In this document: positions 1 to 44,023 of the stretch, piece by piece
Layout: the number at the start of each line of letters is the position of its first letter
How positions within the stretch are numbered: position 1 is the stretch's first letter
From: Rhizaria sp. SCN 62-66
Taxonomy: Eukaryota
DNA: 44,023 nucleotides
Assembly: GCA_001724265.1 (NCBI GenBank)
Contig: MEDY01000258.1
Coordinates: forward strand, 1 to 44,023
Direction: 5' to 3'
Notes under the pieces: generated by a model
The model's input: the letters and a program-made list of their open reading frames with translations, nothing else
Told to the model about the DNA's origin: nothing
Database searches by the model: none
Translations under genes and position numbers: made by a program

Positions 1-180
1 GACGTGTAGTCATAGTAACACGGTATCATATTAATCGTAATCACAACACATGAAGTTCTGGGCGAAATATCTCCATAAGCGTACTTTTTAATACAGCACT
101 CTTGACCATTTATTTACCTCTTTTTTTTTTAAGATTTTTTCGACGAGGTAAATCATTACGGAGCCAACAAACATCGCAGC

Positions 181-311
181 GTATGTTCTCCTGCTAATCA
201 TGAATTTCATTTGCTTTGGATGCTTTAAAGTTCAATTGTGGTGATCTCTAACTTTTCTTTTTTGTTTTTCTCTAAAACTTATATTACGTCCTGTTTTCTC
301 CTTTTTCGCAG
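181..311 (+). other. Probable 5'-UTR intron of the zinc-finger gene
   Basis: GTATGT donor at 181, a T-rich interior, and a pyrimidine tract ending TTTTTCGCAG at 311, 3 nt before the ATG at 315. Confidence 0.5.
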
Positions 312-314
312 AAC

Positions 315-1727
315 ATGTCTGACACTGTGGCCCGCCCTCGTCCGACTGCCTCCACAGGCCCCTCTCTCGGCCCTGCGCCTCCGTCGACGCTTGACACCAA
401 GCCTCCTCTCCTCTCCTCCTCTTCCTCCTCCGCCGGAGTTAAGTCTGACGACGCAGGTAGCGGAGCCCCACGCTCTTGCTGGACTCGCGTCTCCATCTCC
501 GTTCCTGTCGCCACCGCGCCGCGCTTCCCCGTCCGCGTCGCCTCCTGGCGCAACAAAAACAACGCTACATCAGCCACAACCGGTGCGAACGCCCTCGCGC
601 TCTCCAAGTCTGCCGCGGTCGCTGCCCTCTCTCCCACAACGACTGCGAACGGCGGCAACAATAGCAGCAGCAGTTCCGCCGTCGCCGCAGCTCTCAACGC
701 CACGCTCCCGGGCCTCGCAGCCGCGTACTTAGCCGCCCAGCAGTCCGCTGCCGCCGTCTCCGCCGCTGTAGCGGGCTCGACCCCCGGCGGGAGCGCGATT
801 TCTTTTGCCTCACTGCTCGCGTTGGCCGCTGACGCCAGTTTCCTCACCAACGGCGCCCCCATCGCGGTCGAGTCCGGTTCCGCCAACGCCGACGCCGCCG
901 CGGGCAGTGGCGCCGGCGCCGCAGCCTTCCCGGGCGCGGCCGGCGCCGGCGCGGGGGGCGCGGGTGTGGGCGCCGCGGCGGGCGGCGGCGGCGGCGGGCA
1001 GCAGAAGCGCCGCAAGCCCGATTCTGACTCCAGCAACAACACTGACGCGGTCGCGGGCGCTGCTGCCACCGGCGGCGGCGGCGGCGCGGCTGGCGAGGGC
1101 GGCTCTGGCGCCAGTGTGGGGCTGTTTGGCGGCGCTGAGGTGGTCTCGATGCAGCAGGCGCAGGCGCTGTCGACCGCGACCCCCGACGGCCACAGGTGCT
1201 CTCTGTGCACTTCCAGCGCCAAGCCGTTTAAGTACCTCGGGAAGTTACGCCGCCACTTAGACATGGCGCACTTCGCCGCGGGCGGGATGCAGGGCGCGCT
1301 GGCGGCCGTCGCAGCGGCGGCGCGGTTGGGTGTGGTCATCACTCTCCCTGCTGTCGGCGGCGGCGGCGGCGGCGCGGCCTCGGGCGCTAACACCGAGGAA
1401 ACCGGTGACGTCACTGCTGTGAAGAAGAAAAGCAAGTCTTCCGCCTCCAGCGCTGCCGCCGCTGCGGCTGCAGCGGCTGTCGGCAGCGACGCGAGCCCTG
1501 GCGCTGTCGCTGCTCTTATTTCGCCCGCCGCCACCGCCGCTGCTGGCCCCGAGAAGGCTAAGTTTGTGTGCGGCATCGACGGCTGCGACAAGGAGTACAC
1601 CTCTCGCCAGTCGCGGGCCGCGCACCGCCGCACAAAGCATGCCGGTGCGGCCGCCACGGCTGCCGCTGCGGGCGCGGCGGCGGGCGGGGGCGGCGCGGGG
1701 GCCGATGGGGGCGACGGAGATGACTGA
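315..1727 (+). CDS. Ala/Gly-rich C2H2 zinc-finger protein (470 aa)
   Basis: ATG...TGA ORF bounded by AT-rich DNA. It has two C2H2-type fingers (CSLC...KLRRHLDMAH and FVCGIDGCDKEYTSRQSRAAHRRTKH) and an NLS-like KRRKP. Confidence 0.8.
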   Translation: MSDTVARPRPTASTGPSLGPAPPSTLDTKPPLLSSSSSSAGVKSDDAGSGAPRSCWTRVSISVPVATAPRFPVRVASWRNKNNATSATTGANALALSKSAAVAALSPTTTANGGNNSSSSSAVAAALNATLPGLAAAYLAAQQSAAAVSAAVAGSTPGGSAISFASLLALAADASFLTNGAPIAVESGSANADAAAGSGAGAAAFPGAAGAGAGGAGVGAAAGGGGGGQQKRRKPDSDSSNNTDAVAGAAATGGGGGAAGEGGSGASVGLFGGAEVVSMQQAQALSTATPDGHRCSLCTSSAKPFKYLGKLRRHLDMAHFAAGGMQGALAAVAAAARLGVVITLPAVGGGGGGAASGANTEETGDVTAVKKKSKSSASSAAAAAAAAAVGSDASPGAVAALISPAATAAAGPEKAKFVCGIDGCDKEYTSRQSRAAHRRTKHAGAAATAAAAGAAAGGGGAGADGGDGDD

Positions 1728-2315
1728 GTGCTCTGTTTATGGAAGTCAAAGAATGAGTCGTGGCCATTGAATCAAGATATACAAATTTAGTTTATTTTTA
1801 TAGACGTAGTAAAACTTTATAAAGATAAATACGAGTGAAATTTGTATTCTGACTGGTGATCTATTATACATAGCCAGTTTGGTGCAGTAAAAACACCATA
1901 AACAAAACACCATAAACATAATTATCGTAGATCAAATAGCGCTGACCTGATCTCGCAAGAGTAAACGAGCAGAACTGAAAAAGCATAAAGCACTACTGAA
2001 CATTGAAGACACTGAGAAGTACATGTAGTGTTTCGTTATCAAGTTTAAATGAACGATAGGTGGTTGAGTTGAGGGTAATGTTGTTTTCCTGCTTGCTGTT
2101 GCGAGTGGTGTTCACATAATAAAATATTAATGTAGGCGGAACAATAGATCTTTAAACGTCAATCTTGAAATAAGATTAAGAATACAAAAGGGTAGACAAT
2201 GATAAAGATAAATGATATAATATATTACACTAAATAACAGACGTGTGTGTTACTTGTTTTTCTTGTCGCCAAACGACGGCCTGGGGCTAAGCTTATCGAT
2301 GTCAAGCCGCCGCGC

Positions 2316-5300
2316 TCAGACCTGCGTTGCGGCGGCAAGCTGCAGGGCCCAGTGCAGCGTCCACGCCGCAAGCACCTGGTCGGCCGACTCCGGTACCGCT
2401 GGAATGCCCTGGATCGTCAGCTGGCGCAGGCGGCGGTGGGCGTGGCGGTGCGCGCGCGTGAGGGCCTGCAGAGCGCGCTTATCGGCCTTGACCTCAGCCT
2501 CAGTCTCAGCCTCAGCCTCAGCATCGGCGTCCGCGTCAGCGTCGGCATCGGCAGCCGGGTCAGGCGTAGGCTTGCTCTCGGCAGCCTTGGCTTTTGACCG
2601 GGTGATGAGCTTACTCGGAGTCTTTTTCGTCTCCGGTTTGGCGTTACTAGCGCCCTTCTCGCCCTCATCGTCATCGTCGTCATCGTCGTCGTCGTCGTCG
2701 TCACTGTCGCTGGCACCGTCGCTAGTAGAGTGCGTGCGCGCCTTAAGCCCAAACAGCGCATTGACCATCCCGCCCCCGACGACAACATCAACACCTGCAG
2801 CCACAGTCGCGTTGCTGTTGTTCGCCGCAGCATTGCTCTCCGCAGCACTTGCAGCGGCAGCAGCGGCAGCGACAGTGGCCGTGGCAGCGGTGTGGCAGAC
2901 CGGCAGCGGGTCCGGGACCAGCCGCGCCCAATGCGTTAGTGCCAGCATGATCCTGAAGATCACGCCCACGCGCGCGTGCGCGGCCGCCAGCGAGGCCTCC
3001 GCAGTTGCCGCGGCGGTGATGCACGCCGCCGCCACGGCCTCGGCCACGGCGACAGCGCTCGACACCGCAGCGCCGCCGACAGTGGCACTTATACTCGAGG
3101 AACTTACACTCGCCGTCGCGTTGTTAGCACGCGCAGAGTTCAAAGTGGCGCCTGTGCTGCTGTGCTTTTGCTGTTGTTGCAGAACGATGTTTCTCCGCGC
3201 AGCGCGCAGCCGGCGGCTCGCGCGGCGGGCGTCCGCGGCCGCGCGCGTTGCGGCCGTGGTCGTGCGCAACAGAGCCTCGATGCGCAGCCGCACCCACCGC
3301 AGCTGCGCGGGCTCACTCAGAGACTGCGCATCGAGCTTCGACTGCAGACCTGACTGTTGCAACTGTGAGTGAGAGCAGGAGCATGGGTGCGTTGTCGAAC
3401 CCGCGGCAATGTTGTTGTTGCTCTGGACAATCGCGATGTTTTTGCTCACGCACGCGCGCGCAGTGGTCGCTGGCAGACTGTGCTGCGCCGCTGCGAAGGC
3501 CAGCGCTGACCGAGGCAGCGACAGCGACGAGCCCAGGGCACCTGTGGTGGCGTCGGCGGCGGAGCGGAGCGACCGGGAGAGGGCGCAGCCAGAGACGCGG
3601 GCAGGCAGCCACGACGGCGCCAGCAACATGCACGGCTGCTGACTCTGCTGCGCTTGCTCTTGCTGGTGCTGCTGTAACTGGGACTGAGGTTGAGGGATGT
3701 AGGTGGGGTAGGATAAGTATGAGTGCACGGGGACGAGTGACGCGTCATCACGGGTTCCTTTGTTGTAAGTGCTGCTGACACTCGCGATGGCAGACAACGT
3801 GGCAGAAGCGGTGTCGAGCAACGGGTGGTATTGGCTGTAGCTAAGCAGCTCTAAGCTCTGCTGTTGCTGCTGCTTTTGTTCGTGCTCCTGTTCCTGCTGT
3901 GAGACCACGGCGACTAGCTTTTGCGTTTGCCTGTTGGTGGCGCTCACTGCAGCCGCTAGTTCATGTGCAGGTAGCCAGTTCACAGTCTCCCACTCGATCT
4001 CGCCGCTAAGGGGGTACTTAGAGCCGCCCTTAGCCCGACAGCAAGCAGCACAATACTGACTCACCGCCGCGCCACTTGTGCCCGGCGACCTCGGAGTCGG
4101 AGAACTGAGAGCGGCGCTCGAGCTCGTCTTCGAGTTGGCGCCGGCGTGACTGCCGCTATGGGACGATGACGAGGGCGGAGGCGAGGGGAAGAGGATGGCG
4201 AACAGACGCGCGAGCGGGCTCACAGTGCCCCAGGCTTCGGGACTGTCCACCACGAGCTGCGCAACGCTGCACGGCGGCACCCACCAGGGACGCACGGTCA
4301 CGCGTTCCGCGTCTAAGGCGGTACTTACACCAGGGCACGCGTGCAGGGCCGACAGCGCGGCGCTCGCGGCGGTGACCGCGCGGTGCGCGGCGGCCGCGGC
4401 GGCGGCGGCCAGCGCGGCGGCGGCCGGGAACGGGCGCGCCGCGCTGGCGACGGCGGCGCTGAAGCTAAGTACTACGTCCTTGGACGGAGGCTGCTGGCAA
4501 GCGCCGAGGCGGCCTACGTTCATGAGCGCTGGAGCGGGGTACATAGACAAGGATTGGTAAGGGTGCCGGGCACTTAGATTCCCGTTGTAAGTACCGAGCA
4601 TGTAAGTGCCCTGTGCGTCGACGGAGTAAGTGCCCGCCTTGCAGCGCAGCGGCGGCGGGTAAGGGTAGCTGTAAGGGGCTAGCGAGCGGTGGAACGACGC
4701 GTGCAGGGGCACTAAGGGGGTCTCAAGCGTGTCTAAGTAGTCGCAGCAAAGGGAAAGTAAGTAAACAGAGCCCCTTAAACGCGGGCGCACGGACACTGTA
4801 AGCACCGCTGTCGGCACACTTACATCGACGCTACTCGCACTCGCATTGAAAGCTGCACCAAGACTGTTCTTGTTGCTGCTGCTGTTGTTGTTGTTGTTGT
4901 TGTTGCTGTTGCTGTTGACGCTAATGCGACGCTTAGTGTTCGAATTAGCGCTGCCAGCATAGGCACTCGCAGTTCCAGTCGCAACTGCATCACTGGCCTC
5001 ATGGTTGTCGCCACCGGCTTCATCGTCCTCGTCGTCCTCGTCACCATCGTTGTCGTCGTTGTCGTCGTTTTCAGAGTCGTCAACGCTACCATTGCTGGCA
5101 TAGTCACTCATGCTAGTGTTGCTTGCATTGTTGGCAGTCGAGCCAGAGCCGGTGGCAACGACAACGATACGGCGGCCGCGGTGGTTCACGCTCGCGTGTT
5201 TAGCGTTCGCCTCTGTGCTCGAAGCGTTATTACTTACCACGACAGCGTTCTTCGCCTTACCAGGACTGCTGCTGCTGCTGTTGTTGTTCGCGTAAGCATT

Positions 5301-7474
5301 CTTGAGCAGAGCCATTGCGCCTGAAATCCCCTTAGACTTCGACTTCCCACCCTTAGACGGCTGTCCACCCTTAGACTTAGCCCCCTTAGACTGGCCGCCC
5401 CTAGACCCAGCGCCCTTATGGCGCCCGCCCTTAGACGACCCGCCCTTGCTTGCGCCGCCCGCAAGACGCTGCTCCCCGTCTAAGTGGGTACTTAGACTCT
5501 CTAAGGAGTCGCACGCCGCGGCGCACGCAGCAAGCGCTGTAATAAGAGACGCACTCTGCGTGCGCGTTGCTGTGACCACAGCGGGCTCCGTCGCGACTGT
5601 GTACGCAACAGCAATGACGCTGTTAGCTGCCTTGCTCGGCGCAGCGACGGAAGAGTTGCTATCGGCGGAGTCGATCAACGTATTGTTGGTGGTCGTGGCG
5701 GCCGGAGCGTCGCTGTCGCTGTTGAGGCTCGCGCGGGCGGCAAGAGGCGTGATCGCGGCAACAACAGAGTCGCTAACAGTGTTTGCGATGCTGTTATTCG
5801 TGTTGCTACTGTTGGCACTCGTACTTATACTGACGCGAGGGCTTTGCGCAACGCTACCCGCGGCCGCGCGGGCACTCGCACTAGCACTCGCACTAGAGCT
5901 GGAGCTCGCAAAGGCAGCTTGAGTCGCGTGGCCACTGGGGCCGGCGGCGCCAGGCCGGCCGGACCGCGAAAGCTGCGACTGCGGCCGCGGCAGTGACGGC
6001 GGCTGCGGCTGCAACAACGCCGGCGTCTGGGTCGGCGTCGGCGTCTGCTGCTGTGGCAACGAGGGCGACGGCGACTGCGACGGCTGCTGAGGGGAAGGCG
6101 ACGGCGGCTGCAAAGGCGGCGGTGGCGGCGGCAGCGGGCGTGGGCGTAAAGCCTCAGCGTCAGCATCAGCGTCAGCATCGGTAGCGGTAACATTCGTAGG
6201 GCTGCTCTGTTGCTGTTGCTGCTGTTGCGGGAGTGCCAGAGCCAGGTCCTTGAGAGGCGTGCTACTTACAGTGGCAATTGGGGCACTTACACTGACAGTC
6301 TCGAACGTACCCGCGTTGCTACTGCGATTACTGTTGCTGTTGTTGTTGTTGCTGTTCGTGAGCAAAGTTGGCGTTTGCGAGTGTGAGCGCGTTAGCAGCA
6401 GCTTCTGAGACTGCTGTTGCTGCTGCAACTGCTGCTGCTGCGCCCGGGTCTGGGCTTGCTGCCGTGACGACGCCTGCGTCTGCGCCTGGGGCTGCATAAG
6501 CAGAGGTCGAGTCGGCGACGGCGACCGCGACAGCGGCTGCTGCCCCGGCGACTGGGACCGCGACCTCTCCGGCGACGGAGACCGCGACCGCGAGTGCAAA
6601 CGCGGCTGCTGCAGCAACGAGAGCGACGGCGACGGCGACGGCGACGGCAGCGGCGACTGCGAGTCCGAGCCAGCGTCGACGTATTGACCGTGAACAGGAA
6701 CATTTCCAGTGCCAGAGCCAGCGCCAGCGCCGGTGCCGTTGAGCGAGCGGCTCTGGCTGCGGCTGTGGTGGCTGCTGCTGTGGCTGCTGTAGCGGCGACC
6801 GTGGCCGGGACTGTGGCCGTGGCGGCTGTTATGGGTGGCGGTGTTGTAGACGTAGCTATCACTCGCCTCACCATCATCATCATCATCATCGTTGTCGTCG
6901 TTGTCGTCATCATTGCCGTCATTCTTGTTTTCAACGACTTCGTCTAAGTGCCACTTAGACTCGTCTAAGGGCGCTTGGGCGTAGTCTAAGTGCAACCGCG
7001 GCCACCACAGCTTGCGGCAGCCACTGCGACTGCTGCGGGTGTTTGATACACTTGTAAGCAGCTCGGATGTAAGTACCTCACGATGTGTAAGTACCCCGAC
7101 TACAACCATCTCACCACCACTATGATTAAACCCAGAACTAGAGATCAAGCCAGAGCCAGAGCCAGAGCTGTTGTTGCTGTTGTTGTTGTTGTTGTTGTTG
7201 ATAGCAGCGGCGGCAGAGACAGCAGCCCAGTCGCCGGCGTCAGCCCTGCCCCTTAGATAGACTAAGTAGGCCTCGGACGCCAGACCCCAGGCCACGGTCC
7301 TTGGAGCACTTACACCAGAGGCTGGGGTACTTAGACTGCCGCTGATACCAGATGCTGAAGTCACACGGCCGTTGCTGTTGTTATGGACGGCACCCTTGAC
7401 AGTGAAAGCAGTGTTATAACTCCGAGTGCTCGTAGTAGCAGCGCCAGTGGTTGTGCTAGTGTTAGCATTGCTAT

Positions 7475-7508
<34 letters not shown>

Positions 7509-10105
7509 AGGTTTGTTGGGTATTGGTGTCGGTAAGATCCGCGCACCAGCCGCGGACCACACGCGCGCCCCACTTACATTGTAAGGGGCACTTAGAGCCC
7601 CGGCCGTGCTGGTGCGCACGCGCGGCTTCTGGACTCCGCGCGCCGCCGCGGCAGCAACAGCGGCGACGGCGGCAGCGGCACCGCTGGCAACCAAGGCGCC
7701 ATTAACGTTTACATTCACATTCGCACTGCTGCTGTTGTTGTTGTTAGTGTTCACATTGGCACTGCTGTCTGCAACAGAGCCAGCGCCAGCGCCGGAGCCG
7801 GGGCGGCCTGTCATGCTGTTGCGAGCACTGCTGCTGCTCGCGTAATTGTTATACGTCGCGGAACCCGTGGGTCGCGTGTAAGTGTAAGTGCCGGCGTTGT
7901 AAGTGTACGCGCCCGCGTTCGCAGATGTTTGCAACGACGGCAACAGGGAACACTGCGCCTGCGGCTGCTGAGGTTGCTGCTGCTGCGGAAGCTGAGCCTG
8001 ATTCGACTGGGCATTGCTATGGCTGATGGAAAGAGTCGGCGGCTTGAGAATCAGCACAGCACGGTTGCTGCCTGCGGCACTTCCATGCGCATCTAAGTAT
8101 CCCGGCTCTAAGGGTGATCGTGTGAGTGTCTGCGCAAGAGCCAACGAGGCCAAAGACGTCACTGCAACAACGCACGTACTGACATCACGGATACTTACAG
8201 TATTGCGCTTCGTCCGGCGATTAGAGCTACTGGAACTCTTATTGTTAGTCGCAGTCGTGGCGGCGGCTACAGTAGTCGTTGTCGTTGTTGTTGATAGTGT
8301 TGGTGCTGCTGAAGTTGTGGTTGTGACACGAGCGGGGGTGGCAGATAAGTTAAGCCGCTTCGGCTTAATAGGACTTTGAATACCGCTAGCAGTCGCAGTA
8401 TGAGCAGCGTTAGCAGCACTGTTGTTAGAGTCCGCGCTCGCATCAGCCCCGGCACTGCCGACGCGAGGCTGCTGCTGACTGCGACTGTAACTCTGACTGT
8501 GACTCTGACTGTGAGCGCGTCGATGACCGCCGTGGCCGTGAGGGCTAGAAGCGCCGTTCGCACTCGCAGTGGCCGCCGCTGCCGCAACGGTCACCGCTGT
8601 TGTCAGCGCAGCGGTGGCGGCAGCGGTGGCGGCGGCAGTCGCAGCATCGGCGCCCGCGGTACCGCGAGCAGGCGCTGGCAGCAACCGCGGCAACAGCGAC
8701 ACAACAGAGCTCGGCAACACAGGGCTAAAATCAGTCGCAGTCTGCGCTGTACCTGTGCTTGGAGCGCGGCTCGTGAAGGGCGGTTGCCACTGCCACTGCC
8801 ACTCCAACTGCTGCTGCTGATGTGAGGATAGCGAGGCAGAGCCCGGAGCAGGGCTGTGCCGCGGGCTGGCGCTGCCCGCATCAGCGCGCGCGCCGCTTGC
8901 AATAGCGTGAGCGCTAGCAGTGGCGTCGGCCGGCCGGCGCACTAGCAGCACCCTGCCACTGCCGCTGCCGCTGCCAACGGCTGCGGCCGCGGCTGCAGGC
9001 GTCGCTGTTGGCGTCATAATCGCGGCAGGAGCGCCAGCAGTTGCGGTACCGGCGCGAGCAGTTGTCGTAGCAGTGGTTGTTGTGGCACGGACTGGTGACA
9101 CCGGAGATCTGGAGCCAGAACCAACAACAAGAACACTCGGGGCAGCAGCAGCAGTGGCAGCATTAGGAACAGCAATAGTGCTAGAACTTGGATTACTTGC
9201 ATTTGCGTTACGAGTCGACGTGTTTTCGTCGAGGGGGCCTAACTTCGGTTCCAGGCGGCCTACATTAAAGGAGGCCAGCTCAGCCTCTAAGTCATCCTCG
9301 AAACGACTACTAGTCGCAGTAGAAACACTCGTACTCTGCGTTTGCTGCTGCTTCAGCGGCGTCTGCTGTTGTTGTTGCTGTTGTTGCTTGAAGGGGGTGC
9401 GATATTGGCCAGCGGACGAAACGGCAACGCCCCCCTTAGTCACCCGGAACGCACCCTTAGACGGGGTGTACGTACCCTTAGACGGAGGCGTCTGCGGAAC
9501 AGCAGCAGTGTCGTCATCGACAGCCGCGCTGAGACTGCCACTCAAAGCAGCAGCGTTGGCGTTGTTGTTTGCTGCGGCCGCCTGTTGCGACGAGCTCATG
9601 CCGACGGCGTCATCGTCGGCAACGGGAGAGTCAACAACGACCTCTGATTTGCGGCCGTTTTCGGCAGTATTCGAGTTAGCGTTGTCAGCGTTGGCGCTGC
9701 TGTCGGTATCATTAGCGTCGCCGTCGCCGTCTTTGTTGTTGTTACTATAGTAAAACAGCGGCAACGGCGCGGCACTCGACGCGCGCAGCCTGCGCACAAG
9801 CTGCAGCTGTTGCTGCTGATGCGGGGCCTGCAACTGCTGCTGCAGCTGCGGCTGCGGCTGGGAGCGCTCGGAGACAGGAGTGGCGGTGGCGAATACGGTG
9901 ACCGTGAGCAAAGTCGTGTAGCCAGCGCCGCCCAGGGCACCCACATCCGGCTTAAGCGAGGTATTTATACTCGAGCTGCTGTTAATGTAAGGGCCGTAAG
10001 CACTTACAATGCCGCCAGTGATGAACTGCAACGCCCACAGATCGACAGTCGCCGCAGTCGCGCTAAAGTCAGGCCGCCTATCGAAGTCAGGCCGCCCATC
10101 ACTTT

Positions 10106-10143
<38 letters not shown>

Positions 10144-13100
10144 ATGGTCGCGTTGTAGTTGCGACTGCTGCTGCCGCTGCTGCTGCTGCTCGTCTTAGAG
10201 CGCTCGAAGTTAGGCCGCCCCCTGCTGCCCCAGACTGCGGCGGCGCCGGGCCCGCCGGCCGTGGCGGGTGCGGCGGCGGCGGCGGCGGTGATGGCCGCGG
10301 TGGCGGTCATGATCGCAGTGGCCTCGGCGGTGACCGTGAGCAGCTGTTGCTGAAGCTGCGACGGCGTCGCCACCGGCGGCGACGGGAACGCGGACTGAGA
10401 CTGCGATTGGGAGCTACTGCTGCTGCTGCTGGTGTTGTTGTTGCTAGTAGGAGATACAAGGAGTGACTGTGAGCTGGTGATGGTGGGGCGTTGCGGGGAA
10501 GTTAAGCCGCCTGGCGGCGAGTTCAAACTGCCTTCACGGACTAAAGTCAGGCCGCGCTTAGCACCCACAGAGCCCGAAGATAAGCCGCCCTTTGAGTTAC
10601 TGCTCATCGAAGCAGTCGTCTTGCTGCTATTGTTGTTGTTGTTGCTGCCACTCGACGCCAAAGTTAAGCCGCCCGCAAAGGCTGTGAGACGCCGGGCGAG
10701 AGCGTTCGCGGCCGCGGTGAGAGGCGCATTGAGCAGAGTGTAAGTGTGCGACTTGCCCTGCTTAAGTACTCCATTAGACTGAGTCAAGATGACCCTCTTC
10801 CGCGATGACTGCTGAGCGTTTGCACGGCCATTGCCGTTGACACTGCCGTTGCTGGTGAGCGCGTTGTAAGTGCCTTGATAGTCGGTGTAGCCGTAGCGGC
10901 TAAGCAGGGTACTTAGATCAGAGGGGAACGGCCGCGATGGCAGGCGCCATGAAGTTAAACCGCCACTCACGGAAGCACTTAGAAGTCCGGGAGTGTTAAG
11001 CCGCATCGGAGTACTTACACCGACACGCCCGCTATCACCGGTGGCCAGAGCGCTGCCGCTACTCTTCGCAGCAGTAGCAGCAGCAGCACTAGTAGCTGCC
11101 GAGGCGACTGTGAGCGCAAGGGCGGCGGACACTGCCGGGGCCGCGGCCAGCAGCGGCCTCAGCACTGCCGCCGGCGGCAGCGGCGGCAGCGGCAGCGGCA
11201 GAGGCAGCGGTGGCGACTGGCCGTGCATGGTAGCACTCGTCGCATTGCTGTTAAAAGCACTGGCACTCGCGTTGGCAGTCTCGACACGAGCGCTCGAAGC
11301 GCGGGAGTGCGCGGTGTTACTCGCGCTGTCAGCATTACGCGTAGTAGTGTAAGTACCGTTGCCAGTGTAAGTGGTGGGGACGAAGCCCTTCGTTCCGGAG
11401 GCTAGTGAGACAGCAACATCACAGCTGTCGCTGCTGTAGGCACTTACACTCGCCGCGAGCCGAGTTTTTGTAGCGCCGTGGTGACGAGAGAGATTGTTCG
11501 TGGTCTCGATGGGGGCGCTTAGATCGAATGTTAGAGCCACTCCGCCCACGCCCTCGCCGTCATCACTGATGGCAATGACGCCAGCGCTGATGGCAGCCGC
11601 CTCAGCATCCGCAGCAGCCGCCGCAGCAGCCGCAGTCGCCCCCGCAGGCACCGGCACAGGCGTAGGTACAGCAGCAGTCGAGTTACTCGCAGCAGCGCCA
11701 GCACTTGCACCCGCATTTGTACTCGCGTTTGTCGCATTAGAACTCGTGCTGTTGTTGCTATTAGCGTTGCCGTTAGTTGCGGCAGTGCTACCCATGGGTG
11801 CCCCGCCACCGGCACCGGTACCGGCGGTGCCCGGGATGACCGTGAGCAGCTGCGCCGCCAGCGCGTCGACCACGGTCACCAGCAGCTCGGGGCAGTGGCG
11901 CAAGGACCGCGAGCGGGGACCGTGGGTGACGGCGTACTGACGCGCCAGCAGCGACAGCAGGGACGCCGGCAGCGGCAGCGGCAGCGAGGCCGCCGCCGCC
12001 GTCGCTGAGGCTGCTGTGGACTGGGACTGAGGCTGCGGCTGCGAGAGTAGCTGCGATGGCGGTGGCTGTGAGCAGTCGCAGCGCTCGCAGTCGCCTTCAC
12101 TCTTGTGCTCGCAGTCAGCTGCGCTATCGGGGCTGCTGCGGCTGCTGCAGCTGCTGTGGCAAAGGCAGAGACAGAACGGGTCAGCCGCCGCCGCTGAACT
12201 CGTGCTTTGACCGCCGCCAACAGTACCATTGTTGGCAATCTTAACGCTTGCGCCGGTGTTAGAGTTGTTATTGGACTGGGGCGTGACCATGGGCAGCAGC
12301 AGCAGCACAGCCGGTGACGCCGGCGCAACAACAGCACCGACGTTGTTCGAGGCGTTGGTGTCGCTGGTGACGGGGAATGAAGCCGCCCCTTCGAGCACTA
12401 GGTCAGACACGGCACGCTGGATCTGCCTGTTAATCCCGACATTCACGCGCGCATTCATTGGAGTCGCACTCCCAGTTGCATTCGCGCTCGCAGCAGAAGC
12501 AGTGGCCCTGGCGTTGCGACTGGCACTGCGAGTGGCATTATCTCCGTTGAGATTGTCAGTGCTTGCCGATGATGTAAGGGTCTCGGCCGTCCGCCTGCTG
12601 GTGATGCCACTAAGTACCTCTTTCTCCTTGCCCTCAGCAAATGTAAGTGCGTTGCTGCCCCCACTGTTGTGATTATTGTTGTAAGTGCTCGAGAATATAA
12701 GTGGCAGCGTACCGCGGCGGGTGTTGTTAATGTAAGCCGCACTCAGACTCGGGCCCGGGGTACTGAGACCGTGGAGCTCGGAGCTACTTAGATGGAGACT
12801 GCGAGAGTTGCCAACGGGGCTATTAGCGGCGGATGAGGAAAAAGTGTGGCTATGGCCGTTCTTTTCAAGAAATGAGCCGCCATTGTTGTTGTTGTTGTTG
12901 GTACTGCTAGCGTTGCTGCTATAGTCGGAGAGAGAGGAGAAAACGGCTGAAAATCGGCGCGGGGAGGGATTGACTTTCCGCACGGGGGTGCTTAGGTCAT
13001 CGATGGGGCCCATAAGAGGGGAGAAAGTGCCAAAAGCACCCTCCTTGCCATCCTCATCGTCGTCCTCTGCATTGTCATTGGCATTGGCATCCGCAATTGC

Positions 13101-16100
13101 AGCAGCAGCAGCAGTAGCAGCAGCAGTCATAGTGTCGGTGTCAGCGTCAGCGGAAATGGCTGCGCTACGATTGCTGTCGCTGTTGCTCTTAAACTGCTGC
13201 TGTTGCTGTTGCTGTAGACGACGTGAAGGGGCCGGGCCGGGGGTAAGGGACGAACCCTGGCTAAGTGCCCCGCGCCTAAGTACCCCGTCGTCTAAGTAAC
13301 CGCCCTCCATGCCGTCTAAGTGCCCCCTCACACTGTTCTGCAGCAACGACAGCTGCGCCTTCTGCGCCTGAGCCTGCGCCTGCAACTGTGCTTGGCGAGG
13401 TTCAGAGTCGTCCAGCGGCGGCACCGGCGGCAGTGGCAGCAGAGGCACTGACGGCGTAGACTTAGCACTGTGAGTCGCCGTTGTCACGGTGTTTGTTGCT
13501 GTGCAGGCATGTGTGCTTGTGGACAGGATTGGTGGCAAGATCAGCGCCTCGGAGCTGCTGCTCGAGGCGAGCAACCCCTTAGACTGGCTAAGTACCCCCT
13601 TAGACCCGAACTCAGTGGCCGTGAGCTGCGCGTGCGACCGCGAGTGCACCAGCATATGCGGCTGCAATCGCGGCTGCGCCTGTGCCTGGGACTGAGCCTG
13701 GGACTGGGCTGCCGTTGGCGTTGAAGGGGGTAGATTGAGCGACAGTAGCCGCTGCTGCTGCTGCTGCCTCTGCTGCTGCTGCTGCTCCTGCGGCCGCTGT
13801 TGTTGTTGCTGCTGCAGCAAGATGCGTTGCGTAAGTACCTTCGGCAGTGTAAGTGACCCCCTATGAGCCCTTTGCTGACCGCTTGCACCGTCACTCACAT
13901 TTGCGCTCGCAGTGCTGCTGAAAGTATTCGTGTTGCCAAAAGGCAATCTCCGCAGCTGCTGCTGCTGTTGTTGTTGCTGCAGCTGCTAGCGTGTAAGTAG
14001 ACGGAGCTTAAGTACCTTGCTCGCGACGTTGAGTAAGGCCGCGGTCGCACCCGCCAAAACGCGAAACGCCGGCGCAACGACGCTACTACTACTGCTGCTG
14101 CTGTTGTTAGTGCTGTTATTCGCGCCGCCCGCGTGGGCGTTGCCACTGGCGCTCAGCGCGCGATTGCTCCGAGGAGCCGTGTTATTCGCGTTATGTGCGT
14201 TACTACTGCTGCTGTTGCTGCTGCTGTTGTTGGTGTTGGCGTTCGGCGAAGTACTCAGAGGTGTAAGTACCCCCTTGCCCTGACTCTGCGGCGGCAGACT
14301 GCTCGCTGCTGCAGGAGTAAGAGCACCCTTAGACGGCTGCTGCGGAGTCGTTAATGTAAGGGCCCCCTTCGACGCCACCGGCAACAAAAACCTGCCACCT
14401 TTAGAGGGAGACGCAGGAGCACTTACGCCGGAAGCCGAGGTACCTAAACCGCTCGCAGGAGCACTTAGATCCTTGGACAGCTGCCGATTCGCTTGCAACT
14501 GCAGCAAAGTGCCCCTGTTGCTGCTAGGGACCAGAGTGTTCGTGTTAGGATTCGCTGTCGTTGTTGCTGTTGTTGCTGTTGGTGCTTGTAGCGGCTGTTG
14601 CGGCAGTGGCGGCAGTTGTGTTTGCCAAAGCCTCTCTTCCTCTTCAGCAAGACTCATCACACGACGGCCCACGCTCGCACTTGCGCTGGCATCGACACTT
14701 GGACAGGCAGAGGCACCGTCAGCATTGGTCGCGCCACAGTCGCAGCTTGTCTTGCTCGAGTCTACGGTGTTATTGTCGTTGTCGTCGTTGCTACTGGACT
14801 TGCTGTTCGCGCTCAAAGTGGCTGCGTTGATGATAGCCGTCGTCGTGACCGTCTCCGCCGTATACACGTCGAGAGCTTTGGCCCAAACAGACAGCAGCAT
14901 CACCCCTGCGCCTGCGCCTGCCCCTGCACCTGTCACGGGGCCAGAGCCGGAGCCCGCCCCGCCACTGACACCCTGGCCCTGCGGTTCGGATGCGAGAACC
15001 CCTTGAGACCACGCGTCGAGCAGAGCGTCGAGATACTCCTCGAAATCGAGGCCACAGCGGTCTAAGTACCTACTTAGACTGCCGTATAGGTCTAGCTGTG
15101 GCCGTGCTGTAAGTGCCCCACCCCCGTCGCTGCCGCTGTTTGAACCCTTAGACTTGGACAGTGTAAGTACGCCCTTAGCGACGGCGGCACGCATGCCCAC
15201 GAGGCCCGCAACGCCGCCGCCCCGGAGCTGCGGTCCTGCGAAGACGGCCCTTAGACGGTCTAAGTACCCAGCAAACTCGAAGACGCAGCGCACCTGTTTG
15301 TTGGTCTGGATGCACGCCGGGCGCCGCTTGCGCACGATCTGGATCGCGGCTTGGGGCCTCAAAGCGCCTGGGCCGGCGCGCGCGTAGAGCAGCCACGCCG
15401 CGATCACCAGTCTGCGAAGCGCAAGAAATACCACAGATGATGGGATATAGTGCACAAGATAATATCTGTGAGACTTAAAACGTGACATTGAGATATAAAA
15501 TACGGTATTTCATATTGATCATTAAAATAAAGGAAATAATTAGATATTCTCATATAAATCGACGATAACAAAAAAATCCTGATTTTCTCCACAACTTTCG
15601 CATTGAGCTAAAGCAAGACTAATTACAAAAATGTGACGAATTGCATAGAGTTAAAAAAATATATGTTTGTTTTGTGTTTTTGTGAGTGATATAGCGTACC
15701 CTGTGCGGCCGTATCCCGCGTGGCAGTGGACCGCGACGGCCTCCCCGCGGCCCCGGATGTGCGTGTCCATAGTCTGCGCAGCAGCCAGCAACAGCTGTAG
15801 CGACGGCACGGCCATGTCGACCCACGCAAACGAGTACATGATCACGCCCGCGGTGTTGAGCAGCTCGGCGGGGTCGTAACTGAAGCCAGAGCCGCGCGGA
15901 TCGAGCCCGCCGCCGCACAGAGGATGCTAGCCGGGGATCTGCAGGTTGAACACAGCCGCGACGCCCTTTGCGCGCATCTGTTGCCAGATGCCATGCGTCT
16001 GGTTCAGCCGCGTGGCGGGCCGCTGCATAGCGATGATGCGAGGGGTGATCCACGTCGAGTTGAGCCCCCTTAGCGCGGATGTAAGGGGGTACCCGCGCTG

Positions 16101-16550
16101 CTGCGTCCAGTCCTCGTGCTTGCAACGCGCGCCGTTGCAGAAAACGCAGATGATTTGACCGTGAGGTACGGGCGGCGCAGCGGACCAGGCGGATCGAAGC
16201 ATCCCCTTAGAGGACTTCTTGTTCTTGCCCTTACCCTTGCCCGCACCGCCGTCAGCGTTCGTGTTGCTGTTGTTGTTGTTGTTTAAGGCGAGATAAGGGG
16301 TTGCGAAGAGGGAGTCTGAGCCAATGGACGACAATAAAACGCGTTTTTGTTGCTGGTCACTGGAGCCCGCCGCAGCCGCCGCAGCCGCCGCAGCCGCATT
16401 GCCACTGCTAGAGCCAGTGCTAGGACTGGTGACAGTGGTCGTCAGCGGCGGCAGATGGAAGCTGTTGCCGTTATTACTGTTGTTGTTGCTACTGAGTTGT
16501 GAGTCATACCAAACAAACGAGCCCTTCGCGTGATGCTGCTGTTGCTGCTG

Positions 16551-16643
<93 letters not shown>

Positions 16644-17012
16644 TTGTTGTTGCTGATGAAGCGTGAGCGGGCCATAGGGCGCAACCTTGCTCGAGCTGCT
16701 GCCAGTGCCAGTGTAAACAGCACCCACTGTGCCGCCGCCGCCGCCGCTGCCGCTGCCGCCTGGGATGCTATTGCCCGCGATGGCAGCGGCATGAGTAGCC
16801 GTTTGAGCGTGAAGTTGAGAGCTGGAGCGTAAGTATCCCGACGCAAGCGGCGCTGTGGGCAGGGCGCGCAGGCGCCCAGTGTGCGCGCTCGCAAAGCCGT
16901 TCGCGGCCGCGGCCAGGTCGCGGTCGCGGCTGCTGCCGTTGCCGCCGCCGCTGTTGGCGGAGGAAGAGGGATGAAGGGGCAAGGCGGCGACGGAGCTGGC
17001 GCCGCATCCCAT
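2316..17012 (-). CDS. PTPDC1: Giant PTPDC1-like dual-specificity protein phosphatase, join(17012..15700,15411..2316), ~4,802 aa if two in-frame TAG codons (15929-15927, 13988-13986) are read through
   Basis: Starts MGCGAS. PTPDC1-type segments: C..C.G..CKHE.W, GLNSTWITPRIIAMQRP, FNLQIPG*HPLCG...SGFSYDP, FAWVDMAVP, the catalytic loop HCHAGYGRTG (completed across the intron to LVIAAWLLY), and AIQIVRKRRPACIQTNKQ. The ORF-track pieces 15927..17132 and 15651..15845 share one frame, as do 13986..15488 and 2316..13946. Ends in TGA. Confidence 0.75.
15412..15699 (-). other. Spliceosomal intron (288 nt) in the PTPDC1-like gene
   Basis: GG|GTACGC...TTCGCAG|A, AT-rich. Splicing restores GRTG-LVIAAW. 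Confidence 0.9.
16554..16655 (-). repeat. Poly-Gln trinucleotide tract: 34 Gln codons, including 29 uninterrupted CAG
   Basis: (CTG)29 at 16554-16640 on the + strand, followed by (TTG)4 CTG. Confidence 0.95.
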
Positions 17013-17582
17013 CTTGGCGCGGGTGTGACGGGCGGAAACAACTGTGCGCCCACTTCTTATAGCCTCTTGTTGCTGGTGTGTAGTGCTAGAGTTTGCTGAA
17101 ACTCTGTTAAAGTGCTGTAGAGTGGGGAACAAAGAAGAACAAGTTCAAATTGTGTTAACAGGAGAAAGAGTGCTCTCTTCAAGCGCATACCAAGCCATAA
17201 ATGCGTTTCTAAATGATATTAAAAGCAGAATTAATACAAATATAGATATACTATCTATCCATCTTGGCTATGCTCTAGTTGACGGAAAGACCCCAGCGCT
17301 AGACACTCATAAAGTATCCCATCTCCCCGTTACTCCGACTACACAAACGGCTCGGACAAGGCAGCGATCGAGCTTGGTAACATCTCTCTTAATGTGTCCG
17401 CACCAGATCTGAGTAATCCAGAATAAGCGTCGCACATAAATAAGACATATCTTTATTTTTACCATGAGAGATCAGAAAACATCACAAAACAACCACATAA
17501 ACACGAAACATATCATAAAACTCGTGCCGTCACATAGGACGAAGCACCTCAAAGCGCGTCCCAAAGCGTTATACTTCGCTCT

Positions 17583-20266
17583 TTAACCCCAGAGTTTGAC
17601 GCTGCCGTCCCATGAGCACGACGCGAGCGCCTTGGGCGCGTTGGGGTGCCAAGCCACGTCGATGGTCACGTCATCGTGCGCGCGCACCTTCTTGACCATG
17701 CGGCCGCTGCGCCAGTCCCAGAAGAGCATTTTCCCCTCGGCGTCTCCAGCCACAAGCGTGCCTCCATCGGGCGAAAACGCCATGCCGCACGCGAAGCCGG
17801 CGGCCAGGTGGCCTGTGAAGCGGCGGCGGCGGTTCAGCTTGAGCTTGGGCTGGAGCGCAAAGAGCAAGATCTCGTTGTTCTGTGCGTTGCCGACCAAGTA
17901 CTTGCCGCTGGGGTGCACCGCGACCGTGGGCATGACGTGCAGGTCCGTCTCGAAGATCTCCTTCAGCACGACGGGGATGCCGTATTCCCACAGCAGCATC
18001 TTCTTGTCGTCGCCTGTGGTCACGAACCTGACCCCGCCCGCGCTCGCGGAAGTTAAGCCGCCCTGGAGCGCGTTGGCGTCGTCGTCGTCCAAGGGGGAGG
18101 AGTTGGGGAGGAAAGTGACGGAATCGACGGCGGCCATGTGATCCGGGTACTTCTGGGTCACGTGTCCCGCGCGCGTGTCCCACTGAAGCACGACCTTTTC
18201 GTTCATTCCCGTGAGGACCTCGCCGACACCGCTGGACCCACTACCCACGCTGCTGTTATCAAACCCACCGGTGCTCGTGGAACCCATGGTCCCCGTGCTG
18301 TTGGGGTGAAACGCCGCGCACAGTGGAGTCATGCGTTCGTGCTTGAGCCGCGACACCACGGCGCCGGTCTCGGTGTCCCAGATCTTGACCCACTTGTCGT
18401 GGCTCACAGTCATGATCGCGCGGCCGTCCGGGGAGAAGACCGCGGAGCGGACGCCCGCGCCGTGGCCGGTGTAGGAGCGCAGCACACGGGCCCGTGCGGC
18501 GCCGGTGGCGGCACCGTGGGGGCCCAGGCCCTCCCAGTTGTAGCCGGCGCTTGCGCTCGCGCTCGCACTGACATTGTTGTTCTGGTTCGTGGGGGAGGAG
18601 AGGACGCGGTTGGTGGCGTTGCGGCGCAAAGCGACCGCGTCAGAGCCGTCATCGTCGCCAGCGTTGTCGTCGTCGTTGTCACCGTTCCCGTTACGCGGCT
18701 TCTCACTCTCACGGCCACGGCCGGTGTCGGTGGTGTCCGTCCTGTTGCTGCAGCCCGCGTCAGCGCCGGCTTCGCCGGGGGTAGGGGCGGTGAAGGCGGG
18801 CGCGGAGAAGGACGACTGGGCGTAGGCGTTGATGGCCGTGTTGGTCGTCGCATACGCACTGCCGCCGCCGACAGAGGTATTGCTATGGTGACTCGCGGAA
18901 CGCATGCCGGTACCCGTGGCAGAGAAGGGCGACGCGGCGGCGTCCCACACCCGCACCGTGCCGTCGAGGGAGCTGCTGAGCAACAGGTGGCCGGTGCCGG
19001 GGAAGTAAGACACGGAGCTCACGCCCTTCGCAGACCCAGCGCCCGCGCCAGCGCCTGACCGGGAGCGAGAGCTCGAGCTCGAGCTTGAGCTCGAGCTTGA
19101 GCTGCTGCTGTAGGGGGTAGAGCGGAGGGTGTTGATGAGCTTGGTGGGGAGACTGCAGGAGAGCTCGGGACCCAGAAACTATTGAAAACATAGCGCAAAA
19201 GAAGACCACAAAAAAATAAGTGAACAGAGAGTGTGAGTGTGTGAGTATGAAAGCTGAAAAGCAAGTTTGTAAAAACAAATTCGTTGAGTTTGCAAATTAC
19301 CTTGAATCCAGCAGGGATGTCGACGAAGGAACGCCCGCGGAAGTCCCTCTCGACGCTGCCGAAAAACCGCGTGCTCTCGAGCGCAACCTCGGCCGCCATG
19401 ACTGCCGCCGCGGCCTCTGCCTCCGCCTCAGCGGCCTCCGCCTCGGCGGCCTCGGCGTCTGCAGACTGACCTGTGGGGATGCGGCCGGCCTTGCGCGCGG
19501 CGGCCGCCTTGAGCTTGAGCTTCTGCGCGTGCGCGGCGGCGTTGGCCTGCTGCTGCTCCGAGAGAGGGGCCACGGCGGCGGCGGCGGCGGCGGCGGCCTC
19601 GCCCTTGAAGGCCGCCCAGGGTCCCCTGTAGCCGTCTAGGTCGGCGGCGTCGGCGGACGACTCCTCGCGCGCGCGCCGAGCCCTGCTACTCACTGGCGCG
19701 CCTCCAACCGCAGCAGCAGCAGCAGGGCCAGTGGCGCTGGCGGCGGCGGCGGTGGAGTTGTTGCGTGAAGCGTTGTAGTTGACGTTGAAGTTGTCCGCGT
19801 GCGCGGGGATGTAAACGCGGTTGACCTGACCGTGGGCCGAGGCACGCAGGCGGGACTGCACCGCGCCGGCGCCCACGGCGGTACCTGTGAGCGACAACGC
19901 CGCGTACGACCCGCCGGAGACGGCGGCGGCAGACTGATGCGCCGTCAGGGCAGTTGAAGCGTTGCTAGGGACAACGATAGAGTGAGTGTTTGCGCTGTGA
20001 GTGTGGGAGTTAGCAGTGTTTGACTGGAGGCGAGAGGGGTCAATGCGGGGTGCGGCGGAAAACATTGCGCGGGACGGTAGCGCGAACTCGTCGCCATCAT
20101 TGTCGTCGTTGTCACTGCTGCTGCTGCTGTCGCTGCCGTCGTCGTTGTCGTCGTCGGAGTCCGTCGTGACGGGCTTGGTGCTGCTGGTGGCGGTGCTGGG
20201 CTCGAAGTCGCTGCCGCTGCTGTCATTGTCGCTGTCGGAGGCGTAGGCGGCAAAAAGAGACGCCAT
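17583..20266 (-). CDS. PRP17: Pre-mRNA splicing factor PRP17/CDC40 (WD40), join(20266..19301,19178..17583), ~853 aa
   Basis: Motifs GY.GPWA.F, RDFRGRSFV, C.LP.KLI, KGVS...FP.TGHLLLS.SLDG.V.VWD, multiple WD repeats, FTGH.AAGFAC...FSPDG and terminal SCSWDGSVKLWG. Ends in TAA. Confidence 0.9.
19179..19300 (-). other. Spliceosomal intron (122 nt) in PRP17
   Basis: AAG|GTAATT...TTTCAATAG|TTT. Splicing joins ORF 19019..20290 to the frame of 17583..19022. Confidence 0.85.
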
Positions 20267-20846
20267 CGCGGAGGTGGGAGGGCGCTGCACGCGGTGGTGG
20301 AGCGAAGGGACGGGTGGGCTCTGGCAGAGAGAGCGGGGGTGGGTCTGGGGAGAACGCTGGTTGTGGTGGGAGGTCCGGGGAAGAAGCTGTGGGGGAAGGA
20401 ATAAAAGGAGAGGTTGGAGTTAGTGAAATATGGTATAATTGAAATGGCAAACAGTATACAAGTGCAACTATCTATATTCGCTGACAGATGTGTTATCAAC
20501 GACGTCGACTATGCGCTGTGTAGAGTCAAACTTGATGTTGCTAATCAACCGCCCTCTTTGACTCTGTGGCTGGCCAGCCGTGGGCTGGTGGCGGCTGGTA
20601 AGGGACTAGGCTGAGTTCGAGAGTGCGTCACGGAGAGGGCTTCTGCAGATGGCAATTGTGATCGTCAAGCTCGCTTTTCCTTTGGGTTCTGTAATATACT
20701 AGCAAGGTTCTCTTGATTTTTTAATTCTGTTCTTCTCCACTCTGCGCTCCTCCTTCTCTACCACCTACCCTTTTACCCACCTCACCTCCCGCCCTGATGT
20801 CGCCGCTCTACTCCCTTCCTCCACCCAGTCGTATCCCACTGCGCCG
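20267..20846. promoter_or_regulatory. Divergent (head-to-head) intergenic region between PRP17 and EFG1
   Basis: 580 bp separate the two start codons. Pyrimidine-rich leaders precede each ATG on its own strand. No specific element was identified. Confidence 0.4.
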
Positions 20847-22366
20847 ATGAGCAGCCGCGGCAAGACGAGCATTGTCCGCGAGCAGAACCCGACCCGCCAG
20901 CCGCGCGGCCTGGGCGTGTCCAAGATCCGCAGCGCCATTCGCGACGCCGAGCGCTTCCTCAACAAGAAGGTACGGCGCCGAACTAACATAGCGCAGCACA
21001 AATCACAACAAACGTTACAAACGTTACACGTATATATCCCCAATGTGATTGCCCCTTTTGCTTGTTTGCAAATTAGAATTTCTGCCAAGCACTCCCATCT
21101 CACCGATATCCCTCCTTTTTTGTCTCCTTATTACTCCATCACTCCCATCGCTTTCTTTTGCGAACTTGAACACTCCACACACACACAAACGCAACCCCCC
21201 AGCGCTCGACACTCCCCGCCGAGGTTCTCGCCCGCAAGGAGGCCGACCTGGCCCGCCTGCGCGCGCAGATGGCCGACATCGAGCTCGCCGGCAAGGCCCG
21301 CTACTACGAGAAGAAGTACCACAAGATCAAGTTCTTCGACACCAAGTCGGTCACGCGCCGCCTCACGGCCGTGCGCAAGGCGCTGGCAGCGCTGGTGATC
21401 GCGCCCGACTCGCCGCCCGCGCGCGCGGAGCTCAAGCTGCGGCACGAGCAGACCGACCTGGAGGAGCGGCTGTTGTACGTCAAGCACTACCCTGCCGCGC
21501 GCAAGTACCTCAGCGTGTGGCGCGAGCTCGCCGACGTGCGCTCTCGCGAGGCGCGCGCGCGGACGCTGAGCGAAGTGCTTGAGAAGCAGGGCTGGCGGCG
21601 GCCCGTGCAGCGCATGGTCGGCGCGGGCCGCAACGCCGAGTTTGAGTACGTGCGCAAGTTCACCGCTTCGAAGCCCAAGAAGGCGAAGAAGGCCAAGAGC
21701 GGCGACGGCAGCGACGAAGACGACAGCAGCAGCGAGGAGGAGTCCGAGGCCGAGTCCGAGGCTGAGGCCGACAAGAGCGAGTCCGAGTCTGAGGACGAGG
21801 AGGAAGAATACAGTAAGGAGGAAGTGAAGCAGTGGCGCAAGGACGAGAAGGCACGCATTGCCGAGGCTGAGGCTGCCGAGGCGGCGGCAGCGGCGGCGGC
21901 GACGTCTGTCGATGTCGGCTCCCTCAACCTCATTAAGTCTACCTCCAGCGCCGCTGCTGATGGCACCGGCAAGCACAGCAAGAGCGGCAAGCCCACGGGT
22001 GTCACGAGTTCCGGCGTCACGAGCACTGGCGTCAAGCGTGCCAGCGCTGGCGCCCAGGACGGCGGTAGTGACCGTGAGGACGAGGACTACAAGGGAATGG
22101 GTAGCATTGCCAGTGCCAGCGCCAGTGTCAAGCGCGCACGTCCCGCCCCCTCCGCCTCCGCTGCCGCCGCCTCCGCCGCCGCCGCCGCCGCCGCCGCCGT
22201 CTCTGACAAGAAGGACAAGAAAGAGAAGAAGGACAAGAAGGACAAGAAGAAGGCTACCGCAGGCATCTACCACGGCGACAGCGACGGCGACGATGACGGT
22301 GCTGCGGCGGCCTCTAAGGGGGCGGAGGAGGAGTTTGACCCTTTCCTCAACGAGGTTAGCGACTGA
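20847..22366 (+). CDS. EFG1: rRNA-processing protein EFG1-like, join(20847..20969,21203..22366), ~428 aa
   Basis: GVSKIRSAIRDAERFLNKK|RSTLPAEV, KKYHKIKFFD.K...RRL and LLYVKHYP...KYLS are Efg1-family motifs, followed by an acidic/lysine-rich tail. Ends in TGA. Confidence 0.85.
20970..21202 (+). other. Spliceosomal intron (233 nt) in EFG1
   Basis: AAG|GTACGG...CCCCCCAG|CGC. A phase-0 join keeps frame with ORF 21269..22366. Confidence 0.85.
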
Positions 22367-23159
22367 GCTACGCCGCCTACACTGTGAATGAGCGTGTGAA
22401 TTGACGTGCTTCGGAGCGAAATGAAGGGCGTTGTTTGCAGGATGAGACAGGCCACGAGTGAAAACTACAGTACGAACCTCTTTTTCATGTAAAAGACTCA
22501 CGATTACATTACAAGTACATGTCCATGTACTTCATAAGTGCAAAGCTGCAAGCCTTGATGGATGCTCGCTCTATTATTATCATAGTCAATCAAGTTCTTC
22601 TAAGTTAGGTGCGCTCGCAACATGCCTGACGCAGTCTCGGCTTGCTCTTATTATTGTTTCGGTGTCAGTGTATTGTGTACAACGACTCAGTCTGCGCTTG
22701 CTCTAGTGCACACGCGTACCGCACACGCACACTGCTGAGGACGCGTGCTGGCTGGCCAGCCAACCAACCAACTGTTCTGTCAGACAGAAATGCTGTGGGC
22801 GCAGCGTCCATTGGAGCGAATATCATCATTTTTGTTTTGTAAGAATACAGTTACAGTTGTATTACTTTCTAATGTCATTTGATGGGACTATCATAAAGAC
22901 GATGAATATCAGAAGTTACTAGAGAGAACAAGAGGTAAAGAGAGTTGATTTTGATGAACTCGTATTGATGAACTCGTATCGATGATGGTGCAAGACTGCG
23001 AGTACGAGAGAAGCGGTAAGCGCGGATAGAGAGTGGTAGTTGGCAAAAATGAACGCTTCCGTTACAGTGGAGGGTTCCGTGGTCGTGAATGTGGCAACCA
23101 AAAAGAGAATCTGCGCAATGTCTCGTTACGCGGGCGTTGCGAATTGCGACAAAAGTATA

Positions 23160-23231
23160 TGTACTAGCCGGGGTTTGAACCCGGGGCCTTTCCGTTGCGA
23201 ACGGAACACTCTACCACTGAGCCACTAGCAC
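23160..23231 (-). tRNA. tRNA-Ala(CGC)
   Basis: Cloverleaf GTGCTAG-TG-GCTC-AGTGGTA-GAGT-G-TTCCG-TTCGCAA-CGGAA-AGGCC-CCGGG-TTCAAAC-CCCGG-CTAGTAC-A, with G3:U70, A73 and a downstream TTTT. Confidence 0.93.
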
Positions 23232-23300
23232 GGCTGCTCTTTACAAGCTTCTTGACATTTGATGGGGAAAGGGAGAGGTGCAAAAAAACAAAAAGAAGTG

Positions 23301-23373
23301 TGTAGCTTGGGGGCATTGATCCCCCTGCCCCGCGCATGCTAAGCGCATACTCTACCATCTGAGCTAAAGCCAC
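23301..23373 (-). tRNA. tRNA-Ala(AGC)
   Basis: Cloverleaf GTGGCTT-TA-GCTC-AGATGGTA-GAGT-A-TGCGC-TTAGCAT-GCGCG-GGGCA-GGGGG-ATCAATG-CCCCC-AAGCTAC-A, with G3:U70, A73, the A54-type T loop of eukaryotic tRNA-Ala, and a downstream oligo-T Pol III terminator. Confidence 0.93.
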
Positions 23374-23771
23374 AACGGATTCAACTGCTGTTGCAGTTAT
23401 TTAAAAAGAAAGCGCTACTTGAGCGATTCTGATGCTGAAAAACCAAAATCTATGGTATTATAAGGTTACAATAAGCTGTCAAAAAAGAATGCCTAAGTTC
23501 ATTGAACTAGTGAATTTTGTATTAGGTTGGACTCTTAGATTATACCCACCGCATTTGTAGAGCTCTCATTAACAACGAAAGTCATTGGAGAGAAACTATA
23601 AGCTATGTATTCAGGTTCTACATAAAAAAGATAAAAAAGTCATATTCGTTTCGCGAGGAGTTAACCCATCGCGAAAAGCTAAGTCACAATTGAAAATATC
23701 TGTGTCAATCAATCACAGTGAAAGTCGAAAAGTGCGTTCGGAGCTCAGATAAAGGCGGTATATGTTGAGTT

Positions 23772-26700
23772 TCACTGCTTAGTACCGGCGTTTGTGCCCA
23801 TAGTCGTCACTGCCGCAGGCTTGACAACGCGGAACATAGAGCCAAACGCTCCGGCTGCACCGAGACCAACGAGCTCAGGCTTCTGCAGCGCATTTGCAGT
23901 CGCACTCGCGGTAGTGCTCATGCTAGGCACAGCCGCAGTCGCCGCTACAGGCGCAGGCGCAGTCCGCGTGTTGACTGCTGTAACGTTCACATTGCTTGCA
24001 GTCACAGTATTTGCAGAAACAGCCGGAGCCCTTGATCCTGCAGCGGCAGAACTACTCAAGCCAGTGCTAGCGCTACTGGAGCCGGAGCCAGCACCACTTG
24101 CGCTCGAACTAAAGCTTGAGCTAGAGGGATGAGAACTGGAACTCGCGGGATTCGAGGCGGAGCCAGCGCTGCCAGGCTTCGGCCGCGCAACGATACGGCG
24201 CATCGGTGCGTGACTGCCGCCCGAACCGCCGCTTGAGGTGCTATCAAGGCCTGCAATCGTCGCTGTCGTCGTCGCAGTGCCCGCGGAGCCTGGGCCAGCC
24301 GACCCAGGCTTCACAGCGCCACTGCCACTGCTACTGCTATTGCTGTTGATGCTACTGCTATGACTGTTGTTGCTGAGACCGGCTGCGGAAGAAGCGCTGC
24401 CTGCGCGGCTCCCCATCAACACCGCCCGCGGGCCCGTCGCAGCCGCAGCCCCACTCGCACCACCACTCGCACTGCCACCGTGAACACTCGCACTCGCACT
24501 GGAGCCCGCACTCAAGACGGAGCTGCTTTGCTGTTGGCTTTGCGGTGGCTGGGCTGGGGTGGAGAGGGCGAACTTGGGGGAGCCAGTGGGCGGCGGCGCG
24601 CCCTGCGGCGGGGCAGGCTTGCGGGGCTTCATCGGCGTCGTCCCCGCAACGCCGCCCCCGGTCGCCCCGCCGGCGCCGGCAGCACTGGCACCGGCGCCGC
24701 TGAGGCTGGGACTGGGGCTGCGGTGGCTCGTGCCGCCGGTGCTCGCAGTGGAGACGGAGGGGCGTGAGCGCACGACGGCTGCAGGCGCGTTCGCGTCAGC
24801 GTTGTTGTTTGCAGTTGGGGCGCTGGCGCTGGCGTTGGCGTTCGCGCTGGGTGTAGAGAGACGGAGTCGAGCTGATGGAGCACGAGCAGCGGCAGGCGCA
24901 GCACTGGTCGCCGGAGCGCTAATCAACGCAGAATTGACTGAGGTCGCAGTCGCTGTTGCTGTTGCTGTTGCATTTGGAGCAGCGGAGTTTGATGGGCGTG
25001 CAAGAGAGACGACACGAGGCGTGGTCACGCTTCCAGGCGTGGCACTTACAGTTGCACTTAGACCACCGGGGGTACTTACATTCAAGCCAACACCGAGATG
25101 ACGCGCAGCGTTATCCAAGTCACCGTAAGCATTGCTGGTGTTATTGCTGAGAGGACTCATCACGTTGCTGCTGCGGCCGTATGCACCGTACTTGTCACTG
25201 CTCACAGTCACTCCCTTAGAGACGACCACCGCCTCAGTCTCAGCTTCAGCGTCGGCGTCATTGTCAGAAGGAGGCTCAGACTCGGGCTCAGGCTCATACA
25301 CGAGTTTAATCGTTGCACCAGTCCTCGTCGTCATCACAAAATCACTATTACCGTTATCACTGTCAATATCAGTCCTGTTTGCGTCGTTAACGCCAGCGAC
25401 AGTGCTGAGACTCATGCCCCACCCAGCGCCAACAGAACTCGTCTTGACTGCGTTTCGACCGTGACTCGCGCTGCTGCTGCTGCTGGACTTGCTTGAGCCG
25501 CGCATATTAGAAGCAGACGTTTGACCGCTTGACTCTGCAAGAGAGCCAACCAACCGCCCTCCAGCTCCGGAGCCAGTATTAGAGCTAAAGCTAGAGCTAG
25601 AGCCAGTTCCGAGAAGCTCAGCCAAGGCGGCCTCACCAGCTGCGTCATCGTCATCGTCAGAGTCATGATTCTGATACTTAGAGCCATAGTAGCCATGTTT
25701 CGCGGCGGAACTAGCTTTACCGGCGGTGGCGGCGGCGTTAATGCGCTGTTTCGCGCGCTCAGCGCGGCGTTTCGCGCCGCCAACGCCGTCGTCGCCGTCG
25801 CTTTCGCTGCTCTCTGACCCATGATATCCCGGCTTCTTGTTCGTAAGCTTCGCAGAGTTCTTACCAGCGTCACTCTTGCCGTTACCATTGTTGCTGAGGC
25901 TGGAAGGAAGGGCGCCGCCGGACATTGCGAGCACAAACGCCTCCGCAACGGGGTCACCCTTGGCTTGTTCCCACAGCCGCCGGACCTCCGCCTCCGCCTC
26001 CGTCTCCGCTTCACCTTGCTGCTGCTGCTGCTGGTTGTTCAGACGCGCGGCGGCGGCGGCGGCGGTACGCGCGCGGGCGTGCGCGGCGGTGTTCGTAATA
26101 GCGGCTTCACGGGACAGCAGTTCGGCCAGCTTGAGCAAACCAGAGTGTGGTGCAGCGAAAGCAGGGTCAGTGACTGTGGTGAGAGCGGTAACAGCGCGAG
26201 AGTTGGGGTTCGAGTTGGGGAGAGTGCGAGGAAAGGCGGCGGCCCATACTGAGCCGGCGGGGGGCTGCGGCGGCATCACTAGCCCCGCACTCACACTCTC
26301 ACCCTTAGAGCCAGTGACAGCAGAGGCAGCAGTGGCAGAGGCAGAGCTTGCGCTAATACCGGTCTTCGTACTCTTGCTTGACAGTGAAGAGCACAACGGG
26401 GCCGGCGCGAGGATAAGTCGCGAGATCAACGGCTCGACACTGCCGTTGTTACCGTAATCCCCGGTCAAATTAGCGTCCAACGCAGCCTCCGCCTCCGAGT
26501 CAGCGCCAGAGTCGTCAGATTCAGCGCCAGCGTCTGCGTCAGAGTCAGAGTGATCGATCCCCGTGCCCGCGGCCGCCGGCCCCAGCGCGGAGGCCAGCGC
26601 GCGCCGTCGCCGCCGCAGCAGCTGCTTGCGCGCGGCGCGCCTGGCCGCGGCGGCCGCGGCGGCCGCGGCGGCGGCGACGACGCGGCCAGCCCACTCGCCG

Positions 26701-29700
26701 CTGACACACGAGGCCCTGGTACTTACACGCGACGCGGGGGTACTTAGAGCGGCGTTACTTGCGTTCGCGCTGTTATTGTTGTTAGCGGTGGTTTTGAGGA
26801 GTGCGAGGAAAGGCTGCGGCAGAGAGTGTAAGTACGAGGGCGATAAAGCAGCAGCAGCCGGCAGCCACTCGTACCGCGACTGCAATACCGACATTAACAA
26901 CAAAGTGTCGGCGTCACTCGCGTCCGCGTTATAATTGTTCTTGCCGTTTTGGCTCTGTGCAGTCTGTGTAGCAAGTGACTGTGTAAGTGACTGTGAGAGG
27001 GTGACCGTGCGCGGGTGAGCCCGGTCAGCCAGGTACCCCGCTAGTTTCGCAGCCGCGGTCGCACTGAGAGCGCTGGTACTTACACTCGCGGCGGGGACGG
27101 AAGTTAAGCCGCCGACCGCGATCAGAGGGAAAAACACACTGGTAATGCCGCTCGTGTTGGTATTCGAGTTCGTTATCTGCGGCAGTGACTGTGTAGCGCG
27201 GACACGTGCCTGAATGTAAGCCGCCATGTGTTCCGCCGCCGCCAGCGAGAGCCCACAGTCAGTGAGATCAAGCACAGACAGTGCCGAGAAAACGCCAGTC
27301 GCAGCCACCGTATGACTCTGACTGGTGTAGTCACTGTTGTCGTAGTTGTTATTATCGAAGGGCGGCGGAGGCAGAGTGACTGCGAGCACGGTCGCGGCAC
27401 ATACAATAGCTGGGTCTTCGGTGAAACCAGCGCTGTTATTGTTGTTATTGTTGCCATCAGAGTCGTTGCCGTCGTAGTAATAGCTGTCATCATCATCGTC
27501 ATCATAGTCTTCGTCGTCGTCGTCGTTGTCGCCAGCGTGCGTGTTGTCAGAGACACTGTTGTTGTTGCTGTTGTTAGAGTTCGAGCTTAAAGCAAGGGCG
27601 GAGCGGAGAACGATAGGGGCCGCAGCAGTCGCAGTCAGTGACGCCACACTCAGCCTATGAAAACGCAGTAAGAAAGTGCGTTAGGAGCGCGAACAAAATA
27701 AATGGATAAAGTAGAATTCAAAAGTGAGATAAACGTGGATTTAACAATGTTTCAAGTTGTTTTTGGGAAGTTATAGAGAATATACGCCTGACTTATACAC
27801 CCGGTCGCAATCGCTTTGGCGAGCGGATACCATTCAGTGGCGAAAGAAAAGAAACAGCCTTTTGCTAAACAAAGTAGTTTCTGACAAAACTACTGTTGCA
27901 AAATAGTAAAGGTGTTTTCACAACATCAATCAAGTTTAGTTCATTTCGTGTGTGACGATTTAGCATGATAGAGTGAGATTTGATTTCATTTTTGAGATTT
28001 GATAGTGCGTACCTGCGGCCGTCATTCGTGGCCGAGGCCAGCTCCGCCAGAGCCCAGGTCACCAGTGACCTCAGCAGGGAATGCCGCGCCCTCACTGCAG
28101 CCACACTCTCAACACAACCACTCGCAGCTGCAGCAGCAGCACTGGCGCTAGCCGCAGCAGGAGAGCTAGACTGCTGGCCCGTGCTCGAAGGGTTGTTGTT
28201 CGTGCTTTCCCAGTCAAATTGGAACGACATAGGCACTCCTTGCGCAATCAACATCTCCTTCAGGCGGTCTTCTCCCCCCTTAGACTGGGAATCTCCCCCC
28301 TTAGATTGCAGCGACTCTGCAGTGTTTGTGGTCAAAAGCGCCCCCAGCGAGTCTTCGTCACGCTTTAACGCACTAATGCGGGCCAAAACGGCGTCCAACC
28401 CTTCCTTTTCGCCGTTATTATTCGCGCCATCCGCGCTTTTTTCGGTCCCGTACAGCGCCGCTTTCACGGCGTTCGGATCCGCCGCCGCAGCCGCCTCGGC
28501 CGCCGCTTCCCGTTGCCGCTGCAACTCTTGCTGTTGCCGCAGGAGCCGCTGCCGGCGTGCTCCTGTCGCTGTGGTGAGGTCTGTGGCGTCGGTGTCGAGC
28601 TCGGGGTGCGCGAGGGTCAGCCAGGAACTAAGTATCCCCTTAGAGCTCGGATGCGCAGCTGTTGCACCGGAAACAGAGCCATCTGCGCTACCGTTGCCGT
28701 TACCGTTGTTGTTGTTGTTTGCGCTAGAGTTGGCGTTAGAGAGCGAGGCGGGGGCTGGAGTGAGCATGTAGCTGTTGTGTGTCAGTGAAATGACAGAAAG
28801 CGCAGTCATTGGAGGCACTGGGGCTGCGGTAGACGCGATTAAACCGCACAAGGGACTCCACAGCTGCTGCTGCTGCTGCGGCTGCTGAGGTCGCTGCGAC
28901 TGCTGCTGTTGCGCTGCTCCTGCTGCAGTCGACGTTGCCGCAGTTGTGGAGATGGGTGTCGCTGTTGCAGTAGACGTTGTTGCCGTCGTTGTTGTTTTGG
29001 GTGGATGCGGCGAGAGTGCAGCCGCAAACAGCTGCGACGTTTTCGCGTTGGGCCACGGCAGGTTCGCCAGCACTTCCGGCACCGTCCCGAGCGCGCTGGC
29101 GGCCGCAGCGAAGGCTCCCAGACACTGGCGATCGCCGTCACCGACAGGGTGAGTGTGGCCACTGCCTTGCTCGATGTCAGGACCAGTGACGGTGCGAATG
29201 TAGCGCTGCTGTTGCGCAAGCATAAGGGCCAGCGCAGGCGCAAGCAACGGCACAAGAGTAGCCACAGCAGCCGCGTCGCCGCCACCACCGCCGCCAAGGC
29301 TCCTACCATTGCTGTTGCCGACAGCAAAGCCGCTCTGCATGCCCATGGCACTTAGACTAGAGGTACTTAGATGGCAAACCCACTCCCAGTGGTTCTGCGC
29401 GTGCGCCGGCAGCAGCGCGGGCAGTCTAGCCCAGAAGTTAGGCCGCCTCGGCGTCGCTAGTTGCGGCAATTGCGGCGCAGGCGCGTCAGACAACACCGAC
29501 TGCATGAGCGCTGCGGACAGTGACCCTCCGGCGACGAGTGTGTCGAGCACGTGAAACGCGGCGGCGGGGCCCAGCGCGTTGTGGCTAAGGTCCAAGTGCG
29601 TGAGCGTCTTGGCGGCCGGCGATAGTAACAAGGCGGGGACGACTGTGCGCATGAGGGCGGCGTCGGTTAAGCCGCAGTACGCAAGTGAAAGCCGCGTGAG

Positions 29701-30102
29701 TCCACGCAAGGAAAGCGCAGAAGAGAGCGGCCGTAGTGACAGCACGGGCTTCACAGTAGAGTGAGGCTGAGGATGAGGCTTGGGGAGAGAAGCGTTCGAG
29801 GTGGGATCTGAGGGCTCTGCGATGCAAATCAAGGCGTCGCGTGTGAAACGCGCTGCGAGGGCCTCGAGACGTGCTTTTGACGCCGCAGCAATAGCAGACA
29901 CAACATGAGTTGTCACAGATACAGCAGCAGCAGCATGGGCGGCAGCAACGGGAGCAGATGCCTTATTCTGCTGCTGTTGCTGTTGCTGCGGTTGCATGAG
30001 TGTGAAGGGGAGAGACGCGGTGTCGGCGTGGTCGCTGTCATCGTCGTCGCTGGAAGACGCAAAGTCATCGGTGTTGCCGCCCCACTGGCGCCGGCCTAGC
30101 AT
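23772..30102 (-). CDS. Large low-complexity protein with scattered ribonuclease-inhibitor-type leucine-rich repeats, join(30102..28013,27654..23772), ~1,990 aa
   Basis: LRR units LTRLSLAYCGLTD, LTHLDLSHNALG, LSVISLTHN and LSVLDLTDCGLS. An in-frame TGA lies just upstream of the ATG. Ends in TGA. Confidence 0.75.
27655..28012 (-). other. Spliceosomal intron (358 nt) in the LRR gene
   Basis: CAG|GTACGC...TTTCATAG|G, AT-rich. The phase-2 join keeps the frame. Confidence 0.8.
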
Positions 30103-30702
30103 ATGCTATCAGTCGTCGGGAATGGAACAGAGAGCCTGGCTTCGTGGCGAAAAGGGATTGATAGATGGCAAAACGAGCTGTTGTTGAGGTCGTTTCAGAG
30201 AGGCAGGGCCTATACTTTAGTAAAAATAAAGTTTAAATATAGAATCAGCAAGAGTGAAAACGTGAGAAATCGCTTCGATATGTGCTATTAACGATGTATA
30301 TAAGCCATGCTGAACATCGTTTTGAAACCCTCACTTCAAATTTCGATCGATGCTCTGGCAGTTCCCAAAAATCGGCGGAGGGCTGGTGCGGTCGATCGAC
30401 GATCCGTCCGACCACAAACGGATCTCGACGCTGCAGCGGACAGCACCGGCTCACAGTCACTTTCGTTCATGGCTTGACTGGAGTTGAACCAGATTCGACA
30501 GGCAAGCATATCGAGATGGACTGAGCGTTTCAGGTGGGTAAGATTCATTTTCTAGTTTTTTACATTGCTCACCAGAACTTTGATTTTGTTTTCACGTCTT
30601 GGAAACGCAGGTTTATAGGAGCAAAGCTGCCGAATCGGACTCCCGTCTTTCCCTGTTGGCTTCTCACTCAGTCTCCCCTTCTCCGGGCGCGCGTTTCCGA
30701 CG
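30103..30702. promoter_or_regulatory. Divergent intergenic region between the LRR gene and SIN3
   Basis: 600 bp between head-to-head start codons. No specific element was identified. Confidence 0.4.
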
Positions 30703-32127
30703 ATGAGCGGGCTGCACGACGCCTTCGGCGTGCCTCCCGAGGACAACAGCAACCAGGAGTACTTGGAAAAGGTCCGCTTCCACTTCGCGGACCGTCCAGA
30801 GCTTTTTAATGCCTTTATTGACATCATGCAGCACTACCGCACCGGAACGTACGTCTTCCCGCCTTCCCTACTTCTACACTCTCTCTGAGCACCGTAATGA
30901 GCTTCATTTTTTACAAAACTTCTCCCTCACTTAATATGCTCCGAATCACTATACTTGTCTTGTTTTTTTGGCTTCCGCTCTTTATCTCCTCGCGCTACAC
31001 TATTCCTGCGTCATCACCTCACACTTGCTCTCCACCTGCTCGTCCGACTCTGCCTCTCCCCTTGTCACCTGCACCCCCCTCCACTCTTCACCTTCTGCTC
31101 AGCATGGACATCCGCCGCCTGGCGGCCGAGATTAAGTCCCTATTTTCCGGCTTCCCCGACCTCATCCACGAGTTCAACCGCTTCCTGCCCCCCGGCACCT
31201 CAATCGCTGCGCTCTGCCCTGACAACGCCAACGACTTCTCACTCAACGCCGCCGCCGCCGCCGCTTCCGCCGGCATCGGCACCGTCCCGTTCTCCGCGGC
31301 CTCGGTCTTCCCTAACGCGGGCGGCGGCGCGGCGCCAGTGGACTCGCATGCCAACAACTACTTACTCCGCATCCGCGAACGCTTCGCCCACCAGCCCGCG
31401 CTCTACGACGAGTTTCTCCTCATTCTACAGGACTTCCAAAACCACCGCATCGTGAGCGACGTGTACCCGCGCGTCCAGCAGCTTTTCCATGGCCACCCCG
31501 ACTTGCTGGAGCAGTTTGACTACTTCTTGCCCCTCGATAACCTGGGCGGCGGCGCCGGCGCTCAACACCAGCAGCACCAGCAGCACTTTTATCAGCAATA
31601 CCAGGCTCCCGCTGCCGCCGCTGCCGCCGCTGCCGCCGCCGCGGCCGCCGCGGCCGCGGCCGCGGGCGCCCCCGGCTACCACGCCGGCGGCCCGTACTCG
31701 TATCCCGCAGCAGCCTTCGCACAGGTACGCCACCCACTTACACCCACTTACACCCACTTACACTTAACCAACGCCCAGTCCGCGAGTGAAAAGCAAAATA
31801 TTTTCCTCAAACGGAGGAGTTGAAGGCGTGTATGAACTTGAATCCGCAATATCTTTTATGTTCAATTCACATAATACTATAATTTAATATCAACAAACTC
31901 ACATGAACACAATATACTGTTTGTTTTTGCGAACGAACGCAGGGTCCGTCCGGCGCTGGCACCGGCACCGGCGCCGCGAAACGCCGCCGCGGCCGCTTGC
32001 CCGCGGCCGACCGGGTTCATGCCGCGAACGCCGCGGCCGCCGCGGCGCAATCCGCGGCCTTCACGGCCGCGAACGCCGCGAACGCCGCCGCCGCCGCCGC
32101 GAACCACGAGTTTGGCGGGTATGGCCT

Positions 32128-32165
<38 letters not shown>

Positions 32166-35100
32166 TTGGCGGCGGGAATATCTACGATGGCAACAGCGCG
32201 GGCATTTACGGTGCTGGTAACAACAACAACAACAACAGCAACGTGAACTTCAACGCCAATACCACCGGCTTCGGCGGTGCTGCTGCGAACGGCGCAGGGA
32301 ACCCTAATGCAAACGCCTTCTTCTCCGGGTTTCCCCCCAACGTCATCCCGTTTCCCGCCGCGGGCCCCGCCGCATCTCTGGGCCAGTCGCTCGGCCTGTT
32401 ACCGTATCAACCGCTGATGGACAACCCTGCTCTGCGCCACGTGTTGCTGCCCGCCAACTGCGGCACCATCGGCGGCGCGTCCTCCGCCTCGGCCTCGGCC
32501 GCCGCCTTGGCCTCGGCCGCCGCGGCCGCTGTGACGGCCTCGGTCTCAGCCGGCAGCGGCGAGGCCACAGTGGCCGCTCTCGAGGGGCTCAAGCTGCGCG
32601 CGAGTCCGCTGCAGTGGTCGCATACACTGAAGCTGCTGAATCTGTTCACACTGGGCGTGGTCACGCGTCCGGAACTCGCGACTATGCTCGAGGACGTGTA
32701 CTCCACGTCGCCCGCCGAGACGGCGCGCGTGCTCGCGACCCTTGCGTACGACGACACCACGGAACGCGAGCGGCTCGCAGAGCGGCATAAGAACTACTAC
32801 GCGTTCCTCGCTCAAGGAGACTACTCGCGGTGCAAGGTCGTCACGAAGAGCTACCGCGAGCTCCCCGCCCCCTTACTACCGCTGCTGCCGCCGGCCTCGG
32901 GCCGCACCGCCACGCCCGCGCTCGCCGCGCTATGCTCCGAAGTGCTCAACGACACGTGCGTGGCGCTCTCAAGCGGCTCGGAGGATTACTCCTCGTTCAA
33001 GGCCACGCGCAAGAACGTCTACGAAGAGAATCTGTTCCAGTGCGAGGACGAGCGGTACGAGCTCGACATGCTCATTGACACCAATGCACTGGCCATCCGC
33101 TCCCTGGAAACGATTCTGGCGCATCTCACCGCGCTGCCCCCCGCGCAGGCCGCCGTGATGCACCTCGCCGACCCCCTCTCGCCTGTCGCGGCCCGCGCGA
33201 TCCAGCGCGCGTACGGCGCCGCGGGCCCCGAAGCGCTCGCGCGGCTGGAGCGGCAGCCCTGGGCCGCGGCGCCGGTGCTGCTGGCGCGGCTGCGGAGCAA
33301 GGACGGCGACTGGCGGCGCGCGCGCGGCGAGATGCGCGGTGCGTGGCGCAAGGTGTGCGAGCAGTCGTACCCGCGGTCGCTCGATCACCGCTCCTTCTCG
33401 TTCAAGCAGGAGGACAAGCGTGCCCGGGCGCCTAAGGCGCTGCTGCTGGAGCTCCGCAATGCCGCGCAGCAGGCGTTGGCCGGCGGCGCGCTGCTGCTCG
33501 GTCCCCCGGCCACTGGTGTCGGCGCGGCGGTGACGGAGCCTGACCCGGCCATCGCTGCGCTGTCTGCGCTCGGCCTCACCAGCTGCAGTGCAAACGCGGA
33601 CTCGAGCTCTAGCTCTAGCTCCAGCGCGAGTGCGAGCGCGAGTGCGGCTGAAGGGGAGACTATTGACCGTAAGGATGAGAACGACATGCTGTCCCCTCTC
33701 GCGAACGCCACGACTGGTGCGAGCGCGATCATGGCCGACGGGTGCGAGACCTTCGCCGCTGTTAGCGGCAGCAGCACTGGCAGCGGCGGTGGCGGCAGCG
33801 GCGGCGGTGGTGGCGGGAAGCAGATGTTCACCACAGTGCGTGCTCCGTTCTACTCGTACCCTCTGCACTACTCGCTCGCGGCGAAAGGCGCGCACGTGCT
33901 GCTGTACAAGGTTCTCGTGGCGGCGGCGCGCGCGCAGGGCGGCAAAGGCGATGCCGCCGCGCTCCAGGGGTTTTACAAGGCGTTTATGACGCAGTTCCTC
34001 GATCTCCCACCCGAGGTTCTCGCTGAGTGCACGAACAACAGCAACCTCAGCGCCAGCTCTAATAACGCGGCCAGTGCTAGTAGTGCGAGTGCGAGCGTGA
34101 CTGAGAGCGCTAGCAGTAGTATAGGCGCTGATGTTAAGAAGGAAGAGAACGATGGCAAGTCCACCTCTGCTAGCTCGAGCTCGGGCTCGAGCTCGAGTAA
34201 GGGCGCATCTCTCAAGCCCTCCGCTGCCAGCACCATGACTGACGACGCTGACACTACCAGCAACACAAGCAACATCAACGACAACGACGCCGACGCCGAC
34301 GCTGAGGCCGAGGCCGACGCCGACGGCGAAAACAACGCCAACAATAGCAACAGCGCCAACGCTAACGACGGCGACGAGTCCTCCGCCTCCGCCGCCGCCA
34401 CCAGCGCCGGCGGTAGCTCCGGGGGCCGCGGCGGGCGCGGTGGCCGCGGCGGTGGCGGCGCGCGCGGCGGCCGGCGCGGTGGCCGCGGAGCCAACACCGC
34501 CGCCGCGACAGCCGCCAACAGCGCGCGGGCCCAGCGCGGCCGCGCCGCCGCCGCTGCTGCCGCCACCGCCGCCACGGTCGCCTCTAGTGCGAGTGCAAGT
34601 GGCAGAGGCGGCGGGCGCCGTGGCGTGGCGGGGGGCTCTGGCGCGGTGTCGGGCGCTGACGAGGACGATAGCGCGAATGAGGCCGACTCTGACGCGGAGA
34701 ACAACAACACTAGTAGCAGCAGCAGTGCTCGCAACAACAGCAACAACAACAACAGCGCTCACTCGAGCGGCAGTGGCAACGCTACTAATCACAACAACAA
34801 CAACAACACATCTGCCGAATCTAGCGACACTGAGTCAGACTCAGACTCCCCATCTGCGTCCCCCTCATCCTCCTCGTCCTCATCCTCCGACGACGATGAC
34901 GATGCCGACGGCGACAACGACGGCGACGGCGAGAGCAGCGCCCGCCCCGCCGCCCCGCGCGGCGGCCTCAAGCTCAAGGGCGGCTTTCGCCGCGGCGCCG
35001 GCAAGGGGTTCAAGGGCAACCTCAAGCACGCGCCCGCAGCGCAGGCCTCCGCGCTCTCCGCGGGCCCCCTCGCGGCAGTTCTCGCGGCCGTCCGCGCGCT

Positions 35101-36937
35101 CGGCGGGCTGGCCATCCCCGCGGCCGCCGCAGCGGAGCTCAAGGCCGGCGCGGGCGTGTACGGGTCGTTCCTGCACTCGGCCTCGGGCGCTGATTCGCTC
35201 ACCAGCGTCGCCGCCGCCGCCGCAGCCGCTGCTGCTGCCGCCGCTGCCGCTAACAGTAACAGTAACAGCAACGGCGGCGGCGCTGCGGCGCAGACCGCGA
35301 TGAGTGACGCCGCTCCTACCACCGCTGCAGCTGCCGCAGCTGCCGCAGCTGCGATCGCAGGCGCTGTGAGCGGAGTGCCTGCCGTGTCCGGCCTCTCGCT
35401 TCAGCTGCTGTCCCCGCAGCAGCAGGCGCAGACGCAGACGCTACTGGAGCCCGTCAACGTCGCCGGTTCTTTCTGCCCGAGTCTCGACGCCCACGCCCCG
35501 CCCCGTGCGCACGCCCGTCCCTCGCACCTGCTGCTGTGCAACGCGCCCCTCTACGTGCTGTTCCGCCTTTACCACATGCTGTACGAGCGGCTGCTCTTCG
35601 CGCTGGGCGCCGCGCTGCAGGGGCCCGCGCGGCTGGTGGCGAAGCGCAAGATCCCTTCTTCACCGGAGGCGCGTCTGGCGCGCGTGGAGCAGCTGATGCT
35701 GCTCATGGCGGCGGGCGACGTCGAGTCCGGCAAGTTCGAGGACGAGTGCCGGCTCCTGCTCGGCGCGGACTCGTACATGCTCTTCACCGTGGATAAGCTG
35801 GCGCTGCAGCTGGTGAAGCAGATCTCCGCTGTCGTGGCCTCCGAGTCGTCGGTGCTGCTGCTCGCGCTGTATCATTTCCAGCACTTGCGCCGCGCCGCGC
35901 TCCCCTCTACTATGGCCGAGGCGGGGGAGGCTGCGCTGGCGGCGCGCGCGGCGCTGCAGCTGCGTGAGTACCAGCACCGCTGCGCCGCTCTCACGGGCGA
36001 AGACTCGGCCGTCGCCGTCGAGTACTTCACCGACGCGCGCGAGCTCGGCATCGGCTTTGTCGAGATCGTCTCTGCGCCCGTGGGAGCCGCGGTGATGCAG
36101 AAGGCCGCTGCGCACGTCACGGAACTGCTCAAGACGGGCGGCGCCACGCGCGGCGCGTTTGCGCTCGTGCGTTCCGGTCTTAAGACGCGCGTCGGCTCCA
36201 ACAGCAACAGCAACAGCAACAGCAACAACGGCAGCGGCAGTAGCAGTGTCAGCGGTGAGAGTAGCAGCGACTCCGCTGACGCCGCCGCGAGCGCTAACGC
36301 CGAGGACGAGACCGCTGGCACTGGTGTTGAGAGCGAGGCCGAGCTCGCCGCGCTCCTGGCCGACTCGGCCGCGACGGCGTACAGTGAGTACACGACCCCC
36401 GTGTTCCTGCGGCGCAACGTCATCGCGACTCTGGCGGCGCTGCTGGCGCCGCCGCACCCGCGTGGCAGCCGGCCTGACGCCGCCGCGCGCGGCCTGGTAC
36501 CCTACGACGTCATGGCGGACTGTGTCGTCGCCGCCGGGCTCCGCAGCGAGGTCTGCGAACGCACGCTCACGATGCACTTGGTCCCGCTGACGGCGGATCT
36601 GTTCGTCCGCACGCGCAGGCTGCCCTCGCTGCCCCCGCTTGCGCCGTACAACGCCAGCAACAACGCCAGCGCTAATCGCAGCGCCAGTGGAAAGCGTGTT
36701 CAGCAGGTCAAGGGGAGTAAGAAGATGGCGCGCGTGGTGGCCGCTCTGTTCGCTATTGCACACAGGGCGCCGCGCCCCGACGCTTCTGTCTCGGCCACAA
36801 ACAGCAACAACAGCGCAAATGTTAACGCGAGCGCTAGCGGTGCTGCTGCTGAGGCAAGCGGCGAGGCGACTGTGTCGGCTGAAAGCGCGCCTGCGAGCGC
36901 GCCTGCGTGCGCGTCTGCGATGACTGATGACGCGTGA
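30703..36937 (+). CDS. SIN3: SIN3 paired amphipathic helix corepressor, join(30703..30848,31103..31724,31943..36937), ~1,920 aa
   Basis: PAH1 (YLEKVR.HF.DRPELFNAFIDIM...LFSGFPDLIHEFNRFLP), PAH2 (NYLLRIRERF...Y.EFL.IL...LFHGHPDLLEQFDYFLP), a degenerate PAH3, the HDAC-interaction domain (SYR.LP...SGR...EVLND...SEDY..F...RKN.YEE.LF.CEDERYELD, SLDHRS..FKQ.DK) and the C-terminal domain (YVLFRLYHMLYERL, FEDECR.LLG..SY.LFTVDKL). Ends in TGA. Confidence 0.93.
30849..31102 (+). other. SIN3 intron 1 (254 nt)
   Basis: AAC|GTACGT...CTGCTCAG|C. Splicing restores PAH1. Confidence 0.85.
31725..31942 (+). other. SIN3 intron 2 (218 nt)
   Basis: CAG|GTACGC...AACGCAG|GGT. The phase-0 join is in frame with ORF 31997..36937. 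Confidence 0.85.
31731..31766 (+). repeat. 10-bp tandem repeat (CACCCACTTA)x3 plus a partial copy CACTTA in SIN3 intron 2
   Basis: Read directly at 31731-31760, followed by CACTTA. Confidence 0.9.
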
Positions 36938-38064
36938 AGAAGTCGAAGTTTGGTTTTGATTTAGGCAAAAAGATATAGAGATCGGCAGTTACATGCCCTA
37001 GTGTTTGATTGACTTGCACCGTCAGTGGTGTGTCTTTTTCACAAAGTATGCCACTTTAGTTTTGTTGTTTTGTAGGTTTTTGAATGGTTTAACTCGCTCT
37101 GGAACTTAAGTGAGCAAGTTTGCAGAAGATGCGTGCTTGTAACGCGAGCCAGATTTGATATGAAGTGGCATTACATGTTTATAATAATACACTATGGTAT
37201 TTTTTAATCAAAATCAATGTCGTTAAATGTAATGTTTTCACAAAAGAGTTTTTATTAGAGAGAAAACGAACTATTGTTGGCTGGATCATCCTGTGATATT
37301 TTAGCCTGGTAGGTAAAATGCGTACGTGTACGACTGAGAAACATAAGGTGAAAAATAAAAACAATATGTACAACATACAAATAACCGAGATAACTAAACT
37401 ACACATATAAAATAACTCCGTAGGCCAATTACGTATATATCGTTGAAACATATAAGAGTGGAGGTGCGACGTTGCCAAAGATTTTAGATCTGCCAATAGT
37501 ACACGTCAGAAAGTGACTATTGATGACGACTACTAAGATCAATACAGCAAAACAAGAGCTCTTAAGGAACATTGCGGGAGACAGGGGCGTCAACTGCCGC
37601 TAGAACAGCGGTGTAATTCAGTAACACCACACACGCACGTCACACATGCGGCTGGATTCGCGCACTGCAACTTCTGCAGTGGGCACTCACACTTATGTTA
37701 TAAATCAAAATCAAAACAGGCACCAAATAAAGATGCTTTTCTAAGCATACTAGAACGTCTAAGTAGTGATTTTAGCGGGCGCTGATCTAGGAAAGGGAAC
37801 ATGGTGAACATAATATTGACGCAAGTCTCAAATGAACATTGTGACAGACAGTGATAAAACAAACAAAGAATCAACGACGGCAAGCAACACTGACCAAATC
37901 AAAAGCATTGCACTTCATTTAAGCGCGATTCTAGTACGCCTGAACCATCAACAAAAATAAATGTGCAGATATCGTGCCTTAAAAAAGCATCATACACTAT
38001 CATGCCTACTTGACGAGTGACAAATTGAAAAACAGTGAACTAACTGCCAAATAAGCAGCGTAAC

Positions 38065-41000
38065 TTAGAATGACATTGATTCAAAAGTTTCAACAGGTGT
38101 GAGATCAATGTCGATCTTATCGCGAGCAACTCTTGCCTGCGCTTGTACGTACCGCTTTGCATCAGCAATGGCGGCCGCAGCAACCTCGTCCGCAGACAGC
38201 GTGGCGGACCAGGCACTTGTGTGCCCCGTTGTCGTAATATCACGGCCTTGCTCAAGCATTAGCGCAAACTGCGCACCGCGCTGCGCGTCAGTCATAACCG
38301 TTGCAGCATCATTTCTCGCCGCGGCATTACTTTCGCCGTTGCCAGCAGTGCCGGGCCTTGTGAGATTACTCTGGACCGCGGCCGCCGTGGTCTCTGCGCG
38401 CGCGTCGTCCTGCAGCGCTTTCATTAAGACCGCGTTAGACTGCAGCTTGCCTCTGCCGCCCGCAGAAAGCGTAAACACGGATGCCGCATCAACCATGGCT
38501 ACAACGGATGTGTGCTCGTTCTCAGCGTTGGCGGAGTCGGACTTGGCGTTACGGGCTTTGTGCTCGCGCGCCATCTCGATGCGCCAGGCGCGCACGACGG
38601 GGCCGCTCTCTTGGCCCTGCGCGTGCGCCTCACGAAGCGCGTTGCGCAGCGGCGTCAGCTGGGCTTCTTCCTTGGACAGCATCAGGAAGGCGACGACGAC
38701 GATGGCGATGAACATCACCACGAGCATGCAAATGAGTACTGTCACTACAATCTGTGCAGTATCGCCAACTGTACTGACAAAGAGGAAATTCGCAAGGAAA
38801 AAAACCATGAAGGATGTGAAAAGCGAGAAGAGCTCAACAAATTCAGGGATCTTATTCTCGAACGGTTTAGCCACAATCTGTGCAAGAATACACAGGAAGA
38901 TTAGCAATGAGGCAAGCATGAGCTGGGTGTGCAGCGCGCCGGGGAAGAAGACGGAGATGGCAACGAGAATGACTTTGCGGGCCATCTCCATAAGGAACCA
39001 GTAGTAACGCGTAGGCTTGTAGCCGCGGTACAGAAAGGCCATCTGTGACTCAAACACCTTCTTCTGGTTACGCATCGTTGCAGACGCGCCTTGTGCCGGC
39101 ATCATAACGAGGTCACGATTGCGATACAGAACAAACCAGGCAAAAAAGGGAATACCAAGCACCCAGAGAATAAGCATTGGCATGCCAAGCGCGACAATGA
39201 AGAAAATGTGTTGGGAAGAGTAGCAGGGCTCGAGCATTTCACCGAGGACAACACTGGCTGATGGATCAACAGTGCCGCCAACGTTCTTGCAGGACAAGAC
39301 AGTGAAGAATTGGCGAGTTACGTTCGGGTGAATCATAAACATAACAACGGTGATTGTAGTGATGACGTAGCCGGCAAACTCGGACAGGATTTGATTGTAC
39401 AGCGACTCAGCGACGCTGACACGAACGCGCATCTCGGCCGCGGTCAGCTTCGGTGGTTCAGCCTTGAGGCGCTTGGCGCGCTCCTTCTCAAAGAGAACCT
39501 TACCGCTCTTTTCGCCATAGTTCTGCACATACCAGGAGGACTGCGCGTCAGCGCGCACGCGCTGAAAAGCACGTTCGCGCCGCAACACGCGCTCACGCAG
39601 AAGCTCGGCGTCGTAAAGCGTGTCGAATGGCAGCCGTGAAAGGAGACGCATGTTCTCTAGATCCTGTTCGCTCTGGACAACCTTAGAAAAGTCCTCGGTT
39701 GTGACTGCATTGGCTTCGTCACGAGAGCGCTTGTTAACGTCAAAAGTGTCGATGGCCTGAATAATGGCACCATACATTTCCACCTCACGCGCTGTGCGAT
39801 TAAAGATGGATTCACGGCTCTCGTTTGTATGCATGAGTGCATTCGCGAGCGCCGCCTCGCTAACGTTGGCGTCGCTGATAATATCACGCTGGAGCACAAA
39901 CGCTGTGTCGTCAATCGCCTGTCCATCAAGCTCTGCGCCAGCTCCAGAGAGTGCGGTATCCGCCTTGCCAGCAACAAAATCGTCCGATTCCCAAAGCGCA
40001 GCGGCATCAACAACAGTCTCTTCGACTAAGGTTTCACGCGCAGCAACAACGGCAGCAAGCTTAAGTGACTTCGCAGCTTTCTTTGCAGCTGCCGAGTCAC
40101 CCACGGCATCGATCGCATTTTCAGCCGCGGCATTTATACTGGCAGCTTCCTCATCAGAGTCACTGTCAACAAGACCGTTCAACTCAAATGTCAAGTGCAA
40201 AGACTCCGCGTCACCCGGGTCAGACGCAGAATCAGACGCAGTGCTTGCGCCGCTATTGTGAGCCGTCATAGCATAGTCAGGAGTACCATTTTTACCGTCG
40301 CATTCGGGGCCGTTCATCATTGCTGGTGAGCCAAGACTAAATGAATGCCGCGCTGATGCACCAAATCTATATGCTTTCATTGCAGGCGAGGGTGCTGCAG
40401 AACGTGCAAGTGCCGTGTCATTATTTGCGGTTCTAGCAGTAGGTGCGATGATACGGCTCACTTCCAGGGGCGCAGGGTCAGGGCTTTTGACCGAGTTGCG
40501 CGCGTGGTCAGCAAGTTTTTGCCTCATCACATCAGCTTTAATGCTGCGACGCTGCGTCGGTGTACTTGCGCCAGGTCGCGGCTGTGCGTCATTCAAACTA
40601 AAGAACGCGTTTTCTGACTGGAGCTGCATAGGGAATGTCGCGATCGTGCTCAGCTCATGCATGCTAAGGATGTGACGGGAGTTGGCCGAGTCAAACACGG
40701 GCGAGTCTGCTCCATCAGGCGGGGTAATTTGGCGGACCTTCGGAAACTGCGGCGGAATAAACGTTGATGTACGTTTTATCTGGCCAACACTCGTGTTGGT
40801 GTCAGAGTTTAACACGTCGTTGCTAAACAAAGTCCGCTTTAGATGCGGTGCTGCAGGCATTGGCGGTTGCTCTGGCGGTGCAAGCGGGCCTGGCTCAATG
40901 GTATCATTAGTCACTCGGTTAGCTTCCAGCGTAGCCTGAAGATACTGATCACTATCTGTGCGTTGCTTGCGTAACTTGGGTACGCGACGTTGCCGACGTG

Positions 41001-44000
41001 TGCCCTGGGTCTTACGTGCGTGCTCAAGCTCTAGTTGCGCACTTTGCTTGATATCAAGGTCAATACCGGCATGAACGTCACTTTCAATGCCATGCGTATT
41101 CTCAATCATGCGCTCCGCTAAAACGCCACCATCATCTTCGTCGTTCACGTCATCCCAGATTCCGATCTTAAGCGCCTGTTCATCATGGACACGCTGCGTA
41201 GCGCGGTCCTGCACTGCACTTAGTTTGTCGCGGCGACGGCGGAAGTCCTCGTACTCGGTCACAATCTCAACCATAAGCCGGCGCTGCTCTGCAACCTCCG
41301 CGAGCACAAGTTTTTTGTAGCCACGCTTCACGGCAAAGTAGCGCGGAGCAAAGAACATTAAGGGCAAAATAATGCCGAACATTGGAAGCGCCATGATTCC
41401 GATCGAGGTAACCCAGAATGGTTTAACCGATGGATTATTGCCGAGGAAACAGTCCAGCGACAGCATTGCGGTACCAACACCAGCAGCGGTATCCGCACCG
41501 CTAAACAAGCCGTTAAGGAAACCAGGCCACTTAAGGTCATAGCGCGACGCAATAGACATAACCTGGAGGCCAGCCATGGCAACCTTAAAGAGCAGCGGCA
41601 CTGCTGGCGCGGGTAACTCATTCATGGACTGCTTACCGTCCATGATCTGTTTCCAAGCAAGAATACCACAGCCGATAATTGCAGCTAAACCACTTGCGAC
41701 GAGGATAAAGTATGCCAAAGCAGGATCATTACAACGCCCACATTTAAACACTGAGTCTTTGCCGTATCCAGGGAGACAGACAGAGCAGAGTGGGCCCGTG
41801 TGACCTTCGGCGCATTGGCTGCCAGGCTGGCACGTGTTGCTAAGACAGTACTCGAAAGACGTGATTGCATGACGGCTGTAACTTCTCTCAACAGTGGGGT
41901 CGCTAACATATCCAAGCTCAGAGCTAAGCACCGCGTTGGAAGCGTCGAGGTGAGCAACAGCAGCTGCGGCAAGGCTATCTGCAGTCTCTTCACCATCATG
42001 CTCTTGAGGTACAACATCAACGGTGACTGCGTAGACCGACACAAGATTGCCTGTCGACATGGTCATCAGAACGGAAGTTGAATGCACTGTGCTATTGGTT
42101 GCAGCAGCCGTGCTCTGAAGCTCAATTGACACAAACACAAAGCGGCCACGCGGACGGTCAGTATCGTCAAAGAGTGCCTTTACGGCAAGAGCCTGTGCAT
42201 TGCGACGAACATCATCTGTAGAAACATTGGCGCTTACACGCACAGGGAATGAAAAGCGGACAACGCTCGTGAGGTTCTTAAGCGCGACTGACGGTGAATA
42301 GTAGTCAAGCGACATGACATTGTAGACTGTAGTACCAGCCTGCTGGCAGTCGCCACCAAGCATGCATGTCTGGCAAACACCGTGGGCGTCCTTGTATGAA
42401 CCTGCCTTGCACTGGCAATACGAGTAATCACTGGTGTGCTCTGCGCCGAGAGGGCACGCCTCGCACTGGGCACTGCCTTCATTAGCCGCGTACGTGCCGG
42501 GGGCACACTGCATGCACGACTCAGCGCGCTCTTGCGCGAACGTGCCACGCGGGCAGCGCACACACATCTGATAGCCAAGACTGGAGTATGTACCTGTAGA
42601 GCAAGGACTGCAGTTGGCAGCGCCGGTAGTGTTGGAGTAGTAGCCAGGCTGGCACTGACGGCAGAGAGCCTGCGACCAAAGATCGTTGTAGTATCCCGGC
42701 TCGCACGCCACGCAGCGGTAGTCGTCGTTGCGTTGACCCGGCGGGCACTGTACATACGAGAGCAGAATAGTTTCGCGCGAGATGTCGCCATAGCGCTGCA
42801 ACAATGTGACGCCACGGTCGACGGATGAGTCTGCCGGCGTTGTGCAGAGGACCTCGCGATGAGGATCTGTTGCCGTATGAGTAACATTTGTGCATGTTAA
42901 GCCACCAATCGAAATCGAAGCACCAGATGCACCAAAATTTGTACCCCGAAGCATGATGCGGTTACCACCAAGACGATTACACTCATTGATTACTGTCGTC
43001 GAGATCTGTTGGCAGCCGCGAATCTCTGCGATCTCAGGGATTGCATACGTGACGCGGTCACGTGACTCTGTGCGCTGCGAGCCGGCCTTGACAATGAGCG
43101 CTAAGCTAGAGCCAGAGCCTATCGGTAGCTTGCACGTTAACAACTCGTTGGTGATCTTTTCAATCGAAGTACACTGACGCCCGCTGACCATAACAGAGAG
43201 AGGCTCAAGGAAGCCGGTGCCTGTAATCGTGAGCCGCACGTCGCCACCGTCAGTTGGGCAGCTTCCTGTTTTGCCGAGTGCGATGTCGTCAACAGGGCAG
43301 CCGTAAACAGACTCAACTGTGGGAACTTGTGGGTACGAGTACCGATCGGTTGAGTAGACACTGCGGCCCGCGATGGTAAGCTTGAAGAACAAGTCGACAA
43401 GGTTGACATTGTCCTGAGTGCGACAAGCCAGGATATTTGGAGTGCTTTGATACATTGAAAGCTCGGAGTTAAACACGCATTCAAACGGAAAGTCTGTAGC
43501 TGAAGATGCCAGTCCGTAACGGATTGTGAGGATTTCCTTGCGTTCTAGGTACAAGTTCGGGATCTCAAAGCCAATGTCCTCACCGAGAGTCGTCATACTG
43601 ACGTAATTGTTGGTGCGTTGGCCAGGGCCCGCGGCTGTAATGGTATGTAAAGACAAAGGCATAAAGTAGTGCATTGGGTAGCTAATGCGTACGCGGCTGT
43701 TTTCTCCGATATGCGCCAAGTCATTCGGCGCCTCTGTACCGGCCCAGTTCCAATTCCAGGTTGAACAATCAATGTCAGCGGTAAGGTTGGTCGCACTGTT
43801 GCGTTGAACGCAGAACTGCATGCGGAGGTACAGCTCGCCACCCTGGCCTGCACTTAGCGTGCACGCCACCTTGATAAATGAGTTTGCGCCCGGTGTAGCG
43901 TTGATGCTAGAGTCGGGAACCAGGGTCACAACAGGATTCGCGCACTCGTACGTCAACAGCTCAGGATTACTAAACAGGTTTTGATCCGGGTTCGTGTACT

Positions 44001-44023
44001 GCACGCGGGTGATATAAGGTGCG
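38065..44023 (-). CDS. 5'-truncated large cell-surface multipass membrane protein (IPT/TIG domains, Cys-rich ephrin-receptor-like repeats, C-terminal TM bundle), >1,980 aa
   Basis: The frame is open to the window edge. IPT-like units (P.V.SV.GC...GG..LTITGTGF; GG..I.L.GTNFG), C..C.PG.Y repeats, CAEGHTGPLCSVC.PGY preceding hydrophobic helices, FLY.GYK...YYW...EM.RK and further TM segments. Ends in TAA. Confidence 0.8.
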   Translation of the reverse strand, partial: APYITRVQYTNPDQNLFSNPELLTYECANPVVTLVPDSSINATPGANSFIKVACTLSAGQGGELYLRMQFCVQRNSATNLTADIDCSTWNWNWAGTEAPNDLAHIGENSRVRISYPMHYFMPLSLHTITAAGPGQRTNNYVSMTTLGEDIGFEIPNLYLERKEILTIRYGLASSATDFPFECVFNSELSMYQSTPNILACRTQDNVNLVDLFFKLTIAGRSVYSTDRYSYPQVPTVESVYGCPVDDIALGKTGSCPTDGGDVRLTITGTGFLEPLSVMVSGRQCTSIEKITNELLTCKLPIGSGSSLALIVKAGSQRTESRDRVTYAIPEIAEIRGCQQISTTVINECNRLGGNRIMLRGTNFGASGASISIGGLTCTNVTHTATDPHREVLCTTPADSSVDRGVTLLQRYGDISRETILLSYVQCPPGQRNDDYRCVACEPGYYNDLWSQALCRQCQPGYYSNTTGAANCSPCSTGTYSSLGYQMCVRCPRGTFAQERAESCMQCAPGTYAANEGSAQCEACPLGAEHTSDYSYCQCKAGSYKDAHGVCQTCMLGGDCQQAGTTVYNVMSLDYYSPSVALKNLTSVVRFSFPVRVSANVSTDDVRRNAQALAVKALFDDTDRPRGRFVFVSIELQSTAAATNSTVHSTSVLMTMSTGNLVSVYAVTVDVVPQEHDGEETADSLAAAAVAHLDASNAVLSSELGYVSDPTVERSYSRHAITSFEYCLSNTCQPGSQCAEGHTGPLCSVCLPGYGKDSVFKCGRCNDPALAYFILVASGLAAIIGCGILAWKQIMDGKQSMNELPAPAVPLLFKVAMAGLQVMSIASRYDLKWPGFLNGLFSGADTAAGVGTAMLSLDCFLGNNPSVKPFWVTSIGIMALPMFGIILPLMFFAPRYFAVKRGYKKLVLAEVAEQRRLMVEIVTEYEDFRRRRDKLSAVQDRATQRVHDEQALKIGIWDDVNDEDDGGVLAERMIENTHGIESDVHAGIDLDIKQSAQLELEHARKTQGTRRQRRVPKLRKQRTDSDQYLQATLEANRVTNDTIEPGPLAPPEQPPMPAAPHLKRTLFSNDVLNSDTNTSVGQIKRTSTFIPPQFPKVRQITPPDGADSPVFDSANSRHILSMHELSTIATFPMQLQSENAFFSLNDAQPRPGASTPTQRRSIKADVMRQKLADHARNSVKSPDPAPLEVSRIIAPTARTANNDTALARSAAPSPAMKAYRFGASARHSFSLGSPAMMNGPECDGKNGTPDYAMTAHNSGASTASDSASDPGDAESLHLTFELNGLVDSDSDEEAASINAAAENAIDAVGDSAAAKKAAKSLKLAAVVAARETLVEETVVDAAALWESDDFVAGKADTALSGAGAELDGQAIDDTAFVLQRDIISDANVSEAALANALMHTNESRESIFNRTAREVEMYGAIIQAIDTFDVNKRSRDEANAVTTEDFSKVVQSEQDLENMRLLSRLPFDTLYDAELLRERVLRRERAFQRVRADAQSSWYVQNYGEKSGKVLFEKERAKRLKAEPPKLTAAEMRVRVSVAESLYNQILSEFAGYVITTITVVMFMIHPNVTRQFFTVLSCKNVGGTVDPSASVVLGEMLEPCYSSQHIFFIVALGMPMLILWVLGIPFFAWFVLYRNRDLVMMPAQGASATMRNQKKVFESQMAFLYRGYKPTRYYWFLMEMARKVILVAISVFFPGALHTQLMLASLLIFLCILAQIVAKPFENKIPEFVELFSLFTSFMVFFLANFLFVSTVGDTAQIVVTVLICMLVVMFIAIVVVAFLMLSKEEAQLTPLRNALREAHAQGQESGPVVRAWRIEMAREHKARNAKSDSANAENEHTSVVAMVDAASVFTLSAGGRGKLQSNAVLMKALQDDARAETTAAAVQSNLTRPGTAGNGESNAAARNDAATVMTDAQRGAQFALMLEQGRDITTTGHTSAWSATLSADEVAAAAIADAKRYVQAQARVARDKIDIDLTPVETFESMSF

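Follow-up and report, generated by a model that had tools for sequence, protein, structure and literature searches.

The locus and its recurrent word

The analysis covered 44 kb of the genome of one uncultured wastewater eukaryote; this whole stretch is the window referred to below, and all counts were made within it. The region followed up here is a single gene (2316..17132, minus strand), which encodes an N-terminal DSP/PTP-like phosphatase domain with the signature HCHAGYGRTG and Pfam matches to Tc-R-P, Y_phosphatase, and DSPc. Behind this domain the gene continues as a giant low-complexity tail, some 4400 codons long, whose C-terminus is conserved. The gene was assembled from three open reading frames of the minus strand (15927-17132, 13986-15488, and 2316-13946), which are joined via two in-frame TAGs (15927-15929 and 13986-13988), and it contains one AT-rich intron (15412-15699, minus strand) with the borders G|GTACGC...CGCAG| read from the sequence. 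Homologues P0003-P0009 were found for this gene, and P0005 (1565 aa) aligns with the phosphatase domain and with colinear islands as far as the C-terminus.

The gene carries 117 cores of the form CTTA[CG]/[CG]TAAG in the span 3765..16230, and of the 184 such cores in the window 107 fall into the twelve 1-kb bins of 4001-16000. The first-pass annotation had described this motif as densely written into coding DNA, and all its coordinate examples were recovered in the present match list. The extended consensus is GGGG[T/C]ACTTA[G/C]AC with the 7-bp core [A/C]CTTA[G/C]A, so that the word is 7-13 bases long; half of the copies have CACTTA and not TACTTA. The flanks show GG at -4 and -3, C at +6 and no A/T tract, and around the word copies they hold no information beyond about 12 bp.

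The null expectation for the gene was obtained from 300 synonymous-codon shuffles that keep the protein intact. Against it the 117 cores compare with 51.3 ± 6.2, the 8-base form [CT]ACTTA[CG]A with its reverse complement was counted 49 times versus 4.4 ± 1.8 (shuffle maximum 11), and TCTAAGG/CCTTAGA 18 times versus 2.4 ± 1.5; the respective numbers for ACTTAGA and ACTTACA are 21 versus 1.6 and 30 versus 4.0. The motif was confirmed by this enrichment over a codon-shuffled control. The top 14 over-represented 7-mers all belong to this word, while CAG repeats rank below them, and no other non-triplet word family stands out in the 7-mer ranking. The word is also sharp: every single change at positions 2-5 occurs in the gene at background level (0-5 copies), and the lack of a one-mismatch halo argues against neutral decay of old duplicates.

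On the sense strand 65 CTTAS and 52 STAAG copies were counted (CTTAC 40, CTTAG 25, CTAAG 36, GTAAG 16), and the word is found in either orientation, as had been reported, and in every frame in which no stop arises. Depending on frame and strand it is translated into GTY, [VA]L[TS], [YH]LD, SKG, or [VL]S[TA]P. The further statement that it never introduces an in-frame stop holds for the word but follows by definition from its position inside an open reading frame, and the two TAGs of the gene lie outside the word. An "ambush" role by hidden stops was considered and rejected, since off-frame stops number 377 versus a synonymous expectation of 417 ± 14.5 and thus show no excess; the 40 sense CTTAC copies give a stop in no frame.

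The idea of a general code of exons had to be abandoned, because the word is gene-specific and limited within the 44 kb to three low-complexity genes, with no enrichment in conserved neighbour genes and intergenic DNA. The second of these genes (23772..27647, minus strand) has 11 extended copies versus 0.5 expected from a first-order Markov model, and the third, with a weak LRR match (27865..30102, minus strand), has 5 versus 0.3. Neither gene length nor GC content predicts the word among the Sin3 and TIG/TRP genes of the window: the Sin3 gene (6 kb, GC 0.67) has zero extended copies in its exons, and the TIG/TRP gene (6 kb) has 1. The sole extended copies of the Sin3 gene are three head-to-tail 10-bp copies of CCCACTTACA (31733..31762, plus strand) near the 5′ end inside its intron 31725-31942, which shows that the word can also occur outside coding DNA. 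The non-coding DNA of the window, 5913 bp, contains 1 extended copy, an odd result if the site acts purely at the DNA level.

The word at conserved residues

The word is spelled by the rare codons TTA, CTA, GTA, and AGT, also at residues that are conserved in homologues. In the large gene 21 of 36 TTA, 14 of 35 CTA, and 13 of 38 GTA codons lie inside the word. Its YL dipeptide is written TAC TTA in 9/13 cases, TY is ACT TAC in 12/15, and VL is GTA CTT in 11/24, while the conserved neighbour genes use the same codon pairs in 1/7, 0/4, and 0/31 cases, respectively.

The dyad CTTAG-N5-CTAAG at 15250..15264 (sense GGG TAC TTA GAC CGT CTA AGG) encodes GYLDRLR, where the homologues have YLTELR and FLSSLR without any indel; here, consequently, rare codons spell the word on conserved residues. 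On another conserved island the dyad 7252..7266 (sense GCC TAC TTA GTC TAT CTA AGG) gives AYLVYLR against AYVAFLK in P0005, and the three copies at 4712..4761, again on a conserved island, encode VYLLS, DYLDT, and TPLVP, which are TYIMV, DFLDT, and TPFVS in P0005. Within the phosphatase domain the pair 16069..16085 (sense CCC CTT ACA TCC GCG CTA AGG GGG) encodes PLTSALRG, while three homologues show PASAAIRG, PQSCAIRG, and PDTCAIRG, so in this position the word coincides with conservative amino-acid replacements. Neither on the three conserved islands nor within the phosphatase domain does the alignment to homologues show an indel at the copies, so the copies at conserved sites probably originated by substitution.

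According to these data, synonymous codons and conservative replacements spell the word out wherever the frame permits it without a stop; in particular genes its exact form is maintained, either by selection or by some ongoing sequence-specific process. The proposal that a signal at the DNA level shapes the amino-acid sequence stood up well, given the synonymous enrichment, the occurrence in three frames and two orientations, and the rare codons at homologue-conserved residues.

An alternative at the protein level is that SKG, [VL]S[TA]P, GTY, YLD, and VLT are short linear motifs of the disordered tail, which share a DNA word by coincidence of descent. The peptides SKSKG, G[AV]LT, and [YF]LD do recur at aligned places in homologues, and the choice of variant depends on frame (TTA GAC 17 versus TTA C 4; CTT AC 16 versus CTT AG 8), which implies that the protein filters the allowed forms. 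This explanation is nevertheless hardly probable, since one DNA word underlies five unrelated peptides in differing frames and strands, the enrichment persists under the protein-preserving shuffle, and the codon pairs are rare, other genes using different ones for the same dipeptides.

That the copies are insertions of a small mobile element, or footprints left by its excision, has the lowest probability of all readings considered here. This would account for a short, sharp, orientation-free word that contains TA, with TACTTA being of TA-NN-TA form, and the core resembles the extended target of PIF/Harbinger elements; a literature search for that extended target word gave no match. Half of the copies carry CACTTA instead, the conserved-island copies align with homologues without indel, and an element with matching ends was not found in the 44-kb window. 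In line with this, transposon insertion or footprint was rejected by comparison with P0003/P0005, which revealed no extra bases at GYLDRLR, AYLVYLR, and DYLDT, a comparison limited to conserved islands. As regards footprints, the abstract of PMC4561436, a paper whose title concerns how sites of mPing excision are precisely repaired, sets Tourist-type MITEs apart from Stowaway/Mariner elements, which according to it usually leave footprints behind.

5′ splice sites or tiny introns were also rejected as the source of the word, because only 16 of 52 sense STAAG copies are G-initial and every copy keeps the reading frame and contains no in-frame stop; the three introns that were read begin GTACGC, GTAATT, and GTACGC. 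RNA-library contigs are colinear over 5122-5712, bearing in mind that such a library can hold DNA.

Spacing of the copies

The 117 cores form 53 clusters (22 single, 14 double, 11 triple, and 6 larger), which are separated in the gene by irregular gaps of 42-1109 bp. Opposite-orientation pairs within 45 bp lie 10 or 11 bp apart in 14 of 30 cases, and same-orientation pairs, spaced in multiples of 3, peak at 21 bp (11 pairs). The phasing of about 10.5 bp and the correlation peaks near 10.5 and 21 predicted by the first-pass annotation were thus found in part: over all pairs the count is 15 for lags 10-11 and 12 for lag 21, falling to 2 for lags 31-32 and 3 for lag 42, and the TA steps themselves are not phased.

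Phased sites for a DNA-binding protein, the other option of the first-pass annotation, are a possible reading, but the spacing of 10-11 bp is better described by abutting units than by helical phasing, since units of 10-11 bp abut as dyads of about 20 bp (STAAG-N5-6-CTTAS and CTTAS-N5-STAAG), which places opposite-orientation neighbours at this distance. As read from the sequences, the core TA steps within dyads are 12 and 9 bp apart. The G/C variants of adjacent pairs are complementary in 13 of 19 cases, the expected fraction being about 0.45. For example, an abutting triple with alternating orientations lies at 13578..13603 (CTTAG 13578, CTAAG 13588, CTTAG 13599; sense GSKGVLSQSKG), and at 6944..6990 there are four units (6944, 6954, 6965, and 6986), the first two of which form a 9-bp perfect inverted repeat. 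The densest cluster, 5331..5505, combines a degenerate tandem array (15-30 bp), which encodes (S/A)KGG, with a subsequent three-unit alternating array at 5480-5505.

Nucleosome positioning, the original interpretation, in which TA words one helical turn apart fix rotational settings in GC-rich exons, finds no support in this analysis and is considered very unlikely. It is in agreement with the neighbours at 10-11 and 21 bp, and the positioning sequence Widom 603 contains GTCTAAGTACGCTTAGCG, a CTAAG-N4-CTTAG dyad in GC-rich DNA that resembles the present dyads (PMC10419094). However, the TA-TA autocorrelation has no excess over the synonymous null at lags 10 and 11 (8 versus 12 and 9 versus 16), exceeding it at lag 4 only (44 versus 16), which is the TACTTA word itself, and the 12- and 9-bp distances within dyads are likewise not those of a helical turn. 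The spacing signal ends at 21 bp, arrays of 20-45 bp do not approach about 147 bp so that nothing spans the nucleosome length as in Widom 601/603, clusters are irregularly placed and mostly of 1-3 copies, and the word is gene-specific and near-absent from non-coding DNA. The weak 10.5-bp WW periodicity that does exist reaches at least the same strength where the word is missing (motif-free neighbour genes z 5.6, masked 4.7; the large gene z 3.1, masked 1.7).

Complementarity of neighbours might also be read at the RNA level, where opposite copies would pair in the 15-kb mRNA as hairpins, over long range, or between molecules, or two RNA-binding proteins would read the two orientations. The word lies in transcribed DNA only, that is, in exons and one intron, adjacent pairs could form stems of 6-9 bp, and of the mismatches within the 19 pairs 16 are G-U-compatible on the sense strand versus 8 A-C; still, this split lacks significance, and the sense strand is rich in G. 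Five sense folds gave z of +0.89, -2.47, +0.59, -1.76, and -1.32 and were no better than their antisense counterparts (+1.23, -4.59, +0.54, -0.74, and -5.50), most copies have no nearby partner, and the pairing counts are unequal (CTTAC 40 versus GTAAG 16, CTTAG 25 versus CTAAG 36). Overall, RNA pairing or binding seems rather improbable.

Repeat dynamics or protein recognition

A more serious competitor, though still an unlikely one, is a functionless repeat by-product, in which a quasi-palindromic unit of about 21 bp (SKGVLT/Q) spread in low-complexity open reading frames by slippage and unequal exchange; slippage in G runs would shift frames, template switching at quasi-palindromes would invert neighbours, and selection would only purge stop-making copies. 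Such an origin suits the confinement of the word to three low-complexity, fast-evolving open reading frames, the same-orientation spacing in multiples of 3, mostly 21, the upstream G run through which the frame could shift, and the orientation ratio of 65:52, which by our own arithmetic equals the 5:4 expected of orientation-blind creation with a stop-codon filter. Similarly to coding minisatellites and cryptic simplicity, some copies sit in degenerate tandem arrays of 15, 21, and 30 bp. In contrast to them, most copies are solitary and the word is exact amid unrelated surroundings. A tandem coding minisatellite as such was rejected, because Tandem Repeats Finder gives motif-bearing arrays only at 5361-5447, 7873-7919, and 13261-13298, single copies make up 22 of the 53 clusters, and the flanks are uninformative past about 12 bp. 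The absent one-mismatch halo and the indel-free origin of copies at homologue-conserved residues also speak against repeat dynamics, and with one non-triplet word family standing out the pattern is not that of general cryptic simplicity.

The explanation preferred here, held tentatively at roughly one chance in three, is that the word is a recognition element on double-stranded DNA for a sequence-specific protein, with a type IB topoisomerase as the most concrete candidate. One protein unit would occupy a single copy and two would occupy a dyad of about 20 bp, and the candidate enzyme would act at ACTT|AGA cores. The human topoisomerase I "preferred" substrates CL14 and CL25 contain ...GACTT|AGA... 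with cleavage after TT (PMC1636438) and are derived from the Tetrahymena rDNA hexadecamer (PMC1636438; PMC2760795); the general base preference stated for the enzyme is T at -1 (PMC1636438). In the large gene this core, with T at -1, occurs in the 21 exact ACTTAGA copies noted above. Judging from its title, the work of Bonven et al. (1985) reportedly mapped the hexadecamer in rDNA chromatin to DNase I hypersensitive sites.

The word and the hexadecamer site share the identical 7-bp core and are both DNA-level, orientation-free, and clustered, the hexadecamer in a heavily transcribed unit. They differ in that the hexadecamer sites lie in rDNA spacers while the word copies are inside protein-coding exons, the variants ACTTACA and CCTTAGA are equally common, and the A/T-tract flanks of the topoisomerase I 16-mer are absent from the word copies of the large gene, being replaced by G/C-rich ones. 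Since the match extends over 7 bp only and was found post hoc, by recalling known motifs, it may serve as a lead. A T-at--1 preference, it may be added, leaves the invariance at +1 and +3 unexplained, and the failure of gene length and GC content to predict the word likewise tells against the preferred explanation.

If such an enzyme acted here, a dense set of strong sites could help to release torsional stress or resolve R-loops in a GC-rich, repeat-laden gene of about 15 kb, and the orientation of sites would not matter, as a nick on either strand relaxes the duplex. A fuller picture, which is speculative and rather doubtful, is a gene-specific "second code" in exons: dozens of exact sites recognized by some DNA enzyme or DNA-binding protein, plausibly by topoisomerase I as strong sites, would be written by synonymous and conservative changes over giant repeat-rich open reading frames, which would thereby stay stable and open to transcription but pay for it with rare codons and altered residues.

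Over-represented oligonucleotides of coding DNA are established genome-wide in prokaryotes as uptake sequences, HIP1, Chi, and KOPS. The present word resembles them in being short and exact, in occurring in both orientations, in all stop-avoiding frames and partly in inverted pairs, and in being held against codon preference, and it differs in being eukaryotic and limited to three genes in 44 kb. As a rule, signals at the DNA level that share their bases with coding sequence are weak and statistical. Here the non-triplet composition of a 14-kb open reading frame is dominated by one exact word, which overrides codon preference and alters residues in a conserved domain, yet is missing from neighbour genes. 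Should the word prove to be a protein recognition site, it would offer an unusually clean example from nature of a function superimposed on a reading frame and would show how cells handle genes that are very long, GC-rich, and repeat-laden; a repeat by-product would instead show how far repeat dynamics can shape protein sequence.

An exact word in a giant gene

The [G/C]TAAG and CTTA[C/G] copies exemplified by the first-pass annotation were all recovered in the motif list, and the finding falls within a single minus-strand gene (2316-17132). Triplet repeats apart, the highest-ranking 8-mers in the window are GGTACTTA, ACTTACAC and CACTTACA, each present 23 times with strands pooled, against 0.8 expected by base composition. 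Alignment of all 184 CTTA[CG]/[CG]TAAG cores gave G-G-[C/T]-A-CTTA-[G/C]-A-C, with flanks identical in kind for the G and C variants and no information farther out. The word has its right half in common with a second form, CCCCTTAGAC (reverse complement GTCTAAGGGG).

As a null model, the 4780 codons of the giant gene were shuffled 300 times, each codon being exchanged only with its synonyms. The cores numbered 117 against 51.3 +/- 6.2, and TCTAAGG/CCTTAGA 18 against 2.4 +/- 1.5. The comparison with codon-shuffled controls that had been proposed together with the motif yielded enrichment, also for the 8-mer [CT]ACTTA[CG]A and its complement (49 copies against 4.4 +/- 1.8, or 9.2 +/- 2.4 when each codon also kept the base that follows it). 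In the ranking of 7-mers against the synonymous null, places 1-14 all derive from the word, with CAGCAGC behind them, so this is a single special word and general cryptic simplicity does not apply. Frequent forms are ACTTAGA (21; null 1.6), ACTTACA (30; null 4.0) and CCTTAGA (18; null 2.4), whereas single-base variants at positions 2 to 5 all stay at background with 0-5 copies. Old duplicates in neutral decay would have left a halo of such near-copies, and this halo is absent. The main rival to a protein recognition site, namely that repeat dynamics produced the word and it has no function, leaves this sharpness unexplained.

Independent assemblies of other runs contain long pieces of the giant gene with 0 or 1 differences, so the word is not an assembly artefact. 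This Logan contig evidence is confined to long colinear pieces; low-complexity cross-matches swamp the tables (at least 876 and at least 726 joints), and stretches lacking contig coverage carry no meaning.

Extended copies were counted per region and compared with a first-order Markov expectation. The tail (2316-13946) holds 55 (expected 1.5), the part at 13986-15411 holds 11 (0.3), the low-complexity gene at 23772-27647 also 11 (0.5), and the gene at 27865-30102 holds 5 (0.3). The PRP17-like gene has none (0.2), the TIG/TRP gene 1 (0.7), Sin3 3 (0.4), all of them intronic, and the 5913 bp outside ORFs 1. Thus, the signal is gene-specific, being neither general to exons nor seen in intergenic DNA, and the earlier notion of a second code in exons at large does not survive the 0, 1 and 0 extended copies of PRP17-like, TIG/TRP and Sin3 exons, respectively. 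Neither gene length nor GC content predicts the location of the word. Its restriction to low-complexity ORFs would be accounted for by repeat dynamics; solitary copies are left unexplained by the same process. The only extended copies of Sin3 form a perfect head-to-tail array of the 10-bp CCCACTTACA x3 (31733-31762, plus strand), directly after the 5' splice site of the intron 31725-31942, and the word has no other direct tandem array with a 10-bp period.

Reading frames, residues and spacing

On the sense strand 65 copies read CTTAS and 52 STAAG, and every stop-free frame is used. CTTAC occurs as CTT ACx (16), xCT TAC (20) and xxC TTA C (4); CTTAG as CTT AGx (8) and xxC TTA G (17); GTAAG as GTA AGx (13) and xGT AAG (3); and CTAAG as CTA AGx (14) and xCT AAG (22). 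Consequently, one word is translated into five unrelated peptides, [VA]L[TS], GTY, [YH]LD, [VL]S[TA]P and SKG, and since the choice of G or C varies with the frame, the protein filters the tolerated variants. The word is spelled with otherwise rare codons: 21 of the 36 TTA, 14 of the 35 CTA and 13 of the 38 GTA codons of the giant gene lie inside copies. Similarly, YL is written TAC TTA in 9/13 cases in the giant gene against 1/7 in the conserved genes of the window, TY is ACT TAC in 12/15 against 0/4, VL is GTA CTT in 11/24 against 0/31, and VS is GTA AGT in 13/42 against 0/32.

In the alignable parts of tail and domain, copies coincide with conserved residues and align without any indel. GGG TAC TTA GAC CGT CTA AGG (GYLDRLR) faces YLTELR and FLSSLR in relatives, GCC TAC TTA GTC TAT CTA AGG (AYLVYLR) faces AYVAFLK, GAC TAC TTA GAC (DYLD) faces DFLD, and CCC CTT ACA TCC GCG CTA AGG GGG (PLTSALRG) of the phosphatase domain faces PASAAIRG, PQSCAIRG and PDTCAIRG in three relatives. 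At least these copies therefore arose by substitution, partly non-synonymous, and not by insertion; copies on conserved residues are again unexplained by repeat dynamics.

Of the 30 opposite-orientation pairs within 45 bp, 14 fall in a peak at 10-11 bp, and same-orientation neighbours lie at multiples of 3, most commonly at 21 bp (11), an array spacing for which repeat dynamics would account. Among all pairs only 2 occur at lags 31-32 and 3 at lag 42. Hence, of the proposed 10.5/21-bp phasing the peaks at 10-11 and 21 bp stand, whereas the longer lags are nearly empty and TA steps are unphased: the sole TA-TA excess is at lag 4 (TACTTA, 44 against 16 in the null), and lags 10 and 11 fall below the null, contrary to TA steps spaced one helical turn apart. 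The window contains 19 close pairs, 11 STAAG-N5-7-CTTAS and 8 CTTAS-N3-9-STAAG, and these two forms indicate that units of 10-11 bp abut with alternating orientation, giving dyads of ~20 bp, which on the sense strand mostly spell SKG-VL[TS] and YLDxLR. Complementary variants are found in 13/19 pairs, the word itself being partly dyad-symmetric. No regular spacing of clusters was found, the gaps being 42-1109 bp (median 172).

The 10.5-bp WW periodicity is weak in the giant gene (z 3.1, or 1.7 with motif positions masked) and reaches z 5.6 (masked 4.7) over the synonymous-shuffle null in the motif-less genes at 17583-20290, 21269-22366, 31997-36937 and 38065-44022, which makes it a background property of the genome. 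Nucleosomes or protein helices could be its source.

The gene, its surroundings and in-frame TAG codons

The window is GC-rich eukaryotic nuclear DNA (GC ~0.60), and metagenome runs from several studies of bioreactors, wastewater and activated sludge contain near-identical sequence. The giant gene encodes an N-terminal phosphatase domain of DSP/PTP-like type (HCHAGYGRTG; Pfam hits Tc-R-P at 1.1e-06 and Y_phosphatase at 0.007), has one AT-rich intron (15412-15699, minus strand, borders read from sequence) and continues as a low-complexity tail with a conserved C-terminus at its end. Among 1.84 billion representatives, 715 relatives of the domain were detected by HMMER without a profile, and identity in the domain is 68% for homologue P0003 and 59% for P0005. 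The latter (1565 aa) matches the domain and colinear islands of the 3876-aa ORF through its last 25 residues, so the three ORFs (15927-17132, 13986-15488 and 2316-13946) are one gene. The phosphatase part had no match in a PDB sequence search, and ORF 13986-15488 matched only itself in a word-indexed search of proteins of 275-875 aa. A metagenome scan with the neighbouring WD40 (PRP17-like) protein returned 80 loci of 22-34% identity, generic WD40 genes of which none was usable.

The N-terminal portion of the phosphatase gene contains a poly-Gln run of ~40 CAG/CAA codons (16534-16655), and further triplet arrays (CAG, AAC, GCN) are numerous along the tail, the motif lying between and not inside them. 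Rfam found in the window only two tRNA-Ala genes (anticodons CGC and AGC; 23160-23373, minus strand), 70 bp apart in an AT-richer intergenic spacer.

Two in-frame TAGs (15927-15929 and 13986-13988, minus strand) interrupt the gene, each within GCTAGC. The first stands at the Glu of a conserved P/A/T-G-E-H motif, Glu in 6/6 homologues read, and shows 0 differences in contigs from other DNA runs and an RNA library; after it ~4380 codons are open up to the conserved C-terminus. These features suggest that the TAG is read through or recoded, and speak against a dead gene. Other genes seemingly end in TAA and TAG, and no suppressor tRNA lies within the window. The stop of the LRR-like gene (27865-27867, minus strand) is TAG followed by CAA, with an in-frame TGA 24 codons on; C follows both internal TAGs of the giant gene as well.

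Rejected readings and a putative recognition site

Several other explanations were rejected. A hidden-stop model, an idea prompted by PMC2996987, was dismissed, off-frame stops showing no excess (377 against 417 +/- 14.5). Codon-pair bias of translation was discarded as the same pairs are unused in the other genes of the window. For splice signals or tiny introns, only 16/52 sense STAAG copies are G-initial, introns of the window begin GTACGC or GTAATT, and poly-A RNA library contigs, possibly of DNA origin, are colinear over 5122-5712. On the sense strand, local RNA hairpins gained no stability over shuffles (z +0.89, -2.47, +0.59, -1.76 and -1.32) or over the antisense, and G-U against A-C in pairs was 16:8, not significant. 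TAG as a free sense codon is in frame in 0/25 sense CTTAG copies, and under TAG=E the giant gene alone gains length.

Bacteria are well known to carry exact over-represented words that overlap reading frames, and in eukaryotic genes periodic or factor-binding signals are known. Literature searches with exact 10-mers of the word returned primers and the 603 sequence only, and none of the matches listed for palindromes over-represented in the coding DNA of eukaryotes was relevant. The PIF target word, which the core resembles, had no match. Thus, these searches of the printed literature yielded no description of the word, nor of any similar array that is exonic and gene-specific.

According to PMC1636438 and PMC2760795, "preferred" substrates of human topoisomerase I contain ...GACTT|AGA..., cut after TT, and come from the Tetrahymena rDNA hexadecamer. 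Among the known motifs compared with the core this is the one exact match; the hexadecamer has A-tracts, unlike the word. Topoisomerase I is a candidate reader and a lead only, because the match is post hoc and spans just 7 bp, A-tracts are missing, gene length and GC content are not predictive and binding is putative.

Within 44 kb of one uncultured organism, a word that is exact, free of orientation and frame, gene-specific, written against codon preference and partly dyad-symmetric fits a putative recognition site for a protein reading double-stranded DNA.

What the first reader, a model, noticed from the sequence alone, without database searches (positions are those of the whole stretch)
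15927..15929. In-frame TAG at a conserved position inside an intact phosphatase domain: candidate UAG stop-codon reassignment
Seen: the minus strand reads TTC AAC CTG CAG ATC CCC GGC TAG CAT CCT CTG TGC GGC (FNLQIPG*HPLCG). It continues in frame to the intact catalytic loop HCHAGYGRTG and ~4,400 more codons without frameshift. All seven gene models here end in TGA (5) or TAA (2), none in TAG. Known (recalled, not searched): PTPDC1 proteins have NLQxPGEHxxCG here, so the TAG sits on a conserved Glu, and no intron could remove it without deleting the motif. Nuclear codes that reassign UAG while keeping UAA as stop are rare (UAG=Gln in Iotanema, UAG=Leu in an uncultured rhizarian). Inference: UAG is a rare sense codon (Glu or Gln) in this genome, or is read through or edited. 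Caveat: only two such TAGs occur in over 12,000 codons, and one G>T change from GAG would also explain this one.
Basis: partly seen in the sequence, partly recalled or inferred. Interest (0 to 1): 0.85.

Follow-up and report, generated by a model that had tools for sequence, protein, structure and literature searches.

The report
In-frame UAG in conserved phosphatase gene
An uncultured wastewater protist has a UAG stop codon exactly where all relatives of a phosphatase gene encode glutamate, in an otherwise intact gene, so either the cell translates through UAG or it has only just lost the gene.

Summary
The TAG at 15929-15927 (minus strand) is real and in frame. It replaces a Glu found in 150 of 150 aligned homologues. 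It is not an assembly error: an identical metagenome contig and contigs from three sequencing studies (2015-2025) all carry it, and no contig shows another base. The gene is one 4,803-codon PTPDC1-like gene (17012..2316). A second in-frame TAG lies at 13988-13986. There are no frameshifts, and 42 of 44 strongly conserved domain columns are kept. Both TAGs sit in the same heptamer, GC-TAG-CA, followed by CAN-YYN, which resembles a known leaky-termination context. None of 8 putative terminators is TAG. No genome is held for this organism, so tRNA-CUA, eRF1 and genome-wide TAG use could not be tested. My odds: UAG is translated through, by suppressor tRNA or code change or by context-dependent readthrough, about 0.45. 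A very young pseudogene is about 0.35. The case is unresolved but remains a credible recoding candidate.

The parts
15927..15929 (-). In-frame TAG no. 1, at the position of an invariant Glu (GEHxxCG motif) inside the phosphatase domain, upstream of the catalytic loop
   Evidence: Aligned residue is E in 149/150 and 150/150. Same base in L001 and in contigs of runs X1, X3 and X4.
13986..13988 (-). In-frame TAG no. 2, in a low-complexity stretch just before a poly-Gln run (..LLTR*QLQQQQ..). Same heptamer GCTAGCA as TAG no. 1.
   Evidence: Bridged only by X1 record 6, a possible source run.
15700..17012 (-). Exon 1: ATG, MGCGAS N-terminus, low-complexity region, and the first part of the PTP domain through HCHAGYGRT(G)
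   Evidence: N-terminus shared with P0002 and P0003.
15700..15728 (-). Catalytic P-loop HCHAGYGRT(G). The last Gly codon is split by the intron (GG|A).
   Evidence: Columns 145-154 are all conserved.
15412..15699 (-). 288-nt AT-rich GT-AG intron (GTACGC...CAG), phase 2, with six in-frame stops
   Evidence: The spliced product matches homologues (GRTG|LVIAAWLLYA).
2316..15411 (-). Exon 2: rest of the PTP domain, about 4,300 codons of mostly low-complexity sequence with conserved islands to the C-terminus, and the TGA stop at 2318-2316
   Evidence: Collinear islands with P0003.
13986..14015 (-). Candidate 30-nt GT..AG segment (GTACTT...GCTAG) that would remove TAG no. 2 if it were an intron. I judge this unlikely.
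   Evidence: It is not AT-rich. Measured introns are 288 and 358 nt and start GTACGC.

Best explanation
The two UAG codons are genuine and are the only base seen at these positions in every assembly examined. They lie in a single-copy PTPDC1-like phosphatase gene that shows no other damage. They are most likely passed by the ribosome rather than ending translation, so a full-length protein is still made. Shown: the codons exist in the DNA of several samples; the first replaces an invariant Glu; the rest of the gene is intact; and both lie in the same weak-termination-like context (GC-UAG-CA, then CAN-YYN, with C at +4), whereas putative real terminators in the window use UGA or UAA and none has C at +4. 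Inferred: UAG is decoded here. One route is a suppressor tRNA. Glu would fit the first site, and that would be an early or ambiguous stage of UAG capture. The other route is context-dependent near-cognate readthrough, which in yeast inserts Gln, Tyr or Lys. Which of the two applies cannot be told from 44 kb.
For: 1. The base is not an error as far as contigs can show. L001 is 100% identical over 2,361 nt and carries TAG. X1 record 6 (13757-16249), X3 record 14 (13991-16249) and X4 record 23 (14856-16063) each have 0 other letters and 0 gaps. They come from three studies, and X4 is not flagged as a possible source. The only variant listed in 15.1 kb is 6581 A>G in X1.
2. The site matters: E in 150/150 homologues.
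3. There is no decay. 42 of 44 columns that are >=85% conserved are kept, including all 27 downstream of the TAG. There are no frameshifts in 4,803 codons. Collinear conserved islands with the 1,565-aa relative P0003 reach the last 25 residues.
4. The context is shared. Both TAGs lie in GCTAGCA. Only 33 of 4,801 codons have GC..CA flanks, and only 3 of 685 codons one step from TAG do. Both are followed by CAN-YYN, which holds for 100 of 4,801 codons. That is four of the six positions of the type-I readthrough motif UAG-CAR-YYA (PMC3542737, passage read).
5. 0 of 8 putative terminators are TAG. Of the 9 ORF ends behind those 8 genes (two overlapping ORFs at the first), 8 have a purine at +4 and none has C.
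6. Contigs from a polyA RNA library lie along the gene down to 2913-3158.
Against: There are only two TAGs in about 12,300 codons, and both are in one gene; a pseudogene predicts that clustering. No in-frame TAG appears in the other genes. TAG is the expected nonsense product here: 61-66% of stop-creating substitutions give TAG, so 'both are TAG' carries little weight. Only one homopolymer run of >=6 nt exists, so the absence of frameshifts is weaker evidence than it looks. The context match was noticed after the fact, and neither site fits the full CARYYA motif. Near-cognate readthrough at UAG inserts Gln, Tyr or Lys in yeast, not Glu (PMC4150775, abstract). There is no stimulatory RNA structure (z = -0.36). 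No tRNA-CUA lies in the window. Orthologues have a Glu codon at the site, so this is not a conserved programmed readthrough site. The RNA-library contig over TAG no. 1 extends only 19 letters beyond it, under the tool's 31-letter rule. It also holds 28 nt of intron, so it may be unspliced RNA or DNA carry-over.
Confidence: 0.45

Rival explanations
1. Young unitary pseudogene or truncating allele under the standard code. A G>T change (GAG>TAG) and a second substitution (most simply CAG>TAG) became fixed in a nearly clonal population. Translation stops at codon 362, before the catalytic Cys, and the rest of the gene has not yet had time to decay.
For: Both stops are in the same gene, and none of the other genes has one. 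Each is one step from a common codon; the gene has 253 CAG and 75 GAG codons, and 61-66% of possible nonsense changes give TAG. The population is almost invariant across runs from 2015 to 2025, with one variant in 15.1 kb, so a mildly harmful change could fix. TAG no. 2 directly precedes a poly-Gln run. Zero TAG among 8 terminators is expected by chance at roughly 0.1-0.2 if TAG normally ends about a fifth to a quarter of genes (that share is my assumption).
Against: Two nonsense changes occurred with no frameshift in 14.4 kb, and 42 of 44 conserved columns are intact. The identical GC-TAG-CA / CAN-YYN context of both stops has a chance of about 0.005-0.02 per site. Conserved C-terminal islands are retained. 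RNA-library contigs lie along the gene (weak evidence).
Confidence: 0.35
2. A null allele in a diploid or mixed population. An intact GAG allele exists, but the assemblers collapsed or dropped it.
For: All runs laid are Logan contigs, which drop rare variants. The independence of X1, X3, L001 and the window is not established.
Against: No contig with another base at 15929 appears in any of the 4 runs, although a variant contig at 6581 was kept. X4 is a separate study from 2025 and also has TAG. Depth of the contig (38.9 in X1) equals that of the flanks at 33.9-39.5.
Confidence: 0.08
3. RNA editing of the UAG, for example fungal-type A-to-I editing (UAG>UGG), which restores reading frames in Fusarium 'pseudogenes'.
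For: Precedent: restorative editing of premature stop codons in 71 F. graminearum pseudogenes (PMC10776026, abstract in listing). That editing prefers U at -1 and hairpin loops (PMC11156358, abstract in listing). The best named PRP17 matches are fungi at 42-43% identity.
Against: Editing would give Trp where 150/150 homologues have Glu. Neither TAG sits in a predicted stable hairpin loop (z = +1.46 and -0.22). The one RNA-library contig over the site reads TAG (weak evidence).
Confidence: 0.03
4. Sequencing or assembly error at 15929.
For: None found.
Against: The same base appears in the window, in L001 and in contigs of X1, X3 and X4 from three studies, with 0 differences.
Confidence: 0.02

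Closest known systems
Oligohymenophorea sp. PL0344 nuclear code (UAG = Glu, UAA = Lys, UGA = stop)
   Same: UAG stands for glutamate while another stop codon is kept, and suppressor tRNA genes were found there (PMC10553269, abstract read).
   Different: That organism is a ciliate, and the reassignment was established from whole-genome and transcriptome analyses. Here there are two UAGs in about 12,300 codons of a GC-rich, intron-bearing, non-ciliate-like genome, UAA is still a terminator, and no tRNA is known.
UAG-only reassignment in phyllopharyngean ciliates (UAG = Leu or Gln, UAA the preferred stop)
   Same: Only UAG changes meaning, and it was found in uncultured taxa from metagenome data (PMC11687900, abstract read).
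   Different: There the reassigned UAG has 'widespread usage as sense codons'. Here usage is extremely rare and confined to one gene. The aligned residue here is Glu, not Leu or Gln.
Type-I stop-codon readthrough signal UAG-CAR-YYA (tobamovirus type)
   Same: UAG followed by CA and then two pyrimidines at both sites (motif from PMC3542737, passage read).
   Different: Neither site matches all six positions (CAU CCU and CAG CUG). The stop is not conserved in orthologues. It lies in the middle of a catalytic domain, not at a C-terminal extension. Yeast readthrough inserts Gln, Tyr or Lys (PMC4150775, abstract read).
Restorative A-to-I editing of premature UAG in filamentous ascomycetes
   Same: Intact-looking genes carry in-frame UAG codons fixed in the genome (PMC10776026 and PMC11156358, abstracts in listing).
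   Different: Editing yields Trp, which is the ancestral residue in those cases. Here the ancestral residue is Glu, and there is no hairpin-loop context.
Blastocrithidia nonstop code (UAR = Glu, UGA = Trp)
   Same: UAG is read as Glu in a non-ciliate protist (PMC12153298, abstract in listing).
   Different: There all three stop codons are reassigned. Here UGA and UAA end all 8 putative genes.

Membership tests
PTPDC1-like Cys-based protein phosphatase | P-loop HCxxGxxR(T) | tested here: met
   HCHAGYGRTG is present. Columns 145-154 match residues conserved in 136-146 of 140-147 homologues.
PTPDC1-like Cys-based protein phosphatase | W-x-D general-acid loop and N-terminal Cys cluster (CxxCxGxxC) | tested here: met
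   W113 and D115 (D in 150/150). C5, C8 and C13 are conserved.
PTPDC1-like Cys-based protein phosphatase | NLQxxGEHxxCG motif | tested here: inconclusive
   All residues are present except that the Glu codon is TAG.
PTPDC1-like Cys-based protein phosphatase | Significant sequence similarity to named members and a Pfam phosphatase model above its cut-off | tested here: met
   P0152, 'protein tyrosine phosphatase domain-containing protein 1-like [Penaeus japonicus]', has E = 1.6e-19 and 40% identity. PF22785 scores 30.1 bits against a cut-off of 27.
Nuclear genetic code with UAG reassigned | In-frame UAG at conserved positions in many genes | tested here: not met
   There are two UAGs, both in 1 of 8 putative genes. 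Only 44 kb is available.
Nuclear genetic code with UAG reassigned | UAG absent or rare as a terminator | tested here: inconclusive
   0 of 8 putative terminators are TAG. The sample is too small.
Nuclear genetic code with UAG reassigned | tRNA gene with a CUA anticodon | not testable with these tools
   The window holds only two tRNA-Ala genes. No genome is held.
Nuclear genetic code with UAG reassigned | Altered eRF1 stop-codon recognition motifs | not testable with these tools
   eRF1 is not in the window, and no genome is held.
Programmed stop-codon readthrough (type I) | UAG followed by CAR-YYA | tested here: not met
   CAU-CCU and CAG-CUG match only CAN-YYN.
Programmed stop-codon readthrough (type I) | Stop codon conserved in orthologues | tested here: not met
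   Orthologues encode Glu, 150/150.
Unitary pseudogene | Disabling mutations under the organism's code | tested here: inconclusive
   There are two nonsense codons if the code is standard. The code itself is the open question.
Unitary pseudogene | Signs of relaxed constraint (frameshifts, loss of invariant residues) | tested here: not met
   0 frameshifts in 4,803 codons, and 42/44 conserved columns are kept.
Restorative A-to-I editing site (fungal type) | Edited product (Trp) equals the ancestral residue, with a hairpin-loop context | tested here: not met
   The ancestral residue is Glu, and no stable hairpin is predicted.

The most novel reading that the evidence does not exclude
An uncultured, GC-rich, intron-bearing protist of wastewater reactors is caught at an early, ambiguous stage of UAG codon capture. 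UAG has been purged from terminators. A suppressor tRNA, most simply tRNA-Glu(CUA), competes with eRF1. UAG is so far tolerated as a sense codon only in weak-termination contexts (GC-UAG-CA), even at an invariant catalytic-domain glutamate. UGA and UAA remain the stops.
Probability: 0.22. Interest if true: 0.85.

Novelty: new member of a known kind. Interest (0 to 1): 0.55.

Why it matters
If UAG is decoded here, this would be a UAG-only recoding outside the ciliates, in a deep, unnamed eukaryotic lineage. The nearest named PRP17 match is only 42-43% identical. It would also be at a stage where the codon is still very rare and context-bound. The 'ambiguous intermediate' model of code change predicts such a stage, but it is seldom observed. 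The organism recurs in reactor and wastewater metagenomes and has long contigs, up to 99,771 and 192,873 letters in the runs laid. The question can therefore be settled from public data. If instead it is a young pseudogene, the finding is ordinary. It would then record the loss of a phosphatase that I recall as cilium-associated; no call tested that link.

Tried and rejected
1. Assembly error: rejected at contig level.
2. An intron removing TAG no. 1: rejected. NLQIPG directly precedes the TAG and HPLCG directly follows it, and both are conserved.
3. The 'TAG terminator' of ORF 27865-30102: the TAG lies inside a 358-nt GTACGC..TAG intron (28012..27655). Removing that intron joins the ORF in phase to ORF 23772-27227.
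4. A 30-nt mini-intron over TAG no. 2 (14015-13986): kept only as a remote option. It is not AT-rich, is 10 times shorter than the measured introns, and starts GTACTT rather than GTACGC.
5. RNA structure after TAG no. 1: none (z = -0.36). Hairpins around either TAG: none.
6. GCTAGCA enrichment across the window: none. There are 8 sites against 12.2 expected.
7. Whole genome: none is held.
The contigs of the nearest relatives (P0001/P0154, P0003) could therefore not be read.
9. GTDB scan for mis-binned contigs of this organism, using its PRP17: the 80 loci kept of 358 relatives are all bacterial WD40 proteins at 22-34% identity.
10. Protein search with the N-terminal 437 aa: swamped by low-complexity words. 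It gave 6 hits and no same-species read-through form.
11. PDB sequence search: only weak P-loop matches, best E = 0.11.
12. RNA evidence: the polyA-library contig at 15672-15948 passes the TAG by only 19 letters, under the 31-letter rule, and holds 28 nt of intron. It shows neither splicing nor editing. No splice joint for either intron candidate is among the 15 joints printed, and 1,237 more were not shown, so nothing can be said.
14. Taxonomy: no named close relative was found. The best named PRP17 matches are Coemansia spp. at 42-43%. Supplementary files of papers were not consulted.

Full report
**What is in the sequence.** The minus strand reads TTC AAC CTG CAG ATC CCC GGC TAG CAT CCT CTG TGC GGC, with the TAG at 15929-15927. 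It is in frame with an ATG at 17012 (MGCGAS...) and with the phosphatase P-loop HCHAGYGRTG. The window is eukaryotic nuclear DNA. It has GC-rich exons (about 60% GC) and AT-rich introns and spacers (33-40% GC). Its genes include Sin3, PRP17, an Efg1-like protein, an LRR protein and a TIG/TRP membrane protein.

**Gene structure, corrected.** Directly after GYGRTG the frame runs into an AT-rich stretch with six stops. This stretch is a 288-nt GT-AG intron, 15699..15412, GTACGC...CAG. Removing it gives GRTG|LVIAAWLLYARAGP..., which matches the homologues P0001 and P0003.
- The spliced CDS has 4,803 codons and ends in TGA at 2318-2316. It holds exactly two in-frame stops, both TAG: 15929-15927 and 13988-13986.
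- Weak but collinear similarity islands with the 1,565-aa relative P0003 run from the shared MGCGAS start to the last 25 residues. This is therefore one gene, about three times longer than its relative because of poly-Q/N/A/S expansions.

**The site.** An exhaustive HMMER search found 716 homologues at E <= 0.001, and 150 were listed. The residue aligned to the TAG is E in 149 and S in 1 by BLAST, and E in 150/150 by MAFFT. Among 44 columns that are >=85% conserved, the window's protein agrees at 42. The exceptions are the TAG and one F>M change. All 27 conserved columns downstream of the TAG agree. A named relative is 'PTPDC1-like' (Penaeus, E = 1.6e-19). No intron can remove the TAG, because the conserved residues NLQIPG and HPLCG flank it directly.

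**Is the base real?**
- A JGI metagenome contig (L001, 2,361 nt) is 100% identical to window 15390-17750 and carries the TAG.
- Public runs that hold this stretch come from bioreactor, wastewater and activated-sludge metagenomes.
- When laid on 2200-17300, three contigs cover TAG no. 1 with 0 other letters and 0 gaps. They are X1 record 6 (13757-16249), X3 record 14 (13991-16249) and X4 record 23 (14856-16063).
- X1 and X3 may be sources of the window. X4 is a 2025 sample from another study.
- The only variant listed across 15.1 kb and four runs is 6581 A>G in X1.
- All of these are Logan contigs, so a minor allele cannot be excluded.
- TAG no. 2 is bridged only by X1 record 6.
- A contig from a polyA RNA library (X5, 15672-15948) reads TAG. 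It passes the codon by only 19 letters and includes 28 nt of intron, so it shows neither mature mRNA nor absence of editing.

**Terminators.** One search lists 13 ORF ends.
- Three end in TAG. Two are the in-frame TAGs. The third (27865) lies inside a 358-nt GTACGC...TAG intron (28012..27655) that joins two ORFs of the LRR gene in phase.
- The end of ORF 30897-31823 lies in the AT-rich island 31782-31949, which I take to be the Sin3 intron.
- That leaves 8 putative gene ends, all TGA or TAA.
- Of the 9 ORF ends behind those 8 genes (two overlapping ORFs at the first gene), 8 have a purine at +4 and none has C.

**Context of the two TAGs.**
- Both lie in the heptamer GCTAGCA.
- Only 33 of 4,801 codons in this CDS have GC before and CA after. 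Only 3 of the 685 codons one substitution away from TAG do.
- Both are followed by CAN-YYN, which holds for 100 of 4,801 codons. 8.8% of codons are followed by CA and 25.5% by C.
- CAN-YYN covers four of the six positions of the type-I readthrough signal UAG-CAR-YYA (PMC3542737, passage read). Neither site matches that signal in full.
- I noticed the shared context after the fact, so I count it as suggestive only.

**Weighing the explanations.**
- For a plain pseudogene: both stops are in one gene and none appears elsewhere. In this CAG-rich gene, 61-66% of stop-creating substitutions yield TAG. The population is nearly clonal.
- Against a plain pseudogene: there are no frameshifts in 14.4 kb, though only one homopolymer run of >=6 nt exists. 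The conserved residues and the C-terminus are intact. The two stops share an identical context.
- For decoding: the points just listed against a pseudogene, the absence of TAG terminators, and precedents. UAG = Glu with UGA kept as stop is known in a ciliate (PMC10553269, abstract). UAG-only reassignments with UAA kept are also known (PMC11687900, abstract).
- Against a full reassignment: UAG is extremely rare here. In those ciliates, usage is described as widespread.
- Against simple near-cognate readthrough: yeast inserts Gln, Tyr or Lys at UAG, not Glu (PMC4150775, abstract). No downstream structure is predicted.
- Fungal-type A-to-I editing would give Trp and prefers hairpin loops (abstracts in the listing). 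Neither condition fits.

**Verdict.**
- I put about 0.45 on UAG being translated through. That splits roughly into 0.25-0.3 for a suppressor tRNA or incipient reassignment and 0.15 for leaky readthrough.
- The remaining odds are about 0.35 for a very young pseudogene, 0.08 for an unseen intact allele, 0.03 for editing and 0.02 for error.
- These odds are my judgement, not a computation.
- The decisive data are the rest of this organism's genome, its tRNAs and eRF1, and raw reads.
- A GTDB scan for mis-binned contigs returned only bacterial WD40 genes.

Noticed in passing
window 2316-17012 and 23772-30102 (for example 15246-15268, 7068-7095, 6943-6959): A 10-nt motif TSTAAGKRSC (reverse GSYMCTTASA) occurs 39 times against 0.95 expected from shuffles. 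It is found on both strands, almost only inside the low-complexity coding parts of the PTP and LRR genes, and in none of the four metagenome loci L001-L004 held at that call, which include the relatives L002-L004. Frame use is strict: CTTAGA is read only as C TTA GA (15/15), and CTTACA never in that frame. Copies often pair as short inverted repeats TCTAAG-N5-8-CTTAGA, which encode SKGxLT. TAG no. 2 lies 3 nt after such a site. The cause is unknown; transposon footprints and a spreading palindromic coding unit are both possible.
   Followed up: partly
window 15699, 28012, about 31727: All three recognisable introns start AG|GTACGC rather than GTAAGT. They are AT-rich (33-38% GC) within exons of about 60% GC. 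The Sin3 intron opens with three CCACTTACA repeats.
   Followed up: partly
window 2200-17300: The organism is almost invariant across metagenomes from three studies, 2015-2025. One variant contig (6581 A>G in X1) is listed in 15.1 kb. This suggests a clonal, widely spread wastewater or bioreactor eukaryote.
   Followed up: no
window 17583-19178 with 2316-17012: PRP17 lies next to the PTPDC1-like gene. The nearest relative keeps this neighbourhood: P0154 (PRP17, 67% identical) and P0001 (PTP, 68% identical) each report one contig, with the same longest-contig length of 5,318 nt. P0001's called ORF starts abruptly at VFCNG without a Met, which could mean an intron or an in-frame stop just upstream in that relative. 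Its contig could not be read.
   Followed up: no
window 2316-17012: The protein has 4,802 residues against 1,565 in relative P0003. The conserved islands are separated by huge poly-Q/N/A/S/T tracts. The N-terminus MGCGAS looks like a myristoylation/palmitoylation signal (recalled, not tested) and is shared with P0002 and P0003.
   Followed up: partly
window 23160-23373: Two tRNA-Ala genes lie 69 nt apart on the minus strand, with anticodons CGC and AGC.
   Followed up: no
window 284-1727: Two long ORFs overlap on opposite strands: 284-1576 on the minus strand (430 aa) and 315-1727 on the plus strand (470 aa, with a weak C2H2 zinc-finger hit, E = 0.0023). Which one is the gene was not settled.
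   Followed up: partly

Follow-up and report, generated by a model that had tools for sequence, protein, structure and literature searches.

Variant codes with UAG as a sense codon

To our knowledge, variant codes that reassign UAA or UAG nearly always reassign the two jointly. In-frame UAG codons are also passed in programmed stop-codon readthrough of the UAG-CAR-YYA type. Nuclear reassignments confined to UAG lead to Leu, Gln, or Ser, and UAG = Glu is listed only where UAA has changed too (PMC11687900). The UAG-only cases include Leu or Gln in phyllopharyngean ciliates, Gln in Protocruzia tuzeti, and Ser in Scotinosphaera (PMC11687900), together with Leu in the rhizarian exLh and Gln in Iotanema spirale (PMC5304391). 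In the peritrich (table 30) and Blastocrithidia (table 31) codes, UAG is read as Glu by a tRNA-Glu(CUA) and UAA is Glu as well; in Blastocrithidia, UGA encodes Trp, the genome is AT-biased, and UAG makes up 1.4–1.7% of codons (PMC12153298). Oligohymenophorea sp. PL0344 combines UAG = Glu with UAA = Lys and has ten tRNA(CUA) genes, its tRNA-Sup(CUA) being most like tRNA-Glu; its code was inferred by the authors to derive from UAR = Gln (PMC10553269).

The window analyzed here (44,023 nt) is an entire contig; the eukaryotic assembly to which it belongs amounts to 34.9 Mb and contains introns. We propose that this genome very probably uses a variant nuclear code in which UAG is Glu and UAA and UGA are stops, and that an in-frame TAG at 13986–13988 (hereafter the focal TAG) is a sense codon in a single phosphatase of 4,802 aa. 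The observations behind this proposal are the distribution of TAG, the homologue columns, a tRNA gene, the eRF1 sequence, and collinear domain blocks.

Comparison with the described systems revealed that (i) the proposed code shares with the UAG-only codes a sense UAG, termination at UAA and UGA, and a CUA-anticodon tRNA as the predicted reader, but differs in the amino acid, which is Glu here rather than Leu, Gln, or Ser, and in that the tRNA gene is in hand; (ii) exLh has 384 UAG codons in 71 genes (PMC5304391), compared with 7 sites in 57,418 codons here; (iii) UAG = Glu and a Glu-like tRNA(CUA) are shared with PL0344, whereas UAA, which is Lys in PL0344, is a main stop here (at 26 of the 53 gene ends), a single gene for tRNA(CUA) was identified instead of ten, and there is no pointer to a UAR = Gln stage (PMC10553269); and (iv) UAG = Glu through a tRNA-Glu(CUA) is shared with tables 30 and 31, whereas UAA and UGA are stops and the coding DNA is GC-rich here (PMC12153298). 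None of the 27 NCBI tables combines TAG = Glu with TAA = stop, and UAG = Glu with UAA and UGA as stops was not found in the literature searched, which consisted mostly of open-access main texts, and a prior mention is possible. We think it likely that this code is both real and not yet in print.

A giant phosphatase gene with two in-frame TAGs

The gene, which we take to be PTPDC1-like, is on the minus strand. Exon 1 (15700–17012) starts at the ATG at 17012 and comprises a low-complexity polyQ N-terminus, in which the N-terminal MGCGAS agrees with homologue P0002, and the phosphatase domain up to HCHAGYGRTG. The sole called intron (15412–15699; 288 nt, GTACGC...CAG, GC 0.31) is predicted from sequence, and its predicted removal yields GRTGLVIAAWLL, matching homologue P0001. 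Exon 2 (2316–15411, 13.1 kb) contains the end of the phosphatase domain, the focal TAG, and conserved blocks amid low complexity, and is terminated by the TGA at 2316–2318. The predicted product of 4,802 aa has TAG at codons 362 and 913, and its message contains 327 Gln codons. Codon 362 (15927–15929, minus strand) falls on an invariant Glu of the phosphatase domain (7/7 homologues), and codon 913 is the focal TAG.

Seven homologues of the phosphatase domain were found among 1,157 candidates, and a P0004 cluster mate from Diplonema papillatum is annotated as “putative tyrosine-protein phosphatase cdc-14.” The gene shares with PTPDC1-like phosphatases the Zn-finger-like CxFCxGxxCK lead-in, the HCHAGYGRTG active site, and the post-domain LxxQxxLxHG block, and has a C-terminal block in common with P0002; the difference lies in its length, which reaches 4,802 aa through low-complexity insertions compared with 411–1,565 aa in the homologues.

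The focal TAG (13986–13988, minus strand) is located inside CTA CTT ACA CGC TAG CAG CTG CAG CAA (LLTR*QLQQQQQQQQLRRLPFG) and links a 507-codon open frame (13986–15509) to a 3,889-codon frame (2316–13985), in which the earliest TTG, at 13946, is 13 codons past the TAG. The codon model, in which TAA, TGA, and TAG were penalized alike, yielded a single coding segment that starts at 15410 and covers both flanks of the focal TAG. The GC content at 13947–14015 is 0.54, compared with 0.31 in the intron of the gene and 0.35–0.42 in the flanking spacers. The open frames and the codon model thus agree with the original prediction, according to which a second in-frame TAG joins the phosphatase exon to an 11.6-kb ORF, and the GC content agrees with its statement that no AT-rich spacer lies between them; what the TAG means is taken from the genome-wide evidence below.

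Five blocks of P0002 (1,565 aa) are collinear with the frame past the focal TAG, the last of them being the C-terminus of both proteins; 4 of the 5 have E < 0.1, and a control of 60 composition-preserving shuffles gave one HSP. The post-phosphatase conserved block (LLSLLARQYAVTHGP...; 11853–11960, minus strand; residues 676–711 of the frame past the focal TAG) was detected with an HMM of 4 homologues at 13.8 bits, compared with 2.9 bits for the top of 200 local shuffles. In a pairwise comparison with P0003 by itself, nothing past the focal TAG reached significance (best E 0.22). From the collinear blocks and the HMM match, it follows that the 11.6-kb ORF encodes the remainder of the phosphatase protein, as had been predicted, and that the TAG must be passed. 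The CX5R active site and the post-domain block are in one polypeptide provided that both TAGs are read. An alignment by eye of the P0002 segment “LLKLRSLLANVILRTKDQ” to the residues ahead of the focal TAG was rejected, because that helix fits the stretch directly after the domain, as judged from P0001.

Among the contig pieces listed for four sequencing runs, which include the polyA run X5 and the presumed RNA run X13, none spans the focal TAG, so that its base is known from the assembly; the run contigs break at the CAG/CAA repeat, and 13946–13990 is skipped. The first TAG is matched with 0 differences by a 1,208-nt contig of run X4 (14856–16063), which was judged to be from the same species; a second, diverged X4 contig from a relative (depth 3.5) has GAG in place of the first TAG. 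A piece from the polyA run X5 (15672–15948) also spans the first TAG with 0 differences and continues into the intron; because the intron is included, the piece may be DNA and was not counted as transcript evidence.

A motif family, GGTACTTA[C/G], CTAAGGGG, and CCCCTTAG, occurs within the open frame (window 2316–17100, both strands) and is sometimes palindromic (for example, at 15061–15080). In the open frame, TACTTA and TAAGTA occur 22 and 12 times, respectively, compared with 1.9 and 2.6 times in synonymous shuffles, and TACTTA totals 35 on both strands of 2316–17100.

UAG across the genome

The sample comprised 164 loci of this assembly, partly selected for TAG content, with ~191,000 deduplicated coding codons in about 0.85 of the 34.9 Mb. 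When at least 150 open codons were required on each side, 21 internal in-frame stops were obtained, which are 18 TAG, 2 TAA, and 1 TGA. Among 60 convergent gene ends, 53 had their first stop within −240 to +60 nt of the coding end, and these first stops were TAA in 26 cases, TGA in 26, and TAG in 1. The sole TAG is followed by 16 GC-rich codons and then by TGA, so that it lies 17 codons ahead of a TGA; a clear case of termination at TAG is thus lacking in this small sample (0 of 53). All 11 TAA or TGA triplets inside the 8 fetched Pfam matches were in or at introns. TAA and TGA are therefore kept as terminators and are not sense codons, as their 26 + 26 of 53 gene ends show. Among the fetched Pfam matches with a TAG, nine had it at an intron 3′ end and two inside an intron, and these were discarded as sense sites.

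After 12 of 47 internal calls had been dropped by eye (intron ends, UTR, edges), 35 exonic TAG sites remained. A stretch of 200 kb that had not been selected for TAG has 57,418 codons and 11 internal TAG calls, of which 7 were judged to be exonic, which makes exonic TAG rarer than ATA (30) or AGA (45); with 2,056 GAG and GAA codons in the same DNA, UAG is used at about 0.3–0.4% of the frequency of Glu codons. The sequence GC-TAG-CA is common to both TAGs of the window, as had been noted from the start, but its interpretation as a leaky-termination context is not borne out by the internal TAGs genome-wide: it occurs at 2 of the 35 exonic sites, both in the PTPDC1-like gene, and the remaining contexts vary. 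C at +4 is mildly enriched (14/35 compared with 26%, p = 0.049). In this genome, UAG has the pattern of a rare sense codon and not that of a local readthrough signal.

Elsewhere in the window, a WD40 gene (17583–20419), presumably Prp17-like, Efg1 (21170–22366), an LRR gene (23772–30105), Sin3 (30822–36937), and a gene for a TIG/ephrin-repeat membrane protein (38065–44022) stop at TAA or TGA, and two tRNA-Ala genes are located at 23160–23373. In other loci, five dynein heavy chain frames of 4,500–5,200 codons are open without a stop of any kind; UAG is thus avoided in these long conserved genes.

The amino acid at UAG

The amino acid at UAG is most likely Glu, judging from conserved columns that favor Glu over Leu, Gln, and Ser. 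The eRF1 TAG column has E 106, D 10, and V 1 in 117 homologues, with Gln in none, and the phosphatase column at the first TAG has E in 7/7. A kinase with TAG at the hinge Glu has E 19 and D 3 in the corresponding column of 25 kinases of this genome, again with Gln in none, and a UBE2J-type TAG column has D 68, E 15, and Q 1 (114 of 150 matches, those with the anchor motif). The strongly conserved TAG sites are 4, a small number. The TAG column of another kinase (L071) is mixed, with E 8, A 7, and D 5 (n = 25). When TAG was replaced by E, Q, K, S, Y, L, or W, the seven residues scored, at 7 Pfam domain sites, the bits totaled 446.5 for E, 442.5 for Q, 441.9 for K, 438.3 for S, 432.3 for Y, 428.9 for L, and 427.5 for W; the deficit relative to E is only 4.0 bits for Q, 8.2 for S, and 17.6 for L. 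E was the top residue at 5 of the 7 sites and K at 2, and the PTP site was uninformative. Of the original suggestion that the focal TAG is a second instance of UAG decoding as Gln or Glu, the decoding thus stands, through a genome-wide reassignment with a cognate tRNA, and the residue is most likely Glu.

Three TAGs face Gln in paralogues, one at L100:6157 (CAG) and the other two within a repeat element of contig C681. At least 2 Gln residues lie within 3 residues of the TAG at 5 of 35 sites, more often than the 3.1% for Glu codons (p = 0.004) and less often than the 28.8% for Gln codons (p = 0.04). The simplest account of the Gln-flanked TAGs is that they are CAG-to-TAG transitions tolerated as Q-to-E changes at variable positions, and the focal TAG, which lies in a polyQ flank, was probably a CAG before its C changed to T.

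A tRNA with anticodon CUA and an altered eRF1

A pattern search for tRNA(CUA) gave 38 matches in 30 returned loci, 23 of which were passed to ARAGORN; the leftover loci, and one of the 23, were already known Ile/Leu tRNA loci. ARAGORN identified one tRNA with anticodon CUA (G000:C84:76008–76080, minus strand), a single-copy gene with a polyT tail that scores 58 bits in Rfam. It sits between eukaryotic genes and, because one of these adjoining genes is presumably formin-like, we regard it as nuclear. It is identical to tRNA-Glu(CTC) at 11/14 acceptor and 15/17 T-arm bases, compared with 2/14 and 12/17 for tRNA-Gln(CTG), and its global alignment score is 47 with tRNA-Glu(CTC) versus 31 and 25 with two tRNA-Gln. 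The “Pyl” label given by ARAGORN reflects the anticodon, and the body is nearest to tRNA-Glu. Minimum-energy folding did not give a cloverleaf (z −1.53), which was recovered by ARAGORN and Rfam. A tRNA with anticodon UUA was not among the tRNAs seen in a general search in which 63 of 506 candidates were scored. The tRNA(CUA) would thus be derived from tRNA-Glu(CUC), would pair with UAG and not with UAA, and, judging from its body, may be charged with Glu. In tRNA-Trp(CCA) on locus L108 (G000:C90:602–674 and 5031–5102), there is an A31-C39 mismatch at the foot of the anticodon stem.

One eRF1 gene and one Pelota-like gene were found. The eRF1 needs its own in-frame TAG (L031:1594–1596; G000:C63, minus strand) to be read; this TAG lies between the stop-reading motifs and recurs in a second DNA contig of identical sequence (L145, perhaps of the same source). 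It is followed by AAA, the sole AAA among the 16 Lys codons of the exon, which may be a possible feedback site or chance. Comparison with 117 homologues revealed that T32S, G57S, and K130Q are each found in 0/117 and T58K in 1/117, namely in the closest relative P0011 (84% identical), and that E55, Y125, and C127 are retained. Thr32 of eRF1 touches the third stop base, and Thr58 lines the codon pocket (PMC4605324); Paramecium eRF1 is altered at Thr58 (PMC5681627). Thr32 is altered both in Iotanema, as T32G, and here, as T32S; for Iotanema, weaker reading of UAG was proposed as the consequence of losing Thr32 (PMC5304391). The available extracts of PMC12440015 and PMC3167606 add nothing further on T58. 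From their positions around the stop-codon pocket, we infer that T32S, G57S, T58K, and K130Q weaken UAG recognition; some residual recognition is possible, because E55, Y125, and C127 are retained.

The nearest eRF1 (84%, with T58K) and the nearest HSP90 (88%) are environmental proteins, and the HSP90 of this genome clusters with nine environmental sequences in a clade of 10 rows, apart from the Euplotes and Tetradesmus rows. A metagenome scan for the eRF1 of relatives gave 79 distant loci, with KASNIKS in none among the matches listed. Ubiquitin and cytosolic HSP90 (L250 and L264) of this genome are unusually divergent.

Alternative readings of the focal TAG

A sense UAG could be read as Gln, or as a mixture of Glu and Gln, if GlnRS mischarged the tRNA(CUA) or if a near-cognate tRNA-Gln(CUG) acted in Gln-rich messages. 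The three TAGs aligned with Gln in paralogues and the enrichment of TAG sites in polyQ flanks are consistent with such decoding, and in a yeast preprint, stops within QXQ contexts and within Gln-rich mRNAs are described as sites where Gln is inserted (PMC13192750). We consider this reading improbable: Gln is found in 0/117, 0/7, 0/25, and 1/114 of the conserved columns, the body of the tRNA(CUA) is of the Glu type, the Gln-aligned TAGs are variable positions one transition away from CAG, and the focal TAG stands in R-X-Q instead of Q-X-Q. In both this yeast readthrough (PMC13192750) and programmed readthrough, as at the focal site, the in-frame UAG has CAG as its next codon and a long extension beyond it. 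The original prediction had also offered programmed readthrough. In this reading, a UAG that terminates part of the time in a GC-UAG-CA context would yield a short (~912 aa) and a giant isoform. The occurrence of GC-TAG-CA at both TAGs of the gene, the mild excess of C at +4, and the E55, Y125, and C127 kept by eRF1 could be explained in this way, but 33 of the 35 sites are without GC-TAG-CA, so that there is no common context; a cognate tRNA is present, and UAG is nearly missing from the 53 gene ends and seems to be no working terminator elsewhere. In addition, TAG occurs within the catalytic domain, in eRF1, and in the kinase hinge, and efficient UAG decoding is therefore required. We regard the two isoforms as very improbable.

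Just as improbable is the proposed 30-nt phase-0 mini-intron at 14015–13986 (minus strand), in which the TAG would be the 3′ AG end and would never be translated. The GT...AG stretch is present as a string, its AAG|GT...TAG|CAG boundaries are in frame, TAG acceptors are common in this genome (47/116 introns), and several other “in-frame” TAGs turned out to be intron ends. However, 114 of the 116 called introns are 78–674 nt long, and the donors of the two shorter calls depart from the consensus. The candidate has T at +5, where 95% of donors have G (a partly circular figure, as the scoring favored +5 G), starts with GTACTT, whereas the genome donor is GTACG, has 47% GC, and is without a T-rich tract; the 440 nt upstream are free of consensus donors. 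Exon 2 has 5 copies of AGGTACTT as part of the enriched motif, so that the GTACTT can be attributed to the exon-wide motif family, and the code explains the TAG without splicing. We therefore judge 13986–14015 to be coding. In the least probable reading, the T at 13988 reflects a misassembly or a private allele, with CAG as the true codon, or the gene is broken there. The site does border the CAG/CAA repeat at which the run contigs break, but the 3,889 codons downstream stay open and contain conserved blocks, errors would not favor TAG 18 to 3 over TAA and TGA, other TAGs recur in separate assemblies, and the genome-wide code would be unaffected. The focal TAG is most likely an ordinary sense codon, because a variant code appears to read UAG as Glu genome-wide, and the giant phosphatase would then be translated through codon 913 with Glu at this position.

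Regulation, codon usage, and annotation

It is conceivable, though we consider it unlikely, that the stop-to-sense change is incomplete and regulated, with the UAG of eRF1 acting as feedback on the eRF1 level. Residual release at this UAG (next base A) would compete with the single-copy tRNA-Glu(CUA), and UAG would be kept so rare because of this eRF1/tRNA feedback loop. If so, about a thousand genes could be tuned (roughly extrapolated to 34.9 Mb from the 7 sites in 200 kb), and the giant phosphatase could yield a minor short form. With a codon of this frequency, chance might also account for the TAG within eRF1.

Under the proposed code with UAG = Glu, how eRF1 loses UAG while UAA and UGA are kept (T32S, T58K) becomes directly testable, since a single genome provides both the eRF1 sequence and the tRNA gene. 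The GC-rich setting and the very low use of UAG fit codon capture without AT pressure, unlike in Blastocrithidia. Standard-code annotation of this genome truncates eRF1, kinases, and the giant phosphatase, and screens that require many in-frame stops may overlook codes in which the reassigned codon is as rare as UAG is here.

Additional features of the assembly

The repeat element on contig C681 (L252/L261; G000:C681:1–4727) has a lower GC content, internal repeats, and a captured ubiquitin domain, and its tail presumably resembles a peptidase-S74 chaperone; other copies of the element have Gln opposite its two TAGs. On contig C706, a divergent 18S rRNA gene (L144:1501–5945), possibly of the same organism, contains four group I intron matches, and its first insertion, inspected by eye, may encode a His-Cys box endonuclease.
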